Shown here one piece after another: positions 1-64,000 of a stretch of 64,000 nt of DNA; positions within the stretch are counted from its first letter, which is position 1, and each line of letters opens with the position of its first letter. Position numbers and translations under genes: made by a program. The notes below the pieces were generated by a model. The model did no database searches. It saw only the letters and a list, made by a program, of their open reading frames with translations, and had not been told where the DNA came from. The stretch covers positions 124,001-188,000 of the forward strand of contig NZ_JAJQXW010000001.1 of NCBI RefSeq assembly GCF_021246445.1. Reading direction: 5' to 3'. This DNA comes from Rhabdothermincola salaria. GTDB lineage: Bacteria > Actinomycetota > Acidimicrobiia > Acidimicrobiales > Acidimicrobilacustridaceae.

Positions 1-209
1 TGGCGTCGGGCCTGGCCGAGCACGCCATCGAGCTGGGTGGGCACGTCCACCTGGGCCTCGAGTTCCACCACGGTGACCGCACCCCCGGCAACGTGGAGCT
101 GGTCACCGAGGCGGTGGCTGTCTGCGAGCGGCTCGGCGTCGAGGTCGCCACATGCGACCAGACCGCCGAGATCCTCGGGCTGCCCCGCCGGGAGCACCTG
201 ACGATCTGA
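1..209 (+). CDS. 3' end of beta-keto acid cleavage enzyme (BKACE/DUF849, Kce-like) family protein, 5' truncated by window
   Basis: Frame 3 reads ...AIELGGHVHLGLEFHHGDRTPGNVELVTEAVAVCERLGVEVATCDQTAEILGL...*, similar to the Kce C-terminus (GGHVRVGLED...NxxLV...AT..EA.xILGL); TGA at 207-209. Confidence 0.7.
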   Translation, partial: ASGLAEHAIELGGHVHLGLEFHHGDRTPGNVELVTEAVAVCERLGVEVATCDQTAEILGLPRREHLTI

Positions 210-290
210 CCGTCGGCTCGGGCCCCGGCTGCGAGTGGAGGCGCGGGTACGGCCCGTCACCGGGGCGAGGCGGGGCGGTACCGTGCGCCC

Positions 291-1694
291 ATGGGTGACG
301 TCGAGGAGCAGGGCGCGGCGATCTTCGATCTCGATCGCACGTTGTTGCGCGGCGCCAGCGGCCCCGTCATCTCGGCGTCGCTGCGGGCCGCGGGGCTGCT
401 GCCCGATCGCTCGGTGCCGGGCGAGGGGCTGCTCTTCGGGTTGTTCGACCTGGTCGGTGAGATCCGTCCGTCGATGATGCTCACCCGCCAGGCGGTCAAG
501 GCGGCCAAGGGGTGGGACCGCGAGGTCGTGCGGGAGGCGGGACGGCAGGCGGCGGAGCGCCTGGCCGACGAGGTCCAACCGTGGGCCCGCGTCATCATCG
601 ACGACCACCAGCGCGACGGTCGCCCGGTGGTGCTGGCCACCACCACGCCCTACGACCTCGTGGAGCCCCTGGCCACCATGTTGGGGTTCGACGCCATCGT
701 CGCCACCCGGTACCGGGTCGACGAGACGGGGTGCTACGACGGGACCTTCGACGGCGAGTTCGTGTGGGGGAAGGGCAAGTTGGCGGCGGTCACCGCTTGG
801 GCCGGCGAGAACGGCATCGCCCTGCGCGAGTGCTGGGCCTACTCCGACAGCTTCTACGACCGGCCCCTGCTCGACGCGGTGGGCCAGCCCGTCGCCGTCA
901 ACCCCGACCCTCGCCTGGCCGCCTACGCGGTGCTACGTCGCTGGCCGGTGCAGTTCCTCGACGCCCCACCGGGCGTGCCCAAGGTGCTGGGCATCGAGCC
1001 ACAGACCGCCGCCTTCCCCTTCCTGCGCAACGAGCTCATGCCCTGGGTGCGCTTCGAGGTGATGGGCACCGAGCACATCCCCGAGCACGGGCCGGCGCTG
1101 CTGTGCTCCAACCACCGCAGCTACTTCGACCCTCTGGCGGTGGGGTACGCGGCTGCCCGCCGCGGCCGCCCCATCCGCTTCCTGGGCAAGAAGGAGGTGT
1201 TCGACGCGCCGGTGGTGGGTGATCTGGCCCGGGCGATGGGGGGCATCCGGGTCGAACGGGGGACGGGTTCCGACGAGCCGCTGCTCGAGGCCGCCGACTG
1301 CCTGCGGGCGGGCGAGATCGTGGCCATCCTCCCGCAGGGGACCATCCCCCGGGGCCTCAACTTCTTCGACCCGGTGCTGCGGGGCAAGTGGGGCGCCGCC
1401 CGCCTGGCGGCGGAGATGGCGGAGGAGGGGCGACCCGTGGCGGTCGTCCCCATGGGGCTGTGGGGCACCGAGAAGGTCTGGCCCCGCAACGCCCGGCTGC
1501 CCAACCTGCTCAACGTCTTCGACCCGCCGACCGTGCGGGTGCAGCTCGGCCCGCCGGTCGAGCTGGGCCTCCACGACCCGGCAGCGGACACCGAGGCGAT
1601 CATGGCGGCCATCGTCGACCTCCTGCCCCCCGAGGCCCGGGAGCGCCACGAGCCCACGCCGGGCGAGCTGGCCCGCTCTCTGCCCCCGGCCTGA
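291..1694 (+). CDS. HAD-IB phosphatase / 1-acyl-sn-glycerol-3-phosphate acyltransferase fusion (mycobacterial PlsC-like)
   Basis: N-terminal FDLDRT HAD motif I, YSDSFYD and AVNPD; C-terminal NHRSYFD (HX4D) and PQGT acyltransferase motifs; TACCGT-6nt-ATG leaderless start. Confidence 0.9.
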   Translation: MGDVEEQGAAIFDLDRTLLRGASGPVISASLRAAGLLPDRSVPGEGLLFGLFDLVGEIRPSMMLTRQAVKAAKGWDREVVREAGRQAAERLADEVQPWARVIIDDHQRDGRPVVLATTTPYDLVEPLATMLGFDAIVATRYRVDETGCYDGTFDGEFVWGKGKLAAVTAWAGENGIALRECWAYSDSFYDRPLLDAVGQPVAVNPDPRLAAYAVLRRWPVQFLDAPPGVPKVLGIEPQTAAFPFLRNELMPWVRFEVMGTEHIPEHGPALLCSNHRSYFDPLAVGYAAARRGRPIRFLGKKEVFDAPVVGDLARAMGGIRVERGTGSDEPLLEAADCLRAGEIVAILPQGTIPRGLNFFDPVLRGKWGAARLAAEMAEEGRPVAVVPMGLWGTEKVWPRNARLPNLLNVFDPPTVRVQLGPPVELGLHDPAADTEAIMAAIVDLLPPEARERHEPTPGELARSLPPA

Positions 1695-1705
1695 GCCGGA
1701 GCGCG

Positions 1706-1735
1706 ACGAGGGCGCCCGCAGAGGGGCGCCCTCGT
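1706..1735. terminator. Hairpin between convergent genes (probable bidirectional terminator)
   Basis: ACGAGGGCGCCC-gcagag-GGGCGCCCTCGT, perfect 12-bp stem. Confidence 0.65.
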
Positions 1736-1764
1736 GAGTGGTGCCTCGCCGTGGACGGCGTGGA

Positions 1765-4041
1765 TCAGCTGTTCTGGCGGGCCCGGATGATGTTGAGGGC
1801 GCCGCCGGCGCGGAACCACTCGATCTGCTCATCGTTCATGGTGTGGTTGGCCTCGAAGTCGACGGTGGTGCCGTCGGGCTTCACGATCTGGCACCGCACC
1901 GGGGTGTCGGGGGCCAGATCGGCCAGACCGAGCACGCTGATGCGGTCGTCCTGGTCGACGGCGTCGTAGGTGGCCGGGTCGGCGAAGGTCAGCGGCAGCA
2001 CGCCCTGCTTCTTGAGGTTGGTCTCGTGGATGCGGGCGAAGCTGCGGGTGAACACGACCCGGGCGCCCCGGAAGCGGGGCTCCATGGCGGCGTGCTCGCG
2101 TGACGAGCCCTCGCCGTAGTTCTCGTCGCCGATGGCCACCCAGGGCTGACCGGCCTCGTGGTAGTGCCGGGCGATGTCGGGGTAGCTCTTGGTCTGGCCG
2201 TCGAGGTGGTCCTTGCCCATGCCGACCTCGTCGGTGAAGGCGTTGACCGCGCCGATGAAGAGGTTGCCGGAGATGTTCTCGAGGTGGCCGCGGTACTTCA
2301 GCCACGGGCCGGCCGCCGAGATGTGGTCGGTGGTGCACTTGCCCTTGGCCTTCATGAGCACGGGCAGGGCCACGAAGTCCTGGCCGTCCCACGCCTCGAA
2401 GGGCTCGAGGAGCTGGAGGCGATCGGACTCCGGCGACACCTTGACGTCGACGCCGCTGCGGTCGGCGGGCGGGGCCAGGAACCCGCTGTCGCCGCCGGTG
2501 AAGCCCTTGGCGGGCAGCTCCTCGCCGACCGGTACCTCGAGGCGGACCTCGGAGCCGTCGCGGGCGGTGAGGGTGTCGCTCACCGGGTCGAAGTCGACCC
2601 GCCCGGCGAGGGCAAGGGCGATGACGGTCTCTGGCGAGGTCACGAACGACAGGGTGGAGGCCAGCCCGTCGTTGCGCTTCGGGAAGTTGCGGTTGTAGGA
2701 GTTGACGATGACGTTGGCGTCGCCCTCCTCGACGTCGCTGCGCGACCACTGGCCGATGCACGGGCCGCAGGCGTTGGCCAGCACGGTGGCGCCCAGCGCC
2801 TCCAGGTCGGCGAGCAGGCCGTCGCGCTCGATGGTGGCGCGCACCTGCTCGGAGCCCGGGGTGACGAGCAGCGAGGTCTTGAGCTCGAGGCCCTTGTCGG
2901 CGGCGAAGCGGGCGATGCTGGCCGCCCGGCTGATGTCCTCGTAGGAGGAGTTGGTGCACGACCCGACCAGGGCGGCTGAGATCTCCATGGGCCAGCCCTC
3001 GGTGGCGGCCTCGGCGCCGAGCTCGCTGACCGGGCGCGCCCGGTCCGGCGTGTGGGGGCCGTTGATGAGGGGGCGCAGCTCGGAGAGGTCGATCTCGATG
3101 ACCTCGTCGAAGTACTGCTGGGGGTCGGCGTAGACCTCGTCGTCGGCGCGCAGGTCGCCGGCCACGGCATCGGCGGCGCTGGCGATGGCCTCGCGGCCGG
3201 TGCTCTTGAGGTACCGCGACATGGCTTCGTCGTAGGCGAACAGCGAGGTGGTGGCGCCGATCTCGGCGCCCATGTTGCAGATGGTGGCCTTGCCGGTGCA
3301 CGAGAGGGACTCGGCGCCCGGGCCGAAGTACTCGACGATGGCGCCGGTGCCGCCCTTCACGGTGAGGATCTCGGCCACCTTCAGGATGACGTCCTTGGGG
3401 GCGGACCAGCCGCTGAGGGTGCCGGTGAGCTTGACGCCGATGAGCTTGGGCCAGCGCACGTTGAACGGGTAGCCGGTCATGACGTCGACGGCGTCGGCGC
3501 CGCCGACGCCGATGGCCACCATGCCGAGACCGCCGGCGTTGGGGGTGTGGCTGTCGGTGCCGATCATCATGCCGCCCGGGAAGGCGTACTGCTCGAGCAC
3601 GACCTGGTGGATGATGCCCGATCCCGGTCGCCAGAAGCCGATGCCGTACTTGGCCGACACCGACTCGAGGAAGTCGTAGACCTCGGCGTTGACGTCGATG
3701 GCGGTGGCCAGGTCCTGCTTGCCCTCGACCTTGGCCTGGATCAGGTGGTCGCAGTGCACCGTGGAGGGCACGGCGACCTCGGGGAGCCCAGCGGTCATGA
3801 ACTGCAGCAGGGCCATCTGGGCGGTGGCGTCCTGCATGGCGACGCGGTCGGGATCGAGGTCGGTGTAGCTGCGACCCCGCTCGAGCCCCCCGGTCTCGGG
3901 GTCGCGCAGGTGGTTGACGAGCACCTTCTCGGCGAAGGTGAGCCCTCGTCCGAGCCGGCGGCGGCCGATCTCCATGCGCTCGGGGAGCTGTCCGTAGATG
4001 GACTCGATGAGGTCGATCGGGGTGTTGGCAGCGACGGCCAT
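1765..4041 (-). CDS. acn: Aconitate hydratase (mitochondrial/Bacteroidetes-type)
   Basis: [74 protein letters not shown]; start set at MAVAAN. Confidence 0.95.
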
Positions 4042-4135
4042 GGCGTCTCGGTCTTTCGGTCGGGCCGCCCGGAGCGGCGTGACGGGTGCGGTGAGGAGGA
4101 GGGGCCGGCGCGATGCGGCTTGCCGAGCCCAACGA

Positions 4136-4157
4136 TGTAGACAAGTATAGGACAAGT
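4136..4157. promoter_or_regulatory. Candidate GntR/HutC operator between divergent aconitase and GntR genes
   Basis: AT-rich TGTAGACAAGTATAGGACAAGT with GACAAGT repeated 11 bp apart, overlapping the GntR start. Confidence 0.45.
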
Positions 4158-4887
4158 GAGGGAGACCCGGTACCAGACCATCGCCGACGACCTGCGTCGC
4201 CGCCTCGAGTCGGGTGACCTCGGGACGTCCCGCCTCCTCCCCAGCGAGTCGGAGCTCTCCGAAGCGTACGCGGCGTCGCGGGTGACCGTCCGCCGAGCCC
4301 TCGAGGTGCTGCGCGAGGCAGGCCTCGTCGACTCCCGCCAGGGCTTCGGCTGGTTCGTGGCCACCGACCCGCTGCGCCAGAGCCTGGGCCGGCTCGGCAC
4401 CATCGAACGTCAGCTCACCGACGAGGGGGTCGAGTCCACCCGCCAGGTGCTCGACTTCCGGTTCGTCGACGCCCCGGCCCGGGCCCGCCAGGTCCTCGGG
4501 TGCGACACCGTCCTACGGGTGCGAAGGCTCAACCTGGCCGACGGCGAGCCCTTCGCCCTGGTCACGGTGTGGTGCCCGGAGGAGTACGGTGCCGAGCTCA
4601 GCCGAGCCGACGTCGAGCGAACACCCTTCTACGAGCTGCTCGGCATCGCGCTGGGAGGCGCGGTGCAGACCATCGGCGCGGCCGCGGCCACCGCCGCCGA
4701 CGCCGATCAGTTGCGGGTGCCGGTCGGATCGCCGGTGCTGCGCTGCGAGCGGATCACCCGCTCCGTCGACGACGAGCCGGTGCTGCTCTCCGAGCACGTG
4801 TTCCCGGCCCACCTCACGGTGTTCGTCGTGGACCTGCCCCACGCCGAGGCCTCCATGGCCCCGAGCGGGCTCCGCCTGGTCGAGTAG
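4156..4887 (+). CDS. GntR family (HutC/UTRA) transcriptional regulator
   Basis: [12 protein letters not shown]...[22 protein letters not shown]...GFGWFV winged HTH followed by a UTRA-like domain. Confidence 0.92.
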
Positions 4888-4947
4888 CCACCGCGACGGC
4901 CCTGTCGCCCTGCGCGGCGCGCTCGGCGCCCGAGGCGTGCCCGTCGA

Positions 4948-5523
4948 TCAGTTCGCCGAGTCGGCGGGCACCGTGGTCGTCGTGGTGTTCAGCTGATCCA
5001 TGATGTCGGTGAGGATGTCGGGGTTGCGGATGAAGATGATGAGGTAGACGATCGACACGGTCGTGCCGATCACCCCCATCGCGATGGCGGCGGTCCCCAG
5101 CCCCTCACCCCGGACCCGGCCACCCGACGCCGCCACCCGCCGACGGGCGAGGACGCCCATGGTGATGGCCGTGGGCCCCAGGACCACGCCGAGGATCCCG
5201 GCGATCCCGCACAGCAACGAGGCGATGCCGGCGATGAGCGCTCCCACGGCCAGGCCGTCGTTCTTGGCCGGGGCCCAGGGCTCGCCCTGACCCCACCCCT
5301 GCGAGGGGACGCCGGGGGGTGGTGGCGTGGGGCCGTCCGCCGAGGGGGGCCAGGCCGGGTTGTAGCCGGGCGGCACCGCCCCGGGCGTGCCCGGCGCCTC
5401 GCCGGGGAAGGGGGGCGGGAAGTCCTCGGGGCGGGGATCGGCGGGTGGGCGGTCCTCGGGCGGCAGCGGGTTGCCCCACGGGTCTCGGGGTGCGTCGTCG
5501 CCGCTGCGGGGGTCGTCACTCAT
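4948..5523 (-). CDS. DUF4190-like membrane protein with Pro-rich N-terminus
   Basis: NDGLAVGALIAGIASLLCG...GPTAITMGVLARRR...GEGLGTAAIAMGVIG two-TM pattern. Confidence 0.8.
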   Translation of the reverse strand: MSDDPRSGDDAPRDPWGNPLPPEDRPPADPRPEDFPPPFPGEAPGTPGAVPPGYNPAWPPSADGPTPPPPGVPSQGWGQGEPWAPAKNDGLAVGALIAGIASLLCGIAGILGVVLGPTAITMGVLARRRVAASGGRVRGEGLGTAAIAMGVIGTTVSIVYLIIFIRNPDILTDIMDQLNTTTTTVPADSAN

Positions 5524-5536
5524 GGCGGGGGCGAGG

Positions 5537-6064
5537 CTACCGGCTCGTCCCGCGGTGATCGGAGGCGGTCGCCGCGGACCCGCGACGGTGCCGTCGGACC
5601 GCACCGATCGCCAGCGCGGCGACCCCCACGGGCACCAGCACGACCGCCAGGTCGACCAGGCTCGGTCGCACCGGCCGATCGGTGGCGAGGGCGACGGCGG
5701 AGAGGACCATGAGGCCGAGGTTCCGCACGATCTCCACCACGGAGAGAGGGTCACGTCGCGCCGATCCGAAGCAGGCGCAGGGGGCCACCACCCCGGCCCG
5801 CAGCCGTCCGACGAGGAAGGTGGTGAAGAAGGCGAGCGTGACGAGCGCACCGATGGCGCCGGCGGCCGGCACGATCAACAACAAGGCGACGACCGACAGC
5901 TCGGCGACCGGCACGAACACGGCGAGGACCCGGGCCCGCGGCAGGCCGAGCGCCTCGAAGTCCCGGGCCGTGCCGGCCGGATCGCGCAGCTTCGTCGCCC
6001 CGGCCACGGCGAACACGGCAGCCACCACCACTGCTGCCACGTAGCCGATGCCGCTCGCCGTCAT
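5537..6064 (-). CDS. MauE/DoxX family membrane protein
   Basis: VFAVAGATKL, PVAEL, APCACFG, RNL motifs; CAGACT-6nt-ATG start. Confidence 0.85.
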   Translation of the reverse strand: MTASGIGYVAAVVVAAVFAVAGATKLRDPAGTARDFEALGLPRARVLAVFVPVAELSVVALLLIVPAAGAIGALVTLAFFTTFLVGRLRAGVVAPCACFGSARRDPLSVVEIVRNLGLMVLSAVALATDRPVRPSLVDLAVVLVPVGVAALAIGAVRRHRRGSAATASDHRGTSR

Positions 6065-6093
6065 GGGGCCAGTCTGGCCCGCCCCGACGACGA

Positions 6094-10620
<4,527 letters not shown>

Positions 10621-10772
10621 GCGTGTCTCCTCTGCAGCGGATGGTCGGATCGATTCGTTGGCGCCGACCCGTCATCGCCGGCCCGCCGGCGATGGGTCGT
10701 CGCCCAGACGATCGGGGACGTCAACGTCATTGGTGAACGTGGCGCCGTTGCCCATCAGCCCCGACCGGGCTG

Positions 10773-10810
10773 ACCGCTACCTTACCCACCCGCCCGTGGG
10801 GTAGTCCGGT
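10773..10810. terminator. Imperfect stem-loop downstream of the SGNH gene and upstream of gltB
   Basis: ACCG-CTACC-tta-CCCAC...GTGGG-GTAG-tc-CGGT. Confidence 0.35.
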
Positions 10811-10827
10811 CGCCATCGGGTCGTGGT

Positions 10828-12576
10828 TCAGCCGGTGAAGGCTGGGACGAGCGGTGCCGTCGCGGGAGTGGCACCCGCCCCGACGGCGAGGACCACCGTG
10901 GTGACCTCACCAGTGCCGTAGTGGTCGGCCGCCACGTAGGTGAAGCGGTCGTCGCCGACGAAGCCGTCGGCCGGGCGGTAGGTGAAGCTCCCGTCGGAAC
11001 GCAGCTCGAGGGTTCCGTGGGCCGGCGGGTCGACCATGCGGGCGGTGATGCCGTCGGCGGGTACGACGAGGCGGAGGTCGTCGCCCTCGGCCACGGCGTG
11101 GGGCCCGTCGGCGGCGCCGGCCGCCCCCAGCAGGACAGGGTCGGTGCCGGTGTCGTTGGCCAACACCCCTGGGGCGGGCACGTCGGTGGCGCCGACCACG
11201 TCGAAGCGGTCGGCGCTGCTCTGCGGGCGCACCGTCACCAACTGGTCCTGGAGGATCACGTTGGGCTCGCCGTCGGCGTTCTTGCCGGTGCCCCGCACAC
11301 AGGTGCCGCTCCTGGGATCCCCGTCGTTCCACACCTGGGTCAGGCAGTTGCGCAGGGCCAGCTGAGCCCAGTAGTCGGGATGCAGCGACTCCTGCTGGAA
11401 GTGGGAGGTGCCGGCGGTGTTGATGTAGATCATGTTGACCCACTCGGTCCGGTCGACGGCGTCCGCTTGCGTCCACGACGTCACCCCTCCGGCCTGGAGC
11501 TGGTCGACGCCCGTCTCGCACAGCCGCCGACCCGTGAGCAGGGGGCTCAGCTCCAGCGTGACGATGTCACCACCGGCCTCGGCCACGGCCGCGCGCACGG
11601 TGCTGTTGACCACGCCGAGCACGTCGTTGACCATCCAGTTGGCGTCGGTGTCCCAGAACCCGCAGCCACCGGTGGTCTGACGGGTGTAGCCGGACTCGGA
11701 GTAGCGGAAGTTGCTCCCGTAGGGGAGAGGCTGGGGGTAGGTCTGCACCACGAGTGTGTAGTCGCCCTCGGCGTGACCGGCGGCGTCCATGGCGGTGCGG
11801 ATGTTGGCGATGGCACCGACGATCTTGCCCTGCACCTCCTCGGCCGCGGTCGCGGAGACCTTGGCCCGCTGGGCGGCGTCGGTGTGGCAGGTGTAGGTGG
11901 CGAAGACGTTGGAGGAGAGGAAGTCCTCGACACAGGCGGTGGCGATGCCGGACACGTCGAAGTCGTTGCCGCCGATGGACAGCACGATCAGCCCCACGTC
12001 CTCGCCGGCGGCGAACTCCTGGAGCATGAGGGCCTGGCCCTTGTTCCCCTTACCGTCGTCGTAGAAGTCGATGCCGGGCTTGAAGGCGTCGGTCAGGTAC
12101 CCGTTGGACCAGTAGGTGTTGGTCTGGGCGCCGCTGCAGGCCAGGTTGAGGGTGTTGAGCCCGGTGGCGGCGCCGTCGTCGCGGATGTGGACCTCGGCGG
12201 ACTTGGAGCGGTGGCAGAGGGGGATCAGCTCGCCGGTGTCGGTGGGGTTGTCGAAGTAGGCGGTGGGTCCGAGGGCATCGTTGGCGCTCTCGGGCAGGGT
12301 GGAGGTGTTGCCGGCCCAGCGGCCGGCTTCGCCCGAGATGTAGGAGTCACCCAGCGAGATGATCCACGGCTCTCCGTTCGCCGGCGCCGCCGACCCGTCC
12401 GGTGACGGGCTCGAGGTCGAGGTCGTGGCGCTCTCGGAGCGCGGGTCGTCCGTCGACGTCTGGGCGGCGGCCACCCCGGCGAAGGGTGCCGTCACGACGG
12501 CGATCAGCGCCGCTGCCACCGCGACGACGCCGAGTCGTCGGCGGGTGGGTGCGGAGGGCGGCAGGGTTCGAGGCAT
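10828..12576 (-). CDS. Secreted SGNH/GDSL (SEST-like) hydrolase with C-terminal Ig/cadherin-like (Big_9/tandem-95) domain
   Basis: Signal peptide (RRR + hydrophobic + AAA/Q), SLGDSYISG, NLACSGA, SIGGND, ESLHP; GVLAND...PAHGTLELRSDGSFTYRP...GDDRFTY; ends VPAFTG. Confidence 0.8.
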   Translation of the reverse strand: MPRTLPPSAPTRRRLGVVAVAAALIAVVTAPFAGVAAAQTSTDDPRSESATTSTSSPSPDGSAAPANGEPWIISLGDSYISGEAGRWAGNTSTLPESANDALGPTAYFDNPTDTGELIPLCHRSKSAEVHIRDDGAATGLNTLNLACSGAQTNTYWSNGYLTDAFKPGIDFYDDGKGNKGQALMLQEFAAGEDVGLIVLSIGGNDFDVSGIATACVEDFLSSNVFATYTCHTDAAQRAKVSATAAEEVQGKIVGAIANIRTAMDAAGHAEGDYTLVVQTYPQPLPYGSNFRYSESGYTRQTTGGCGFWDTDANWMVNDVLGVVNSTVRAAVAEAGGDIVTLELSPLLTGRRLCETGVDQLQAGGVTSWTQADAVDRTEWVNMIYINTAGTSHFQQESLHPDYWAQLALRNCLTQVWNDGDPRSGTCVRGTGKNADGEPNVILQDQLVTVRPQSSADRFDVVGATDVPAPGVLANDTGTDPVLLGAAGAADGPHAVAEGDDLRLVVPADGITARMVDPPAHGTLELRSDGSFTYRPADGFVGDDRFTYVAADHYGTGEVTTVVLAVGAGATPATAPLVPAFTG

Positions 12577-12661
12577 CGATGGCTCCCGGGACGTGGACCC
12601 GTCGATCTTGTCAGCTCGCCCGGTGGGGCGGACGGCAAGGTCTGGCTTGGCGCGGGGTGGG

Positions 12662-13702
12662 TCAGACCTCGGGCCAGGCGCGACGGGGCCGGCGCCGGCC
12701 GCCTCGTCGGTCGCCGAGGGCCCACGTGCGGCGCCATGCCCCGACACCCGGACCCTGCAGCGACGGGGTCTCCCCGGCCGCGGCCCGCTTGCGGGCCTGC
12801 CACCAGTCGCTGCCGGCCTCGTCGGCCAGAGCGGCCACGGCTCGTTCGATGCGCACCGCCATGTTGCGGGAGTCGTCGTCGGGCCCGGGCACGATGGGGT
12901 CGCCGAAGGTGACGGTGGTGGGGGTGGGGCGGGGCACGTTCTTGCCCTTGCGCAGGATGCGCCCGGTGCCTTCGAGGTGGACGGGCACCACGGGCACCCG
13001 GCAGCGGATGGCCAGGTAGGCGGCGCCGCCGCGGAAGGCCTGGCCCCACCCGTCGGGGGAGCGTCCGCCCTCCGGGAAGATGAGCATGCTCCACCCGTCG
13101 TCGATCAGCTCGGCCGCCTGGTCGGCGGACGTGCGGGTCACCTTGGTGCGCTCGATCGGGATGGCGCCGATGACCAGGGCCGACAGGGTGGAGGTGACCC
13201 GGTTGCCGAAGAAGTAGTCGGCGGCCGCGCCGATGAAGAGGTGGTGCCGCCACGGTTCGGGGATGACCGACAGCATCAGGGGGGTGTCGACGTGGCTGTG
13301 GTGGTTGGCGGCGAAGACCACCGGTCCGTCGAGGTCGGCGAGGCGGTCGGTGCCCTTGACGGTGGGGGTGGCCAGCAGGTCCATGGTGGGACGCACGACG
13401 CCCTCGACCAGCAGGACCCGGGCGGCGCGGGCCGGATAGGACCGGGCCCACTCGGTGTCGTAGGCGGCGCCCACCTTGCTCTCGGCCGGAGGCACCTCGA
13501 CCCCTGCCGGCACCGTGGGAGCGCGGAGGGGCGCCGGCAGGGCGCGTCCCAGGGCGGCTGCGCCGGCGCGCCCGGCCGTGCCCGCCGCAGTGCGGTTCAC
13601 CGGGAGGCGCTTGACGAGCTCGACGGCCTGGGACCGCGTGATCGGCATGCGCCGACCGGTCCAGTCTCCGAGGCCACCGTTGCCGGTGCTGTGACGGCTC
13701 AT
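12662..13702 (-). CDS. Lysophospholipid/glycerolipid acyltransferase (PlsC family)
   Basis: ANHHSHVD (HX4D), IFPEGGRS, PVVPV motifs. Confidence 0.9.
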   Translation of the reverse strand: MSRHSTGNGGLGDWTGRRMPITRSQAVELVKRLPVNRTAAGTAGRAGAAALGRALPAPLRAPTVPAGVEVPPAESKVGAAYDTEWARSYPARAARVLLVEGVVRPTMDLLATPTVKGTDRLADLDGPVVFAANHHSHVDTPLMLSVIPEPWRHHLFIGAAADYFFGNRVTSTLSALVIGAIPIERTKVTRTSADQAAELIDDGWSMLIFPEGGRSPDGWGQAFRGGAAYLAIRCRVPVVPVHLEGTGRILRKGKNVPRPTPTTVTFGDPIVPGPDDDSRNMAVRIERAVAALADEAGSDWWQARKRAAAGETPSLQGPGVGAWRRTWALGDRRGGRRRPRRAWPEV

Positions 13703-13715
13703 GATCTCGCCGGCC

Positions 13716-15311
13716 TCAGGTGACGTCGGCCATGAGGATGGGCGGGTTGTGCAGGTGGGTGATGGAGGCGTCGGGACCGACGACGTCGCTCGCCATCTCC
13801 AGAGCGTCCTGCAGAGTGCTGGCCGGCTTGAACCCCAACCGGCGCACGGCCCGGACATCGCCGCCGACGATGATCACCTGCCCCACGTGCTGGAGTGCGT
13901 GCGCGCACCAGTACCACATGTAGAAGGGGTGCACGCCGTGGTAGGCGTAGCTGGTGCGGTAGAGGTGGCGGTACCACTCGTCCTCCGCGAAGCCCTTCTC
14001 GAACTCGGCCTCGATGCGCACCGGGTCGGTGGTCTCGGCCAGCACCTGCTCGAAGAAGTCGATGTAGCTCGGGTGGTGCACCGGGTGGAACTCCCACGGC
14101 GTCGGGTGGCTCATGACGACCACGCCACCCTCTCGCACCGGAGGCTTGCCCCGGTAGAGGTTGAAGAAGTACCCGAGCCCGAGGCACGCCACCAGGATCG
14201 GGTTGAGGATGGAGTTCACGTTGTAGGGGCTGATGTAGGGCAGCCCCATGGTGAGGATGTCGGTCTGGCCCTCCACCGGCACCAGGTGCTGCTTGTAGAC
14301 GTTCTCGGTGGTGAGCTCGTGGACGGCCTCGACCTCGCCGGCCTGCACCGACGTCATGGCGTGGGGAGCCTGCCAGCTCTGGAAGACCGAACGGCGGGTG
14401 CGCTGGGGCATGCGGTCGAGGCCGGCCTTCATGGCGGCGAAGGAGATGCGGTCCTTGGCGTTCCACTCCCATTCGCGCTTCTGCAGCACGCTCATGGGCC
14501 CCTCGGTGCCGAAGACGTTGTTGTTCATGGTCGTCTCGACCTGGAAGACCTTGACGCCGGAGTCCTTGAGCACCTTGCCCATGCGCCAGTTCGAGGAGTG
14601 CAGCTCGGAGGCGTGGCGGTCCATGAAGGACTTGGAGTGCCGCATGGTCTTGACGTTGTGGTGGTGGCGCAGGCTGCGGTAGCTGGCCAGGCCGGTGGCA
14701 GTGGACTTCCAGCCGCCGTCCATGGAGACGAGGTTGATGTTGACGTAGACGATGAGGTCGCTGGTGGCGGCCCGCTTGTTGATCTCGACCTCTTCGCCCT
14801 GGTCGGTGGTGCCGAGGTACTCGAGGTTGTCGGGGTCCTCGGCGTCGTGGTTGACGAGCAGGCCGTGAGGGGCGAAGGCGTCGTAGACCCGGTCGCCCAC
14901 GGCGTGGCGCAGCTCGGCTTCGGTCATGCGCCGGTGCAGGGCCAGGGCGGCGATCAGCATGACGTCGTCGACGCCGGCCTCCGCGGCCAGGTCGAGCACC
15001 GCCTCGATGACCCGCTGGCGGATGTCGGGCCGCTTCATGGGCGGCAGCGGCAAGGAGATGTCGTCGAAGGCGATGGTGAGCTTCATGCCCGGCGTGAGCA
15101 GGGCGGGAAGCGGCTCGCTGTCGCCGAGGGGGTTGAGCAGGGCGTGCCGGATGGCGGCGTCGGGGTGCTCGAGCGCCTCGATGGGCTCGGCCGGGTAGAG
15201 CACCCGGCTGCGCCCGGCGGGCAGCTTCTCGAGCCGGAACCCCTCGCCGTGGTGGAAGAGGATCGGCGGCGTCGAACGATCGACGTCGAGCACGAAGCCT
15301 GGTCTAGGCAC
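13716..15311 (-). CDS. Lactate racemase (LarA/DUF2088) domain-containing protein, divergent
   Basis: ALLNPLG, TIAFDDIS, ALALHRRMT, NHD, GGWKS LarA-like motifs; GTG start overlaps the upstream stop. Confidence 0.78.
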   Translation of the reverse strand: MPRPGFVLDVDRSTPPILFHHGEGFRLEKLPAGRSRVLYPAEPIEALEHPDAAIRHALLNPLGDSEPLPALLTPGMKLTIAFDDISLPLPPMKRPDIRQRVIEAVLDLAAEAGVDDVMLIAALALHRRMTEAELRHAVGDRVYDAFAPHGLLVNHDAEDPDNLEYLGTTDQGEEVEINKRAATSDLIVYVNINLVSMDGGWKSTATGLASYRSLRHHHNVKTMRHSKSFMDRHASELHSSNWRMGKVLKDSGVKVFQVETTMNNNVFGTEGPMSVLQKREWEWNAKDRISFAAMKAGLDRMPQRTRRSVFQSWQAPHAMTSVQAGEVEAVHELTTENVYKQHLVPVEGQTDILTMGLPYISPYNVNSILNPILVACLGLGYFFNLYRGKPPVREGGVVVMSHPTPWEFHPVHHPSYIDFFEQVLAETTDPVRIEAEFEKGFAEDEWYRHLYRTSYAYHGVHPFYMWYWCAHALQHVGQVIIVGGDVRAVRRLGFKPASTLQDALEMASDVVGPDASITHLHNPPILMADVT

Positions 15312-16521
15312 GGTTGCGTTCCTTCTCGTTGCGGAGGTCGAAGGCGATGCGCACGGCCCCTCGGGGGCCGGCGGACGCGGCGTGGGCGATGGCGTCGGTG
15401 AAGCGGGCCAACGGGTACGTGGCGCTGACCAGCCGACCGAGGTCGGCGGCGTCGACCAGGTCGAAGGCCAGGTCGAAGGTGCGGTGGCGGGCGCCGTCGG
15501 CGAGGACCTCGGTGCCGTAGGCGTAGGCCCCGGCCAGGGTGATCTCGCGCTGCCACAGGCCGGTGAGGTCGACCTGGGTGTGGCCGGGCATGCCCACCAT
15601 GGTGATGCGGCCCCGGGGGCGCACCACGGCGAGGGCTTGGGCGAGGGAGGTGTCGTTGCCCACGCAGTCGATGACCACGTCGGCGCCCCCGGTGAGGCGC
15701 ACGATGTCGCCGTCACCGATCGCCATGGTGCCGGTGGCCCGCCGCACGGCCCGGGCGATCTCTCCGGGAGCCACGACGGTGTGGGCGCCGAGCTGGGCGG
15801 CCAGGTCGCGCTGCACGGGGTGCTTGGCCACGGCCAGCACCGTGCAGGCGGGGGCGAAGCGGGTCAGGGCGGCGATGGTCAGCAGGCCGAGGGCTCCGGC
15901 GCCGAGGACCACCACGAGATCTCCTTCGCGGACCTGGGCGGCCAGGGCACCGTGCACCGCACAGGCCGTGGGCTCGACCATGACCGCGGCTTCGTCGCTC
16001 CAGTGCGCGGGTACGGCGTGCAGCTGGCTGGCGTGGGCGACCATGCGGGTGGACCAGCCACCCCCGGTGTCGCAGCAGAACCCGGTCTGCAACCCGGGTT
16101 CGATGGCCCCGAAGGCGATGCGCTCGCAGTTGCCGAGGTCGCCGCGGGCGCAGGCGTCGCAGACGGGGTCGATGCCGCGGGTGACGCAGCCGAGGACGGG
16201 CTCCACCACGACGCGGCCGGCGGGCACCTCGCCCACGGCCTCGTCGAGGTCGGCGACGACCTCGTGGCCGGGCACGAACGGGAACGAGACGATGGGCTCG
16301 AAGTAGCGCGAGCTGTGACCGTCGATGGTGGCCAGGTCGGATCCGCAGATGCCGGCCAGTCGGGGCTTGATCTCGGTCCAGTCGGAGCCGGGCGGCTCGG
16401 GCGGGTCGACGGAGCGCAACCGCAGGGGTCCGACCTTGGCGCCGGCGCCTCCGGCCAGCCGTCCGGCGACGGCCGCCGCCGCGAAGCGGGGCACGTTGCG
16501 TTCGAAGCGGAGGGCCTTCAC
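15304..16521 (-). CDS. Zinc-binding (MDR) alcohol/polyol dehydrogenase
   Basis: GICGSD, PGHE, structural Cys cluster C..C..C..C, VEPTAC, GAGALG Rossmann motif. Confidence 0.92.
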   Translation of the reverse strand: MKALRFERNVPRFAAAAVAGRLAGGAGAKVGPLRLRSVDPPEPPGSDWTEIKPRLAGICGSDLATIDGHSSRYFEPIVSFPFVPGHEVVADLDEAVGEVPAGRVVVEPVLGCVTRGIDPVCDACARGDLGNCERIAFGAIEPGLQTGFCCDTGGGWSTRMVAHASQLHAVPAHWSDEAAVMVEPTACAVHGALAAQVREGDLVVVLGAGALGLLTIAALTRFAPACTVLAVAKHPVQRDLAAQLGAHTVVAPGEIARAVRRATGTMAIGDGDIVRLTGGADVVIDCVGNDTSLAQALAVVRPRGRITMVGMPGHTQVDLTGLWQREITLAGAYAYGTEVLADGARHRTFDLAFDLVDAADLGRLVSATYPLARFTDAIAHAASAGPRGAVRIAFDLRNEKERNRA

Positions 16522-18881
16522 GCCGTGCCTCCGGGGACCAGTGGGTTGGCCAGCCCGCCGTGTCGGGTGCGACGGGGGCCGATGGGCACGAGGCGTCGGG
16601 GAGCGCCCGGGGCCTTGGCGAAGTGCTCGACCAGCCAGCCCCGCTTGCGGGCCAGGGCGGCCAGGCGGGTCTCGGGGTTGACGGCGACCGGGAAGCCCGC
16701 CGCCTCGAGCATGGGCAGGTCGCTGGTGGAATCGGCGTAGGCGACGGTCTCGGACAGGTCGAGGCCGTGGGCGGCGGCGTAGTCCATGAGCACCTGCGCC
16801 CGGCTCTCGCCGGTGGGGGGCACGTCGGTCAGCTCACCGTCGTAGGCGCCGTGGCGCACGCCCATCTCGGCGGCCACGATGTCGTCGAAGAGAGGGGTCA
16901 GCGGCTTGACCACGAAGTCGAGGGCGCCGGTGATCAACACCGTGCGGTGGCCCGCCGCCCGGTGCTCACGCACCCGCCGGATGGCTGCGGGGAACGACTT
17001 GGCGATGATGAGTCGACTGAACATCTCGGCGGCGTCCTCGTCGATCTGCTGCACCGGGGCGCCGTCGTAGCGCCGGTAGAAGAAGCGCAGGAAGTCGCTG
17101 CGGTCGGCTCGGTCGAGGCTGAGCAGCGACGGCCCCTCGGCGAGCAGGGATGCGGCGAAGCGCAGGCGCTCGTCGCGAGGCATGCGGCGGGTGGCGAGGT
17201 AGGCGTAGCTGGCCACCACGTTGGAGGCGATGAGGGTGTTCTCGAGGTCGAAGGCGGCCAGCTGGCGCTCGGGGGCCAGCACCTGGGCGCGCAGGCGCTC
17301 GGAGCGGCTGGGGCCGGTGCGGCCGCCGGGGGTGGTGCGCACCCGGGCCTGTTGGACGACCGAGGGGAGGAAGATGTCGGTGGTGAAGGAGTCCCACTCG
17401 ATGACGCGAGGGTCGAAGCAGAAGTCGCGTCGGTCGTCGTCGGTCTGGTCGTCCCACAGGGCGAGGAGCCGGTCGAGGCCGTAGACCGCCTCGCACTCGG
17501 CGTAGGCGCCGTAGAGCTCGACGTAGCCGAGGGCCTGCTCGGCCTCCTCGCGCTTGGACTCGAGCGAGGCGCTCCACTCGGCCTGCTTGCCTCGCAGGGG
17601 GAGCTGGGCCAGCACGCTCTCGGCTCGTTCGAGGGTCTTCTGGGCCCGTTGGAGCTGGCCCTGCACCCGACCCCGCCCCGGGAACGACCACTTGGCGACC
17701 ACGATGGGCTGGCCCTTGGGGTCGTAGAGGGGGTGCTCGAGGAACCAGTCCGAGACCAGGTCGACGAGGCGGCGGTAGTGCAAGGGGTTCTGCGAGCCCG
17801 AGGCGACCTGGACGACCTCGATGTCGGGCTCGGGCCCCTTGGCGGCGACCGCGATGATGGCGGCGCTGACCAGGTCGACGGGGATGACGTCGACGATGCC
17901 CTCGGGAACGCCGGGGAACTCCTTGAGCAGGCCGCGGGCGTAGCTGATGATGACCGGGTCGGCCATGCGGAAGCCGCGGATCCAGCCCGGGCGGGGTTCG
18001 GCCAGGGCGGTCTCGATGATGGAGGGCCGCACGATGCTGACGGGCACGTCGCCGCGGTTCTCGTTGAGGGCCAGCTCGCCGAGGGCCTTGGTGTAGGCGT
18101 AGGCGTCGGGCCAGCCGAGCGACGCAGCGCGGGCCCGCCCGGCTTCGACCATGCGGTCGCCGACCCACCGGCTGCGCAGCTGCTCGGTCTTGTCGGACAG
18201 CAGGGGGCTGCCGGCGGCACCGAGCTCGCGGCGGGCCCGGGCCCGGAACTCGGCGAGCTTCTCGGGGGTGCGGCTCTGGGCCTCGGCGTCGCTGCGGGCC
18301 CGGCGGGCCCCCTCGACCTCCTTGCGCCAGTCGACGTCGACGAAGAAGGGGCTCTCGTCGACGAGCTGCTCGGGGGCCGAGCCCCGTCGGTTGCCGGCCA
18401 CGTAGCAGGTGGACACCGCCACCAGGTGAGGTGCCACCCCCATCTCGTTGAGCACGGCGGCGATGCGGCTGGGGCCGAGCAGGTTCACCTCGACGGCGCT
18501 GTCGAGGGGGGAGTCGAAGCTGACGGTGGCGGCCGAGTGGATGACGACGTCGCAGCCGGCGAGCAGGGCGCGTCCGGCCTCGTCGAGCCCGAGGCCGTCG
18601 CGGCCGACGTCGCCGGCGACGGCGGTGATGCGCCGAGCGGTCATCTCGGCGAAGCCGTCCTTGCCGAGCTCGCCCCGGAGGCGGTCGAAGGCGTCGTTCT
18701 TCAGGATCTCGCGGGCCACACGCTGCTCGATCGAGGAGCGCTTGCCCGGTCGCACCAGCAGCACGAGCTCGCAGTCCGGCACGCTGCGCAGGAGCCGCTC
18801 GAGCAGGTTGGTGCCGAGGAACCCGGTGGTACCGGTGATGAAGAGGCGCTTTCCGGCCAGGGCCGCAGGAATCACCGTCAT
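16518..18881 (-). CDS. Fatty acyl-CoA reductase (NAD_binding_4/male-sterility) fused to HAD-IB hydrolase
   Basis: ITGTTGFLG, IHSAATVSF, VSTCYV, YAYTK (YxxxK), IVRPSII, DVIPVD; C-terminal FDLENT, ITG, YADSTSD, AVNP. Confidence 0.9.
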   Translation of the reverse strand: MTVIPAALAGKRLFITGTTGFLGTNLLERLLRSVPDCELVLLVRPGKRSSIEQRVAREILKNDAFDRLRGELGKDGFAEMTARRITAVAGDVGRDGLGLDEAGRALLAGCDVVIHSAATVSFDSPLDSAVEVNLLGPSRIAAVLNEMGVAPHLVAVSTCYVAGNRRGSAPEQLVDESPFFVDVDWRKEVEGARRARSDAEAQSRTPEKLAEFRARARRELGAAGSPLLSDKTEQLRSRWVGDRMVEAGRARAASLGWPDAYAYTKALGELALNENRGDVPVSIVRPSIIETALAEPRPGWIRGFRMADPVIISYARGLLKEFPGVPEGIVDVIPVDLVSAAIIAVAAKGPEPDIEVVQVASGSQNPLHYRRLVDLVSDWFLEHPLYDPKGQPIVVAKWSFPGRGRVQGQLQRAQKTLERAESVLAQLPLRGKQAEWSASLESKREEAEQALGYVELYGAYAECEAVYGLDRLLALWDDQTDDDRRDFCFDPRVIEWDSFTTDIFLPSVVQQARVRTTPGGRTGPSRSERLRAQVLAPERQLAAFDLENTLIASNVVASYAYLATRRMPRDERLRFAASLLAEGPSLLSLDRADRSDFLRFFYRRYDGAPVQQIDEDAAEMFSRLIIAKSFPAAIRRVREHRAAGHRTVLITGALDFVVKPLTPLFDDIVAAEMGVRHGAYDGELTDVPPTGESRAQVLMDYAAAHGLDLSETVAYADSTSDLPMLEAAGFPVAVNPETRLAALARKRGWLVEHFAKAPGAPRRLVPIGPRRTRHGGLANPLVPGGTA

Positions 18882-18882
18882 T

Positions 18883-18915
18883 GTCTACCACTTGGTAAGT
18901 GAGGGGGTCTACCAT
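18883..18915. promoter_or_regulatory. Candidate TetR operator and leaderless -10 box in the divergent promoter
   Basis: Palindrome TACCA-CT-TGGTA (18886-18897); GTCTACCA at 18883 and 18907; TACCAT-7nt-GTG. Confidence 0.55.
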
Positions 18916-18922
18916 CGCCCTC

Positions 18923-19558
18923 GTGGCGACCACGGTGGAGCCGGCCCGCGCCGGTGGGACTCGAGCGGAGAGGGCCCGCCTCACCGATGATCGCATCCTC
19001 GCGGCGGCGCTGCAGTCGTTCGGCACCAAGGGCTACGACGCCACCTCCCTCGACCAGCTGGCGGCCGAGCTCGGTGTCACCAAGCAGACGATCCTCTACC
19101 ACCACCCGTCGAAGGCGGCCCTCCTCGACGCCGTGATCGACCGGGCGTCGGCCGACCTCGTCGCCACCTTCGACGCCGCTCTGGCCGCCGCCGGTCCCGG
19201 GTGGGAACGCGTCGAGACCGTGGTGCGGTCCGTGTTCCGGCTGGCCCTGCGCCGCCCCGAGCTCCTGGGCCTGCTGCGCGAGGTGAGCCGGCTCGGCCCT
19301 CCGGCCGCCACCCGGGTCGCCGCCAACCTCGACGTCCTGGTGCACCGGGCCCGGGCGTTCCTCGAATCCGAGATGGACGCCGGCCACGTGCGCCGCAGCG
19401 ACCCGAACCTGCTGTTGGTGTCGGCCTACTCCACCGTGATCGGCGTGGCCACCGAGGTCGAGGTGCTGCGGGCAGTGGGCATCGAGCCCACCCTGCGCAC
19501 CACCGTCAAGCGCCGCCAGGAGCTGCTCGCCTTCCTCCGCTCGGCGCTGGTGCCGTGA
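18923..19558 (+). CDS. TetR/AcrR family transcriptional regulator
   Basis: ILAAALQSFGTKGYDATSLDQLAAELGVTKQTILYHHPSK HTH; start set at GTG 18923 (alternative 18899). Confidence 0.92.
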   Translation: MATTVEPARAGGTRAERARLTDDRILAAALQSFGTKGYDATSLDQLAAELGVTKQTILYHHPSKAALLDAVIDRASADLVATFDAALAAAGPGWERVETVVRSVFRLALRRPELLGLLREVSRLGPPAATRVAANLDVLVHRARAFLESEMDAGHVRRSDPNLLLVSAYSTVIGVATEVEVLRAVGIEPTLRTTVKRRQELLAFLRSALVP

Positions 19559-19791
19559 CCGACGAGCCTCGCCTGTCGCTCGCCGCGCTGGCCCCGGCGG
19601 TGCCCTTCATCGGTCTGGGCCTGGTGCTGCTCGGCGTGCGCACCCTGGTCTACGGCATCTCCGAGTCGGCGTGGCCGGTCACCGTCGCCGGCGCCATCGC
19701 CGTCCTGCTCGGCGCCGGGCTGGCCTGGTTCGGCTTCCGTCGGGGGGCCGGTCGAGGGCGCGGGGAGGGATCGCAGCCTCCCCGGGGCTGA
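19555..19791 (+). CDS. Small two-TM membrane protein
   Basis: GTGA overlap with the TetR stop; two hydrophobic segments; GC-rich third positions. Confidence 0.6.
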   Translation: MTDEPRLSLAALAPAVPFIGLGLVLLGVRTLVYGISESAWPVTVAGAIAVLLGAGLAWFGFRRGAGRGRGEGSQPPRG

Positions 19792-19825
19792 CCCCACCCG
19801 GACGGCGTCGGCCGGTCGGGTCGCC

Positions 19826-20680
19826 TCAGGATCGAGTGACGCCAGGTACCTCGACGCGGAGCGCTTCGACCCGACCCCGGCGCTCGGTGATGGTGCGGGC
19901 CGGGTTGGTCGAGGCGCCGGTGCACACGTAGAGGGTGTGCCCGTCGGATCCGCCGAGGGCGCAGCCGTAGGGGGAACGGCCCGGGAACGGGACCCAGGCC
20001 ACCGCCCCCACGCTCTCCACGACGCGCATCACCCCCTCGTTCACCGGGTCCGCCACCCAGAGCGCGCCCTCGACGTCGAGGCACATGCCGTCGGGCACGT
20101 TGGGGCGCAGGTCGGCCCACACCCGGGGGCGGGCGAGGGAGCCGTCGGCCTGCACGTCGTAGGCGGAGATGCGCTGTCCGAACGTCTCGGCCACGAGCAG
20201 GGTGACGCCGTCTGCGCGTTCGAGCACCGCCGCGCCGTTGGGGAACAGCAGGTCCTCGGCCACCACCCAGGCCTCACCGTCGGGCTCGACGCACACCAGG
20301 CGGGCGCCGTCGGGTGCACCGTCGCCGAGAGGGTCGTGGCCGAACTCCCCGATGTAGGCGCGACCGTCGGTGGTGACCGCCATGTCGTTCCACGGGTGCG
20401 CGGCGAAGGCGTCGAGCGCGGCGATCGGCGTGGTGGTGCCGGTGCGGTCGGCGGCCACCAGCGTCCGGTCGTTCATGGACACCACGATCAACGTGCCGTC
20501 GGGCCACCAGCCCAGTCCGGCCGGCCACCCCTCGACCGCCGTGACGGGCTCGCCCTGCCCCTGTTCGGTCATGGCCCACACCCGACCGTCGTGGACGTCG
20601 GAGAACCAGAGCCGGTCGGCGTGCCACCGGGGGAACTTGGGAAAGGCCAGCTGGTCGAGCAAGACCGTCGATCCCGTCAT
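19826..20680 (-). CDS. SMP-30/gluconolactonase/LRE family protein
   Basis: PRWHADRLWFSD, WNDM, FPNG, PDGMCLDVEGALWVA, GGSDGHTLYV beta-propeller motifs; ATGA overlap with ddl. Confidence 0.9.
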   Translation of the reverse strand: MTGSTVLLDQLAFPKFPRWHADRLWFSDVHDGRVWAMTEQGQGEPVTAVEGWPAGLGWWPDGTLIVVSMNDRTLVAADRTGTTTPIAALDAFAAHPWNDMAVTTDGRAYIGEFGHDPLGDGAPDGARLVCVEPDGEAWVVAEDLLFPNGAAVLERADGVTLLVAETFGQRISAYDVQADGSLARPRVWADLRPNVPDGMCLDVEGALWVADPVNEGVMRVVESVGAVAWVPFPGRSPYGCALGGSDGHTLYVCTGASTNPARTITERRGRVEALRVEVPGVTRS

Positions 20681-21843
20681 CGTCGGCGCCGCACCGCCTC
20701 GTGGCGCTCCAGAGCCAGCGCCACCAGCTCGTCGAGCAGCGCCCGGTAGGTGAGCCCGGAGGCGTGCCACAGCCGGGGGAACATCGAGATGGGGGTGAAC
20801 CCGGGGATGGTGTTGACCTCGTTGAGCAACAGGCCCCGCCCCTCGGCCTCGTAGAAGAAGTCGACGCGCGCCATGCCCTCGGCGCGCAGCGCCGTGAACG
20901 CCCGACAGGCGAGGCCGCGGACCTCGTCGGCCACGTCGTCGGGCAGCGGGGCCGGGATCAAGAGCTCGGCGGTGCCGTCGGCGTACTTGTCGTCGTAGTC
21001 GTAGAAGTCGGCGCCGGGCACGATCTCGCCGGGCACGGAAGCCCGAGGCGACACCGTGTGGCCGAGGACGGCCACCTCGACCTCGCGGCCGTCGACCCCT
21101 TCCTCGACGACCAGCCACTCGTCGTGCTCGAGGGCAGCCACCAGCCCGGCGCGCAGCGACTCGACATCGGTGGCCCGGGACACCCCGATGGAGGAGCCCA
21201 TGTTCGCCGGCTTCACGAACATCGGGAAGCCGAGGTCCTCGACCAGATCGGCCACCACGTCCGCGCCCACGAGATCCGGGAGCGGGATGGGGGACCCCGG
21301 TTCGAGCACCTCGGTGAGGTGCAGGCCCCGCCACCGGGCCTGGGGCAGACCGGCGGCGGTGGCCATCTGCTTGGCGGCGATCTTGTCCATGGCGACGGCC
21401 GAGCCGAGGACACCCGAGCCGACGTAGGGCACCCCCGCGATCTCGAGCAGCCCCTGCACCGTGCCGTCCTCGCCCATGGGACCGTGCAGGAGGGGGAACA
21501 CCACCACGCCCGGGCTCGGCCCGCCCGGACCACCCGACGGGCCGTCGGTGGGGGCCGGGGCCAGCATCGGCAAGGGGTCGACGGTGGGACCGTCGATGAC
21601 CAAGGCGTCGGGCAGCCGCTCGGCGAGGGTCTCGGCTCCGGCCAGCAGGGCCGAGACCGCGGCCTCGGCCAGCACCCACTCGCCCCCCCGGGTGATGCCG
21701 ACGGGCACGACGTCGAAGCGCTCGTGGTCGAGCGCGGCCAGGACGTGGCGAGCGGTGACGCGAGAGACGTCGTGCTCGGCCGACTGCCCTCCGAACAGCA
21801 CCACCAGCCGAGGGCGGGCACCGGGCGAGGAGCGAGCGGGCAT
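20677..21843 (-). CDS. ddl: D-alanine--D-alanine ligase
   Basis: LFGGQSAEHDVS, FPLLHGPMGEDG, MDK, FVKPANMGSSIG, FYDYDDKY, NEVNTIPGFT. Confidence 0.96.
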   Translation of the reverse strand: MPARSSPGARPRLVVLFGGQSAEHDVSRVTARHVLAALDHERFDVVPVGITRGGEWVLAEAAVSALLAGAETLAERLPDALVIDGPTVDPLPMLAPAPTDGPSGGPGGPSPGVVVFPLLHGPMGEDGTVQGLLEIAGVPYVGSGVLGSAVAMDKIAAKQMATAAGLPQARWRGLHLTEVLEPGSPIPLPDLVGADVVADLVEDLGFPMFVKPANMGSSIGVSRATDVESLRAGLVAALEHDEWLVVEEGVDGREVEVAVLGHTVSPRASVPGEIVPGADFYDYDDKYADGTAELLIPAPLPDDVADEVRGLACRAFTALRAEGMARVDFFYEAEGRGLLLNEVNTIPGFTPISMFPRLWHASGLTYRALLDELVALALERHEAVRRRR

Positions 21844-21918
21844 GGCGCCGAACGTAGTCCTCCCCGGTGCCGACGGGGGCCGGTCCGGCGCCTCGTGCCG
21901 TCTCGGTACGGTGGCGAG

Positions 21919-23223
21919 GTGGAGTTCACCGCATCCGAGATCGCTCGCGTCGTCGGCGGCACCCTGGTCGGACCCGACGTCGAGGTCGACGGGGCCGGCA
22001 TCGACACGCGCACCCTCGGCGCCGGGCAGCTCTTCGTCCCGGTGGTGGGGGACCGCGACGGACACGACTTCATCCCCGCCGCCGTCGAGCGAGGTGCTGC
22101 GGCCGTCCTCACCTCGAGGGCGCCCCAGCCCGGCGTGGCCAGCATCGTCGTCGCCGATGCCGTCGAGGCCCTCACCGCGCTCGGTGGCCATGCCCGCGGG
22201 CGTCTGCCGGACCGGGTGGTGGGCATCACCGGGTCGGTCGGCAAGACCTCCACCAAGGACCTCGCGGCGGCCGCTCTCGGTCGCCGCTACGTGGTGGCGG
22301 CCAGCGAGAAGAGCTTCAACAACGAGCTGGGGGTGCCCCTCACGCTGATCAACGCCCCGAACGACACCGAGGTGGCGGTGATCGAGATGGGGGCGCGGGG
22401 GCACGGCCACATCGAAGCCCTCTGCCGGGTCGCCCGTCCCACCATCGCCGTGGTCACCGCGGTGGAGCTGGTGCACGCCGAAGGGATGGGGGGTCTCGAC
22501 GAGATCGCCCGGGCCAAGGGCGAGCTGCCGGCTTCCCTGCCTGCCGACGGGGTGGCGGTGCTGAACGCGGCCTACGACCGGGTGACGGCCATGGCGGCGC
22601 GCACCACGGCTCGGGTGGTCCGCTACGGGATCGGTACCGGTGAGGTGCGGGCGAGCGACGTCGCCGTCGACGACGAGCTGCGGGCCTCGTTCCTCCTCGA
22701 GTCCGAGTGGGGATCGGCGCGGGTGCGCCTCGGCGTGCGCGGCGAGCACCACGTGGGCAACGCCCTGGCGGCCGCGGCCGTGGCCCTGGTGAGCGACGTG
22801 CCCGTGGACGAGGTGGCCGAGGGCCTGGCCGAGGGGGCCCTGTCGCCGTGGCGCATGGAGCTGTCCACCGCACCCGGCGGCGCCCGCGTCCTCAACGACG
22901 CCTACAACGCCGGGCCGGCGTCGGTGGCTGCCGCGCTGCGGGCCCTGGCCCGCCTGGCCGCCGAGCGCCGCCACGCCGTGCTCGGTCCCATGGCCGAGCT
23001 CGGTGCCGAGGGCCCCGAGGAGCACCGCCGCATCGCCGCCCTGGCCGACGACCTCGGCATCGAGGTGGTGGCCTTCCAGACCGACGCCTACGGCCGGCCC
23101 CCGGTGTCCGACGTCCCCCAGGCCCTGGCCGCCCTGGGGGAGCTGGGACCCGGCGACGCCGTGCTGGTCAAGGGCAGCCGCGTCGCCGGGCTCGAGAAGG
23201 TGGCCGAGGCCATCCTGGGCTGA
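21919..23223 (+). CDS. murF: UDP-N-acetylmuramoyl-tripeptide--D-alanyl-D-alanine ligase
   Basis: DGHDF, GITGSVGKTSTK, SFNNELGVPLT, EMG, NDAYNA, LGPMAELG, VKGSR. Confidence 0.95.
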   Translation: MEFTASEIARVVGGTLVGPDVEVDGAGIDTRTLGAGQLFVPVVGDRDGHDFIPAAVERGAAAVLTSRAPQPGVASIVVADAVEALTALGGHARGRLPDRVVGITGSVGKTSTKDLAAAALGRRYVVAASEKSFNNELGVPLTLINAPNDTEVAVIEMGARGHGHIEALCRVARPTIAVVTAVELVHAEGMGGLDEIARAKGELPASLPADGVAVLNAAYDRVTAMAARTTARVVRYGIGTGEVRASDVAVDDELRASFLLESEWGSARVRLGVRGEHHVGNALAAAAVALVSDVPVDEVAEGLAEGALSPWRMELSTAPGGARVLNDAYNAGPASVAAALRALARLAAERRHAVLGPMAELGAEGPEEHRRIAALADDLGIEVVAFQTDAYGRPPVSDVPQALAALGELGPGDAVLVKGSRVAGLEKVAEAILG

Positions 23224-23301
23224 GGGGCGACGGCCAGAGCGGCTCCCGGTGCTCGTCGCCGTCGGCCACACTGGTGGCCGGCGAGAGGCGGTGGGGGTTC
23301 C

Positions 23302-25335
23302 GTGGTGATGGAACGCAGAGGCATGATCTGGCTGGTGGCGGTGGCCACCGGAGTGGTGGCGGCGGTCGTGGTGGGGCTGCTGGTCGTCGTCGTGGCCGGG
23401 GGCGACGACCCCATGGACGGCGCCCAGGAGGCGGCCGACGCGCTGGCCGTGGCGGTCCGGTCCGGTGACTTCACCTCGGTGCCCCTCCCCGTGGAGACAC
23501 CGGCCGCCGATGTCGCCGGGTCCTACGAGGCCATCACCGCCGGGTTGGGCGCCGGACCGTTGCGTCCCACGGCGGTCACCACGACGCCGGTGGTGGCCGA
23601 CGAGGACGAGACCACGGCCACCTTCGAGCTCGACTACCGCTGGTCCCTCGCCGACGGGGTCGAGTGGTCCTACGTCGCCCCGGCGGCGATCACCCGCGCC
23701 GACGGGGTGTGGACGGCCTCATGGACGCCGTCGACGGTGCACCCCGACATCGGCCCAGGGCAGGGCCTGCAGGCCGAGCGGGTGCCGGCCCCGCGCGGCA
23801 ACGTCCTGGGCGCCGGCGGGACGCCCCTGTTCAGCGAACAAGAGGTGGTGCGGGTGGGCATCGAGCCCCGTGCCACCGGTGGGACCCCCGAGCTGGGCGC
23901 CACCGACGAGCAGAAGGCGGCCATCTCCGACCAGGTGGCTGCGGCCGTCGGCGTGGACCCCGACACGCTGCGCCAGCGGGTGCTCACCGCCCCCGACGAC
24001 CAGTTGGTGGAGGCCATCCGCCTGCGACGCCCCGACTTCGAAGCCGTCCGCGCCGCCATCTTCGACCTGCCCGGGACCCGCTTCCCGGTGACCACGATGC
24101 TGCTGGCGCCCACCCCCGACTTCGCCCGGGGGGTGGTCGGCAGCGTCGGCCCCGCGACCGCGGAGGAGATCGAGCAGTCCGACGGTCGCATCCAGCCCGG
24201 CGACCTGGTCGGCAAGGGCGGGGTGCAGGCCGCCTACGACGAGCGCCTGGCCGGCAGCCCGGGCATCAGGGTGTCGGTGGTGCCCCTCCCGGGGGGCGAC
24301 GAGGCCTCCGCCGAGGAAGCCGCCGAGGACCCCGCCGCCTCGCCGGCGGGCGAGACCGGCACGACCGCGCCGGCAGGGGAGCCCGTCGAGGTCTTCTCGT
24401 CGCCCCCGGCGTCCGGAGCCGACGTCACCGTCACCCTCGACGAGTACGTCCAGCTCGCCGCCGACGCCGCCGTCGACGGGGCACCCCGGCCCACCTCCCT
24501 GGTGGCCATCCGACCCAGCACCGGCGAGGTCCTGGCCGCCAGCAACGGGGGCGAAGGCTCCGCCGGGCTCAACCAGGCCTTCCTCGGCCAGTTCCCGCCG
24601 GGCTCCACCTTCAAGGTGGTGTCCACCACCGCTCTGCTCGGCGCCGGGCTGTCGCCCGACGAGATCGTGCCCTGCCCGCCGCAGCTGAACGTCGGGGGCC
24701 GGGAGTTCGTCAACGCCGAGGGCGGTGCGCTCGGCGACGTCGCCTTCCGGGTCGACTTCGCCCAGTCCTGCAACACCGCGTTCGTGAGCCTCGCCGACCG
24801 GATCACCCAGGCCCAGCTGGCCGACGCCGCCGGTGCCCTCGGGCTGGCCGCGGAGTACCCGCTGGGCGTGCCCAACCGGGGCGGTGAGGTCCCTGAGGCC
24901 TCCGATGTGGTGGAGCAGGCGGCGTCCATGATCGGCCAGGGTCGGGTGGTCACCAGCCCCCTGGGCATGGCGGTGGTGGCCGCCAGCCTGGGCCAGGGCG
25001 CCACGGTCACGCCGTCGTTCGTGGTCGAGCCCGCGGTCGCCTCCGGGTCGGTGCCCCTCCCCCCGCTCGATCCCACCGTGGCCGCCACCGTGAAGGCCCT
25101 GATGGGTGACGTGGTCACGGGTGGCACCGCCACCGTGCTCGCCGACGTGCCCGGTGAAGCGGTGCACGCCAAGACCGGCACGGCCGAGTTCGGCACCGAG
25201 GTGCCGCCTCGCACCCACGCGTGGGTCATCGCCGTCCAGGGCGACCTCGCCGTCGCCGTGGTGGTGGAGGACGGTGGCTTCGGCGCCCAGGCGGCCGGCC
25301 CGATCGTGCGCGACTTCCTGACCGCGCTCAGCTGA
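23302..25335 (+). CDS. Penicillin-binding transpeptidase with NTF2-like (MecA_N) N-terminal domain
   Basis: N-terminal TM, PGSTFK (SxxK), SCN, KTG motifs; start uncertain. Confidence 0.9.
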   Translation: MVMERRGMIWLVAVATGVVAAVVVGLLVVVVAGGDDPMDGAQEAADALAVAVRSGDFTSVPLPVETPAADVAGSYEAITAGLGAGPLRPTAVTTTPVVADEDETTATFELDYRWSLADGVEWSYVAPAAITRADGVWTASWTPSTVHPDIGPGQGLQAERVPAPRGNVLGAGGTPLFSEQEVVRVGIEPRATGGTPELGATDEQKAAISDQVAAAVGVDPDTLRQRVLTAPDDQLVEAIRLRRPDFEAVRAAIFDLPGTRFPVTTMLLAPTPDFARGVVGSVGPATAEEIEQSDGRIQPGDLVGKGGVQAAYDERLAGSPGIRVSVVPLPGGDEASAEEAAEDPAASPAGETGTTAPAGEPVEVFSSPPASGADVTVTLDEYVQLAADAAVDGAPRPTSLVAIRPSTGEVLAASNGGEGSAGLNQAFLGQFPPGSTFKVVSTTALLGAGLSPDEIVPCPPQLNVGGREFVNAEGGALGDVAFRVDFAQSCNTAFVSLADRITQAQLADAAGALGLAAEYPLGVPNRGGEVPEASDVVEQAASMIGQGRVVTSPLGMAVVAASLGQGATVTPSFVVEPAVASGSVPLPPLDPTVAATVKALMGDVVTGGTATVLADVPGEAVHAKTGTAEFGTEVPPRTHAWVIAVQGDLAVAVVVEDGGFGAQAAGPIVRDFLTALS

Positions 25336-26674
25336 GCGCCGTGGCCCGCTCCCGGTCGGCCGGGTCGCGCAGGTCGGCGAACCACACCAGGAAGGCGGCC
25401 ACCACGGCCCCGACCATGACGATCACGGTGACGTCGGTGCGCTCGACCACCCAGCCGGCCACCAGACCGCCGATCGGCACGGTGCCGCCGAAGGCCATCA
25501 TCCACACGGCCAGCACCCGGCCCCGGACCCGATCGTCGAGGCGGTGCTGCAGCAGCGTGGACAACGAGGTGACGGCCGCGAAGTAGAAGAACCCGAGCAC
25601 GAGACCGATGGGGTAGGCGAGGGGGGCGGCGCGCACCAGGCCGTAAGCGGCGAGGAAGACGGCGAAGCCGGCGAGCGACCAGCGCAGCACCCGTTCCATC
25701 GGGCGGTTGGCGAAGACCGAGCCGATGGAGAGGGCCCCGGCCAGGGCCCCCACCCCGAACACGGCGTAGAGCACCCCGTAGGCCGTGCTCTTGGCCGGGA
25801 TGGCGAAGTTCTCCTCGGCGATCACCGGCATCTGGGTGAGGAAGGTGAGGGAGAAGAAGGAGAACAAGGTGACGGTGGCGACGGCCCGTCGGATGACCGG
25901 GTCGCGGCGCACGACGGCGAAGCCCTCGAGCACCCGCCGCAGCCCGGTGGCCTCGTCGGACCCACGGTGCAGGCGGGGCACCCGGATGCGCAGCATGGCC
26001 ACGATGATGAAGACGTAGGTGACGGCGTTGAGCAGGAACACCCACTGGGCCCCCACCCCGGCGTAGAGCAGGCCGCCGATCGCGGGACCGATGATCCGCG
26101 AGACGTTCATGTTGGCCGAGTTGAGGGCGATGGCCCCGCTGAGGTCACGACGCGGCACCAGGTTGGGCAGCAGCGAGGCGAAGGTCGGGTTCTGCAGGGC
26201 GTGGCCCGACCCGACGAGGAACACGGCGATCAGCAGGCCGACCCGCGACGGGTCGTCGCGGCCGGCGAGCACCGCCAGCACCACGGAGAAGGCCATCTGC
26301 CACACGGCCATGACGACGATCACCTTGCGACGGTCGAACGTGTCGGCCAGCGCCCCGCCGACGAGCGAGAACAACAGCTGCGGTCCGAGCTGGGCGAAGG
26401 TGACCAGGCCCACGTAGCCGGCGCTGCCGGTGAGGTTGTAGGCGAACGCCGCCATGACGACGTTCTGCATCCAGTTGCCCGTGTTGCTCAGGATCGAGCC
26501 GACGTAGACGATCCGGAACTGGCGGTTGCGCAGGGCCGAACGGATGGGGCTGCCGGTGACGGTGCGATCGCCGTCGACCAGGGCGTCCTCGACGTCCTCG
26601 GCGGTGTACCCCGGCTGGTGTTCGGGCGCGCCGTCGCCGGAGGCGTCGTCGGGCGGCAGGCGGCGGTCGAGCAT
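25328..26674 (-). CDS. MFS transporter (MFS_3/H+ antiporter-like)
   Basis: About 12 TM segments; SNTGNWMQ, GALADTFDRRK, ALNS...SRIIGPAIGG, RGRV. Confidence 0.9.
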   Translation of the reverse strand: MLDRRLPPDDASGDGAPEHQPGYTAEDVEDALVDGDRTVTGSPIRSALRNRQFRIVYVGSILSNTGNWMQNVVMAAFAYNLTGSAGYVGLVTFAQLGPQLLFSLVGGALADTFDRRKVIVVMAVWQMAFSVVLAVLAGRDDPSRVGLLIAVFLVGSGHALQNPTFASLLPNLVPRRDLSGAIALNSANMNVSRIIGPAIGGLLYAGVGAQWVFLLNAVTYVFIIVAMLRIRVPRLHRGSDEATGLRRVLEGFAVVRRDPVIRRAVATVTLFSFFSLTFLTQMPVIAEENFAIPAKSTAYGVLYAVFGVGALAGALSIGSVFANRPMERVLRWSLAGFAVFLAAYGLVRAAPLAYPIGLVLGFFYFAAVTSLSTLLQHRLDDRVRGRVLAVWMMAFGGTVPIGGLVAGWVVERTDVTVIVMVGAVVAAFLVWFADLRDPADRERATALS

Positions 26675-26717
26675 GGCCCGGCTCAGGCTAGGGGTGGCCC
26701 CGACGGCGGGGACAACC

Positions 26718-26906
26718 GGCACCCGCCGGACCGCTCACGAGGAGCGGGTGCCCCGACGCGGGACCGCCACCCCCTCGACCTCGCCCTGGTGCGGCCGAAC
26801 CCGGTGTCGAACCGGCGTCCCTTGCGGCGACGACATCGGTGCGCATCCGTTGGTTCGCAACTGGCGGGGAAGGAGTGGCGGTCACGGCCACGACCTCTTG
26901 TGCCCC
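26718..26906 (-). ncRNA. Candidate structured ncRNA (long rod with GNRA loop), unclassified
   Basis: Nested inverted repeats GACCGCCAC/GTGGCGGTC with G-U pairs on the minus strand only; apical CC-GCAA-GG; upstream TTGACA-17-GAGAGT; 3' hairpin GGCACCCGC/GCGGGTGCC. Confidence 0.4.
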
Positions 26907-26908
26907 TC

Positions 26909-26937
26909 ACTCTCCGCCCACTCCGCGAGGGTGTCAA
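26909..26937 (-). promoter_or_regulatory. Sigma70-type promoter
   Basis: TTGACA (26937-26932), 17-nt spacer, GAGAGT (26914-26909). Confidence 0.55.
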
Positions 26938-26970
26938 GGGTCACACGGGCGGAGCAGCAGCCCGAGGCGA

Positions 26971-27747
26971 TCAGACGCTGACGCAGTTGCTCTCGCCGAG
27001 GAGGCGCTGGGACACGACCTCGCTGTTGACGAGCAACTCGACCGCCACCTCGGGGTCCTCCGTGCCCGCCTCGACGATGGCGGCGACGGCGTCGCACAGT
27101 GCCACGCCGTCGACGTCGTCGCTGGTGTTGACCTCGAAGCTGACGAGCACCGATTCCTCACCGTTCAACATGCTGACCCCGACGCCGTTCTCGCTCACGT
27201 CCGACTCCTCGAGGGCATCCCGGAACGCCTCCGCCAACTCGGTGGTGTCGAGATCGCTCATGGCCGTGCCGGCGCCGGACGAGTCGCCGCCGTCGGCGGC
27301 ACCGGCTGGGGTGCCGTCATCGTTCGATGTCGACTCGTCGGCGGTGAAAGACGCCTCGAAGCCGCAGTTCTCGACCCCGTAGTCATCGATGGTCTCCGTC
27401 GCTGCCACGACATCGGGCGAGAAGGCGAGCTCGAGCATGGCGGCCATCGCGTCGGGGTCGTTCTCGTCGACGCCGGACACCTCTTCGGCAATCTGTTCCA
27501 TCTGTTGGAGTGCCGTCCGCAGGTCCTCGTCGGGGGCGTCATCGGCCAGAGCGGCGAACTCCGCCATGGTCTCGGGGTCGGCTTCCTCGTTCGCGAACGT
27601 GTCCTGGAACTGCTGGAGCCGGCTGCAGAACTCCTCGGGTGACGAAGCGGCGTCGCCACCCTCGTCGCTACCGCCACAGGACACGGCGAGAAGAGCCAGT
27701 AGAGCGACCGGAGCCACCAGAGCACGTTGTTTCGAACGTCGTTGCAT
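26971..27747 (-). CDS. Acidic putative lipoprotein of unknown function
   Basis: MQRRSKQR + hydrophobic + LAVS/C lipobox; FC...CG and a further Cys pair. Confidence 0.75.
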   Translation of the reverse strand: MQRRSKQRALVAPVALLALLAVSCGGSDEGGDAASSPEEFCSRLQQFQDTFANEEADPETMAEFAALADDAPDEDLRTALQQMEQIAEEVSGVDENDPDAMAAMLELAFSPDVVAATETIDDYGVENCGFEASFTADESTSNDDGTPAGAADGGDSSGAGTAMSDLDTTELAEAFRDALEESDVSENGVGVSMLNGEESVLVSFEVNTSDDVDGVALCDAVAAIVEAGTEDPEVAVELLVNSEVVSQRLLGESNCVSV

Positions 27748-28006
27748 CGATGCAACGTAGATGACATTTTGCCAGCTATCGCTATCGGGGTTCCGTAGCG
27801 AGGCGCGTTGAACTCGTGCGAGGACGACGATGGGACGTGTCGCTGCCGCGCAGCGTTTCAGCGCATGCCGCCATCGAACGGGCGGCGAGTGTTTGTGCTT
27901 CCTACCCAGCCACCACGGCTGCACCCGCAGGTCGTCCTGGCCGAAGAGACCTCGGACCGAGCTCGGTACGGGTGGCACCCAGGGACAGGCCAGCAGGGGA
28001 TCCTCG

Positions 28007-28120
28007 TTACATGGGCATGGGGTCGGGTGTCGGGTCTGGTGGCGGCGTCGGCTCCGGGTTGTCGGGGACCGGGGGCTCGGGCGGGTTCGGGGGATGGGGT
28101 ACCGGGGTGGGATCGGTCAT
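28007..28120 (-). CDS. Putative 37-aa proline-rich peptide
   Basis: MTDPTPVPHPPNPPEPPVPDNPEPTPPPDPTPDPMPM*; GGGTA-10nt-ATG upstream; below the ORF-track cutoff. Confidence 0.45.
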   Translation of the reverse strand: MTDPTPVPHPPNPPEPPVPDNPEPTPPPDPTPDPMPM

Positions 28121-28195
28121 GCCTGCTTCCTACCCGGGCATTCCGCAGCGCAGCCGGGCGTGGGACCGGCCGCTGCACCGGTTCTCCTTGCCGCA

Positions 28196-28705
28196 TCAGT
28201 CGACGACGAGCCGGGCTGCACCGGTACCTCGCACGACCACGGCGTCGTCGAGGCCGGGCAGTGCCTTGGCGAAGATGTAGGGCACTCGCCGGATCAGGCG
28301 GACCTCGACGGTGCCGTCGGGCGTCAACGTGACCGACGGTGGTGCTGCGAGGTCGTCGAGCAGGCCCTTGGCGTCGAGCGAGGCGATGACGGCGTGCTCG
28401 GCCCGGGAGGCGTCGATGACGGTGCCGCCGCCGGCGCGCAGGACCCCTTGGTCGATGCCGAGCGTGGCGGCGTCGTTGGCGGCGTCACCGGCGGCCGCGA
28501 TCAGCTCGCGCTGGCCCAGGCGCACCGCGGTGAGGTCGACGGTGATGGCCCCGAGGAGCAGCATGATCAGCACCGCGGCCGGCATCAACATGAGCACGCT
28601 GCCGCGATCGGCGTGGCCGGCCGGGTCGTCGGCACCGCTCCGGGGTCCGGCCCGAGCTGTCGCGTCACGGCGTGAGGAGCGGGGGGCTCCCCGGAGGTTC
28701 AACAC
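28196..28705 (-). CDS. TadG-like pseudopilin
   Basis: DRG/SVLMLMPAAVLIMLLLGAITVDL...RELIAAAGDAANDAA; position in tad operon. Confidence 0.75.
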   Translation of the reverse strand: MLNLRGAPRSSRRDATARAGPRSGADDPAGHADRGSVLMLMPAAVLIMLLLGAITVDLTAVRLGQRELIAAAGDAANDAATLGIDQGVLRAGGGTVIDASRAEHAVIASLDAKGLLDDLAAPPSVTLTPDGTVEVRLIRRVPYIFAKALPGLDDAVVVRGTGAARLVVD

Positions 28706-29190
28706 GATGCCTCGCCCGGCAGCCCCGACCGGTAGGGGTCGACGACCTCGCTCTGGCGGGCGACGACGTCGAACGCCGCGCCGTAGCCGCCGATCCATGG
28801 GAGGGCGAGGGCGGGCACCGGGTAGTGCACAGTCACGACGGCCCGGGTGCAGCGTCCGTAGGGCCGTCCGTCGGGGTGCTCGATGTGCACTGTGGCCCGG
28901 GCCCCGTTGCGCCCGTGGCCCTCGATGCTGGCGCGGGCGGCGGCGTCGGCGGCGGCCAGGGCGCTCGCCGCGTCGGGCGCCTCGACGTACGCGCGCACCG
29001 CTTCGCGAGCGGCACTGGTGACCGCCAGCTTGGCGTCGACGACGCCCCACGCGTTGGCCACCAGCAGCGATCCGATGACGAACACGAGGATCCCGAAGGG
29101 CAGGACCTCGATGCCGCCGACCTGACCCCGGTCGTCCCGCCAGTCGACCCGTCGGCCGGCTCGGTCGGGGCCGGTCGGGCACCGGCTCAT
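28699..29190 (-). CDS. TadE-like pseudopilin
   Basis: DDRG/QVGGIEVLPFGILVFV...VTSAAREAVR. Confidence 0.75.
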   Translation of the reverse strand: MSRCPTGPDRAGRRVDWRDDRGQVGGIEVLPFGILVFVIGSLLVANAWGVVDAKLAVTSAAREAVRAYVEAPDAASALAAADAAARASIEGHGRNGARATVHIEHPDGRPYGRCTRAVVTVHYPVPALALPWIGGYGAAFDVVARQSEVVDPYRSGLPGEASC

Positions 29191-29648
29191 CGCAGGGCCT
29201 CCACCCGGACGTGCACGGTGCGTTCGACGAGGGCGGAACCGGGGCCGCGCAGGGCGGCCCAGAGGAACCCGGGCGGGTGGGCGCGGACGCGCAGGGCGAC
29301 CGTCTCGGCGGTCGATCCGGACCAGTCGAGTTCGACGGTGTCGCCGAAACGCCCCAACAGCCGGCGCACCTCCGCCTCGGCCCGAACCCGGGCGTCGGCG
29401 ACGGCGCCGGGGCTCGAGTGGTCGACCCGGGCTCCAGCGACCATCCGGGCTCCCTCGTGGGCGGCTTCGGTCACCACCGATCGCGTGTACAGGCCCACGA
29501 GGGTCTGCACCGCGAACAAGAGCAGGGCGAGGAAGACCAGCAGCCCGCTGATGGCCCCGATCAAGCCCGCCCCCCGATCGGTGGTGCCCCCCACCGGGAT
29601 GGCCCGGCCAGGTGGGGAGGCACCGATCGTCCAGCGGCGGCGGGTCAC
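29187..29648 (-). CDS. TadE-like pseudopilin
   Basis: DRG/AGLIGAISGLLVFLALLLFAVQ...VTEAAHEGAR. Confidence 0.72.
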   Translation of the reverse strand: MTRRRWTIGASPPGRAIPVGGTTDRGAGLIGAISGLLVFLALLLFAVQTLVGLYTRSVVTEAAHEGARMVAGARVDHSSPGAVADARVRAEAEVRRLLGRFGDTVELDWSGSTAETVALRVRAHPPGFLWAALRGPGSALVERTVHVRVEALR

Positions 29649-29908
29649 TCCGAGCCGATCTGCTCGATTTTGGTGTTGGTGGTCGACTCCGTGGACTTCC
29701 ACATCTGTTGGAAGCCGATCCACATGGCTGCACCGAGGAACGCCATGATCAACACGGCGATGGCCGCAGAGATCACGCCCTCCCCGAGGTCGCCTCGGGC
29801 CCGGCCGCGTGGGCGCGGGGCCAGACCGACGGCACGCGGTGGGGCGCTGTGCCGGGCGAGCAGGGCCCCATGGGCCCACTGCAGGGTTGTCAGCGGAGTG
29901 ATGGACAT
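29645..29908 (-). CDS. Flp-like major pilin (atypical)
   Basis: 87 aa; DLG/EGVISAAIAVLIMAFLGAAMW single TM plus short helical tail, between tadC and tadE; GAAAGG RBS-like sequence. Confidence 0.7.
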   Translation of the reverse strand: MSITPLTTLQWAHGALLARHSAPPRAVGLAPRPRGRARGDLGEGVISAAIAVLIMAFLGAAMWIGFQQMWKSTESTTNTKIEQIGSE

Positions 29909-29953
29909 GACGGGACTGCCTTTCTGTCGGTACTGCTGGAGGAAGGACCGGTC

Positions 29954-30868
29954 TCAGCCGGAGGTGAACAGCTGCATGGCTTCGATGAAGGGGACGGCGA
30001 GGAACAGCACGCCGGGCAGCAAGGTGGCGACGGTGACCGGGATCCAGACCTGCTGGCCCCGGCGTTCGATCGCCTCGATGAGCTCGCGATGGACGTCCGC
30101 TCGCAGCGATCGGGCCTCCTCGGAGATCAGGTGCCCGAGGTCGGACGCCTCCCGGTTGAGGGCGAGCACGGCGACGAGGCGGTCCACCGCGGGGAGGCGG
30201 GCGACGGTCGCCCATTCGCGCAGCGCCGCCACGTCGTCGAGTCCCTGCTGGACCCGGCCGACGACGCCGCGGAGATCGTGAGCGACCGCCCCGCTGCTGC
30301 GTTGCGACAGCCGGGTGAGGGCAGCACCGAGCGAGTAGCCGGCGGACAGCAACATGCCGAGCTGTTCGCTGACGACGGGGAGCTCGAGGAAGAGGCGGTG
30401 CTGCCACGCCGCGGACGCACGGGCGAGTTGCTGCTCGACGACGAGGAAGGCGAGCAGCGGTGCACCGAGGACGGCCAGCACGACGAGTGCGACCGGTGGG
30501 CGGACCGCGGCGACGAGCACCACGACGAGGCCGAAGGCCCCGACGACCCAGCCCAGCTGTCGGAGGCGGAAGGCGGTGGGATCGAGGGGGGAGTGGACGC
30601 GTCGGAGTCGCAGGCTCAGCTCCTCGGACACCCCGAAGAGGCGAGCCAGCGTGGCGCCACCCGAACGAGCCAGAGGCCCGAGCACGTCGACGACGGAGTG
30701 GGCCCAGCCGCCCGGCGAGCGAAGTGCCCGGTTCGGTCCCGCCGCGCCGGGCACGTAGGGCCGCAGTCGCTCGGCGAGGGAGACGCGGCGGAACCAGCGG
30801 TGGTTCGACAGCAGCAGCGCCGTGCCGATCCATGTGGCGAGGGCGGCGGGGACGACGAGCCGCGTCAT
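29954..30868 (-). CDS. tadC: Tad inner-membrane platform protein TadC (T2SS F family)
   Basis: ELPVVSEQLGMLLSAGYSLGAAL...C-terminal TM IPVTVATLLPG. Confidence 0.82.
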   Translation of the reverse strand: MTRLVVPAALATWIGTALLLSNHRWFRRVSLAERLRPYVPGAAGPNRALRSPGGWAHSVVDVLGPLARSGGATLARLFGVSEELSLRLRRVHSPLDPTAFRLRQLGWVVGAFGLVVVLVAAVRPPVALVVLAVLGAPLLAFLVVEQQLARASAAWQHRLFLELPVVSEQLGMLLSAGYSLGAALTRLSQRSSGAVAHDLRGVVGRVQQGLDDVAALREWATVARLPAVDRLVAVLALNREASDLGHLISEEARSLRADVHRELIEAIERRGQQVWIPVTVATLLPGVLFLAVPFIEAMQLFTSG

Positions 30869-31755
30869 CGGGCGAACACCCGGTCCTGTTCGGGCAGTCG
30901 CAGGATGCGACCAGCCCATGCCCAGCAGGCGGCGACCATGCCGATGGCCACCAGCACCGCCACCTGGCCGAGCGGCGTCTGGTAGGCCGACCGGCCGTTG
31001 CCCACCGAGAGGCCCGCCGCGGCCATGCCCAGCGGGACGAGGAGCACGAAGCGACGAGCGAAGCGGACCCCGGCCTGGCGCGCCCGGGCGTCCTTGCGGA
31101 AGCGGGCGTCCTGGCGGCGGTCCTCGGCGAGGTCGGCCAGGCGCCGGTCGACGTCGGTGCCACCGAGCTCGTGGGCGATGAGGAGGGTCTCGCAGGTGGC
31201 GTCGCAGGTGGGATCGGCGAGCTGGTCGCGGAGCACGTGCAGGGTGCGCTCGAAGTCGGTGGTCAACAGCCACTCGCGGTGGGCGGCGGCGAAGGCAGGA
31301 CGGAGCTCGACCGGTCCCGCGGCGCCGACGTCGAACAGCGCCTGGGGGATGGAACGCCCTGCCGACGACGTCATGATGCGCAGCTCCTCGATGAGGCGAG
31401 GCCACGCGTCCTGGGCCACGGCCCGGGCGGCCTGACGGCGCTGCCGGTAGGCGGCGACGGGGAACGAGGCGGCGAAGGTGCCGAACACCAGAGCAGGAAG
31501 GGGGGCTCCGAAGAGCACCAGGGCCAGCGCCGATCCCAGGACGAAGACGACGCCGATGACGGCGGCGAACTCGCCGAGCGCGACGTGGCCGAGACCGGCC
31601 TGGGTCAGCCACTCTCGGCCGCGATGCCCGAGCGGAGGTCGCTCCCGGCGTGGCCCCCGGGGTCCGGGGCCGACGCCGTTCCAACCGAGGATGACGGCGG
31701 TGTAGAGCAGGTAGGCGCCGTAGGCGGCGGCGACCGCGAGGACGGCGGCGGTCAT
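30865..31755 (-). CDS. tadB: Tad inner-membrane platform protein TadB (T2SS F family)
   Basis: DAWPRLIEEL...AGRSIPQAL...LADPTCD...GG...YQTPLGQV. Confidence 0.85.
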   Translation of the reverse strand: MTAAVLAVAAAYGAYLLYTAVILGWNGVGPGPRGPRRERPPLGHRGREWLTQAGLGHVALGEFAAVIGVVFVLGSALALVLFGAPLPALVFGTFAASFPVAAYRQRRQAARAVAQDAWPRLIEELRIMTSSAGRSIPQALFDVGAAGPVELRPAFAAAHREWLLTTDFERTLHVLRDQLADPTCDATCETLLIAHELGGTDVDRRLADLAEDRRQDARFRKDARARQAGVRFARRFVLLVPLGMAAAGLSVGNGRSAYQTPLGQVAVLVAIGMVAACWAWAGRILRLPEQDRVFAR

Positions 31756-33095
31756 CGATCCCTGCCCGATGGGCTGGTGCCGGTGGCGGCGAGGGTGGCG
31801 CGCAGGTCTCGGCCGATGGCGTCGAAGGCGGCCGTGGCTCGTACGGGGACGTTGCCCGACCAGTGCAGGGAGCTGTCGTGGCCGTGTCGGCTGAACACGT
31901 CGGTGGTGGTGAAGGCCACGGCGTCGACACCGGCAGCATGGTCCTCGACGGCGACGACCTCACGCACGCGCGGTCCGTCAGGTCCCCTCTCGCTGAACAC
32001 GACGAGGTCGACGGCTTCGGAGACGAGGGCGGTGAGCGCGCTGTGGGGGAGGTTCCTCGAGGCGTCCGACAGCTGTGCGAGGAATCGGAGACGAGAGAGG
32101 GCCTGGCGGGCGTTGCCGGCGTGGATGGTGGTGAAGCCCTTCACGCCGGACGAGAGGGTGAGCAACAGCGGGAGGGCCTCCCGGTCCCGCACTTCGCCGA
32201 CGATGGCGACGTCGGGTGCCATGCGGAGGAACCCCGAGACCAGCCGGCGGAGGTCGATCTCCGGACGGTCGGCCCGACCCGGTCTGGTCTGCATCTGCGC
32301 CACGTTCGGCAGGGGCGCGTCGACCTCGAAGACCTCCTCCGCGATGACCACCCGTCGAGAGGGGTCGAGCTCCCCGATGCAGCACGACAGCAGCGTGGTC
32401 TTGCCCGAGCCGGGCGCCCCGGCGAACACGATGGAGAGCCCGGCGCGGACGGACGTGGCCAGGAAGTCAGCCACCTCGGCGTCGAGGGTGTCGTTCTCCA
32501 CCAGCTCGGCGAGCGTCGTGAACGGCACGCCGGTGAAGCGACGGATGTTGACCATGACGTGGCCGCCACGGCTGAGGTCGCCGTGGACGATGTGGAGGCG
32601 GGACCCGTCGTCGAGCTGTGCGTCCTGGAGGCCCTCGGTCGGATCGAGCTTGCGGTGGCTGGACGAAGACTCGTCGAGCAACTTGGTGAGGGTGCGGACC
32701 ACGTGGTCGTCGTCGTGGAACGACTCGTGGTGGTAGCCGGAGGTCCCGCCGTGGCGCTTGACGAAGATCGAGTCCGGGGAGTTGATCTCGATCTCCCACA
32801 CCTCTGGATCCCCGAGGAGCTCGGTGAGGGGTCCCTGGAGGGCGAGGTTGCGCCAGGCCCGCTCGGCCACCAGCTCGGGGTTGGCCAGCCCATGGGAGCG
32901 TCGGCCGCGCCGCACGTCGTCGTCCCACCGGGCCAGCTCTTCGTCGATCAGGCGGCGCAGCCCCGCTCGCCCGGCCTCGCTCGACATGTCCAGATCGGCC
33001 TCCTTGGCTCGTTCCTGGACCGCTTGCTCGATGGCGACGAGGGGTGGCTCGGTGTCGTCGGCGGTCTGCCTCGGCGTCCTCGTGGTGGTGCTCAT
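31752..33095 (-). CDS. tadA: Tad/Flp pilus assembly ATPase TadA/CpaF
   Basis: GPLTELLGDPEVWEIEIN, DAQLDDGSRL, GAPGSGKTT, LRMAPDVAIVGEVR, TTIHA. Confidence 0.93.
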   Translation of the reverse strand: MSTTTRTPRQTADDTEPPLVAIEQAVQERAKEADLDMSSEAGRAGLRRLIDEELARWDDDVRRGRRSHGLANPELVAERAWRNLALQGPLTELLGDPEVWEIEINSPDSIFVKRHGGTSGYHHESFHDDDHVVRTLTKLLDESSSSHRKLDPTEGLQDAQLDDGSRLHIVHGDLSRGGHVMVNIRRFTGVPFTTLAELVENDTLDAEVADFLATSVRAGLSIVFAGAPGSGKTTLLSCCIGELDPSRRVVIAEEVFEVDAPLPNVAQMQTRPGRADRPEIDLRRLVSGFLRMAPDVAIVGEVRDREALPLLLTLSSGVKGFTTIHAGNARQALSRLRFLAQLSDASRNLPHSALTALVSEAVDLVVFSERGPDGPRVREVVAVEDHAAGVDAVAFTTTDVFSRHGHDSSLHWSGNVPVRATAAFDAIGRDLRATLAATGTSPSGRDR

Positions 33096-34387
33096 GCCGT
33101 CATCCCTTCGCCGAGCGATCCGGGTCGGATGGGCACGGGGACCTCGAGGCCGCCTTCGGCGCCCGCCGGTTCCATGCTCCGCAGCAGGGCGCTCACTGCG
33201 GCCCCCAGCGGGTCGACGAGCGGGCCGGGCAAGGGCGCGCCATCTCGCTGCAGGGAGTCCAGGTCCTTGCGGTGGGCGACGAAGAGCGGCGACGTGGTCA
33301 GGGCGGACCCGGCCGGTCCGGCGAGCTCGGCGACGGCCCGGCTCACGTCGGCTCGGCTGCGCGCCGATCGGGGCGCCTGGGTGATGACGGGCACGAGTCG
33401 CGGCGCCTCCACGCCGTGCTCGAGGAGGTGGCCGACCGTACGCACCAGTCGGTGGAGGCCGGTCACGGAGGCCCTGGCCGACACCAGGACGAGGTCTGCG
33501 ATCCTCGTCAGGTGACGAGCCAGCACGTTGCGGTCCTCGACATCGGTGGAGCCGGTGAGCGCCAACCCTTCGACGTCGTCGTCGACATCGGCGACCGTCA
33601 CCGAGTAGCTGCGCCGCAGGGCGGTGAACGCAGCCTCGACGGCTCGGGGCCGCAGGACTGTCCAGTCGCGGTGTCGACGCAGGCCCAGGACGAGGTCGTA
33701 CCCGTGCTCGGCGCAGTGCCAGGTCAAGGCACGGACCTGTTCGGGGTCGAGCTCACCGGTGCGGTGGGCCTCGACCAACTCCTGGAGGCCGGGCACGACG
33801 TCGCCGGTGTCGTGCAGCAACGCCTGGGAGGCGTCGAGCGCGGCGTCGACGAGGGCCACCCGCCCGCCGTGGGCGGGGTCGGCGGCCAGCGCCTGGCTCA
33901 CCGCGGCGGCGACGGTGGAGGCGCCGGTCCCGCCGCCGCCGGTCACGGCCACCAGCCGGCCCTCCCACGCGCCGCCGAGGGTCGGTCCGACGAGGTCTGA
34001 TCCCGACGTCGCCGGCCGGTCGAGCGACGGCGCGGCGGCTCGGAGCACGTCGAGCAGGGCATCGCGGTGGACGGGCTCGTCGAGCACGGCGGCGGCGCCC
34101 AGCTCGATCCAGTCGCGACGGGCGTAGCCGTCGGTGATGACGATCGTGGCGCACCCGATCTGTCGGGCCTCGTCGATGAGATCTCGCTCGAGTCCGGGGA
34201 CGGACTGGTCGAGGAGGAGCGCCGACCACGCTCGGCCCGTCGTCAGCCGGGCACGGACCTCCTCGACGGAGACGCACCTGACGAAGTCGGCGGGGAGCGC
34301 AGCCGAGTTCGCCCAGCGGCCCACCTCCGTGAACCACCCGGCTCGGGGCCGGGCCACGCCCAGGAGGACATAGTGCTCGGACGTCAT
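33092..34387 (-). CDS. TadZ/CpaE/Ssd-like protein (degenerate receiver plus MinD-like P-loop)
   Basis: Receiver-like N-terminus; VTGGGGTGAST deviant Walker A; VALVDA. Confidence 0.75.
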   Translation of the reverse strand: MTSEHYVLLGVARPRAGWFTEVGRWANSAALPADFVRCVSVEEVRARLTTGRAWSALLLDQSVPGLERDLIDEARQIGCATIVITDGYARRDWIELGAAAVLDEPVHRDALLDVLRAAAPSLDRPATSGSDLVGPTLGGAWEGRLVAVTGGGGTGASTVAAAVSQALAADPAHGGRVALVDAALDASQALLHDTGDVVPGLQELVEAHRTGELDPEQVRALTWHCAEHGYDLVLGLRRHRDWTVLRPRAVEAAFTALRRSYSVTVADVDDDVEGLALTGSTDVEDRNVLARHLTRIADLVLVSARASVTGLHRLVRTVGHLLEHGVEAPRLVPVITQAPRSARSRADVSRAVAELAGPAGSALTTSPLFVAHRKDLDSLQRDGAPLPGPLVDPLGAAVSALLRSMEPAGAEGGLEVPVPIRPGSLGEGMTA

Positions 34388-35178
34388 CGCCCACCGCCGT
34401 CGCCGACCGCCCCAGAGGGTGTGGCGGCCCGGGTGGGAGACTCGGTTCGGTCCCGGGATCCTTCGACCCCGGTGACGCCTGTCGATCGCACCACCGTGAG
34501 CTCGGCGACCTGCGCCGCATGGGCGGCCTCGAGGACCTGATCGGGGGTGTCCAGGGCGATGGTGAGGACGAGCCCGCCACCAGCGAGGGCGCTGCGGCCG
34601 GCATCCTGCACGCCGATGACCGGCGCCCCCCGGGCCAGGACCGTGGTGTAGGCGCCGGGTCCCGACCCGTGGGTGGCGAAGAGGTCGACCGTCTCACCGG
34701 CGCGCAACCCCCCGCCGACGGCTCGATCCGGGGCGATCGGGAACGAGAACTCGTGGGCCGGTGGCCGATCGGCATCGCCGGCCAGCACGGCGCTGCGTTG
34801 CACGAGGTCGTCGCTCTCGAGCGGGGTGAGCGTGACCGAACCGACCACGTCGTCGACGGTGGCGAAGGAACCGGTCGCCGTGCCCTCCGGGAGGTCGATC
34901 TCGACGATGGCGAGGTCGGATGCGGTGAGCACGTGGCCCGAGGGGACCGAGCTGGTCACCTTGACGGCATGGCCGCTGGGTCCGGTGCTGGCGCCGGCGT
35001 AGGCCGTGAAGACGGCCAGCGCCGAGGCGGTGACGAGGAGGGCTCCGATCACCGCTCGACCGCTCGGGAGGCCTCGGTTCGCACGCGTCGGGCGGCGTGG
35101 GCTCGTGTCGTCGTCGTGGGGCTCGGACTGCCGCGAGGGCGTGCGAGGTCCGAGCCCCGGGAAGGGGCTTCTTGCCAT
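34384..35178 (-). CDS. SAF-domain / RcpC-CpaB-like pilus assembly protein
   Basis: N-terminal TM, VPSGHVLTASDLAIVE (SAF), GGLRAGETVDL. Confidence 0.8.
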   Translation of the reverse strand: MARSPFPGLGPRTPSRQSEPHDDDTSPRRPTRANRGLPSGRAVIGALLVTASALAVFTAYAGASTGPSGHAVKVTSSVPSGHVLTASDLAIVEIDLPEGTATGSFATVDDVVGSVTLTPLESDDLVQRSAVLAGDADRPPAHEFSFPIAPDRAVGGGLRAGETVDLFATHGSGPGAYTTVLARGAPVIGVQDAGRSALAGGGLVLTIALDTPDQVLEAAHAAQVAELTVVRSTGVTGVEGSRDRTESPTRAATPSGAVGDGGGR

Positions 35179-35365
35179 GTCGTCGTCTCCAGGTCTCGCC
35201 GTCGGGCGACGCTCGTGGCGTCCGCCGATCGCTGCACCGTACGAAGTCGTTCGCCGCGACACAAGGGAGCCCCCACCACCGTGGGTGGTCGAATGGGACC
35301 CTGAAGAGCACGGAAGCTCAACGAAATGCACTCAGATCCGGAGTGGTCTGGCTAAAATGAGCCAT

Positions 35366-35581
35366 ATGGCCCCCACCCCGATCGAGTGGATGAAGAGCGG
35401 CGAGGCAGCCGACTACCTCGGCATCACCACTCGCACCCTCTACAAGTTCATCGACGAGGGAAAGTTGCCCGGCTATCGGGTTGGCCGCGTCATCCGACTC
35501 AAGGCCTCCGACGTCGAGGCGTTCGTGGAGACGCTGCGCATCGAGCCAGGAACGCTGGAACACCTCCATCCCGAGGTCTGA
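35366..35581 (+). CDS. Excisionase/BldC-like HTH_17 DNA-binding protein
   Basis: WMKSGEAADYLGITTRTLYKFIDEGKLPGYRVGRVIRL; TAAAAT-7nt-ATG leaderless start. Confidence 0.88.
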   Translation: MAPTPIEWMKSGEAADYLGITTRTLYKFIDEGKLPGYRVGRVIRLKASDVEAFVETLRIEPGTLEHLHPEV

Positions 35582-35597
35582 TCCCTATGCTGCGCCC

Positions 35598-36020
35598 ATG
35601 ACACGGGAGAACTGGCTCACCCATCTCGCCAAGGTTCCGATGTTCTCGCGCTGCTCCAAGAAGGAGCTGCAGGAGATCGCCGGGGCCACCACGCCGGTCA
35701 CCCTGCCCCCGGGTCGAGTGCTCGTCCGCGAGGGAGACCCCGGCAGCGAGGCCTACGTGATCACCGCGGGCACCGCCTTCGTGGAGCGCAATGGTGAGCG
35801 GTTGGCCATGCTCGGACCGGGCGACGTGATCGGCGAGATGTCGCTGCTCATCCCCGGACCTCGCACCGCCACCGTCACCGCCGACACCGAACTGCAGGTG
35901 CTGGTGATGGATCGCCGCGAGTTCGGCCAGCTCGTCGAGGACATCCCCGGCTTCACCATCCAGCTGCTGCACAACCTGGCCGAGCGCATGTCCCGGCTCG
36001 ACCAGCACGCCTTCGGCTGA
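35598..36020 (+). CDS. Stand-alone cyclic-nucleotide-binding domain protein
   Basis: LVREGDPG, LGPGDVIGEMSLL..PRTATV phosphate-binding cassette; TATGCT-6nt-ATG. Confidence 0.9.
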   Translation: MTRENWLTHLAKVPMFSRCSKKELQEIAGATTPVTLPPGRVLVREGDPGSEAYVITAGTAFVERNGERLAMLGPGDVIGEMSLLIPGPRTATVTADTELQVLVMDRREFGQLVEDIPGFTIQLLHNLAERMSRLDQHAFG

Positions 36021-36023
36021 GCT

Positions 36024-36575
36024 TCAGCCTCCGGGGCGCAGCGAGATCTCGTCGGTCGACGCCAGGCCGACGTAGGCGTGGTCTCCGTTGTCGAGGCGCA
36101 GCACCATGACGTCGGCGCCCACCTGTTGCAGCGCGCCACCGAAGGTGGCCGTGCCCGATGCCACGAGCGCCCAGTCGCCCGGCTCGGCGAGAGCCGACGC
36201 CAGCCGGACGAACCGGCTCGCCGTCGACGGCTCCGACTCGCCGGCCACGGCCGGTCCCTGCACGGTGCGGGTGGCGGCGATGGCCCCGATGCGGGCCACC
36301 AGCCACTGGCGTGTCTCCAGCGCCAGCACCACGGCGTCGGGTCCCACGAGGCGCACGTGCCCCCGGTGCTGTCGACCGGAGCGCATCACCAGGCCGACCA
36401 GCTCACCGCGCACCGCCAGCTCGGACAGCACGCCCGAGAGCGTGGCGTCCTCACCGCGTCGGGTCCGCAGGTCAGCGGCAGCTGAGCGGCTGCGAGCGGC
36501 CTCGTCCACCCGCACCTCGGCCAGCCACCGCGCCATGGCGGGGTCATCAGGTTCGGGCGATCGGACGTCGCTCAC
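36024..36575 (-). CDS. Hypothetical protein with two possible Sm/LSm-like repeats
   Basis: GAGGAG RBS; repeats RGHVRLVGPDAVVL and GGALQQVGADVMVL. Confidence 0.65.
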   Translation of the reverse strand: MSDVRSPEPDDPAMARWLAEVRVDEAARSRSAAADLRTRRGEDATLSGVLSELAVRGELVGLVMRSGRQHRGHVRLVGPDAVVLALETRQWLVARIGAIAATRTVQGPAVAGESEPSTASRFVRLASALAEPGDWALVASGTATFGGALQQVGADVMVLRLDNGDHAYVGLASTDEISLRPGG

Positions 36576-36645
36576 GGGGCTCTCCTCATGGGGTGAGCAT
36601 TCCACGACCGTTCACCGTCGTGGCGCCTCTACGCTGGTGGATCCC

Positions 36646-37611
36646 ATGGCCGACACGCAGGTCAAGATCAACGTCCCCGGCAACCACCTGATGGTCGGCC
36701 TCCTCGGCGAGCGCGACGAACTGTTGCGCCTGGTGGAAGCCGCCTTCCCCGGCGCGGTCGTCCACGTGCGAGGCAACGAGATCACCGTCGACGGCCAGGG
36801 GGCCGAGCAAGTGGGCCGCCTCTTCGGGGAGCTCGTCGTACTCCTCCAGCAGGGCCACGTGCTCGAGGAGGCCGGGGTCCGCCGCAGCATCGACATGGTG
36901 AAGGCCGACGAACGGCCCTCCGAGGTGCTCTCGGCCGACGTCATGCGCGGGGCCAAGGGCCGCATGGTCCGCCCCAAGACCAGCGGGCAGAAGCGCTACA
37001 TCGAGGCCATCCGCGACAACATCGTGACCTTCGGCGTGGGTCCGGCCGGCACCGGCAAGAGCTGGCTGGCGGTCGCCATGGCTGTGCAGGCCCTGCAGTC
37101 CAAGCAGGTCGACCGCATCATCCTCACCCGTCCCGCGGTGGAGGCCGGCGAGCGCCTCGGCTTCCTGCCGGGCGACCTCATGGCCAAGGTCGACCCCTAC
37201 CTCCGCCCGCTCTACGACGCCCTGTACGACATGGTCGAACCCGAAGGTGCCCAGCGGCTCCTCGACCGGGGCACCGTCGAGGTGGCGCCGCTGGCCTTCA
37301 TGCGCGGGCGCACGCTCAACGGCAGCTTCATCATCCTCGACGAGGCCCAGAACACCACGCCCGAGCAGATGAAGATGTTCCTCACCCGCATCGGTTTCGG
37401 CTCCAAGGCCGTCATCACCGGCGACACCACCCAGGTCGACGTGCCAGGGGGCCGCAGCGGCCTGCTCGGCCTCGAGTCGGTGCTCTCGGGCATCGACGGG
37501 CTCGGCTGGGTGCGCCTCGGTGCCGCCGACGTGGTCCGCCACCGCATCGTGCAGGACATCGTCAACGCCTACGAGGCCCATGCCGCCGGCACGGCCGGAG
37601 GTGAGGGGTGA
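36646..37611 (+). CDS. phoH: PhoH family ATPase
   Basis: [45 protein letters not shown]. Confidence 0.95.
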
Positions 37612-38261
37612 GCGACCGCCCCCCGAGTCGGCGCCGGCGACGCCGGGGCCCCGAGGACGGAGAGGTCACGGTGTTCGTGGCCGACGAACAGGCGCGCCAC
37701 CCGGTCGACACCGTCCGGTGGCAGCGCCTGGCCGAGCAGGTGCTGCTCGACGAGGGCGTCGAGGGCGAGTGCGAGCTCTCGGTGCTTTTCGTGAGCCACG
37801 ACACCATCGCGTCACTCAACCAGCGCTTCATGGGCCATGCCGGACCCACCGACGTCCTGTCGTTCCCCATCGACGGGGAGGGCAACACCCCGGGGCGGTG
37901 GCCCGACGGGGGCGCGGCCGGCCCGGACCGCGAGGACGACCCCGACGATCTGCCCCTCCTGCTCGGCGACGTGGTCATCTGCCCCGAGGTGGCGGTTGCC
38001 AACGCACCGAGCCATGCCGGCCGCGACGACGACGAGCTGGCGTTGTTGGTGGTGCACGGCATCTTGCACCTCCTCGGCATGGACCACGCCGACGACGTCG
38101 GACGTGAGGCGATGCAGGCGCGCGAACGAGAGCTGCTGGCGGCCCACCACGGGCCCCTCGCCGCCGATCCGTGGGCCGCGCTGGCCGCGGAAGCGAGCGA
38201 CGCGGGTGACCACGAGCCCGCCCCCGTCACCGATGCTCCCGGTCCGGCGGGGGAGCGCTGA
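37608..38261 (+). CDS. ybeY: rRNA maturation endoribonuclease YbeY
   Basis: PTDVLSFP, LGDVVIC, HGILHLLGMDH. Confidence 0.95.
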   Translation: MSDRPPSRRRRRRGPEDGEVTVFVADEQARHPVDTVRWQRLAEQVLLDEGVEGECELSVLFVSHDTIASLNQRFMGHAGPTDVLSFPIDGEGNTPGRWPDGGAAGPDREDDPDDLPLLLGDVVICPEVAVANAPSHAGRDDDELALLVVHGILHLLGMDHADDVGREAMQARERELLAAHHGPLAADPWAALAAEASDAGDHEPAPVTDAPGPAGER

Positions 38262-38266
38262 CCTCG

Positions 38267-39646
38267 ATGCCCTCGACCGTGCTGGCCTTGACGACCACCC
38301 AGACCTGGATGGTCGTGGTCATCGTCGTGGCCTTCCTGGCCTCGATCCTCCTGGCGCTGGCCGAGACCGCCCTCACCCGCATGACCCGGGCCAAGGCCCA
38401 GGGCATGGTCGACGAGGGCCGTCGTGGCGCCGCTCGCCTCGTGCTCCTCGTCACCCACCCCGAGCGCTTCCTGAACGTCGTGCTGCTGGTCGTGCTGGTC
38501 TGCCAGCTGGTGCAGGCCACCCTCGTGGGCATCTTGGCCAGCCAGCTGGTCGGGGGCTGGGGGGTGGTCGTGGCCACCGTCGTCAACATCGTGGTGGTCT
38601 TCGTGCTGGCGGAGGCCGCGCCCAAGACGTGGGCCATCGAGCACCCCGAGCGGGCCGCCTTGGTGGCAGCACCGCCGGTGTGGGCCCTCGCCCACTTCTG
38701 GCCCCTGCGGGTGTTGTCGCGCGGCCTCATCGGCCTGGCCAACGTCATCCTGCCGGGCAAGGGCCTCAAGGAGGGCCCCTTCGTCTCCGAGGAGGAGCTC
38801 CTCGCCATCGTCGACGCCGCCGTCGAGGAGGACGTGATCGAGCTCGAGGAGCGTCACCTCATCAGCCAGATCATCGAGTTCGGCGACACCATCGTGCGCG
38901 AGGTCATGGTCCCTCGGCCCGACATGGTCACCGTCGACGCCGAGTTCCGGGTGGCCGACGTCATGGAGATCGTGCTGCTCAACGGCCGCAGCCGCATCCC
39001 GGTGTGCGGCGAGGGGATCGACGACGTCGTCGGCGTCGTCTACGCCAAGGACCTGATGCGGGCCGAGCGCGACGGCCGCGACCACGAGCCGGTCGGCGGG
39101 TTCGTCCGTGAACCCCACTTCGTGCCCGAGACCAAGCGAGTCGCCACCTTGTTGCCCGAGATGCAGGCCGAGCAGTTCCACATGGCCATCGTGGTCGACG
39201 AGTACGGGGGCACCGCCGGGCTGGTCACCATGGAGGACCTCATCGAGGAGCTGGTGGGCGAGATCGTCGACGAGTTCGACCGGGAAGAGCCCATGGTCGA
39301 GCCCCTCCCCGACGGCAGCTGTCGGGTGCAGGCCCGCATGGCCATCGACGAGGTCAACGACCTGTTGCACCTCGAGCTCCCGGAGGGCGACTGGGACACC
39401 CTCGGCGGCCTGGTGTTCCACCTCGCCGGCCACGTGCCCGCCGAGGGCGAGGTCGTCGAGTGTGACGGTCGGCTGCTGGTGGTCGAGCGGGTGCAGGGTC
39501 GCCGCATCGCCCGCATCCGCATCGCCGCCAACCGCGACGCCGACACCGATCACGACGAACGGGTCGGTCGCGGCGAGGCACGGGCCACGTCCCCCGACAT
39601 GGGTGGCGATGCGAGCGGCGAGCGTCCCGAGGAGGTGGGTCGATGA
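38267..39646 (+). CDS. Hemolysin/CNNM family protein (DUF21-CBS-CorC)
   Basis: LAETAL, EAAPK, VREVMVPRPDM, SRIPV, VDEYGGTAGLVTMEDLIEELVGEI, TLGG. Confidence 0.93.
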   Translation: MPSTVLALTTTQTWMVVVIVVAFLASILLALAETALTRMTRAKAQGMVDEGRRGAARLVLLVTHPERFLNVVLLVVLVCQLVQATLVGILASQLVGGWGVVVATVVNIVVVFVLAEAAPKTWAIEHPERAALVAAPPVWALAHFWPLRVLSRGLIGLANVILPGKGLKEGPFVSEEELLAIVDAAVEEDVIELEERHLISQIIEFGDTIVREVMVPRPDMVTVDAEFRVADVMEIVLLNGRSRIPVCGEGIDDVVGVVYAKDLMRAERDGRDHEPVGGFVREPHFVPETKRVATLLPEMQAEQFHMAIVVDEYGGTAGLVTMEDLIEELVGEIVDEFDREEPMVEPLPDGSCRVQARMAIDEVNDLLHLELPEGDWDTLGGLVFHLAGHVPAEGEVVECDGRLLVVERVQGRRIARIRIAANRDADTDHDERVGRGEARATSPDMGGDASGERPEEVGR

Positions 39647-40482
39647 GGTCAGGCTTCGCGTCGCTGGTGGGGCGTCCCAACGTGGGCAAGTCCACCTTGT
39701 TGAACGCCATCCTGGGGACCAAGGTGGCCATCACCTCCGACAAGCCCCAGACCACGAGGGCCCAGATCCGCGGGGTCCTCGAACGGCCCGACGTGCAGGT
39801 CGTCTTCGTCGACACCCCCGGCATCCACAAGCCCCGGACGCTGCTCGGCGAACGGCTCAACCGCACGGCCACCGAGGCGACGGGTGGGGTCGATGTGGTG
39901 TGCCTGATCGTCGACGCCACTGCGCCCATCGGCCCGGGCGACCGCTTCGTCGCCGAGCGGGTGCCGTCCGACGCCATCGTGGTGGTCAACAAGACCGACA
40001 TCGCCTCGCCCGACGAGGTCATGGCCCAGTTGGTCCGGGCGGCCGAGCAACTCGACCGGTCCGCCTACTTCCCCGTCTCGGCCCTCACCGGCCAGGGCGT
40101 GCCCGAACTGGTCGAAGAGATCGTGAGCCGGCTGCCTGAAGGTCCGGCCTGGTATCCGCCGGGCACGGTGACCGACGTGCCGGAGGCCTTCTGGGTGGCC
40201 GAGCTCGTGCGCGAGCAGTTGCTCGCCGTCACCCACGACGAGCTCCCGCACTCGATCGCCACCCGGGTGGTCGAGTGGGAGTGGCCTCGGATCCGCGTCG
40301 AGATCCTCGTGGAGCGCGACTCCCAGAAGGGCATCGTCATCGGCAAGAAGGGCTCGGTGCTCAAGCAGGTCGGTACCGAGGTGCGCAAGCAGCTTCCCGA
40401 GGGCGCGTTCCTCGAGCTCTTCGTGAAGGTCGACAAGGACTGGCAACGTCAGGCCCGCGCGCTCGACCGCCTCGGTTTCTGA
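39643..40482 (+). CDS. era: GTPase Era
   Basis: GRPNVGKSTL, PQTTR, DTPG, NKTD, SQKGIVIGKKG. Confidence 0.96.
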   Translation: MRSGFASLVGRPNVGKSTLLNAILGTKVAITSDKPQTTRAQIRGVLERPDVQVVFVDTPGIHKPRTLLGERLNRTATEATGGVDVVCLIVDATAPIGPGDRFVAERVPSDAIVVVNKTDIASPDEVMAQLVRAAEQLDRSAYFPVSALTGQGVPELVEEIVSRLPEGPAWYPPGTVTDVPEAFWVAELVREQLLAVTHDELPHSIATRVVEWEWPRIRVEILVERDSQKGIVIGKKGSVLKQVGTEVRKQLPEGAFLELFVKVDKDWQRQARALDRLGF

Positions 40483-40528
40483 CCGCCGGCTTCCTGAACC
40501 GCGGCCTTGGGTCGTGGCCCCGCTGCGC

Positions 40529-40576
40529 TTCTTGCATCGATTCGGCGCGCTCCGCCGCGACGAAACCATGCAAGAA
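40529..40576. repeat. REP-like palindrome between convergent era and dinG
   Basis: TTCTTGCAT...ATGCAAGAA 9-bp arms enclosing an imperfect inner stem. Confidence 0.5.
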
Positions 40577-40590
40577 CGGGTTGGGGGGGG

Positions 40591-42483
40591 TCAGTCGCGT
40601 AGGTCGCGCAGGAAGGCCTCCGCCTCGGCGCGCTGGCGGGTGCGGCGCATCGGCGGCAGGGCGTTGACGATGTCCCAGCGGTAGCTGGCGTTGGTGGCCA
40701 TGCGGGGGTCGAACACGGCCACCACCCCGCGATCGGTGGCCCCCCGGATGAGGCGGCCCGCCCCCTGGGCCAACAAGGTGGCGGCCCGGGGGAGGTCGAC
40801 GACGCGGAAGGCGTCGGCTCTGGCCCGCTCGCGCCGGGCCTGGAGGAGGGGGTCGTCGGGGCGGGGGAAGGGGAGGCGGTCGATGGTGACCAGGCTCAAC
40901 GTCTCCCCGGGGACGTCGACCCCCTGCCAGAAGCCCATGGTGGCGAACAGGCAGGCCTCGGGTTCAGCGGTGAACCGGGCCACGAGGGCCGCCTTGGGCA
41001 GGTCGTCCTGGGCGAGGATCTCGACGTCGAGGCGGGGGCGCAGCGCCTCGACCGCGGCGTGCAGGGCCCGGTAGCTGGTGAACAGGGCCATGGTGCGGCC
41101 ACCGGCGGCCTCGATGAGCGCCTCGAGCTCGTCGTGCACCCGGTCGTCGAACGTCGCCGAACGGGGGTCGGGCAGGTGGGCCGAGCAGTACAGCAGCGCC
41201 TGGTGCTCGTAGTCGAAGGGGCTGCCCACGTCGACGACGGTGAAGCCGGCGTCGGGCAGGCCCACCCGCTCCGGGAGGGTGGCGGGCAGGGTGGCGCTGG
41301 TGAGCACGGCCGTGGTGGTGGACCACAGCGACTCGCGCAGCAGCTCGGCGACGTCGACGGGTGCGACCCGCAGGACGGGGTTCTCGGGCGGGCCCTCCAC
41401 CCAGGCCACCTCGCCCGGACGGACCTCGGCCACCGCATCGAGGTCGTCGACCAGCCCGGTGGCCGCCTTCATCGCCCGCTGCTTGCGCGCCCCCACGTCG
41501 CCGGGGCCGTCCTCGGCCACGCCGCGCAGCGCGGCCATCACCAGGTCCATGCGGTTCCGGGCGAGATCGCGAACCACGGCCGCGTCGCCGTCCAGGCGCC
41601 CCCGGAGCCGGCGCCCTCGCTCCTCGACGAGGGCGCTCTTCCAGCGATCGCCCAGCTCGTCGAGGCCGTCGACCATCTCGCGGTCGTCGATGATGGCCCC
41701 CACCGATCGGGCCAGGGCGACGAAGCGGCCGCCGGTGATCTCGAGGCCGGCGGTGGCCGCCACCGTGTCCTCGAGCTGGTGGGCCTCGTCGACCACGAGC
41801 ACGTCGTGCTCGGGCAGCACCGCCCCGCCCGTGGCCAGGTGCAGCCCGTAGAGGTGGGTGTTCACCACCACCACGTCGGCGGCGGCCGCCGCCCGCCGGG
41901 CTCGCTCGGCGAAGCACTCGTCGCCCTTGGGGCAGTGGCCCGCGCCCGGGCACTCGCGCGGACCGACGCTCACCGCCGACCAGGCCCGCACCGAGGGTTC
42001 ACGGTCGAGCTCGGCCCGATCGCCGGATTCGGTGGCGGCGGCCCACGCCACCAGCGCCGCCAGCTCCTCGCGCGGCGGGCGCGGGCCGACGTCGAGGGCC
42101 AGCTGGTCCTCCGAGGCGAGCTCCCGGATGCGCTGGAGGCACACGTAGTTGGAGCGCCCCTTGAGCACCGCCCACTCGACCGGTCGGTCGAGGTGCTCAC
42201 CGAGGAAGGGCAGGTCCTTGTCGGCCAGCTGGTCCTGGAGCGCCTTGGTGGCGGTGGTGACCACGACCTTGCGGCCCGAGAGGACCGCCGGAACGAGGTA
42301 GGCGAACGTCTTGCCGGTGCCGGTGCCGGCCTGGACCACCAAGTGGCGCTCGTCGGCGATGGCGGCGGCCACCGCTTCGGCCATGGCGACCTGCCCGGGT
42401 CGGGGCTCGCCGGCGGGGAGGGCGTCGGTGATCGAGGCCAACGCCGCTCTCGTGGCGCGGGAGAGGCGGTCTGCGGGGGCCAT
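40591..42483 (-). CDS. dinG: DinG family ATP-dependent DNA helicase
   Basis: RPGQ, QAGTGTGKT, KGRSNYVC, Fe-S Cys cluster, DEAH, TSAT, GVDVPG, QGAGRLIR. Confidence 0.93.
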   Translation of the reverse strand: MAPADRLSRATRAALASITDALPAGEPRPGQVAMAEAVAAAIADERHLVVQAGTGTGKTFAYLVPAVLSGRKVVVTTATKALQDQLADKDLPFLGEHLDRPVEWAVLKGRSNYVCLQRIRELASEDQLALDVGPRPPREELAALVAWAAATESGDRAELDREPSVRAWSAVSVGPRECPGAGHCPKGDECFAERARRAAAAADVVVVNTHLYGLHLATGGAVLPEHDVLVVDEAHQLEDTVAATAGLEITGGRFVALARSVGAIIDDREMVDGLDELGDRWKSALVEERGRRLRGRLDGDAAVVRDLARNRMDLVMAALRGVAEDGPGDVGARKQRAMKAATGLVDDLDAVAEVRPGEVAWVEGPPENPVLRVAPVDVAELLRESLWSTTTAVLTSATLPATLPERVGLPDAGFTVVDVGSPFDYEHQALLYCSAHLPDPRSATFDDRVHDELEALIEAAGGRTMALFTSYRALHAAVEALRPRLDVEILAQDDLPKAALVARFTAEPEACLFATMGFWQGVDVPGETLSLVTIDRLPFPRPDDPLLQARRERARADAFRVVDLPRAATLLAQGAGRLIRGATDRGVVAVFDPRMATNASYRWDIVNALPPMRRTRQRAEAEAFLRDLRD

Positions 42484-42554
42484 GAGGCGATGCAGCGTAC
42501 CGCCCGGCCGAGCGGGTGCCGGGAGGTGGCGGGGGGCAGCGGTAACCTCCGGCC

Positions 42555-43274
42555 GTGTCCGTCGCCGACCTCGACCCCTCTCGCATCCCGCGCCACATCG
42601 CCGCGGTGATGGACGGCAACGGGCGCTGGGCCCAACGTCGAGGGCTCAAGCGCACCGAGGGCCACGCCGCCGGCGAGGAGGCCCTGTTCGACACCGTCGA
42701 GGGGGCTCTGGAGCTCGGCATCGACTGGCTCACGGTCTACGCCTTCTCCACCGAGAACTGGCGCCGCCCCCGCGACGAGGTCCGCTACCTCATGGGCTTC
42801 AACGAGTCGCTGCTGGTGCGCCGGCGCGACGAGCTGAACGAGCGAGGGGTTCGCATCCGCTTCGTCGGACGGCGCGACTGGCGGGTGCCGAAGCGGCTCC
42901 TGCGGCGCATGGACGAGTCCATCGAGCTCACCCGTGACAACCGCACCCTCACGTTGACGATCGCCTTCAACTACGGCGGGCGAGCCGAGATCGTCGACGC
43001 GGTGCGAGCGCTCGTCGCCGAGGGGGTCCCCGCCGACAAGATCGACGAGCGGGCCATCGCCCGACGCCTCTACGACCCCGAGATGCCCGACCCCGATCTG
43101 GTGGTGCGCACGTCGGGGGAGTACCGGCTGTCCAACTTCTTGTTGTGGGAGGCGGCCTACAGCGAGCTCGTCTTCACCGACGTGCTGTGGCCCGACTTCC
43201 GACGCGAGCACCTCTTCGCCGCAGTTCGCCAGTTCCAGGAGCGCGACCGCCGCTTCGGCGGCCTCAACGAGTGA
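42555..43274 (+). CDS. uppS: Undecaprenyl/polyprenyl diphosphate synthase
   Basis: HIAAVMDGNGRWA, YAFSTENWRRP, NYGGRAE, RTSGEYRLSNFLLW, RRFGG. Confidence 0.96.
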   Translation: MSVADLDPSRIPRHIAAVMDGNGRWAQRRGLKRTEGHAAGEEALFDTVEGALELGIDWLTVYAFSTENWRRPRDEVRYLMGFNESLLVRRRDELNERGVRIRFVGRRDWRVPKRLLRRMDESIELTRDNRTLTLTIAFNYGGRAEIVDAVRALVAEGVPADKIDERAIARRLYDPEMPDPDLVVRTSGEYRLSNFLLWEAAYSELVFTDVLWPDFRREHLFAAVRQFQERDRRFGGLNE

Positions 43275-43293
43275 TGGCGGGGGTGCCACGACC

Positions 43294-44019
43294 GTGAGCA
43301 AGGGCACCCTGCACCGCGACGAGGGCATCGTGCTGCGCACCTACAAGTTGGGTGAGGCCGATCGCATCGTGGTGCTGCTCACCCGGGGGCGAGGCAAGGT
43401 CCGGGCGGTGGCCAAGGGCGTGCGCAAGACGCGATCGAAGTTCGGGGCCCGCCTCGAGCCCACCAGCCACATCGCCGTGCAGCTCTACGAGGGACGTGAG
43501 CTCGACATCGTCACCCAGGCCGACAGCCTCGACCACTTCCGCGCCATCCGTGACGACCTCGACCGCATCACCCGGGCGGTGTCGATGCTCGAGACCACCG
43601 ACCAGCTGGCCCAGGAGGGGGAGGTGAACCCCCGGCTCTTCCAGATGCTGCTCGGAGCGCTGCGCACCCTCGCTGCCTCGGACTCCCCCCTGGTGGTGCC
43701 CGCCTTCTTCTGGAAGGTGCTCGCCCTCGAGGGCTACCGCCCGGAGGTCGACACGTGTGCGATCTGCGGCGACGACGCGGCCCTGGTCGCCTTCGACCTC
43801 GAGAGCGGGGGCACGCTGTGCCGCGGCTGTCGGCGGGGCACCGCGTTGTCGGGCGACGCCGTGGACCTCATGCAACAGATCCTGGGCGGTCGGCTCAACG
43901 AGGCCCTGGCCGAGGCGCCGTCGGCCGCCACCAACGAGGTGGACCATCTGGCGACGCGCGCGGTCGAGCACCACCTCGAGCGGCGGCTGCGTTCGGTCAC
44001 GGTGCTCGACCGCCACTGA
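43294..44019 (+). CDS. recO: DNA repair protein RecO
   Basis: GIVLRTYKLGEADRIV, AKGVRKTRSKFG, Zn finger CAICG...CRGC. Confidence 0.95.
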   Translation: MSKGTLHRDEGIVLRTYKLGEADRIVVLLTRGRGKVRAVAKGVRKTRSKFGARLEPTSHIAVQLYEGRELDIVTQADSLDHFRAIRDDLDRITRAVSMLETTDQLAQEGEVNPRLFQMLLGALRTLAASDSPLVVPAFFWKVLALEGYRPEVDTCAICGDDAALVAFDLESGGTLCRGCRRGTALSGDAVDLMQQILGGRLNEALAEAPSAATNEVDHLATRAVEHHLERRLRSVTVLDRH

Positions 44020-44064
44020 ACCGCCGGCCGGCAGTTCAGTGGCGGTCGGTCGTTGGCGACTGCG

Positions 44065-44547
44065 CTACTGCAGGAGGCTGCGCAGCATCCAGGCCGCCTT
44101 CTCGTGCACCTGCATGCGCTGGGTGAGCAGGTCGGCGGTGGGCTGGTCGCCGGCGGCGTCGGCCACCAGGAACACCTCGCGGGCGGTGCGGGCCACGGTC
44201 TCCTGGCCCTCCACGAGGCGTCGGATCATGGTGGTGGCATCGGGGCTGTCGGTCTCCTCGGTGATGCTCGAGAGCTCCGAGAAGGCGTGGTAGCTGCCTG
44301 GTGCGGCGGCGCCGAGGGCCCGGATGCGCTCGGCGATGAGATCCACGGCCAGCGCCAGCTCGTTGTACTGCGTCTCGAACATGAGGTGCAGCGTCTGGAA
44401 CATGGGACCGGTGACGTTCCAGTGGTAGTTGTGGGTCTTCAGGTACAGCGTGTAGGTGTCGGCCAGCAGGCGCGACAGCCCCTGGGCGATCTCCTCGCGC
44501 TGAGCGGCGGGGATGCCGATGTCGATGTTCGGGTCAACGGTCGTCAC
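44065..44547 (-). CDS. dps: Dps (DNA starvation/stationary phase protection) protein
   Basis: [41 protein letters not shown]. Confidence 0.96.
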
Positions 44548-44681
44548 GGTGGTCTTCCTCTGCTTCGGGGATGGGGTCGGTGCCGGTTCCCGGTGGCGGG
44601 GCGGCGAGTGTCGGCGAGAGGGCCGCCCCAGACGGACGGGCAGTCCCCGAGCGGGCCGGCGGGAGGAGAGGGAACCCTTGA

Positions 44682-44752
44682 AGTCTCCTCCGGTCGCGGA
44701 TCAGTGTCCAAGCAATCATGACGCGGCCACCGATAGTCGTCGCCTATCGGTG
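44682..44752 (-). promoter_or_regulatory. dps promoter with upstream OxyR/LysR-type box
   Basis: TGGACA-17-GAGACT (44710-44682); CACCGATAG-N7-CTATCGGTG (44728-44752) contains ATAG-N7-CTAT. Confidence 0.6.
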
Positions 44753-44808
44753 CCGGTCAGGGGAAGCCCGGCCCGGTCGGTGTGGGTGGCTCGGGCGCCG
44801 GGGGACGC

Positions 44809-45375
44809 TCAGTCCTCGAGCGCGCTCCAGGTGCCGGCCGACTCGTCGAAGACCTGGCGTCGGCCGGAGGCGGGGTCGGTTCGCACATAGGCCTGGCGGT
44901 CGTCGTCCCACACCGGCTCCGGGTCGGCCGTCTCGGTCGGCGCGCCGGGAGGCCGTCCCACCTCGTCGGCGGTGACCACCCAGGTGCCCGCCCACCGATC
45001 GCCGAGGCGACGTTGGTCGGCGTTGGTGAAGATCATGATGAAACCGACCAGGGGCAGGCAGTAGGGGAAGCCGTCGACCAACCAGGCCACCCACCGCACG
45101 GCGGCCTTTCCGGTGCCGCACGGTTGGCCGGTGGCGTCGACCACCCGGAGCCCGACCATCTGCTTGCCCGGCGAGGCCCCCGTGCGACCCTGCCACCAGA
45201 CCCAGGCCGCCAGCTCGTAGGCCAGCACGACGAGGCCGGCCAGCCCGGCCACCCTGCGCAGCACGAGGCCGGCCACGATGGCGATCACCACCACGATGGC
45301 GACGTCGATGATGGCGGCACCCACGCGGCGCCACAACAGGTCCGGGGTGTCGGCGGGGGCGATCGACTCGGTCAT
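44809..45375 (-). CDS. RDD family protein
   Basis: WRRVGAAIID, GASPGK, QRRLGDRWAGT. Confidence 0.9.
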   Translation of the reverse strand: MTESIAPADTPDLLWRRVGAAIIDVAIVVVIAIVAGLVLRRVAGLAGLVVLAYELAAWVWWQGRTGASPGKQMVGLRVVDATGQPCGTGKAAVRWVAWLVDGFPYCLPLVGFIMIFTNADQRRLGDRWAGTWVVTADEVGRPPGAPTETADPEPVWDDDRQAYVRTDPASGRRQVFDESAGTWSALED

Positions 45376-45445
45376 CGGGGTCCTCCTCGAGCAGGAGGTC
45401 CCATCTTGGCCGCTCCCCCTGCCCGGCGGTGCGGATCGCGTCGGG

Positions 45446-46420
45446 TCACCGGGGTCCGACCGGCCGCCAACGACGCTGTACGAGGTCGTACTGCAACCAG
45501 CGCTGGGTGGCCTGGTCGAACTGCAGCCACTCACGGCGACGGGCGTCCCAGGCCATGTAGGCGCGGCGCTCGGGGTTCCACACCGCAGTGGGCGACGGAG
45601 CCGCCGGCGGCGAGATGGGGGCCTCCGGCACGACGGGTGCCGCCGCCGGTGGGGGAGTGGGCGGCACCTGGCGGGTCGGGGGGCCGGACGGGGCCGGACA
45701 GCCCGCGGTCGCCGGGGCTGCGGGACGCGGTGGCGTCGGCGGGCCAGGAGCCGGGCTTCGGGCCGGGGTCGATCCCGGCGGCGACCAGCCGGTCGGTGTC
45801 GGGGCCGGCCATCCCGCCGGCGGGGGCGGGGCGACCGGACGGCCCGGTGGGTCCGGTGGGGCCGGCGCAGTGGGCGGCGCGGTTGCGGTGCGGGTGCCGG
45901 GGACGAGGACGGGGTGGCCCATCCGGCCGGCGTCGATGGCGTAGCTGCGCGCGGCCATGTCGCCCACCCGTCGGTGGTCCCTGGTGACGAACATGGTGAT
46001 CAGCCCGACCAGGGGGAGGCAGCACGGGAAGTAGTCGACCACCCCGGCCACCGAGCGCACGAGGGCGTTGGCCGGCCCCAACGGGCGCCCGTCGGCCCCG
46101 ACCACGGCCACGCCGAGCAGCAACGTCCCCACGGTGCGCCCCGTGAACCCCCGCTGGAGCACGAAGACACCGACGGCGTAGGCCAGCAACCAGCTGTAGA
46201 AGGCGACCGCTCCGAGCCCGTCGAGCTGCTGAGAGACCACGAGCTCGCGGGTGACGGTGTCGAAGCGGTAGACCTCCTCGCTCAGCACCGCGAAGAGCGG
46301 GATCGAGATGACCGCTGCGATGCCGACGTCGATGACGGCGGCGATGGCCCGCTTCCATGACACGTCGGTGGGGTCGGGGGCCTCGGGGCCGGTGTCCGGA
46401 GGGGTCGGCAGGGCGCTCAC
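45446..46420 (-). CDS. RDD family protein with Pro-rich linker
   Basis: WKRAIAAVID, GRTVG, HRRVGDMAARS. Confidence 0.88.
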   Translation of the reverse strand: MSALPTPPDTGPEAPDPTDVSWKRAIAAVIDVGIAAVISIPLFAVLSEEVYRFDTVTRELVVSQQLDGLGAVAFYSWLLAYAVGVFVLQRGFTGRTVGTLLLGVAVVGADGRPLGPANALVRSVAGVVDYFPCCLPLVGLITMFVTRDHRRVGDMAARSYAIDAGRMGHPVLVPGTRTATAPPTAPAPPDPPGRPVAPPPPAGWPAPTPTGWSPPGSTPARSPAPGPPTPPRPAAPATAGCPAPSGPPTRQVPPTPPPAAAPVVPEAPISPPAAPSPTAVWNPERRAYMAWDARRREWLQFDQATQRWLQYDLVQRRWRPVGPR

Positions 46421-46505
46421 CGCGCCATCATCGCCCAACGCCGCAGTGCCTCGTCGACGAGAACCCGGTCGGGGGTCCCGGGGGCCACCACTAGGCTCTG
46501 CCGCC

Positions 46506-47870
46506 ATGTCCGAGCCCGCCGAAACGACCTCCGACGACGCCCCCCGCCCCATCGAGGTCCTCAACGATCCCACCCTCATGGAGAAGATCGTCAACCTCTC
46601 CAAGCGCCGCGGGTTCGTCTTCCCCTCGGCGGAGATCTACGGCGGCTTCCGGTCCACCTACGACTACGGGCCCATCGGCGTGCTGCTGCTGCGCAACGTC
46701 AAGGACGCGTGGTGGCGGTCGATGGTGCAGATGCGCGACGACGTGGTCGGCCTCGACGCCGCCATCCTGTCGCCGCCGGCGATCTGGGAGGCCTCGGGCC
46801 ACCTCAAGAACTTCACCGACCCCCTCGTCGACTGCAAGGAGTGCCACGAGCGCTTCCGCGAGGACCAGCTCGAGGACCCCAACACCTGCCCCAACTGCGG
46901 CGCCACCGGCAGCTTCACCGAGGCCCGCCAGTTCAACCTGATGTTCAAGACCAACGCCGGGCCGGTGGAGTCCGACTCGGCCGTGGCCTACCTGCGCCCG
47001 GAGACGGCCCAGGGCATGTTCATCAACTTCGCCAACGTGTTGAACGCCAGCCGCAAGAAGCCGCCGTTCGGCATCGCCCAGATCGGCAAGTCCTTCCGCA
47101 ACGAGATCACGCCCGGCAACTTCGTGTTCCGCACCCGCGAGTTCGAGCAGATGGAGCTCGAGTTCTTCGTGCCGCCCGAGGAGGCCGACCAGTGGTACGA
47201 GTACTGGTGCCAGCAGCGCTACCAGTGGTACGTCGACCTCGGCATCCCCGAGGACAAGCTGCGGATGCGGCCCCACGACCCCGACGAGCTGAGCCACTAC
47301 TCCTCGGGCACCTCCGACGTGGAGTTCCTGTTCCCGTGGGGCTGGGGCGAGCTCGAAGGCGTCGCCAACCGGGGTGACTACGACCTCACCCAGCACGCCA
47401 CCCACTCGGGCGAGAAGCTCGACTTCTTCGACCAGGCCACCAACACCCGCTACACCCCCCACGTCATCGAGCCCGCCGCCGGCGCGACCCGCACGATGAT
47501 GGCCTTCCTCCTCTCTGCCTACGACGAGGAAGAGGTTCGGGGCGAGGTGCGCACCGTGCTGCGCCTGCACCACCGTCTGGCCCCCTACAAGGTCGCGGTG
47601 CTGCCGTTGTCCAAGAAGGACACCCTCACCCCGCTCGCCCGCGAGGTGCTCGGTCTGCTGCAGCCGTCGTTCATGTGCGACTACGACGAGACCCAGGCCA
47701 TCGGGCGCCGCTACCGCCGCCAGGACGAGTTGGGCACCCCCTACTGCGTGACCGTCGACTTCGACAGCCTCGACGACCGCGCCGTCACCGTCCGCGAGCG
47801 CGACACCATGGCCCAGGAGCGTGTCGCCGTCGACGAACTGGTCGGCTACCTCGCCACCCGCCTGGCCTGA
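46506..47870 (+). CDS. glyQS: Glycine--tRNA ligase (alpha2 dimeric type)
   Basis: KRRGF, EIYGG, YDYGP, YLRPETAQG, SFRNEITP, FRTREFEQME, IGRRYRRQDE. Confidence 0.97.
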   Translation: MSEPAETTSDDAPRPIEVLNDPTLMEKIVNLSKRRGFVFPSAEIYGGFRSTYDYGPIGVLLLRNVKDAWWRSMVQMRDDVVGLDAAILSPPAIWEASGHLKNFTDPLVDCKECHERFREDQLEDPNTCPNCGATGSFTEARQFNLMFKTNAGPVESDSAVAYLRPETAQGMFINFANVLNASRKKPPFGIAQIGKSFRNEITPGNFVFRTREFEQMELEFFVPPEEADQWYEYWCQQRYQWYVDLGIPEDKLRMRPHDPDELSHYSSGTSDVEFLFPWGWGELEGVANRGDYDLTQHATHSGEKLDFFDQATNTRYTPHVIEPAAGATRTMMAFLLSAYDEEEVRGEVRTVLRLHHRLAPYKVAVLPLSKKDTLTPLAREVLGLLQPSFMCDYDETQAIGRRYRRQDELGTPYCVTVDFDSLDDRAVTVRERDTMAQERVAVDELVGYLATRLA

Positions 47871-47914
47871 TCCGGTCGGCGCCGCCGGGGTCTCGGTCCC
47901 ATAGGGTGCCTGCC

Positions 47915-48691
47915 GTGACGAGCGAGACGACCGACACCGACGACCTGGCCGGGATGATCGACCGTGGTGGCTACACCGCCGTGCTGTTCGACCTCGACGG
48001 CGTGCTCACCGAGACCGCAGCCGTCCACGCCAAGGCGTGGCGGCAGATGTTCGACGAGTTCCTCCGCTCGTGGTCCGCCGACCACGGCGAGGACTTCGTG
48101 CCCTTCGACCTCGAACGCGACTACCCGACCTACCTCGACGGCAAGCCTCGCTACGACGGCGTGCGCAGCTTCCTCGCCTCACGTGGCATCACCCTCCCCG
48201 ACGGCGACCCCACCGACCCACCCGACGCCCTCACCGTCTCCGGGCTCGGCAACCGCAAGAACGACCTGGTGCAGGACATCCTCTCCAGTGAAGGCGCCTC
48301 CGCCTTCCCCGGATCGGTCCGGCTGCTGCACCACGTACGCCAGATCGGCCTCAAGACGGCCGTGGTGTCGTCGTCGAAGAACTGCGAGGCAGTCATCGAG
48401 GCGGCCGGCATCGCCGACCAGTTCGACGCCCGCGTCGACGGCATCGATGTCGAGGAGGGTGGCATCGCCGGGAAGCCGGCACCCGACACGTTCCTGGAGG
48501 CCGCCCGGCGGCTCGGCGTCGACGCCGCCACCTCGGTGGTGTTCGAGGACGCCCTGGCCGGTGTCGCGGCCGGCCGGGCCGGGCACTTCGGCCTCGTCGT
48601 CGGAGTCGATCGCGCCGACCAGGCCGACGCCCTGCGCGACCACGGCGCCGACGTCGTGGTGGAGGACCTGGCGGAGCTCCTGCCGCGATGA
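47915..48691 (+). CDS. Beta-phosphoglucomutase family HAD hydrolase
   Basis: FDLDGVLT, DGKPRYDGVRSFL, SSSKN, GKPAPD, FEDA; ATGA overlap with GH65. Confidence 0.9.
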   Translation: MTSETTDTDDLAGMIDRGGYTAVLFDLDGVLTETAAVHAKAWRQMFDEFLRSWSADHGEDFVPFDLERDYPTYLDGKPRYDGVRSFLASRGITLPDGDPTDPPDALTVSGLGNRKNDLVQDILSSEGASAFPGSVRLLHHVRQIGLKTAVVSSSKNCEAVIEAAGIADQFDARVDGIDVEEGGIAGKPAPDTFLEAARRLGVDAATSVVFEDALAGVAAGRAGHFGLVVGVDRADQADALRDHGADVVVEDLAELLPR

Positions 48692-51132
48692 GCACCGACG
48701 AGCCTTCCGAGCGCGCCCCCTCACCACGAGGTGGCGCCACCCGCAGCACCTTCGGTGAGCCGGCCGGAGCGTCCACCGTCGGGGCCCCTCCGGAGTACCC
48801 GGTCGAGGGCTGGCACATCCGTGAGACCGACTTCGATCTCGACGCCCTGCCCCAGAGCGAGACCATCTTCTCGGTCTCCAACGGCTTCCTTGGGCTGCGC
48901 GGCAACCTCGAGGAGGGTGCCCCGGCCTTCGAGCGGGGCACCTACGTCAACGGCTTCTACGAGTCGCGGCCCATCGTCTATCCGGAGGCGGCCTACGGCT
49001 ACGCCACCGACGACCAGGCCATGCTCAACGTCACCGACGGCAAGATGATCACCCTCACCGTCGACGGTGAGCCCTTCGACGTCACCACCGGCGAGCTCAT
49101 CGAGCACAACCGGGTGCTCGACCTGCGCCGTGGCTTCGTCGGGCGCGAGGTGGTCTGGGAGTCACCCTCGGGCCGCCGGGTCTCGGTGCGCACCCGTCGC
49201 CTGGTCTCGCTCACCCAGGCCCACCTGGCCTGCATGGAGTACGAGGTGGAGGCGCTCGGTCCCGAGGCCGACGGGCCCATGACCATCGAGATCACCTCCC
49301 AGCTCGTGGCCAACGAGAGCGATCGGCGCCACTCCGACGATCCTCGCGAGATGGCCGCCTACTGGGGGCAGGTGCTCCTGCCCGTGTGGGGCCACGCCGA
49401 GGGCGAGCGCATCGGCCTGGGCCACCGGGTCGAGCGCGCCGAGCTCGCCGTGTTCTGCCTCACCGACCACGTGGTGACGGCTCACGTCGACCACGAGGCC
49501 GCCACCACCCGCGACGACGACTCGCGCATCGACCGCACCTACACGTTCCGGCTCTCGTCGGGCCAGACCGCCCACCTGCGCAAGTACCTCGTGTACGCCA
49601 CGGGGCCGGCGTCGGACAGCGACGCCATGCCGGCGCGGGTCGCCACGCTCATGGACGACGCGGTCGAGCACACCTTCGACGACCTGCTCGACACCCAGGT
49701 CAACCGCCTCGACGCGTTCTGGCGCGAGTGCCACATCGACATCGTGGGCGACGACTCGCTGCGCCAGGCCGTGCGGTTTGCGCTGTTCCAGGTCCTGCAG
49801 TCGTCCGCCCTCACGTCGTCCAACGGCATCCCGGCCAAGGGCCTCACCGGGCAGGGCTATGGGGGGCACTACTTCTGGGACATGGAGGTCTACGTCCTCC
49901 ACGTCCTCACCTACCTCTCGCCCGGCCAGGCACGCGAATCGCTCCTGTTCCGGCACGCCACCCTCGACCGGGCCCGGGCGCGAGCGCGCGAGCTGTCCAA
50001 GCCGGGCGCCATGTTCCCGTGGCGCACCATCAACGGCGACGAGGCGTCGTCGTTCTTCCCGGCCGGCACCGCCGAGTACCACATCAACGCCGACGTGGCC
50101 TACGCCGTGCGCCACTACGCCGAGGTCACCGGCGACGACGAGTTCCTCTTCGCCGAGGGCGCCGAGCTGTTGGCCGAGACGGCCCGCCTGTGGATCGGCC
50201 TCGGCTTCTACAACCCCAGCCGGGGCGGAGCCTTCTGCATCGACGCGGTCACCGGCCCCGACGAGTACACGGCGCTGGTCGACAACAACACGTTCACCAA
50301 CCTCATGGCCCAGTCGAACCTGGCCTCCGCCGCCGACGTCGTCGAGCGCATGGCGGTCGAGGCGCCCGCAGCGCTCGAGGCCCTACGCCAGTCGATCGGC
50401 CTCGGCGAGGACGAACCGGGGGCGTGGCGAGCGGCGGCCGAGGCCATGTACGTGCACTTCGACGAGGAGCGGGGCCTGCACGGACAGGACGACTCTTTCC
50501 TCGACAAGCAGCCGTGGGACTTCGAGAACACCCCGGCGGAGAACTTCCCGCTGCTGTTGCACTACCACCCGCTCGACCTCTACCGGTCCCAGGTGATCAA
50601 GCAGGCGGATCTGGTGATGGCGATGTTCCTGCGCGGCGATGCCTTCACCGACGAGCAGAAGGCGGCGAACTTCGCCTACTACGACCCCATCACCACGGCC
50701 GACTCGTCCTTGTCGATGTGCATCCAGGCCATCCTGGCGGCCGAGGTCGGCGACCTCGACAAGGCCTGGGCCTACACCCAGCGCACCGCCCTGACCGATC
50801 TGCACAACGTGCAGCACAACGTGCACGACGGCGTGCACATCGCGTCGCAGGCCGGCACCTGGATGGCCCTGGCCTGTGGCTTCGGTGGGCTGCGCAACGT
50901 CGGCGGGGTGCTGCACTTCCGGCCCCGGATGCCGCCGGACCTCGAGGCGCTCGGCTTTCGGTGTCGAGCCGACGGCGCGGTCGTGGAGCTGTCGATGACC
51001 ACCCACTGGGTCACCTACACGCTCGTGTCGGGCACCCGTCTCGAGATCCTCCACGACGGCCAGCCGTTCACCCTCCTGCCCGGGGAGCCGCTGCACCTCA
51101 ACTGGGACGAGGCGGCCCGCTCCGGCTCGTGA
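48688..51132 (+). CDS. Glycoside hydrolase family 65 (trehalose/maltose/kojibiose phosphorylase-like)
   Basis: NGFLGLRG, PAKGLTG, GHYFWDME, FPWRTING, TGPDEY, KQAD, DSSLS. Confidence 0.93.
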   Translation: MSTDEPSERAPSPRGGATRSTFGEPAGASTVGAPPEYPVEGWHIRETDFDLDALPQSETIFSVSNGFLGLRGNLEEGAPAFERGTYVNGFYESRPIVYPEAAYGYATDDQAMLNVTDGKMITLTVDGEPFDVTTGELIEHNRVLDLRRGFVGREVVWESPSGRRVSVRTRRLVSLTQAHLACMEYEVEALGPEADGPMTIEITSQLVANESDRRHSDDPREMAAYWGQVLLPVWGHAEGERIGLGHRVERAELAVFCLTDHVVTAHVDHEAATTRDDDSRIDRTYTFRLSSGQTAHLRKYLVYATGPASDSDAMPARVATLMDDAVEHTFDDLLDTQVNRLDAFWRECHIDIVGDDSLRQAVRFALFQVLQSSALTSSNGIPAKGLTGQGYGGHYFWDMEVYVLHVLTYLSPGQARESLLFRHATLDRARARARELSKPGAMFPWRTINGDEASSFFPAGTAEYHINADVAYAVRHYAEVTGDDEFLFAEGAELLAETARLWIGLGFYNPSRGGAFCIDAVTGPDEYTALVDNNTFTNLMAQSNLASAADVVERMAVEAPAALEALRQSIGLGEDEPGAWRAAAEAMYVHFDEERGLHGQDDSFLDKQPWDFENTPAENFPLLLHYHPLDLYRSQVIKQADLVMAMFLRGDAFTDEQKAANFAYYDPITTADSSLSMCIQAILAAEVGDLDKAWAYTQRTALTDLHNVQHNVHDGVHIASQAGTWMALACGFGGLRNVGGVLHFRPRMPPDLEALGFRCRADGAVVELSMTTHWVTYTLVSGTRLEILHDGQPFTLLPGEPLHLNWDEAARSGS

Positions 51133-51234
51133 CGTTTCAGGGAGGTCCGATCACCAGGAGGTCGGACGGGCGGGGCGCCTCCACCTCGACGGGAGGGACG
51201 CGCTGGGCTCGGGCAGGGGCCTAGATCGAGTGGA

Positions 51235-52089
51235 TCAGTCCGGGGTCGTCCGACTCATCTCGGCGACGATCTGATCGAGCACCACCTGGTCGGGTTGGGG
51301 TGGGGCAACGGTGCCGGCGAGTGAGCGCATCATGGTGAACGCCTGCTCCACCCGCCCTGGCGGGACGGTCGGCCCGTGGGTCGTGGCGATGGTGGTGGGC
51401 GCGAGGTCCTCCACCCGACGGCACGCGGCATCGAAGTGGGTGGGGTCGACCATCGACAGCCACGGGCTGTTCCACGTCTGGAAGGTGCTGAACCCGTCGG
51501 CCCAGGCGGACGGGTCGAGCTGGTCGACGAACTCCGTGCCGGCCTCGACCGGGGTGGCGTAGGCGTCCGAGGCCCAGTACACGCCCGTCGTGGGGTCGTA
51601 GAGACCTCGGGTGGTGGGGGAGTCGTAGCTGGGTGGCCGGACCAGGGAGAGGACGCGATCCCCGACGTCGAGGGTGTCGCCGTCGCCGAGCCACCGCCAC
51701 CGGTGGGGAGGTACCCCGGACAGCTCGCCACCCATCCGTTCACACATGAACCAGCTGGCGACGAGGGTGGCGTCGGGACAGGCCTGCATGACGGCGACGG
51801 CGTTGCCGTAGTGATCGATGTCGTCGTGGCTGACGAACACCCACCGCACGTCGTCCGGTTCGACCAGGGCAAAGAGGTCTTCCAGGTACCGCTCGCGGTT
51901 GTCGGGCACCCCGGTGTCGACGACGATCGGTTCCTCCGAGCGGATGACCATGGAGTTCAGGTGCACGGTCATCGGAGCAGTGCCCTCTCCGAGGGTGTCC
52001 TGGATGACCCAGGTCTCCGGGGCGATCAGCACCGGGTGGTGGCGGGGCTTGGGGTGGGCTGCGGGTCCGGATGGGGTCGACGTGGTCAT
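51235..52089 (-). CDS. MBL-fold di-iron protein (FprA/ODP-like, no flavodoxin domain)
   Basis: NSMVIRSEEPIVVDTG, VRWVFVSHDDIDHYG, PPSYDSP, WASD, ATTHGP. Confidence 0.75.
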   Translation of the reverse strand: MTTSTPSGPAAHPKPRHHPVLIAPETWVIQDTLGEGTAPMTVHLNSMVIRSEEPIVVDTGVPDNRERYLEDLFALVEPDDVRWVFVSHDDIDHYGNAVAVMQACPDATLVASWFMCERMGGELSGVPPHRWRWLGDGDTLDVGDRVLSLVRPPSYDSPTTRGLYDPTTGVYWASDAYATPVEAGTEFVDQLDPSAWADGFSTFQTWNSPWLSMVDPTHFDAACRRVEDLAPTTIATTHGPTVPPGRVEQAFTMMRSLAGTVAPPQPDQVVLDQIVAEMSRTTPD

Positions 52090-52203
52090 GGGTGCCTCCG
52101 GGGACGTCGGATTCGTCGGCTCAACAGTCCGGCACCCGGGCGGAGGAGACCATCCCCGCCGTCCGGGCTTCTCCAGGGGCGACGACCCTGGGCCACCCCG
52201 ACC

Positions 52204-52220
52204 CCCCAGAAGGGTGGGAT
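52204..52220. promoter_or_regulatory. Candidate LuxR-type operator
   Basis: CCCA-N6-TGGG inverted repeat between the divergent genes. Confidence 0.3.
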
Positions 52221-52255
52221 GGCCAAGCGCCAGCCGATGGCGGATGATCGTCGCC

Positions 52256-53386
52256 ATGGGGAGTGCGTTGACCCTTCGTCGGGTGAAGAGCGACATCGAG
52301 GTCCTCGCTCGCGCTGGTCTCGACACATCGACGTTCCTGGCCGAGGCCGATGCCTCGCTGCAGCGAGCGGTGCCGCATGTGGCGGCCTGCATCCCCATCC
52401 TCGACCCGGCCACCAACCTCTTGACCGGCACGTACAAGTTCGGTGACCTCTTCGGCCGGGACGACCACGACGACGAGTGGGGGACGATCGAGTTCGGGGG
52501 CTCCGATCCGACGTCCTTCGCCGAGCTCCTGCGGCGGGAGCAGCCCGCCGTCGGGGTGCACCTCGCCACGAACGGCGACGTGGCCTGCTCCGACCGGCTC
52601 CGGGACCTGATCATCCCGCACTACGGCTATGCCGACGAGGCGCGGCTGCTCGCGTGCGAAGGGGCGCGGGCGTGGGGCGCGATGGCGTTGTTCAGAGGGG
52701 CCGAGGAGGGACCCTTCGCCGCCGAAGAGGTGGCGTTCCTCGCGACGTTGTCCGATGCCCTGGCCGCCGGGATGCGCGCCGGCTTGCTGGCCCGGGCCGG
52801 TCGGACACCGTCAGCCTCGCTGTCCGGGCCGGCGGTGCTGATCGTCGGTGCGGACGGACAGTACCGGCAGCTCAGCGTGGGGGCGGAGGAGGCACTCGCC
52901 GAGCTGGGCTCGGAGGAGCACTCGGCTGCCGCCAGCGGAACCATCGCCGCGCTGGTCGCCGGAGCTCGACGCTACGCGGCGGGGAGCACCACCGTGCTGC
53001 CCAGATGCCGGGTGCGGGTGGGCAGCGGTCGCTGGTTGGTGTTGCACGCCTCCCCCCTGGCGTCGCTCGACGGGACGAGCGGCGACGTGGTCGTCACCGT
53101 GGAGGAAGCCCGGCCACCCGAGATCGTGCCGCTGGTCGTCGCCGCCTTCGAGTTGACCCCGCGGGAGCGCGACGTCACCCAGATGGTGCTCCAGGGTGTG
53201 GAGACCAAGGAGATCGCCGCCACGCTGCACATGTCGCCCTACACCGTGCAGGACCACCTGAAGTCGGTGTTCGAGAAGGCCGCCGTCCGCAGCCGGCGAG
53301 AGCTGATCGCCCGGGTCTTCTTCGACCAGTACGTGCCCCGCATGGGGTCGGAGCTGGCGCCCTCGGGGTGGTTCGCCGAGCCCTGA
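52256..53386 (+). CDS. LuxR-family HTH regulator with GAF-like sensor domain
   Basis: C-terminal LTPRERDVTQMVLQG...EIAATLHMSPYTVQDHLKSVFEK; N-terminal DPAT...GAMALFR. Confidence 0.9.
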   Translation: MGSALTLRRVKSDIEVLARAGLDTSTFLAEADASLQRAVPHVAACIPILDPATNLLTGTYKFGDLFGRDDHDDEWGTIEFGGSDPTSFAELLRREQPAVGVHLATNGDVACSDRLRDLIIPHYGYADEARLLACEGARAWGAMALFRGAEEGPFAAEEVAFLATLSDALAAGMRAGLLARAGRTPSASLSGPAVLIVGADGQYRQLSVGAEEALAELGSEEHSAAASGTIAALVAGARRYAAGSTTVLPRCRVRVGSGRWLVLHASPLASLDGTSGDVVVTVEEARPPEIVPLVVAAFELTPRERDVTQMVLQGVETKEIAATLHMSPYTVQDHLKSVFEKAAVRSRRELIARVFFDQYVPRMGSELAPSGWFAEP

Positions 53387-53531
53387 GGCCGCCACGCCGG
53401 TGCTCCGGCGCTGCGGCATGCGGCCCGGTGTCCGCCGAGGTCGGGACCAACGGACCTTGTTGCCGGCCGCGAGGTCGGTAGCGTCCGGGGGGTGAGGCGG
53501 CGCCGGCCCCTCGCGAGGGGAAGGACGGGTC

Positions 53532-56177
53532 ATGACCTGGGTCTACGGTTTCGCTCACCGCCACAGTCGGGCCCCGAGGGACCTGAAGGCGTTGCTCGGG
53601 GGAAAGGGAGCGAACCTGGCCGAGATGACCTCGGTGCTGGCCCTCCCGGTGCCGCCGGGGTTCACCATCACCACCGAGGCGTGCCGGGCCTACATGCTCG
53701 GCGGCTGGCCGGGCGACCTCACCGCCGAGATCGACGGACACGTCCGCAGCCTCGAGCGCTTCATGGGCCGCCGCCTCGGTGCCACCGAGGACCCGCTGCT
53801 GGTCAGCGTCCGATCCGGTGCGGCCTTCTCCATGCCCGGAATGATGGACACGGTGTTGGACCTCGGGCTCAACGACGACTCCGTGATGGGCCTGGCCGCC
53901 GGGACCGACGAGCGCTTCGCCCTCGACTCCTACCGGCGCTTCCTCGCCATGTACGGCCGCATCGTCCTCGACGTGCCCGGCGAGCCGTTCGACGACCTGC
54001 TCGAGCAAGCCCGCATCGACGAAGGGGTGCGCACCGACGCCGAGGTCCCGGCGGAGCGTCTCGACGAACTGGTCGGGCGGTACAAGGAGCTGATCGAGGC
54101 CCACACCGGGTCCCCGTTCCCCCAGGACCCCCACGTCCAGCTGCGGGGAGCCATCGAGGCGGTGTTCCGCTCGTGGGACTCGCCGCGCGCCCGGGCCTAC
54201 CGCCGGCGAGAGGGCATCGCCGACGACCTCGGCACGGCCGTCAACGTGCAGTCCATGGTCTTCGGCAACCGCGACGACCAGTCCGGCACCGGCGTGGCCT
54301 TCACCCGCGACCCCTCCACCGGGGCTTCGGGTGCCTACGGCGACTTCCTGGTGAACGCCCAGGGCGAGGACGTGGTGGCCGGGATCCGGACCACGTTGCC
54401 CCTCGACTCCATGGCCGATCTCTTCCCGGCCGTGCACACCGAGCTGACGTTCATCCTCGAGCGGCTCGAGCGCCACTACCGCGACATGCTCGACTGCGAG
54501 TTCACCATCGAGCACGGCCGGTTGTGGATGCTGCAGACCCGGGTCGGCAAGCGCACCGGGGCCGCCGCGCTGCGCATCGCGGTGGCGCTCACCGAGGATC
54601 CCACCATCCGCATCTCGAGGGCCGAAGCGGTGCAGCGGGTCCGGCCCGAGCACCTGGACCAGGTGCTGCACCCTCAGCTGGGCGACGTGAAGGCCCCGCT
54701 GCTGGCCACCGGCCTCCCCGCGTCGCCGGGGGCCGCCGTGGGCCACGCCTACTTCGACGCCGACCGGGCGGTCGAGGCCGCCGAGCGCGGTGAGCGGGTC
54801 GTGCTGGTGCGCCAGGAGACCTCCCCCGAGGACGTCCATGGCATGGCTGTCGCCCAGGGTGTGCTGACGTCTCGAGGTGGTCTCGTGAGCCACGCCGCGG
54901 TGGTCGCCCGAGGGTGGGGCAAACCGGCGGTGTGCGGTGCGGAGAGCCTGAACATCGGCCCGACCTCGATGACTGCTGCGGACGGGACCGTCGTGGCCGA
55001 GGGCGACTGGATCTCCCTCGACGGCGCCCGGGGCACCGTGTTCCTCGGCGAGCTGAGCCTCAAGGAGGGCAACGTCCCCGGGGAGTTCGGCATCGTCCTC
55101 GGGTGGGCCGATGAGATCCGCGCCGGGCGCCTGGGCGTTCGGGCCAACGCCGACACCGGTCCCGACGCCGCCCGGGCCCGGGAGCTGGGGGCCGAGGGCA
55201 TCGGTCTGTGCCGCACCGAGCACATGTTCCTCCAGGAGGACCGCCTTCCGGTGGTGCGCCGGATGATCCTCGCCGACGACCCGGACGAGGAGCTCGCCGC
55301 CCTCGCCGAGCTGCTCGACGTGCAGCGGGCCGACTTCGAGGAGGTCCTCGAGGCCATGGACGGCCTGCCGGTGACCGTGCGCCTGCTCGATCCGCCGCTG
55401 CACGAGTTCCTGCCGTCGGTGGAGGAGCTGATCGTGCTCGACGCCCGAGGCGAGCTCCCGCCCGAGGGTCAAGCCATGCTCACCGCCGCCCGCCACTGGC
55501 AGGAGCAGAACCCCATGCTCGGCCTGCGGGGTGTGCGCCTGGGCATCGCGAAGGCCGGTCTCTATCGCATGCAGGTCCGCGCCCTCGTGGAGGCCGCGCT
55601 CCGCCGCCAGGCCGTCGGTGGTCGACCGGTGATCGAGATCATGATCCCGCTGGTCATCAACCTCCCCGAGCTGGACCTCACGCGGCGGTGGGTCGAGGAG
55701 GAGGTCGCCACCGTGCTGGCGGAGCACGACGGGCGCCTCGACGTGATCATCGGATCGATGATCGAGACGCCGCGGGCGGCGATCCGGGCCGACGACATCG
55801 CCCAGGCCGCCGACTTCTTCTCCTTCGGCACCAACGACCTCACCCAGATGACGTTGGGCTTCAGTCGGGACGACGTGGCCCCCATCCTCGAGAGCTACCT
55901 CGAGCAGGGACTCCTCGGGGTGGACCCCTTCAAGTCGGTCGACCAGCGGGGGGTCGGCGAGCTCGTCGCCACCGCCGTCGAGCGGGGCCGCACCACCAAG
56001 CCGGGGCTCAAGATGGGTGTGTGCGGAGAGCACGGCGGCGACCCCGAGTCGATCGCCTTCTTCTTCGGGCTGGGTCTCGACTACGTGTCGTGCTCGCCGT
56101 TCCGGGTGCCCGTGGCCCGCCTGGCCGCCGCTCACGCCGTGCTGGGCGCCGGCGGGGGCGTCGCCGCCGACGCCTGA
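53532..56177 (+). CDS. ppdK: Pyruvate, phosphate dikinase
   Basis: LGGKGANLAEM, SVRSGA..SMPGMMDT, AQGEDVVAG, GGLVSHAAVVAR, GIGLCRTEHMF, FSFGTNDLTQ, CGEHGG. Confidence 0.97.
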   Translation: MTWVYGFAHRHSRAPRDLKALLGGKGANLAEMTSVLALPVPPGFTITTEACRAYMLGGWPGDLTAEIDGHVRSLERFMGRRLGATEDPLLVSVRSGAAFSMPGMMDTVLDLGLNDDSVMGLAAGTDERFALDSYRRFLAMYGRIVLDVPGEPFDDLLEQARIDEGVRTDAEVPAERLDELVGRYKELIEAHTGSPFPQDPHVQLRGAIEAVFRSWDSPRARAYRRREGIADDLGTAVNVQSMVFGNRDDQSGTGVAFTRDPSTGASGAYGDFLVNAQGEDVVAGIRTTLPLDSMADLFPAVHTELTFILERLERHYRDMLDCEFTIEHGRLWMLQTRVGKRTGAAALRIAVALTEDPTIRISRAEAVQRVRPEHLDQVLHPQLGDVKAPLLATGLPASPGAAVGHAYFDADRAVEAAERGERVVLVRQETSPEDVHGMAVAQGVLTSRGGLVSHAAVVARGWGKPAVCGAESLNIGPTSMTAADGTVVAEGDWISLDGARGTVFLGELSLKEGNVPGEFGIVLGWADEIRAGRLGVRANADTGPDAARARELGAEGIGLCRTEHMFLQEDRLPVVRRMILADDPDEELAALAELLDVQRADFEEVLEAMDGLPVTVRLLDPPLHEFLPSVEELIVLDARGELPPEGQAMLTAARHWQEQNPMLGLRGVRLGIAKAGLYRMQVRALVEAALRRQAVGGRPVIEIMIPLVINLPELDLTRRWVEEEVATVLAEHDGRLDVIIGSMIETPRAAIRADDIAQAADFFSFGTNDLTQMTLGFSRDDVAPILESYLEQGLLGVDPFKSVDQRGVGELVATAVERGRTTKPGLKMGVCGEHGGDPESIAFFFGLGLDYVSCSPFRVPVARLAAAHAVLGAGGGVAADA

Positions 56178-56268
56178 TCCGCGGACCTCGCCCCGGCCGG
56201 TCCGATGGGCTGGTCGCGCTGCTACCGTCCCGCCACGGACGGCACCGCGGTCCGCCGGAGGGGCTGGG

Positions 56269-58080
56269 TTGGGCATCGAGGACGACGACATCGCGAGGGT
56301 GCGGGCGGCCACCGACATCGTCGCGGTCGTCAGCGAGCACCTGGCCCTCAAGCGCGTGGGTCGTCGCTGGCAGGGGCTGTGCCCGTTCCACTCCGAGAAG
56401 AGCGGCTCGTTCTCGGTCAACGCCGAGGAGAAGCTCTACTACTGCTTCGGTTGTGGCGCCAAGGGCGACGTCATCACCTTCGTCCGCGAGGTCGAGCACC
56501 TCGACTTCGTCAGCGCCGTCGAGAAGCTGGCCGGCAAGGCCGGCATCGCCCTGCGCTACACCGACGAGGGCCAGAACGAGGGACGCAAGCGTCGGGCCCG
56601 GCTCCTCGACGCCGTGGCCCGGGCCGTCGAGTGGTACCACCAGCGCCTGCTGTCCGCGCCCGACGCTGCGCCGGCGCGCAGCTACCTGCGGTCCCGTGGG
56701 CTCACGGGTGACGACGTGCGGGCCTACCGCATCGGGTGGGCCCCCGAAGGGTGGGACGAGCTGGCGCGGGGCCTCGGGGTCCCGACCGACGTGTTCGTCG
56801 AAGCCGGTCTGGGCTTCCTCAACAGCCGGGGCCGACCCACCGACGCCTTCCGGGGCCGGATCCTGTTCCCCATCTACGAGGTGAACGGCGATGCCGTCGG
56901 GTTCGGCGGGCGCATCATGCCCGGCGTCGAGGGAGCCAAGTACAAGAACTCCGTCGACAGCGCCATCTACGGCAAGTCCCGCCTGCTCTACGGGTTGAAC
57001 TGGACCAAGGGCGACATCGTGCGCTCCGACGAGGCGATCGTGTGCGAGGGGTACACCGACGTCATCGGCTTCGCCAAGGCGGGCATCCCCCGAGCGGTGG
57101 CGACCTGCGGCACCGCCCTCACCGAGGACCACGTGCGTCTCCTGCGCAGCTTCGCGCGCCGCCTGGTGCTGGCCTTCGATGCCGACGCCGCCGGCCAGAA
57201 CGCCGCCGAGCGGGTGTACGCGTGGGAGCGGGCCCACGACCTCGACGTCGCCGTGGCCGACCTCCCCGCCGGCGTCGACCCGGCGGAGCTGGCCCTGTCG
57301 GACCCGGCCGAGCTGTCCCGGGCCGTGGCCGACGCCCGTCCCTTCCTGAAGTTCCGCCTCGACCGGGTGTTGGACGCGGCGGCGCTCGACACCCCCGAGC
57401 ACCGGGTGCGGGCGGCGGAGGCGGCCATGGGGGTGGTGGGCGAGCATCCCAGCGAGATGGTCCGCGACCAGTACCTCCTGGAGGTCGCCGCCCGCTGTCG
57501 GGTCGACCCCGAACGTCTGCGGGGCCGCACGTTCCCTCCGCCCCGTCGGACCGATCGGCGCGACCGACGGGGCCCGGATGACGCCCGTGGTCCCGAACGT
57601 CCGCCCCCGGCGCGCGTGGCTCCCGTCCGGCGCGACACGGCCGAGACCGAGGCGTTGCTGGTCCTGCTCCAGCGGCCCGACGACATCGCCCCGTGGCTCG
57701 ACGAGGCCCTGTTCGGCGACCCCACGGTGGTGGCGGCCTACCGTGCCGTCGTGGCCGGCCCGACCCTGGCCGATGCGGTGGCTGCGCTCGGCGCAGACGG
57801 AGAGCACGACGCGGCCGACCTCCTCCAGCGCCTCGCAGTGGAGGACACCGATGCCGATGCCGGCGACGTGCTCCTCCGCCTGGTGGAGGAAGGTGCCTCG
57901 CGGGCCATCTCGGCGCTGCAGGCCGAGGCCCGGGTGGCCGACGACCCGCTGACGGTCGCCGGGGACATCGCCTGGGTGAAGCACCGGATGCTCGAGCTCC
58001 GCGAGGCGGACACCGCGGAGAGCGCCACGGAGCAGTTGCTAGGGTGGCTCACCGGTCAGACGGAGGAGGACGATGGGTGA
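56269..58080 (+). CDS. dnaG: DNA primase
   Basis: CPFHSEK...YCFGC Zn ribbon, [29 protein letters not shown] start inferred. Confidence 0.95.
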
Positions 58081-59428
58081 AGCTGGCGGCGTGCCATCTC
58101 CCGTGATGGGCATCCCCGACCCCGTCCTCCGAGCGCTCGTCGACCGGGCGGCCGGGCGCGACGAGCCGGTGCTCACGGTCGACGAGGTCATGGGCGACCT
58201 GGCCGCGTACGGCCCCACACCCGAGCTTCTCGAGTCGGTTCGCGCCGCGCTGGGCGAGCGTGGTGTGACGGTCGACGACAGCGTGCCCGACGTCGAGGCC
58301 CTCACCGACGAGGCCCTCTTGGGCGCGCCGCTGGTGCCCTGCGCCGACGAGAAGGTGGAGGTCATCGTCGCAGCCGACGCCCACGACGACGACACCGATG
58401 ACGAGGACGACCTGGTCGCGCGGCGGACCAAGGCCCGCTACCGCTCGGTCGGGTCGCGCGACGCGGTGCGCATGGGGGCCCAGCTCGGTGTCGGAGGCTC
58501 CTCGGACCCGGTGCGCATGTACCTCAAGGAGATCGGGCGGGTCTCGCTGCTCACGGGCCAGGAAGAGGTCGAACTGGCCCAGATCATCGAGCGGGGGACG
58601 GCGGCCGCCGAACGGCTGGCCGACCTCAGCGCATCGGGGGAGCTGGCGGCGGTCGATCCGCTCGAGAAGCGCCGGCTCACCCGTCTCGTCCGCAAAGGCG
58701 AGGATGCCAAGGCGGAGCTCACCCAGGCCAACCTGCGCCTGGTCGTCTCCATCGCCAAGCGCTATGTGGGGCGGGGCATGTTGATGCTCGACCTCATCCA
58801 GGAGGGCAACCTCGGCCTCATGCGGGCCGTCGAGAAGTTCGACTGGACCAAGGGGTTCAAGTTCTCGACCTATGCGACATGGTGGATCCGCCAGGCCATC
58901 ACCAGGGCGATCGCCGATCAGGCCCGCACTATCCGCATCCCGGTCCACATGGTCGAGTCGATCAACAAGGTGCACCGTGTGCAGCGCCAGATGGTCCAGG
59001 ACCTCGAGCGGGAGCCGACCATCGAAGAGCTCGCCGCCAAGGTCGACATGACTCCCGCCCGGGTGCGCGAGATCATGCGCATCTCCCAGGACCCGCTCTC
59101 GCTCGACTCGCCGGTCGGCGAAGAGGACGACTCCAACCTGGCCGACTTCATCGAGGACCAGAGCGCCGAGGCCCCGGCCGAGATGGCCGCCCGCATGATG
59201 CTGAACACCGCGGTCGAGGAGGCGCTGAGCGACCTCAACGACCGAGAGAAGGCGGTCGTGCGCATGCGCTTCGGTCTCGACGACGGCCAGGCGCGCACGC
59301 TCGAGGAGGTCGGTCGCGAGTTCGGGGTCACCCGTGAACGCATCCGCCAGATCGAGTCCAAGACGCTGGCCAAGCTGCGCCACCCCCAGCACAGCCAGAA
59401 GCTCCGCGACTACCTCGACGGCGAGTAG
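58073..59428 (+). CDS. rpoD: RNA polymerase principal-type sigma factor
   Basis: [72 protein letters not shown]. Confidence 0.95.
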
Positions 59429-59529
59429 GGCTGCGTCCCACGCCGGGCTGGTGCGGCTTGGTTCCGGGCTCGTCCAGGTCGTCCCGGTATCCGCGCACAC
59501 AAGTCGTCGCGAGCGGGTAGACCTGCGTC

Positions 59530-59853
59530 ATGAGCTTCAAGACCGGATTCATCGTCGGGGCGGCCGTCGGCTATTACTTCGGGGCCAAGGCCGGCCGCGA
59601 TCGCTACGAGCAGATCGATCGCCAGCTGGAGAAGGTGCGGTCGCACCCGAAGTACCAGGTGGCCACCGAGAAGGTGGGCGAGGGCCTCGACCAGGTCAAG
59701 GGTCTGGCTCGCGACAAGGCCTCGGGGGCCTTCAACGGTGGTGACGAGCCCAGCTGGGAGCCGGGCCTCGAGTTCAACCCCGACTACCGCCCGACCGAGG
59801 AGGAGATCCGCGAGGACGTCTTCGGTCGCGAGCCCCAAGCCGGACCGACCTGA
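59530..59853 (+). CDS. YtxH-like small membrane-anchored protein
   Basis: FKTGFIVGAAVGYYFGAKAGRDRYEQI pattern. Confidence 0.75.
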   Translation: MSFKTGFIVGAAVGYYFGAKAGRDRYEQIDRQLEKVRSHPKYQVATEKVGEGLDQVKGLARDKASGAFNGGDEPSWEPGLEFNPDYRPTEEEIREDVFGREPQAGPT

Positions 59854-59989
59854 TCCGGGGGCCGGCCCCGGGTCGGTGAACTGGGCCGATCTCTCCTGCC
59901 GACCGGGCCCACCGGCGACCAGAGCCCCGATTCCGGGCTCTCCGCAGCCGCAGACGGTGGATGTCCCACCCCCTCGCCAGACTCGGCTG

Positions 59990-60622
59990 ATGGGGTATCG
60001 AGGCAAGGTCGTCGAACGGGAGCGTGCCCGCGAGCTGCGGGCCCAGGCGTGGACGCTGCAGGAGATCGCCGATGAGCTCGGGGTGGGCAAGGGCTCCGTG
60101 TCGGTGTGGGTGCGCGACGTCGAGTTCGTACCGAAGCCCCGATCAACGGCCCGCAAGCGGGGACCGAACGCCCTGCAACGACGCAAGGCCGCCGAGATCG
60201 AGGAGTTGTCGGACGAGGGCCGCCGCCGCATCGGCACCCTGAGCGAGCGCGACCTCCTGATCGCCGGTGCCGCGCTCTACGCGGGGGAGGGCGCCAAGAC
60301 CGACGGCGCCGTGAAGTTGGCCAACAGCGATCCCCGGATGATCGGCATCTTCTGCCAGTGGCTGCGGACCTTCTTCGAGGTCGACGAGTCCCGCCTCCGC
60401 GTGAGCCTCTATCTGCATCGAGGACTCGACCTCGAAGAGGCCATCACCTTCTGGTCGTCGCTGACCTCGATCCCGGCCAGCCAGTTCACAAAGCCGTATC
60501 GGGCGGTTCCCGATCCCTCCATCCGCCGGTCGAAGCACCCCATGGGGTGCCCAGCGATCGTCTACTCCTGCTCGAGGACACACCGGGCCGTGATGGGCCT
60601 GGTCGAGGCACTGCTATCGTGA
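59990..60622 (+). CDS. HTH plus single LAGLIDADG-like domain protein (tRNA-adjacent)
   Basis: RELRAQAWTLQEIADELGVGKGSVSVWVR HTH; GAALYAGEG followed by VKLANSDPRMI..F..WL. Confidence 0.7.
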   Translation: MGYRGKVVERERARELRAQAWTLQEIADELGVGKGSVSVWVRDVEFVPKPRSTARKRGPNALQRRKAAEIEELSDEGRRRIGTLSERDLLIAGAALYAGEGAKTDGAVKLANSDPRMIGIFCQWLRTFFEVDESRLRVSLYLHRGLDLEEAITFWSSLTSIPASQFTKPYRAVPDPSIRRSKHPMGCPAIVYSCSRTHRAVMGLVEALLS

Positions 60623-60631
60623 AGGCTCCCT

Positions 60632-60704
60632 TCCGGGGTAGCTCAGTTGGCAGAGCGCTCGGCTGTTAACCGAATTGTCGTGGGTTCGAGCCCCACCCCC
60701 GGAG
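60632..60704 (+). tRNA. tRNA-Asn (GTT)
   Basis: Acceptor TCCGGGG/CCCCGGA, D arm GCTC/GAGC, anticodon loop CT-GTT-AA, T arm GTGGG-TTCGAGC-CCCAC; CCA not encoded in register. Confidence 0.97.
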
Positions 60705-60709
60705 CACCA

Positions 60710-60740
60710 GATGCCCCGTGGCCAGCGGCCTCGGGGCATC
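60710..60740 (+). terminator. Hairpin after tRNA-Asn
   Basis: GATGCCCCG-TGGCC-agc-GGCCT-CGGGGCATC. Confidence 0.6.
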
Positions 60741-60833
60741 GTCGCGTCCGGGGTCGAGCGGCCCGGCAGTCGTCGGGTGCCACGTGTGCGCGACCGTCGG
60801 TTCCGCGCCGAGTCCCTAGTGTGTGCCGTCTCC

Positions 60834-60906
<73 letters not shown>

Positions 60907-60958
60907 CCGCCAGGACGCGTCGCTCGCTCCGCTCCGTGAGTCCCGCAGGTCCCTGGGC

Positions 60959-61384
60959 TCAGCGACCGGGGACGGCGACCGTGACCGTCTCGCCACCCCA
61001 CCCGTTGACCAGATCTCGCGCCTGCACCGTCACCGAGGCCACCCCGTCGGGGATCTCCAACCCGCTGAGGCTGCGGGTGAAGGGCTGCTCGTCGGCGTGG
61101 TGGTGGGTGAGCTCGCGCACCCCCAGCTCCTCGTCGTCGGGGCTCAGCACCCGAAAAGCGTCGGCGTAGCGCTCCTCGCTGTCGTAGGGCGACGAGATGG
61201 TGGCCGCCACGCTGAAGCGGTCACCAGCGGCCGTGACCTCGGCCTCGATCACGTCGGGGTGGACCTGCTCGGCAGGGGACAGCATCGTCGTCCGCTCGGC
61301 GTCGTCGCCGCTCGAACACCCCAGCGCCATCAGGGTGACGATGATCATGGGCACCGCTCGTCGTGGTCGCAGTCGTCGTCGCAC
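60959..61384 (-). CDS. Putative lipoprotein with His cluster (possibly metal-binding)
   Basis: Arg-rich N-terminus + LMALG/C lipobox; YAD...RELTHHHADEQPFTRSL. Confidence 0.75.
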   Translation of the reverse strand: MRRRLRPRRAVPMIIVTLMALGCSSGDDAERTTMLSPAEQVHPDVIEAEVTAAGDRFSVAATISSPYDSEERYADAFRVLSPDDEELGVRELTHHHADEQPFTRSLSGLEIPDGVASVTVQARDLVNGWGGETVTVAVPGR

Positions 61385-61458
61385 CGCGGAGTTCTACCCG
61401 GCGGTCGTGGTGTCCTGTCGTCGTACCGGATCAGCGCGGCGGTCGAGGACGTCGTCCC

Positions 61459-61953
61459 TCAGCGGCGGTGGACGATGGCGACCCAGGTGTCGGGCAGGGG
61501 AGCGCCGGCCAGGATGTTCATGGCGGGGAAGGCCCACTCGAGCACCGTGGTCGGGGCCACGCCGTCGGGCAGTTCCATCACCAGACCCCGGCGCGGGTGG
61601 TCGGCGACCCGGCGCCAGGTCGGCGGGACGGGGAGGCCGGCCTCGGCCAGGGTCCCGGCCGCGCGCGGGCCGGCCGCGTGCTGGAGGCCGAGGGAGTCGG
61701 GCTCGTGGCCGCCCTTGCGCGTCGTCGGGCCCGGCACCCACGAGGCCACCGGCACCGCCGGCCCGCTCGACGACAGCCAGGCGAACACGCCGGCCCGACC
61801 GGGTGGGGCGTCGGGAGCCGGGGCCTCATCATCGCCGACCACTGCCTGCAGGTTGACCCAGCCGCTGCGATCCGTCGCCAGCTCCTCCATGACGGCGAGC
61901 AGATCGGCCGTGTCGGTCGGGCGGAAGCGCAGGACCTCCGTCGTGCGGCTCAC
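61459..61953 (-). CDS. Hypothetical protein
   Basis: 164-aa ORF with plausible codon usage, co-oriented with neighbours. Confidence 0.65.
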   Translation of the reverse strand: MSRTTEVLRFRPTDTADLLAVMEELATDRSGWVNLQAVVGDDEAPAPDAPPGRAGVFAWLSSSGPAVPVASWVPGPTTRKGGHEPDSLGLQHAAGPRAAGTLAEAGLPVPPTWRRVADHPRRGLVMELPDGVAPTTVLEWAFPAMNILAGAPLPDTWVAIVHRR

Positions 61954-61981
61954 CCGTCGGCCCTGGCTCGGGCGAGGGGGC

Positions 61982-62542
61982 TCAGTCGCCGAGCCATCGA
62001 GGCGCCCGGTCGAGGAGGTAGGTGCTCACCTCGTGGCACGTGTCGAGCACCTCGCAGAGCTGCTCCTGGCCGAGGTAGATGCGGTCGAGGGCGACCTCGA
62101 CCCGGGCGACGATCGTGAGGCTGCGTTCGGCGGCGTCGGTCACGCTGGCGAAGGAGTCGATGGCAGAGACCTCGAGGGGCAGGTCGGGTCCGCCGAGGCC
62201 GGCGAGGTCGGTGGCCAGCACCAACAGGTCCGGACCTTGGGGGAGGGGCGGGAGCACCCACGTGAAGACGAGCGGGAAGTGGAAGCCCTCGATGGGTTCG
62301 CTGGTCTCGGGGAGCTCGAGCATGCGGTCCTCGAACGCCAACATCACCCGTGGATCGACCTCGAGCGAGAGATGCAGGTCGAGGGGGCCACCGCAGGCCT
62401 CCTCCGGGTGCAGGTCGACCTCCCACGCCTGACGCAGCGAGTAGGTCTCGACGAAGTGGCGTTCGTCGTGCACGTGGAAGGCGTGGTCCACGGCGTGGTC
62501 CTTGAGGTCGGCCACGAAGCCGGGGACGTCGATGATGGCCAA
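61982..62542 (-). CDS. Hypothetical protein
   Basis: TTG start after GAGGAG RBS; acidic globular composition (IIDVPGFVADLKDHAVDH...). Confidence 0.75.
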   Translation of the reverse strand: MAIIDVPGFVADLKDHAVDHAFHVHDERHFVETYSLRQAWEVDLHPEEACGGPLDLHLSLEVDPRVMLAFEDRMLELPETSEPIEGFHFPLVFTWVLPPLPQGPDLLVLATDLAGLGGPDLPLEVSAIDSFASVTDAAERSLTIVARVEVALDRIYLGQEQLCEVLDTCHEVSTYLLDRAPRWLGD

Positions 62543-62632
62543 GGCGCTGTTGGCTCCTCTGCTGGGTCGCGGGAGGGAGGGGAGGGGATCCAGCCTGCCA
62601 CGGGCCCCTGCTCCACGGCTACCGTCGCCTGC

Positions 62633-63379
62633 GTGGACGACCAGTCGCTGCTCGAGGTCCTCGACGAGACCGCCGAGGCCATCCGCCTGGCCCTGGGCGA
62701 TCTCGACGACTGGGGCCTGGCCGGCACCAGGGCGGGCCAGTACCACTCGGACCTCGCCGCCGACGCCGCCGCCCTCGAGGTGCTCGAGCAGGCCGGGGTC
62801 GGCGTGCTGTCCGAGGAGTCCGGTCGGCACCGCCCCGATGCCTCGCTCACCGTCGTGCTCGACCCCCTCGACGGCTCCACCAACGCCAGTCGGGGCATCC
62901 CCTGGTACGCCACCAGCCTCTGCGCCGTCGACGCCGACGGGCCCCGTGCCGCTCTCGTGGTCAACCTGGCCACGGGTGACCGCTTCCAGGCCCGCCGGGG
63001 TGGCGGTGCCACCCGCAACGGGGTGCCCATCGTGCCGAGCGGGGCCGAGGACCTGTCCCGCTCGGTGGTGCTGCTGTCGGGTTTCCCCGGCCGGTGGCTC
63101 GGGTGGAAGCAGTTCCGAGCGCTCGGCGCCTGTGCCCTCGACCTGTGCGCGGTGGCCATGGGCACCGCGGATGGCTACATCGACTGCAGCCACAACGCGC
63201 ACGGCTCGTGGGACTACCTCGGGGGCATGCTGGTCTGCCAGGAAGCCGGCGCCGTCGTGGTCGACGCGGACGGGCGCGATCTCGTCAGCCTGGACCACGC
63301 CGCCCGCCTCACGCCCCTGGCCGCGGCGAGCCCGGCGCTGTTGGATCAACTGGTCACGGCCCGGCGCTCCGTAGGCTGA
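62633..63379 (+). CDS. Inositol monophosphatase / FBPase superfamily protein
   Basis: LSEE, LDPLDGSTN, RALGACALDLC, WDYLGG; TACCGT-7nt-GTG. Confidence 0.9.
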   Translation: MDDQSLLEVLDETAEAIRLALGDLDDWGLAGTRAGQYHSDLAADAAALEVLEQAGVGVLSEESGRHRPDASLTVVLDPLDGSTNASRGIPWYATSLCAVDADGPRAALVVNLATGDRFQARRGGGATRNGVPIVPSGAEDLSRSVVLLSGFPGRWLGWKQFRALGACALDLCAVAMGTADGYIDCSHNAHGSWDYLGGMLVCQEAGAVVVDADGRDLVSLDHAARLTPLAAASPALLDQLVTARRSVG

Positions 63380-63383
63380 CGGC

Positions 63384-63917
63384 GTGTCCCCCACCCGCGC
63401 CCGACTCGAACGCCGGGTCCTCGGCGGCTATCGGCACCTGCCGGCGATCGTCCGCCGCTGGCTGGTACGGCGGGTGGCGCCCTCGTACACGGTGGGCGGG
63501 TTGTGCGTCATCGAGCGCGCCGACGGGCACGTGCTGCTCGTGCGCCACGCCTATCGGCCCCGCTGGGGGCTTCCCGGGGGTTTCCTGAAGCGGGGGGAGC
63601 ATCCCCTCGACGGTGCTCGGCGCGAGGTGCGCGAGGAGGTCGGCCTCGACGTGGATCTCGTCGGCGAACCCGCGGTCGTGGTCGCCCCCGAGTGGCGACG
63701 CGTGGACGTGGTGTTCCGTGCCCGTCCGGCCCCGGGTGCCGACCCCGATGCGGTTCGAGCCCACTCCTCGGAGATCGACGAGGCCCGATGGTTCGCCCGC
63801 GATGAGCTGCCCGAGCTCCAGGAAGAGGCCGCCGAGGCCCTGGTCGCCCTGGCTCGGGTGGCCAACCTGGGCCTGGCCGCGCCCCGTCCCGCCGACGAGC
63901 GCGGCGAGCGTCCGTGA
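63384..63917 (+). CDS. NUDIX hydrolase
   Basis: WGLPGGFLKRGEHPLDGARREVREEVG Nudix box. Confidence 0.92.
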   Translation: MSPTRARLERRVLGGYRHLPAIVRRWLVRRVAPSYTVGGLCVIERADGHVLLVRHAYRPRWGLPGGFLKRGEHPLDGARREVREEVGLDVDLVGEPAVVVAPEWRRVDVVFRARPAPGADPDAVRAHSSEIDEARWFARDELPELQEEAAEALVALARVANLGLAAPRPADERGERP

Positions 63918-63946
63918 CGCTCGCCGGGAGACGGGTTCGCCTCGAG

Positions 63947-64000
63947 TGGTCCGAGCCCGACTCGAACGGGCGACCTTTGCCTTGTAAGGGCACTGCTCTG
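63947..64000 (-). tRNA. tRNA-Val (TAC), 5' part beyond window
   Basis: Minus strand: ...GAGC-A-GTGCC-CT-TAC-AA-GGCAA...GCCCG-TTCGAGT-CGGGC-TCGGACC-A. Confidence 0.9.

What the first reader, a model, noticed from the sequence alone, without database searches (positions are those of the whole stretch)
12662..19558. TetR-linked FAR-HAD / Zn-dehydrogenase / LarA-like / acyltransferase operon: candidate actinobacterial ether-lipid (alkylglycerol) pathway
Seen: four tightly packed minus-strand genes (overlaps at 16518-16521 and 15304-15311, 13-bp gap to the last) encoding a fatty-acyl reductase-HAD fusion, a Zn-MDR dehydrogenase, a DUF2088/LarA homolog and a PlsC-type acyltransferase, divergent from a TetR. 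Established: eukaryotic ether-lipid synthesis needs FAR, DHAP acyltransferase, an acyl-to-alkyl exchange enzyme (AGPS), a ketoreductase and a phosphatase, and myxobacterial ElbD combines FAR and acyltransferase domains. Inference: every step has a candidate here except AGPS, whose slot would fall to the LarA-like protein. Wax-ester or fatty-alcohol glycolipid synthesis is an alternative.
Basis: partly seen in the sequence, partly recalled or inferred. Interest (0 to 1): 0.8.

Follow-up and report, generated by a model that had tools for sequence, protein, structure and literature searches.

The report
Actinobacterial elb-type ether-lipid operon
This repressor-controlled four-gene operon matches, part for part, the core of the myxobacterial ether-lipid (elb) genes, and its nickel-cofactor "lactate-racemase-like" enzyme corresponds to the one elb protein whose role was never assigned.

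Summary
In detail: four coupled minus-strand genes (FAR-HAD fusion, Zn-MDR dehydrogenase, LarA homologue, PlsC-type acyltransferase) lie divergent from a TetR gene. They stay together across Actinomycetota. The association is already tabulated, as "unknown function", for LarA-homologue group 14 in Desguin 2020.

New here: the set is a rearranged core of the Myxococcus elb operon. MXAN_1529, next to elbD (MXAN_1528), is a group-15 LarA homologue. Metagenome loci show HAD, LarA homologue, then ElbD-type FAR-ACS-ACP-acyltransferase. The window's domains are the best own-genome matches to these.

The LarA homologue keeps the nickel-pincer (NPN) tether Lys, Ni-His and one catalytic His; the second His is Asn. 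The genome has larB, larC and larE, and this is its only LarA homologue.

Best reading (about 0.55): AGPS-independent synthesis of alkyl-glycerol ether lipids. No lipid data exist. ElbC was never mutated, by a review's account. Some carriers lack larB and larC.

The scan reached the same reading before, on eight other genomes. Class: new variant of a known kind.

The parts
18899..19558 (+). TetR-family regulator, divergent from the operon. The start codon is uncertain.
   Evidence: TetR_N 56.3 bits and TetR_C_24 E 4.1e-5. An orthologue is found in 55 of 80 Acidimicrobiales loci and in 9 of 17 loci across the phylum, at either end of the operon.
18886..18897 (.). Palindrome TACCACTTGGTA (5-2-5), the candidate TetR operator, between the FAR-HAD and TetR starts.
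   Evidence: Read. A TACC-N3-5-GGTA palindrome (12-mers of the form TACCNNNNGGTA) is present in 49 of 52 TetR/FAR intergenic regions of related loci; the other 3 carry TGACCAnnTGGTA variants. A slightly stricter pattern (TACC[A/T]NN[A/T]GGTA) finds only 3 sites in the 3.9-Mb genome. Binding was not tested.
17322..18881 (-). Fatty acyl-CoA/ACP reductase (FAR) domain of the fusion protein, residues 1-520. It matches the N-terminal domain of ElbD.
   Evidence: NAD_binding_4 at residues 15-342 and Sterile at 454-504. It is the only own-genome tblastn hit (E <= 1e-4) of two ElbD-type FAR domains, at 192 and 176 bits. Identity to metagenome ElbD-type FAR domains is 26-47%.
16518..17261 (-). HAD-IB phosphatase domain of the fusion protein, residues about 541-787. 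It matches ElbB.
   Evidence: PF12710 104.6 bits; TIGR01490 106.1 bits against a cut-off of 98.3. It is the best own-genome hit of an ElbB-type protein, at 100 bits against 90.1 for the next. Motif I reads D-L-E-N-T: the nucleophile Asp is kept and Asp+2 is Glu. Motif IV, DSxxD, is kept.
15304..16521 (-). Zn-dependent medium-chain dehydrogenase of the polyol/ketose-reductase type. Proposed 2-keto reductase.
   Evidence: ADH_N and ADH_zinc_N. The nearest solved relatives are ketose reductase, xylitol, sorbitol and arabinitol dehydrogenases and threonine 3-dehydrogenase. It is linked in 17 of 17 phylum-wide loci and 44 of 80 Acidimicrobiales loci. In 5 of 5 genomes whose operon lacks it, a 55-59% identical copy lies elsewhere.
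13716..15311 (-). LarA homologue of the LarAH14/15/16 family, with one catalytic His. It matches ElbC. Proposed NPN-dependent hydride-shuttling enzyme.
   Evidence: NF052592 889.9 bits against a cut-off of 740. D84, H126, K202 and H218 are invariant in 120 of 120 close relatives and 118 of 118 myxobacterial-type relatives. N193 sits at the second catalytic His position and L87 at the Arg position. The AlphaFold2 model has pLDDT 95.5. The best fold match is 9q3k, TM 0.78/0.86. It is the only Lar_N gene in the genome.
12662..13702 (-). PlsC/AGPAT-type acyltransferase. It matches the C-terminal domain of ElbD.
   Evidence: PF01553 70.1 bits. The H-x4-D motif (NHHSHVD) and FPEGGRS are visible in the translation. 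It is the best own-genome hit of two ElbD-type acyltransferase domains, at 94.7 and 89.0 bits against 80.5 and 77.4 for the next. It is adjacent in 78 of 80 and 15 of 17 loci.

Best explanation
This is a TetR-repressed, streamlined actinobacterial version of the myxobacterial elb gene set, which makes ether lipids without relying on AGPS.

Shown by sequence: the operon encodes counterparts of ElbB (the HAD phosphatase, here fused to the reductase), ElbC (the LarA homologue), the FAR domain of ElbD and the AGPAT domain of ElbD (here a separate protein). It lacks ElbD's acyl-CoA-synthetase and ACP domains. It carries a Zn-MDR polyol-type dehydrogenase where elb has NAD-epimerase-type reductases (ElbA, ElbE).

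Inferred mechanism:
1. The FAR domain reduces acyl-CoA or acyl-ACP to a fatty aldehyde.
2. The LarA homologue uses the nickel-pincer nucleotide cofactor made by LarB, LarC and LarE. With its single catalytic His it abstracts the C2 hydride of a glycerol-phosphate acceptor. It returns that hydride to the hemiacetal or oxocarbenium formed with the aldehyde. The product is 1-O-alkyl-dihydroxyacetone phosphate. This is borrowed-hydride etherification.
3. The MDR reduces the 2-keto group with NAD(P)H.
4. The acyltransferase acylates sn-2.
5. The HAD domain removes the phosphate for head-group or neutral-lipid synthesis.

No CarF/PEDS1-type desaturase was found. The expected products are therefore saturated alkyl (plasmanyl) lipids rather than plasmalogens. 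TetR binding at TACCAnnTGGTA would gate the operon.
For: Gene set and coupling.

Synteny:
- In 80 Acidimicrobiales loci, tblastn found the acyltransferase in 78, HAD in 77, FAR in 74, TetR in 55 and MDR in 44. Some misses are contig ends.
- In 17 loci from other families of the phylum, FAR, HAD and MDR were found in 17 and the acyltransferase in 15.
- MDR is kept elsewhere in 5 of 5 genomes whose operon lacks it.

Link to elb from the literature:
- Review PMC9131029 (passages) describes elbB as HAD, elbC as unknown function, elbD as FAR+ACS+ACP+AGPAT, and elbA and elbE as NAD epimerases. ElbD is needed for ether lipids.
- elbD is MXAN_1528 (PMC11980068, passage).
- MXAN_1529 is listed as LarAH group 15 in the supplement of PMC7583248. 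The group-15 neighbours are COG0451 at 150%, COG0560 at 100% and COG1022 at 75%.

Link to elb from sequence:
- In 80 metagenome loci of the myxobacterial-type LarA homologue, HAD was found in 52 (48 directly upstream), FAR in 46 (41 directly downstream) and the acyltransferase in 24.
- The full order HAD, LarAH, FAR, acyltransferase is seen in 18 of the 38 loci of at least 9 kb.
- Pfam on two of these loci gives NAD_binding_4 + AMP-binding + PP-binding + Acyltransferase in one ORF.
- These LarA homologues pass the same NF052592 cut-off, at 759.6-834.8 bits.
- Best own-genome hits of the ElbD FAR domain, the ElbD acyltransferase domain and ElbB are the operon's genes.

Cofactor:
- larC, larB and larE are in the genome, and this is its only Lar_N gene.
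- In the window's order, LarAH, LarC and full-length FAR-HAD are present together or missing together in the genomes sampled.
- 87 of the 98 LarAH-positive genomes have LarC.
- A LarC gene lies near the operon in L094.

Glycerolipid context: PlsY sits next to FAR-HAD in L097 and L098, and a CDP-alcohol phosphatidyltransferase in L101.

Aldehyde, not alcohol, is the intermediate detected in M. xanthus, and elbE is needed.

Operator: 49 of 52 intergenic regions.
Against: - No ether lipid has been reported for any carrier. A full-text search for Acidimicrobi* with 'ether lipid' gave 5 papers, none on such lipids.
- ElbC itself was not among the genes mutated in M. xanthus, by the review's account (elbA, elbB, elbD and elbE only).
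- Some elb-like clusters hold only elbD and elbB (sponge preprint, passage).
- Pontiella has ElbD homologues but no ether lipids were detected in it (PMC11868695, passage).
- 11 of 98 carriers lack LarC. Nine of these are in one family (f27), including near-complete genomes. Five of those tested also lack LarB over its cut-off. Yet the one LarA homologue checked among them (L099, from G014) keeps every key residue. NPN dependence is therefore not universal, or another route exists.
- The Frankia group-14 enzyme loaded with NPN was inactive in 7 racemase/epimerase assays. This is uninformative for lipid substrates, but it is no positive evidence.
- The HAD motif I has Glu at Asp+2.
- ElbE has no orthologue here: the best own-genome hit is 46 bits.
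- The TetR here is not an orthologue of the TetR beside an elb-type locus.
- The proposed chemistry of the LarA homologue is inference only.
Confidence: 0.55

Rival explanations
1. The operon makes a fatty-alcohol- or aldehyde-derived lipid without an ether bond. Examples are wax-type esters, acylated long-chain diols or a fatty-alcohol phosphate or glycolipid. FAR would supply the alcohol and the acyltransferase would esterify it. The LarA homologue and MDR would tailor a hydroxylated acceptor.
For: FAR and an acyltransferase are the minimum for wax-type products. This is the only FAR-type reductase found in the genome with ElbD FAR domains as query. No ether lipid is known from carriers. ElbD homologues occur in an organism where no ether lipids were found.
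Against: The acyltransferase is of the PlsC/AGPAT type and best matches the AGPAT domain of ElbD. It is not a WS/DGAT-type wax synthase; that wax synthases are of that type is recalled, not tested here. This reading leaves the strict linkage to a LarA homologue and a HAD phosphatase unexplained. PlsY and a CDP-alcohol transferase as neighbours point to glycerophospholipid chemistry.
Confidence: 0.15
2. The LarA homologue is an isomerase of a small phosphorylated polyol or hydroxy acid, for example glycerol phosphate, a triose or a glycerate derivative. It would make an unusual backbone or head group. MDR would oxidise or reduce that product, HAD would dephosphorylate it and the acyltransferase would acylate it. 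FAR would play a side role.
For: NCBIfam names the family a hydroxyacid isomerase. The closest solved relatives are single-His enzymes found beside glycolytic and triose-phosphate genes, with a phosphorylated linear ligand modelled (PMC12611868, sections 2.1, 2.5 and 2.6). MDR is of the polyol-dehydrogenase type.
Against: The carboxylate/phosphate-binding Arg of LarA is Leu here. The Frankia member was inactive on the hydroxy acids and gluconate tested. This reading does not explain why FAR is fused to the HAD domain, or why the same set sits in ElbD-type loci.
Confidence: 0.15
3. This is ordinary phospholipid or storage-lipid remodelling (lysophosphatidate acylation plus phosphatidate phosphatase). 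The LarA homologue would be a non-catalytic or cofactor-free accessory protein.
For: HAD-plus-acyltransferase pairs are common in this genome: a fused one lies at window 210-1694. Nine f27 carriers lack LarC, and five of them that were tested also lack LarB.
Against: The LarA homologue is the best-conserved gene of the set, at 72-89% identity across the 80 loci against 47-69% for the acyltransferase. Its cofactor and catalytic residues are invariant. In the window's order it co-occurs exactly with LarC. Remodelling does not need a FAR.
Confidence: 0.1

Closest known systems
Myxococcus xanthus elbA-E ether-lipid operon (elbD = MXAN_1528; elbC inferred to be MXAN_1529)
   Same: It holds a HAD phosphatase (ElbB), a LarA homologue of the same NCBIfam equivalog (ElbC), a FAR domain and an AGPAT domain (ElbD). 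The window's domains are 26-56% identical to those of elb-type metagenome loci and are their best own-genome matches.
   Different: The window has no acyl-CoA-synthetase or ACP domains. FAR is fused to HAD instead of to the acyltransferase. A Zn-MDR stands in place of the NAD-epimerase-type ElbA and ElbE. A divergent TetR with its own operator is present.
LarAH group 14 of Desguin et al. 2020 (Frankia Franean1_4168 'LarAH14'; Acidimicrobium, Ilumatobacter, Kribbella)
   Same: It is the same protein family and the same neighbours: COG0204 in 7 of 8, COG0560 in 7 of 8, COG1063 in 7 of 8, COG3320 in 4 of 8 (supplement). The active-site signature is the same, lacking the second His and the Arg.
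   Different: The paper files the group as 'unknown function' and found no activity in 7 assays. It makes no link to lipids.
Single-histidine LarA homologues 9q2u, 9q3k and 9q3j (group 17; Gatreddi et al. 2025)
   Same: They are the best sequence matches (E 1e-34) and fold matches (TM 0.78/0.86). They share Asn at the second catalytic His position, and the tether Lys and catalytic His align. NPN was shown bound in one of them (abstract and section 2.5).
   Different: Identity is only 19-24%. Their neighbours are glycolytic and sugar genes, not lipid genes. They keep a Lys where LarA has its Arg; here the residue is Leu.
Peroxisomal FAR1-GNPAT-AGPS pathway and the M. xanthus MXAN_1676-1674 (AGPS) operon
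   Same: Both use a FAR, an acyltransferase and a ketoreductase-type step to reach 1-O-alkyl glycerolipids (review passages).
   Different: None of the five proteins has a flavoenzyme (AGPS-type) domain. Whether the genome holds an AGPS elsewhere was not tested.
Anaerobic PlsA/PlsR and Ger ether-lipid enzymes
   Same: They are an alternative bacterial route to ether lipids (passages).
   Different: The enzyme families are unrelated. No similarity was seen in any domain search here.

Membership tests
LarA superfamily, NCBIfam NF052592 (LarAH14/15/16) | Lar_N domain, and a whole-protein score over the curated cut-off | tested here: met
   PF09861 130.2 bits against 23.3. NF052592 889.9 bits against 740.
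LarA superfamily, NCBIfam NF052592 (LarAH14/15/16) | NPN-binding residues: the Asp (ribose), the tether Lys and the Ni-ligand His | tested here: met
   D84, K202 and H218 align with Asp, Lys and His of LarA from Isosphaera pallida (9eia). K202 also aligns with the tether Lys of 9q2u. All three are invariant in 120 of 120 and 118 of 118 relatives.
LarA superfamily, NCBIfam NF052592 (LarAH14/15/16) | NPN biosynthesis genes larB, larC and larE in the same genome | tested here: met
   LarC 435.1 bits, LarB 226.5 bits (cut-off 175), LarE 297.9 bits (cut-off 150). Across the phylum, 87 of 98 carriers have LarC. Nine f27 carriers do not.
Canonical LarA-type 2-hydroxyacid racemase/epimerase | Two catalytic histidines (His108 and His174 of L. 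plantarum LarA) | tested here: not met
   H126 matches the first. The second position is Asn193, conserved in 119 of 120 and 116 of 118 relatives.
Canonical LarA-type 2-hydroxyacid racemase/epimerase | Arg that binds the substrate carboxylate and the NPN phosphate (Arg75/Arg73) | tested here: not met
   Leu87 aligns with that Arg. Desguin's signature for group 14 agrees.
Canonical LarA-type 2-hydroxyacid racemase/epimerase | Racemase or epimerase activity on a 2-hydroxy acid | not testable with these tools
   The published Frankia group-14 enzyme showed no activity in 7 assays (main-text table).
Myxobacterial elb-type ether-lipid cluster | ElbD-type FAR domain and AGPAT domain | tested here: met
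   Both are present, as separate proteins. Each is the best own-genome hit of the ElbD-type domains of L110 and L182. tblastn works in the other direction too.
Myxobacterial elb-type ether-lipid cluster | ElbD acyl-CoA-synthetase and ACP domains | tested here: not met
   None of the five proteins has an AMP-binding or PP-binding domain. The genome's AMP-binding matches are unlinked.
Myxobacterial elb-type ether-lipid cluster | ElbB HAD phosphatase and ElbC | tested here: met
   The HAD domain is the best own-genome hit of an ElbB-type protein. The LarA homologues of ElbD-bearing loci pass the same NF052592 cut-off. MXAN_1529 is listed in LarAH group 15.
Myxobacterial elb-type ether-lipid cluster | ElbE/ElbA NAD-epimerase-type reductase | tested here: not met
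   The best own-genome hit of an ElbE-type protein is 46 bits and unlinked. A Zn-MDR occupies the operon instead.
Myxobacterial elb-type ether-lipid cluster | Production of 1-O-alkyl glycerolipids | not testable with these tools
   No lipid data exist for carriers. The searches found none.
AGPS-type (eukaryote-like) ether-lipid pathway | Flavin-dependent alkylglycerone-phosphate synthase | tested here: not met
   The operon has no FAD-oxidase-type domain. The rest of the genome was not searched for AGPS.
HAD-IB phosphatases | Motif I DxDxT and motif IV acidic pair | tested here: inconclusive
   Motif I is D-L-E-N-T, with Glu at Asp+2, in 72 of 76 Acidimicrobiales copies; the other 4 read D-L-E-H-T (also Glu at Asp+2). 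ElbB-type copies are DxDGT. Motif IV, DSxxD, is kept. TIGR01490 106.1 bits against 98.3.
TetR-family repressor with palindromic operator | TetR_N helix-turn-helix and a conserved inverted repeat at the divergent promoter | tested here: met
   TetR_N 56.3 bits. A TACC-N3-5-GGTA palindrome is present in 49 of 52 intergenic regions. Binding was not tested.

The most novel reading that the evidence does not exclude
The LarA homologue (ElbC type) is the missing AGPS-independent ether-bond-forming enzyme of aerobic bacteria. A nickel-pincer cofactor would borrow the C2 hydride of glycerol phosphate and hand it to the fatty-aldehyde hemiacetal carbon. This would make 1-O-alkyl-DHAP in one redox-neutral step. 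It would be the first NPN enzyme acting on a lipid and the first that is not a racemase or epimerase. It would also make Acidimicrobiia and many other Actinomycetota unrecognised sources of environmental alkylglycerol ethers. Sponge-associated lineages such as the 'Candidatus Poriferisocius' loci L033 and L036 would be among them.
Probability: 0.25. Interest if true: 0.9.

Novelty: new variant of a known kind. Interest (0 to 1): 0.72.

Why it matters
How aerobic bacteria form the ether bond in the Elb pathway is unsolved. By the review's account, the steps from fatty acid to alkyl ether lipid are unknown.

- Recognising ElbC as an NPN-type enzyme, strictly linked with FAR, HAD and AGPAT functions in two distant phyla, gives a concrete candidate for that step. 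It also gives a minimal four-gene set with which to test it.
- It would extend nickel-pincer chemistry beyond hydroxy-acid racemisation.
- It bears on the origin of non-isoprenoid alkylglycerol ethers used as environmental biomarkers. 98 of 401 sampled genomes of the phylum carry the enzyme over the family cut-off.
- ElbD-based screens would score the split actinobacterial form poorly.

No paper in the searched library links the two fields:
- 'lactate racemase' with elbD: 0 papers.
- 'nickel-pincer' with 'ether lipid': 1 unrelated paper.
- MXAN_1529: 0 papers.
- elbC with elbD: only the review.

Tried and rejected
- The search for related loci with the alignments A1 and A2 failed because no stretch was conserved enough. 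The single protein was used instead. It returned only Acidimicrobiales-type loci, two of them labelled otherwise. Phylum-wide loci therefore came from unnamed G handles.
- M. xanthus DNA could not be reached. Unnamed metagenome loci stood in for it.
- The original elb paper (Lorenzen 2014) is not held. It is cited only through reviews.
- No RNA holder was listed for the operon. No reads were laid, so nothing can be said about expression.
- Complex prediction was not run, because no binding is claimed.
- The window's TetR and the TetR beside the elb-type locus L182 are not detectably related beyond the helix-turn-helix. The regulator is therefore not part of the shared ancestry.
- The secreted Big_9/cadherin-like protein downstream (10828-12747) is not conserved with the operon, at 0 of 80 loci. 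It was dropped.
- A second tier of LarA homologues in the phylum scores about 527 bits, below the cut-off. They sit beside CoA-transferase and AMP-binding genes and belong to another system.
- No CarF/PEDS1-type desaturase (PF10520) was found in the genome. The search had no positive control, so this is weak.
- A YhhN (lysoplasmalogenase-family) gene exists but is unlinked, and the family is common.
- AGPS was not searched genome-wide.

Full report
**The observation.** The window is 72% G+C. It is G000:C1:124001-188000 of a 3.9-Mb genome in seven contigs. Its nearest named relatives are Acidimicrobiales and Microthrixaceae genomes assembled from metagenomes. Four minus-strand genes lie at the stated coordinates, divergent from a TetR gene:

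- FAR-HAD fusion, 16518-18881. Pfam finds NAD_binding_4 (196.4 bits), a weak Sterile match and HAD PF12710.
- Zn-MDR, 15304-16521. Pfam finds ADH_N and ADH_zinc_N.
- LarA homologue, 13716-15311. Pfam finds Lar_N.
- Acyltransferase, 12662-13702. Pfam finds PF01553.
- TetR, 18899-19558. Pfam finds TetR_N and TetR_C_24.

The junctions are a 4-bp overlap, an 8-bp overlap (GTGCCTAG) and a 13-bp gap.

**Conservation within Acidimicrobiales.** I searched 80 Acidimicrobiales-type loci with the window's proteins. The LarA homologue had served as bait and is 72-89% identical across them. tblastn found the acyltransferase in 78, the HAD domain in 77, the FAR domain in 74, TetR in 55 and the MDR in 44. 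Several misses are contig ends.

**Conservation across the phylum.**
- A 401-genome sample of the phylum holds the LarA homologue over the NF052592 cut-off in 98 genomes. That tally includes four genomes flagged unpublished: G088, G226, G148 and G318.
- I took 17 loci from 17 published genomes spread over 15 of the sample's families. FAR, HAD, MDR and LarA homologue were adjacent in all 17. The acyltransferase was adjacent in 15 and TetR in 9.
- The two loci without an adjacent acyltransferase (L097, L098) have the glycerol-3-phosphate acyltransferase PlsY directly beside FAR-HAD.
- Where the operon lacks the MDR, a 55-59% identical full-length copy lies elsewhere in 5 of 5 complete genomes examined. 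In 2 of the 4 such places examined it sits beside a DAO-type flavoprotein.
- The four functions are thus kept together at genome level. The downstream secreted protein is not (0 of 80).

**The association is already in print.** It is not interpreted there. The supplement of Desguin et al. 2020 (PMC7583248; supplementary files searched) lists the neighbours of LarAH group 14. The group has 8 proteins, including Acidimicrobium, Ilumatobacter, Frankia and Kribbella members.
- COG0204: 7 of 8.
- COG0560: 7 of 8.
- COG1063: 7 of 8.
- COG3320: 4 of 8.

The paper files the group as "unknown function". The NPN-supplemented Frankia enzyme was inactive in seven assays (main-text table).

**The regulator.** A perfect 5-2-5 palindrome, TACCACTTGGTA, lies at 18886-18897 between the two start codons. 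A TACC-N3-5-GGTA palindrome occurs in 49 of 52 TetR/FAR intergenic regions of related loci. The other three carry TGACCAnnTGGTA. A slightly stricter pattern has three sites in the whole genome. I take this as the operator. Binding and ligand were not tested.

**The LarA homologue: family and residues.** It scores 889.9 bits on NCBIfam NF052592, "LarAH14/15/16 family", against a cut-off of 740. Alignment to solved LarA enzymes gives these correspondences:

| Window residue | Role in LarA |
|---|---|
| D84 | ribose-binding Asp |
| H126 | first catalytic His |
| K202 | Lys that tethers the nickel-pincer nucleotide |
| H218 | Ni-ligand His |
| N193 | position of the second catalytic His |
| L87 | position of the Arg that binds carboxylate and phosphate |

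- D84, H126, K202 and H218 are invariant in 120 of 120 close relatives and 118 of 118 myxobacterial-type relatives.
- N193 is kept in 119 of 120 and 116 of 118.
- The AlphaFold2 model is confident, with pLDDT 95.5 and pTM 0.93.
- Its best fold matches are the single-His, Asn-substituted LarA homologues 9q3k and 9q3j, at TM 0.78/0.86 (sequence E 1e-34).
- Those enzymes bind NPN, and their authors think they act on phosphorylated non-acid substrates (PMC12611868; abstract and sections 2.1, 2.5 and 2.6 read).
- The window's enzyme is therefore a member of the LarA superfamily. It fails two defining features of a two-base hydroxy-acid racemase.

**The cofactor.**
- The genome encodes LarC (435 bits), LarB (226.5 against 175) and LarE (297.9 against 150), and only this one Lar_N protein. 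The operon's enzyme is the only visible client of the NPN pathway.
- In the window's order, the LarA homologue and LarC are present together in 17 sampled genomes besides G000 and missing together in 5.
- Full-length FAR-HAD follows the same pattern in the 14 genomes of the order (G000 included) in the class sample: 11 present and 3 missing.
- Phylum-wide, 87 of the 98 carriers have LarC, against 190 of the other 303 (my cross-tabulation by handle).
- Of the 11 exceptions, 9 belong to one family (f27). Five near-complete f27 genomes also lack LarB over its cut-off. Yet the LarA homologue of one of them (L099, from G014) keeps every key residue. This is unexplained, and it counts against a universal NPN requirement.

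**The link to ether lipids: literature.**
- A review of myxobacterial plasmalogen synthesis (PMC9131029, passages) describes the elb operon. ElbB is a HAD hydrolase. ElbC is a protein of unknown function. ElbD holds FAR, acyl-CoA-synthetase, ACP and AGPAT domains. ElbA and ElbE are NAD-epimerase-type proteins.
- ElbD, and probably ElbE, are needed for alkyl ether lipids. The AGPS gene MXAN_1676 contributes little.
- An i15:0 aldehyde is detected, but no fatty alcohol.
- The steps from fatty acid to ether lipid are called unknown.
- elbD is MXAN_1528 (PMC11980068, passage). MXAN_1529 is listed as a LarAH group-15 protein in Desguin's dataset.
- The group-15 neighbours are COG0451 at 150%, COG0560 at 100% and COG1022 at 75%. 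These match ElbA/E, ElbB and ElbD. ElbC is therefore a LarA homologue.

**The link to ether lipids: sequence.** I could not fetch Myxococcus DNA, so I used a Myxococcales-type family member (P0127) as bait.
- Among 80 metagenome loci, a HAD gene lies directly upstream in 48 and a FAR domain directly downstream in 41.
- The order HAD, LarA homologue, FAR, acyltransferase is complete in 18 of the 38 loci of at least 9 kb. About 2.1 kb separates the FAR and acyltransferase matches.
- In the two loci I annotated, that stretch is one ORF with NAD_binding_4, AMP-binding, PP-binding and Acyltransferase domains.
- Their LarA homologues pass the same NF052592 cut-off.
- In the window's genome, the best hits of these ElbD FAR domains, ElbD acyltransferase domains and ElbB are the operon's own genes. 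ElbE has no counterpart.

**Mechanism.** The shown part is this homology, together with the cofactor-type active site. The rest is inference:
1. FAR makes a fatty aldehyde.
2. The single-His NPN enzyme takes the C2 hydride of a glycerol-phosphate acceptor. It returns it to the hemiacetal or oxocarbenium carbon formed with the aldehyde, giving 1-O-alkyl-DHAP.
3. The polyol/ketose-reductase-type MDR reduces the 2-keto group.
4. The AGPAT acylates sn-2.
5. The HAD domain dephosphorylates.

This scheme fits four observations:
- aldehyde rather than alcohol in M. xanthus;
- the need for a separate reductase (ElbE there, the retained MDR here);
- the loss of the carboxylate-binding residues;
- the need for only one acid-base residue.

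It cannot be excluded. I put the ether-lipid reading at about 0.55 and the specific ether-forming role of the LarA homologue at about 0.25.

**Against this reading.**
- No ether lipids are known from carriers.
- ElbC was never mutated, by the review's account.
- Some elb-like clusters lack elbC.
- ElbD homologues exist without detectable ether lipids in Pontiella.
- The f27 lineages lack larB and larC.
- HAD motif I has Glu at Asp+2.

The rivals are a non-ether fatty-alcohol lipid, a small-molecule polyol-phosphate isomerase pathway, and plain remodelling. They are set out in their own section.

**Novelty.** The gene association is in print, in a supplement. The elb system is known. The identity of ElbC as an NPN-type LarA homologue, and the reading of the actinobacterial operon as a split elb variant, were found in no paper of the searched library. 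bioRxiv supplements, and the Lorenzen 2014 paper, could not be seen and might bear on this.

This scan's own earlier notes on eight other genomes reach the same reading. I saw them only after reaching it. They are not independent evidence.

- the Asn at the second catalytic position, shared with the solved single-His enzymes;
- the exact co-occurrence with LarC in the order;
- the f27 exception;
- the retention of unlinked MDR copies;
- the operator count;
- the PlsY, CDP-alcohol-transferase and LarC neighbours.

Noticed in passing
window 210-1694 (+): A second lipid gene: one 494-aa ORF with HAD (PF12710, 94.8 bits) fused to a PlsC-type acyltransferase (84.8 bits). It is the second-best own-genome match of ElbB-type HAD. 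From recall, not tested here, the architecture resembles mycobacterial HAD-PlsC fusions.
   Followed up: partly
G014, G387, G183, G321, G116 (family f27); locus L099: These genomes carry the full four-gene operon and a LarA homologue. In the one locus checked (L099, from G014), all cofactor residues are intact. No LarC was found and no LarB scored over its cut-off. Either NPN is made another way, or the enzyme works without it.
   Followed up: partly
L097 15536-16135 and L098 13208-13900: In family f24 the PlsC-type gene is not adjacent. Instead the glycerol-3-phosphate acyltransferase PlsY sits directly beside FAR-HAD.
   Followed up: no
L094 4763-5542; L101 13439-14161; L095 14146-14781: Single-locus neighbours of the operon: a LarC (Ni_insertion) gene, a CDP-alcohol phosphatidyltransferase and a YhhN (lysoplasmalogenase-family) gene. 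Conservation within their families was not checked.
   Followed up: no
L107-L109 (families f36, f29): A second tier of LarA homologues is 43% identical to the window's and scores 527 bits, below the cut-off. They keep the cofactor residues but sit beside CoA-transferase III and AMP-binding genes. This is probably a different substrate.
   Followed up: partly
L191 6133-7590 and L193 6237-7586: Where the MDR has left the operon, it is followed by a DAO-type FAD oxidoreductase in 2 of the 4 places examined.
   Followed up: no
window 10828-12747 (-): A 639-aa ORF just downstream of the acyltransferase. It has a signal-peptide-like N-terminus, a GDS(Y)-type motif and Big_9/cadherin-like C-terminal domains. 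It is not conserved with the operon, at 0 of 80 loci.
   Followed up: partly
L033 and L036: The operon, here without a linked MDR, occurs in 'Candidatus Poriferisocius' genomes, a name that suggests sponge association. A preprint on sponge ether-lipid producers screened by ElbD and AGPS. In the passages read it names other phyla as ElbD and AGPS carriers and mentions Actinobacteria only as sponge symbionts.
   Followed up: no
window 19826-23271: Beyond TetR lie an SMP-30/gluconolactonase-like gene, a D-Ala-D-Ala ligase on the minus strand, a Mur ligase on the plus strand and a penicillin-binding protein. The long overlapping ORFs there are high-G+C artefacts.
   Followed up: no
G000:C1:1901705 and G000:C5:153483: These are the only two other matches in the genome to the operator-like palindrome TACC[A/T]NN[A/T]GGTA. 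Their neighbouring genes were not examined.
   Followed up: no

Follow-up and report, generated by a model that had tools for sequence, protein, structure and literature searches.

In bacteriophage T4, SegB has been described as a free-standing GIY-YIG homing endonuclease encoded in a tRNA gene cluster; its main site lies within a tRNA-Asn gene and depends on a conserved tRNA motif, and its spread takes the form of co-conversion of flanking DNA (PMC2330249). Among LAGLIDADG proteins, E117 of I-DmoI is needed for catalysis and K120 is a transition-state residue, and WhiA is without both, according to PMC3384342. A literature search outside subscription journals and supplements yielded no description of the protein family considered here or of a bacterial tRNA-Asn group I intron, the nearest statement, in PMC8172020, being that group I introns occur in some of the tRNAs of CPR bacteria.

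The window analysed here is a 64,000-nt stretch of the Rhabdothermincola salaria genome (GCF_021246445.1, contig NZ_JAJQXW010000001.1, positions 124,001–188,000 of the forward strand). It contains a gene for a 210-aa protein (P0001) that ends immediately before a tRNA-Asn gene and, as argued below, combines a helix–turn–helix (HTH) with a LAGLIDADG-like domain.

Organization of the locus

The features of the locus, in coordinates of the window, are as follows.

59530–59853, + strand: small YtxH-like/GvpT-like ORF, bounding the variable segment on the left
59854–59989, + strand: 136-bp spacer 5′ of the 210-aa ORF, presumed location of the promoter
59990–60622, + strand: HTH-LAGLIDADG-like gene, 210 aa (ATG at 59990, TGA at 60620–60622)
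60623–60631, + strand: 9-bp gap between the stop codon and tRNA-Asn (ARAGORN and ORF coordinates)
60632–60705, + strand: tRNA-Asn(GTT), the docking partner (ARAGORN)
60834–60908, + strand: tRNA-Met(CAT), the 3′ partner of the tRNA pair in many relatives (ARAGORN)

The initial annotation had reported both the 210-aa ORF and its termination 9 bp before tRNA-Asn, and both were borne out; its end coordinate of 60704 required correction, since the tRNA-Asn gene ends one base further, at 60705. In the ORF listing, the frame upstream of 59990 is open as far as a GTG at 59738, and 59990 is taken as the conserved start because the N-termini of homologues begin with MGYRGK. The small ORF on the left resembles YtxH in Pfam (E 2.5e-4) and GvpT in NCBIfam (E 4.6e-4), each time under the cut-off, and relatives keep it beside rpoD whether or not they carry the gene. 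The spacer showed no blastn similarity to relatives, and a sigma-70 consensus scan of positions 59400–61000 returned 0 sites, such a scan being uninformative for a high-G+C actinobacterium.

The neighbouring genes are, in order, those encoding PPDK, DnaG and RpoD, the YtxH-like ORF, two unnamed ORFs, an inositol monophosphatase and a NUDIX protein. Among the neighbouring proteins scanned, families of integrases or transposases were not detected, and the gene lies outside any intron or intein, in agreement with the earlier description of a housekeeping rpoD–tRNA region. The gene is present in one copy in its own genome, and an own-genome search identified the tRNA-Asn(GTT) at 60632–60705 as the sole full tRNA-Asn gene of the assembly. 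None of the public sequencing runs searched contained at least half of the words of positions 59500–60950, the top share being 0.26.

Domain architecture and predicted fold

The elements of the protein are encoded at the following positions.

60011–60118, + strand: N-terminal HTH, residues 8–43 (Pfam HTH_23 and VIA)
60170–60232, + strand: long linker helix, residues 61–81, leading from the HTH to the nuclease-like domain (secondary structure of the model)
60236–60619, + strand: LAGLIDADG-like domain, residues 83–210 (domain model, VIA and profile match)
60245–60298, + strand: motif helix, residues 86–103, predicted dimer interface and active site (I-DmoI alignment, conservation and predicted dimer)
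60287–60289 and 60296–60298, + strand: codons of E100 and K103 in the motif helix

The N-terminal HTH noticed at the outset was recovered by two approaches: Pfam HTH_23 matches residues 8–43 with an E value of 3e-4, under the gathering score, as well as 27 of 31 aligned family members, and residues 1–45 of the model resemble the HTH domains of resolvase, DeoR, TrpR and IstA (VIA, Z 5–6.8). Matches of P0001 and its family in Pfam, NCBIfam, PADLOC and PHROGs were confined to this part of the protein, and a phmmer search of the PDB with the single P0001 sequence gave nothing useful.

Sequence profiles and structural models indicate that the C-terminal half is a divergent LAGLIDADG-like domain, its structural Z scores being middling. 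In two AlphaFold2 models, that of the full 210-aa protein (pLDDT 92.1) and that of the domain by itself (pLDDT 93.1), residues 83–210 adopt the order helix–strand–strand–helix–strand–strand–helix. The translation contains the motif AALYAGEGAK followed by VKLANSDPRMI..F..WL, as initially read. When the family profile was compared with 177,635 PDB sequences at E ≤ 0.01, I-DmoI alone was matched (E 1.6e-4 for the full-length profile, 3.3e-4 for that of the domain), and the alignment, in which the I-DmoI motif reads LYVAEGDK, places E100 on E117 and K103 on K120. The acidic catalytic position proposed in the initial annotation coincides with a catalytic residue of I-DmoI; position 100 is acidic in all 174 intact members across all subfamilies (163 E and 11 D), and Y97, G101, K103, N112, H143, W155 and G186 are each conserved in 174 of 174.

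A VIA comparison of the domain model with 48,161 chains placed LAGLIDADG domains at ranks 1–9 (Z 7.2–5.5, rmsd 2.8–3.6 Å across 76–87 residues), namely the TliVMA intein endonuclease domain (7.2), I-DmoI (6.7), the PI-type 2cw8 (6.2), E-DreI (6.0), WhiA (6.0, 5.6 and 5.5), I-Vdi141I (5.7) and I-Tsp061I (5.6); the full-length model gave the same picture. All of these Z scores are below 8, a range that may mean merely a common arrangement. The Pfam LAGLIDADG models (LAGLIDADG_1/2/3 and Hom_end) gave no match to any of the 31 aligned members at E ≤ 0.1 among the 25 families listed out of 51. The proposed LAGLIDADG fold is upheld by the I-DmoI profile match and the top VIA ranks, but with Z below 8, Pfam blank and OmpA-like domains first in Foldseek, in which neither the full nor the domain model retrieved LAGLIDADG structures from the PDB. 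Kinship with OmpA/YfiB-like proteins was considered and rejected, the Foldseek matches having a TM of 0.27–0.45 (top about 0.44) and an rmsd of 6–8 Å, and these were taken to reflect a shared alpha/beta arrangement.

Residues 83–210 were also predicted to form a homodimer, with a score of 0.72 compared with 0.00 for the best control; the runs share at least 96 % of contacts at a pLDDT of at least 89, and the contacts pass through the motif helix (residues 87–100). Among known pairs, 20 of 30 reach the pass mark applied, as does 1 of 23 single chains, and the pass obtained here may be due to likeness to solved LAGLIDADG dimers. Natural tandem relatives of 504–560 aa, in which the HTH and the domain are present twice, also occur, two of them in Actinomadura; two-domain relatives include P0204, P0205, P0211 and P0235.

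A family docked on tRNA genes

The 210-aa protein is a member of a large, unnamed family in which each subfamily is docked 5′ of one particular tRNA gene. Homologues number 3973 at E ≤ 1e-3 in a 50%-identity library, and identity to the gene product is 55–81 % over many Actinomycetota. Matches in the protein atlas were unnamed clusters only (scores 0.87–0.88), from Actinomycetota and Minisyncoccota, and the source annotation of homologues is ‘transcriptional regulator with XRE-family HTH domain’.

In 14 of 16 relatives' loci tRNA-Asn lies immediately 3′ of the gene, the remaining two ending at contig edges, and all 60 named Actinomycetota loci have the gene before tRNA-Asn (58 on the same strand and 2 inverted). 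Further subfamilies are docked before tRNA-Gln, Lys, Thr or Pro, whereas the tRNA is found on the 5′ side instead in 2 of 20 extra loci. The association of homologues with tRNA genes raised by the initial annotation is very strong and extends to other subfamilies, as well as to six relatives on viral contigs (IMG/VR scan with alignment A4), all with tRNA genes in the locus and the nearest 3′ tRNA at 57 to 341 nt. The same scan with the Patescibacteria alignment A6 returned 0 relatives, and tblastn of P0001 against phage and plasmid collections found no match. As loci were sampled via the narrower alignments A4 and A6, these counts are biased towards those two clades.

The boundary between gene and tRNA is frequently overlapping. 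The reading frame enters the tRNA in 120 of 130 close-relative loci, with the stop codon provided by the TAG of tRNA nucleotides 8–10 in 80 and by an anticodon-loop TAA in 14, and stops before the tRNA in the other 10; the copy in the window, which stops 9 bp before it, is thus unusual in the family.

The gene is found at tRNA-Asn in both Actinomycetota and Patescibacteria. The tRNA partners in Actinomycetota, including that of the window, are all intron-less. In the Patescibacteria clade, the tRNA-Asn next to the gene is split by a 185–282-nt insert in 35 of 47 loci, and an Rfam group I intron was recognized in 8 of the 11 split-tRNA loci tested; L113, L116 and L138, split according to ARAGORN, had no Rfam group I match at the gathering score. 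Seven Patescibacteria loci have an intron-less tRNA-Asn beside the gene.

Distribution and evolutionary history

The gene was matched in 16 of 41 relatives (10 of 25 high-quality genomes) and, across the phylum, in 71 of 401 Actinomycetota genomes. Empty alleles, for which the initial annotation had proposed a search, were found along with remnant and deleted sites. The genus itself presents one intact copy, two copies with a common 1-nt insertion (G001 and G002) and two deletions; the gene is deleted from the rpoD–YtxH–tRNA-Asn site in G004, and G003 carries a deletion with a remnant of the 3′ end of the gene, the last ~55 bp before the tRNA being retained. Elsewhere, G013 has an internal deletion, G015 has remnants only, and the rpoD–YtxH–tRNA-Asn site is empty in G019 and G012. 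Some copies across the phylum carry internal stops or frameshifts. The copy in the window is full length with all invariant residues present, and the changes on either side of the insertion in G001 and G002 are mostly synonymous. Pairwise dN/dS values of the gene range from 0.15 to 0.39, values compatible with a host function and equally with a selfish gene that is active.

Among family-level relatives, the gene tree and the rpoD tree are roughly congruent, and inheritance therefore looks mostly vertical; the lone discordance groups G000 with G010 (SH-aLRT 90, not starred, between fast-evolving copies). The tRNA-Asn and tRNA-Met genes of the window are 98.6 and 100 % identical to those of a genome from another genus (G010), compared with 87.8 and 88–92 % within the genus; the flanking DnaG follows the genus (76–81 vs 73 %), as does the 3′ ORF (60–63 vs 55 %).

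Two anticodon-stem alleles of tRNA-Asn were distinguished, the first in the window and G010, and the second in same-genus genomes with the gene missing or altered. The use of this allele as an immunity marker was dropped, as an intact gene in G016 adjoins the second one; the presence of that gene beside the same allele as in gene-less genomes was counted against homing. The retention of an intact, intron-less tRNA-Asn in occupied genomes was likewise counted against it, and no feature shielding tRNA-Asn from self-cleavage was found in these genomes.

Proposed function and alternative explanations

The gene product is probably, though by no means certainly, a free-standing homing endonuclease of the LAGLIDADG type, with a single motif and an N-terminal HTH, that targets the tRNA locus. 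The likeness of fold and motif to LAGLIDADG enzymes, the invariant catalytic pair, the predicted dimer, the docking on tRNA genes and the patchy occurrence at one fixed site, with decaying copies, speak for this reading, and T4 SegB is a precedent; the mostly vertical inheritance, the Pfam and Foldseek results and the absence of phage or plasmid matches to P0001 speak against it. Its dimer would bind and cut DNA at or within the conserved tRNA locus of genomes lacking the gene, and repair off the occupied copy would carry the gene over, often with adjoining tRNA sequence. Gene and tRNA would form one transcript, and in most relatives, in which the stop codon lies inside the tRNA, processing by RNase P would yield a message that lacks a stop codon and hence little protein.

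More tentatively, the family as a whole may be a class of LAGLIDADG homing endonucleases, undescribed so far and directed at tRNA genes, in which each subfamily recognizes one tRNA gene and moves as a gene-plus-tRNA cassette. The stem-loop arms of the tRNA would serve as natural near-palindromes suiting a homodimer, and the cassette would travel through bacteria and large phages. As the stop codon of most copies is supplied by the tRNA, RNase P processing of the co-transcript would throttle expression.

The initial annotation had offered two alternatives, a homing element or a domesticated regulator of tRNA genes, and this pair is supported; none of the three contrary results that it had named, namely a different predicted fold, homologues without tRNA association, and vertical conservation without empty alleles or DNA binding, occurred. 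Of the two, the selfish nuclease is the better supported, since neither catalytic position varies in the family, in contrast to WhiA. The regulator, which we consider unlikely, would be a domesticated DNA-binding protein whose HTH and LAGLIDADG dimer attach to the tRNA-Asn/tRNA-Met promoter–leader region and (auto)regulate the unit without cutting, in the manner of WhiA or of the autorepressor activity of I-TevI. The conservation of the gene over many Actinomycetota at low dN/dS, its rough congruence with rpoD, the housekeeping setting devoid of nearby mobile-element genes and the annotation of homologues as XRE-family regulators all suit such a role, as does the deletion in G003, since sparing of the last ~55 bp would be expected if tRNA expression signals were located there. 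Homing endonucleases may moreover double as repressors, as stated in PMC3384342. However, none of the 174 members has lost E/D100 or K103, whereas the same source gives them as lost in WhiA; the gene can be dispensed with and is in many cases decayed or missing, even inside one genus, and a dedicated regulator for each of the tRNA genes for Asn, Gln, Lys, Thr and Pro, as well as for phage tRNA clusters, would have no known rationale.

It is less probable still that the gene is a former homing endonuclease, now immobile, vertically inherited, slowly lost and functionless for host and element alike. The mostly vertical inheritance in relatives, the common remnants, deletions and empty sites, and the internal stops and frameshifts across the phylum are consistent with such a relic, but the copy in the window is full length with every invariant residue, pairwise dN/dS is far under 1, and the changes in G001 and G002 are mostly synonymous on either side of the insertion.

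LAGLIDADG proteins of organelle introns can serve as maturases, and the split tRNA-Asn in 35 of 47 Patescibacteria loci (with a group I intron in 8 of 11 tested) would fit a protein that, like a maturase, assists the splicing or processing of the neighbouring tRNA precursor, or another tRNA-directed factor; such an RNA-acting role appears very improbable, given the intron-less tRNA partners throughout Actinomycetota and in seven Patescibacteria loci and the invariant acidic and lysine pair, a signature of DNA cleavage.

Comparison with known systems

If the homing reading is true, these proteins would constitute a DNA-cutting, large and unnamed branch of LAGLIDADG enzymes with about 3,900 representatives (50%-identity library, E ≤ 1e-3), and the annotation of thousands of genes would change from ‘XRE-family regulator’ or ‘hypothetical protein’. 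Their lifestyle, free-standing and attached to a specific tRNA gene at its 5′ end, is without description in the literature searched and spans Actinomycetota, Patescibacteria and viral contigs. The family would offer many compact, homodimeric, HTH-assisted nuclease scaffolds with conserved and predictable targets, as well as natural material for studying how ORF-less group I introns come to be paired with endonuclease genes; should the tRNA-directed class also be real, its members would represent natural intermediate stages in the origin of mobile introns and would supply new programmable meganuclease scaffolds.

The order of core elements is common to the 210-aa protein and to I-DmoI, I-CreI, I-MsoI, I-Vdi141I, I-Tsp061I and intein endonuclease domains, and its motif helix aligns with the second motif of I-DmoI, ending in an acidic residue followed by G-x-K. 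As in LAGLIDADG enzymes, single-domain and tandem forms occur in the family, and a dimer through the motif helix is predicted. On the other hand, the match is weak (Z ≤ 7.2, with the Pfam LAGLIDADG models unmatched), an HTH precedes the domain at the N-terminus, joined to it by a long linker helix, and the gene is free-standing, outside an intron or intein, and either adjoins a tRNA gene at its 5′ end or runs into it.

WhiA (DUF199) shares with P0001 the LAGLIDADG fold, an HTH and its occurrence in Actinomycetota, and is a structural match (Z 5.5–6.3). It has two LAGLIDADG domains and a C-terminal HTH, is found throughout Gram-positives and has lost its catalytic residues, whereas P0001 has one domain and an N-terminal HTH, belongs to a family in which E/D and K are conserved in 174 of 174 members, and is patchily distributed (71 of 401 genomes).

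One intron-encoded bacterial homing endonuclease has a tRNA gene as its target, as is proposed for P0001; it is encoded within the intron, unlike P0001, and its nuclease family is a different one. A collaborative homing pair, consisting of a free-standing endonuclease and an ORF-less intron, has a possible parallel in the adjacency of gene and intron in the Patescibacteria relatives; such pairs are known from phages, with nucleases of other families, and the tRNA-Asn of the window is without an intron.

The family, if it acts as proposed, would be a chromosomal bacterial counterpart of T4 SegB. Both are free-standing among tRNA genes, and six distant relatives of P0001 lie in or beside tRNA genes of viral contigs. 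They differ in fold, which is GIY-YIG in SegB and LAGLIDADG-like in the P0001 family, and in position, as the SegB sites are at the 3′ (T-arm) end of tRNAs, whereas the P0001 family is on the 5′ side with one tRNA species per subfamily; and, unlike SegB of phage T4, the P0001 family is chromosomal in bacteria.

The gene and its genomic setting

The initial annotation described a 210-aa ORF docked upstream of tRNA-Asn, and the coordinates obtained here agree with it:

59990–60622, + strand: HTH-LAGLIDADG-like ORF encoding P0001, from ATG 59990 to TGA 60620–60622, 210 aa
60632–60705, + strand: tRNA-Asn(GTT), called by ARAGORN
60834–60908, + strand: tRNA-Met(CAT), called by ARAGORN

The upstream open frame of the ORF reaches GTG 59738, although 59990 is taken as the conserved start because the homologues begin at MGYRGK. 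With the stop ending at 60622 and the ARAGORN tRNA beginning at 60632, gene and tRNA are therefore 9 bp apart. The 5′ neighbours are PPDK, DnaG, RpoD and a small YtxH-like ORF, while two unnamed ORFs, an inositol monophosphatase and a NUDIX protein lie 3′. Integrase and transposase families found no match among the neighbouring proteins scanned (PPDK through NUDIX), in keeping with the housekeeping rpoD–tRNA setting first described. A search of its own genome revealed one copy of the gene and showed the docked tRNA to be the sole full tRNA-Asn gene of the assembly. The named relatives of the locus are MAGs of Acidimicrobiales and other Actinomycetota. Far from the gene, at 40692–40780 (− strand), ARAGORN also calls an 89-nt 'tRNA-???' whose anticodon has only two bases (cc); this tRNA-like element is aberrant or degenerate.

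The C-terminal domain of P0001

The N-terminal HTH was recovered both by Pfam (HTH_23, E 3e-4, under its cut-off) and in the AlphaFold2 model (pLDDT 92.1, 31-row alignment), which comprises the HTH (residues 4–40), a long helix (61–81) and a C-terminal helix-strand-strand-helix-strand-strand-helix domain (pLDDT 93.1 when modelled alone). Beyond this HTH, nothing in P0001 matched in Pfam, NCBIfam, PADLOC or PHROGs. The family encompasses 3973 proteins at E<=1e-3 in a 90%-clustered collection, the best 120 listed being 67–81% identical, and 3919 representatives in a 50%-clustered library (1841 at E<=1e-10); source annotations of the homologues are either hypothetical or 'XRE-family HTH regulator'. 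A search of openly available papers gave no account of the family.

The proposed LAGLIDADG fold was not recognized by Foldseek, in which OmpA-like rows came first (TM up to 0.45), and was recovered by two other routes. In a VIA-align comparison with 48,161 chains, the first nine matches were LAGLIDADG domains (the TliVMA intein endonuclease domain, I-DmoI, 2cw8, E-DreI, three WhiA entries, I-Vdi141I and I-Tsp061I), with Z of 7.2–5.5, a middle range that the tool itself warns is not decisive alone. In the PDB, I-DmoI was the sole match to the family profile (E 1.6e-4 for the full-length profile, 3.3e-4 for the domain profile), and this sequence-level match is stronger evidence for LAGLIDADG identity than the structural Z. 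The profile alignment pairs ...LYAGEGAK... with ...LYVAEGDK... of I-DmoI, thus placing the putative catalytic residues E100 and K103 on E117 and K120. According to PMC3384342, E117 of I-DmoI is essential for catalysis and K120 steadies the transition state, whereas WhiA has lost both catalytic residues and cannot cut DNA. The acidic catalytic position noted in the motif is retained throughout 174 intact members sampled from all subfamilies (E in 163, D in 11), and Y97, G101, K103, N112, H143, W155 and G186 are invariant in 174/174.

The predicted homodimer of residues 83–210 scored 0.72 against 0.00 for the best control, with at least 96% of contacts in agreement between runs and pLDDT of at least 89; of 30 known pairs 20 attain the mark applied, as does 1 of 23 single chains. 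The predicted interface is formed by the motif helix (contacts 91:91 and 95:95), and the score may owe to resemblance to solved LAGLIDADG dimers. Tandem duplication is the usual way from homodimeric to monomeric LAGLIDADG enzymes, and four proteins of 504–560 aa (P0204, P0205, P0211 and P0235, two of them Actinomadura records) carry the [HTH + domain] unit twice, a fusion of the presumed homodimer. We conclude that the C-terminal domain of P0001 is a divergent, unannotated LAGLIDADG-type domain that has kept the catalytic pair.

Distribution, decay and inheritance

The gene is patchily distributed, with a match in 16 of 41 relatives and in 10 of the 25 high-quality genomes among them, and comparison of the relatives revealed empty (G019, G012), remnant-bearing (G003, G015) and gene-less (G004) states. 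The window's own copy (G000) is intact. Two congeneric species, G001 and G002, have in common an insertion of 1 nt near codon 166, an extra G after the TTC codon (~1995–2005 of both L010 and L011). In these copies, the 166 codons 5′ of the insertion show dN/dS of 0.15 and the shifted frame 3′ shows mostly synonymous differences; both sides look still constrained, and the insertion could represent programmed +1 frameshifting, splitting of the gene or a common assembly error. In a third congener, G003 (99% complete), the YtxH-like gene is separated from tRNA-Asn by only 142 bp, a deletion allele (L020:1766–1907) in which the 3′-terminal ~55 bp of the deleted gene are kept directly before the tRNA, and the gene 3′ end may thus bear tRNA expression signals. 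G004, of the same genus, lacks the gene. Further afield, G013 has lost residues ~31–97, G015 retains three short remnants adjoining the tRNA, and G019 and G012 are the empty sites.

The window's tRNA-Asn is 98.6% identical to that of another genus (G010) and 87.8% to that of its own, and its tRNA-Met 100% and 88–92%, whereas DnaG (76–81% within the genus vs 73%) and the downstream ORF (60–63% vs 55%) follow the genus, a pattern that fits co-conversion of a gene-plus-tRNA tract. This identity, together with the patchy distribution, the varied site states in the genus and the remnants, speaks for a selfish element. Against it stand the roughly congruent gene and rpoD trees (G000+G010 pairing at SH-aLRT 90, not starred), a gene dN/dS of 0.15–0.39, the absence of a tblastn match to P0001 in phage and plasmid collections, and the failure to find a feature by which occupied genomes would shield their intron-less tRNA-Asn against cleavage. 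The anticodon-stem allele of tRNA-Asn was rejected as a mark of cleavage immunity, since it does not track gene presence.

On balance, we favour P0001 as a free-standing homing endonuclease of the LAGLIDADG type whose putative target is the tRNA-Asn locus, with mostly vertical inheritance here and occasional loss and replacement. The congruent trees and constraint would also suit a domesticated DNA-binding regulator, the other half of the initial two-way reading, which the results support as a pair; set against the kept catalytic pair, a regulator appears unlikely. An immobile relic, suggested by the remnants and at odds with the constrained, intact copy, is more doubtful still, and an RNA-level role, beside an active site aligned with that of a DNA-cleaving enzyme, seems the least probable reading.

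Docking on tRNA genes

tRNA-Asn(GTT) lies directly 3′ of the gene in 14 of 16 close-relative loci, the other two ending at contig edges, and in all 60 scanned named-species loci (58 of them co-directional, including one called 'tRNA-???', and 2 inverted). In a set of 130 non-duplicate loci, each having a full-length match and tRNA-Asn on the gene's strand, the frame runs into the tRNA in 120, stopping at the TAG of tRNA nucleotides 8–10 in 80, at the anticodon-loop TAA in 14 and further on in the rest; the window is among the 10 with a stop before the tRNA.

A profile scan of Actinomycetota found the family in 71 of 401 genomes (59 of the 368 of high quality) and in 51 of the 249 genera, tallies that include five unpublished genomes (G186, G374, G120, G306 and G356). 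The nearest matches again adjoin tRNA-Asn on its 5′ side, while a more distant subfamily precedes tRNA-Gln(TTG) and another tRNA-Lys(CTT), one Lys locus (L217) being from unpublished G186. For twenty further matches, the tRNA is directly downstream in 18 (11 Lys, 3 Gln, 2 Thr(GGT), 1 Pro(TGG) and 1 inverted Met) and 80–97 nt upstream in two. When 174 members were placed on a FastTree phylogeny, those at tRNA-Gln formed one clade (support 96), and the partner labels required 7 changes against 42 when shuffled, which indicates clustering only, as kin share labels. Some Actinomycetota genomes hold up to three family matches (G122, G136, G204, G217, G243 and the unpublished G186); in the two checked, G122 and G136, one copy adjoins a Gln and another a Lys tRNA gene, and in G204 two of the three are neighbouring pieces of one interrupted copy. 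When distances were tabulated for 208 loci with a tblastn hit (six duplicates), the tRNA association suspected from the window proved general, 196 of them having a tRNA between −10 and +130 nt from the end of the match; the exceptions, 12 in all, are accounted for by contig edges, truncation of the copy or an early end of the match. The partner tRNA lies just downstream on the opposite strand in L053, L065 and L197 (Actinomycetota), L145 (Patescibacteria-type) and L226, which suggests that the tRNA has been inverted locally with respect to the gene.

Distant relatives and the tRNA-Asn intron

Scanning with a distant subgroup, one member of which (P0261) is a 'Patescibacteria group bacterium' record, yielded 80 metagenome loci. 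In 35 of the 47 loci that belong to this clade, tRNA-Asn is interrupted by 185–282 nt, beginning 2–38 nt past the gene; seven have an intron-less tRNA-Asn and five end too early to tell.

L110:3191–3464 and about 34 other loci of L110–L155 and L174, Patescibacteria-type metagenome contigs: split tRNA-Asn(GTT) with an ORF-less insert (ARAGORN split; Rfam in 8/11)

Eight of the 11 split loci submitted to Rfam matched a group I intron at gathering score, and L113, L116 and L138 had no match at that score. In the 19 loci caught by the exon-boundary pattern, the 5′ exon has ...CTGT at its end and the 3′ exon begins TAA after a G, and the intron therefore separates anticodon positions 35 and 36. The endonuclease-like gene is encoded outside this ORF-less intron, an arrangement described as collaborative or trans homing in PMC3984707. 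Some CPR tRNAs carry group I introns, as PMC8172020 mentions without details, and no publication was found that names such an intron in a bacterial tRNA-Asn.

Six distant relatives (25–39% identity) are located on IMG/VR contigs of 25–499 kb (L240–L245) with tRNA genes in their loci, the nearest downstream tRNA being 57–341 nt away; one lies within a 21-tRNA array, between tRNA-Val and tRNA-Lys.

Comparison with known systems

In fold and active site, P0001 is closest to I-DmoI-type enzymes, while in lifestyle its closest counterpart is T4 SegB (PMC2330249). The Patescibacteria arrangement most closely resembles collaborative homing pairs, and WhiA provides the domesticated contrast.
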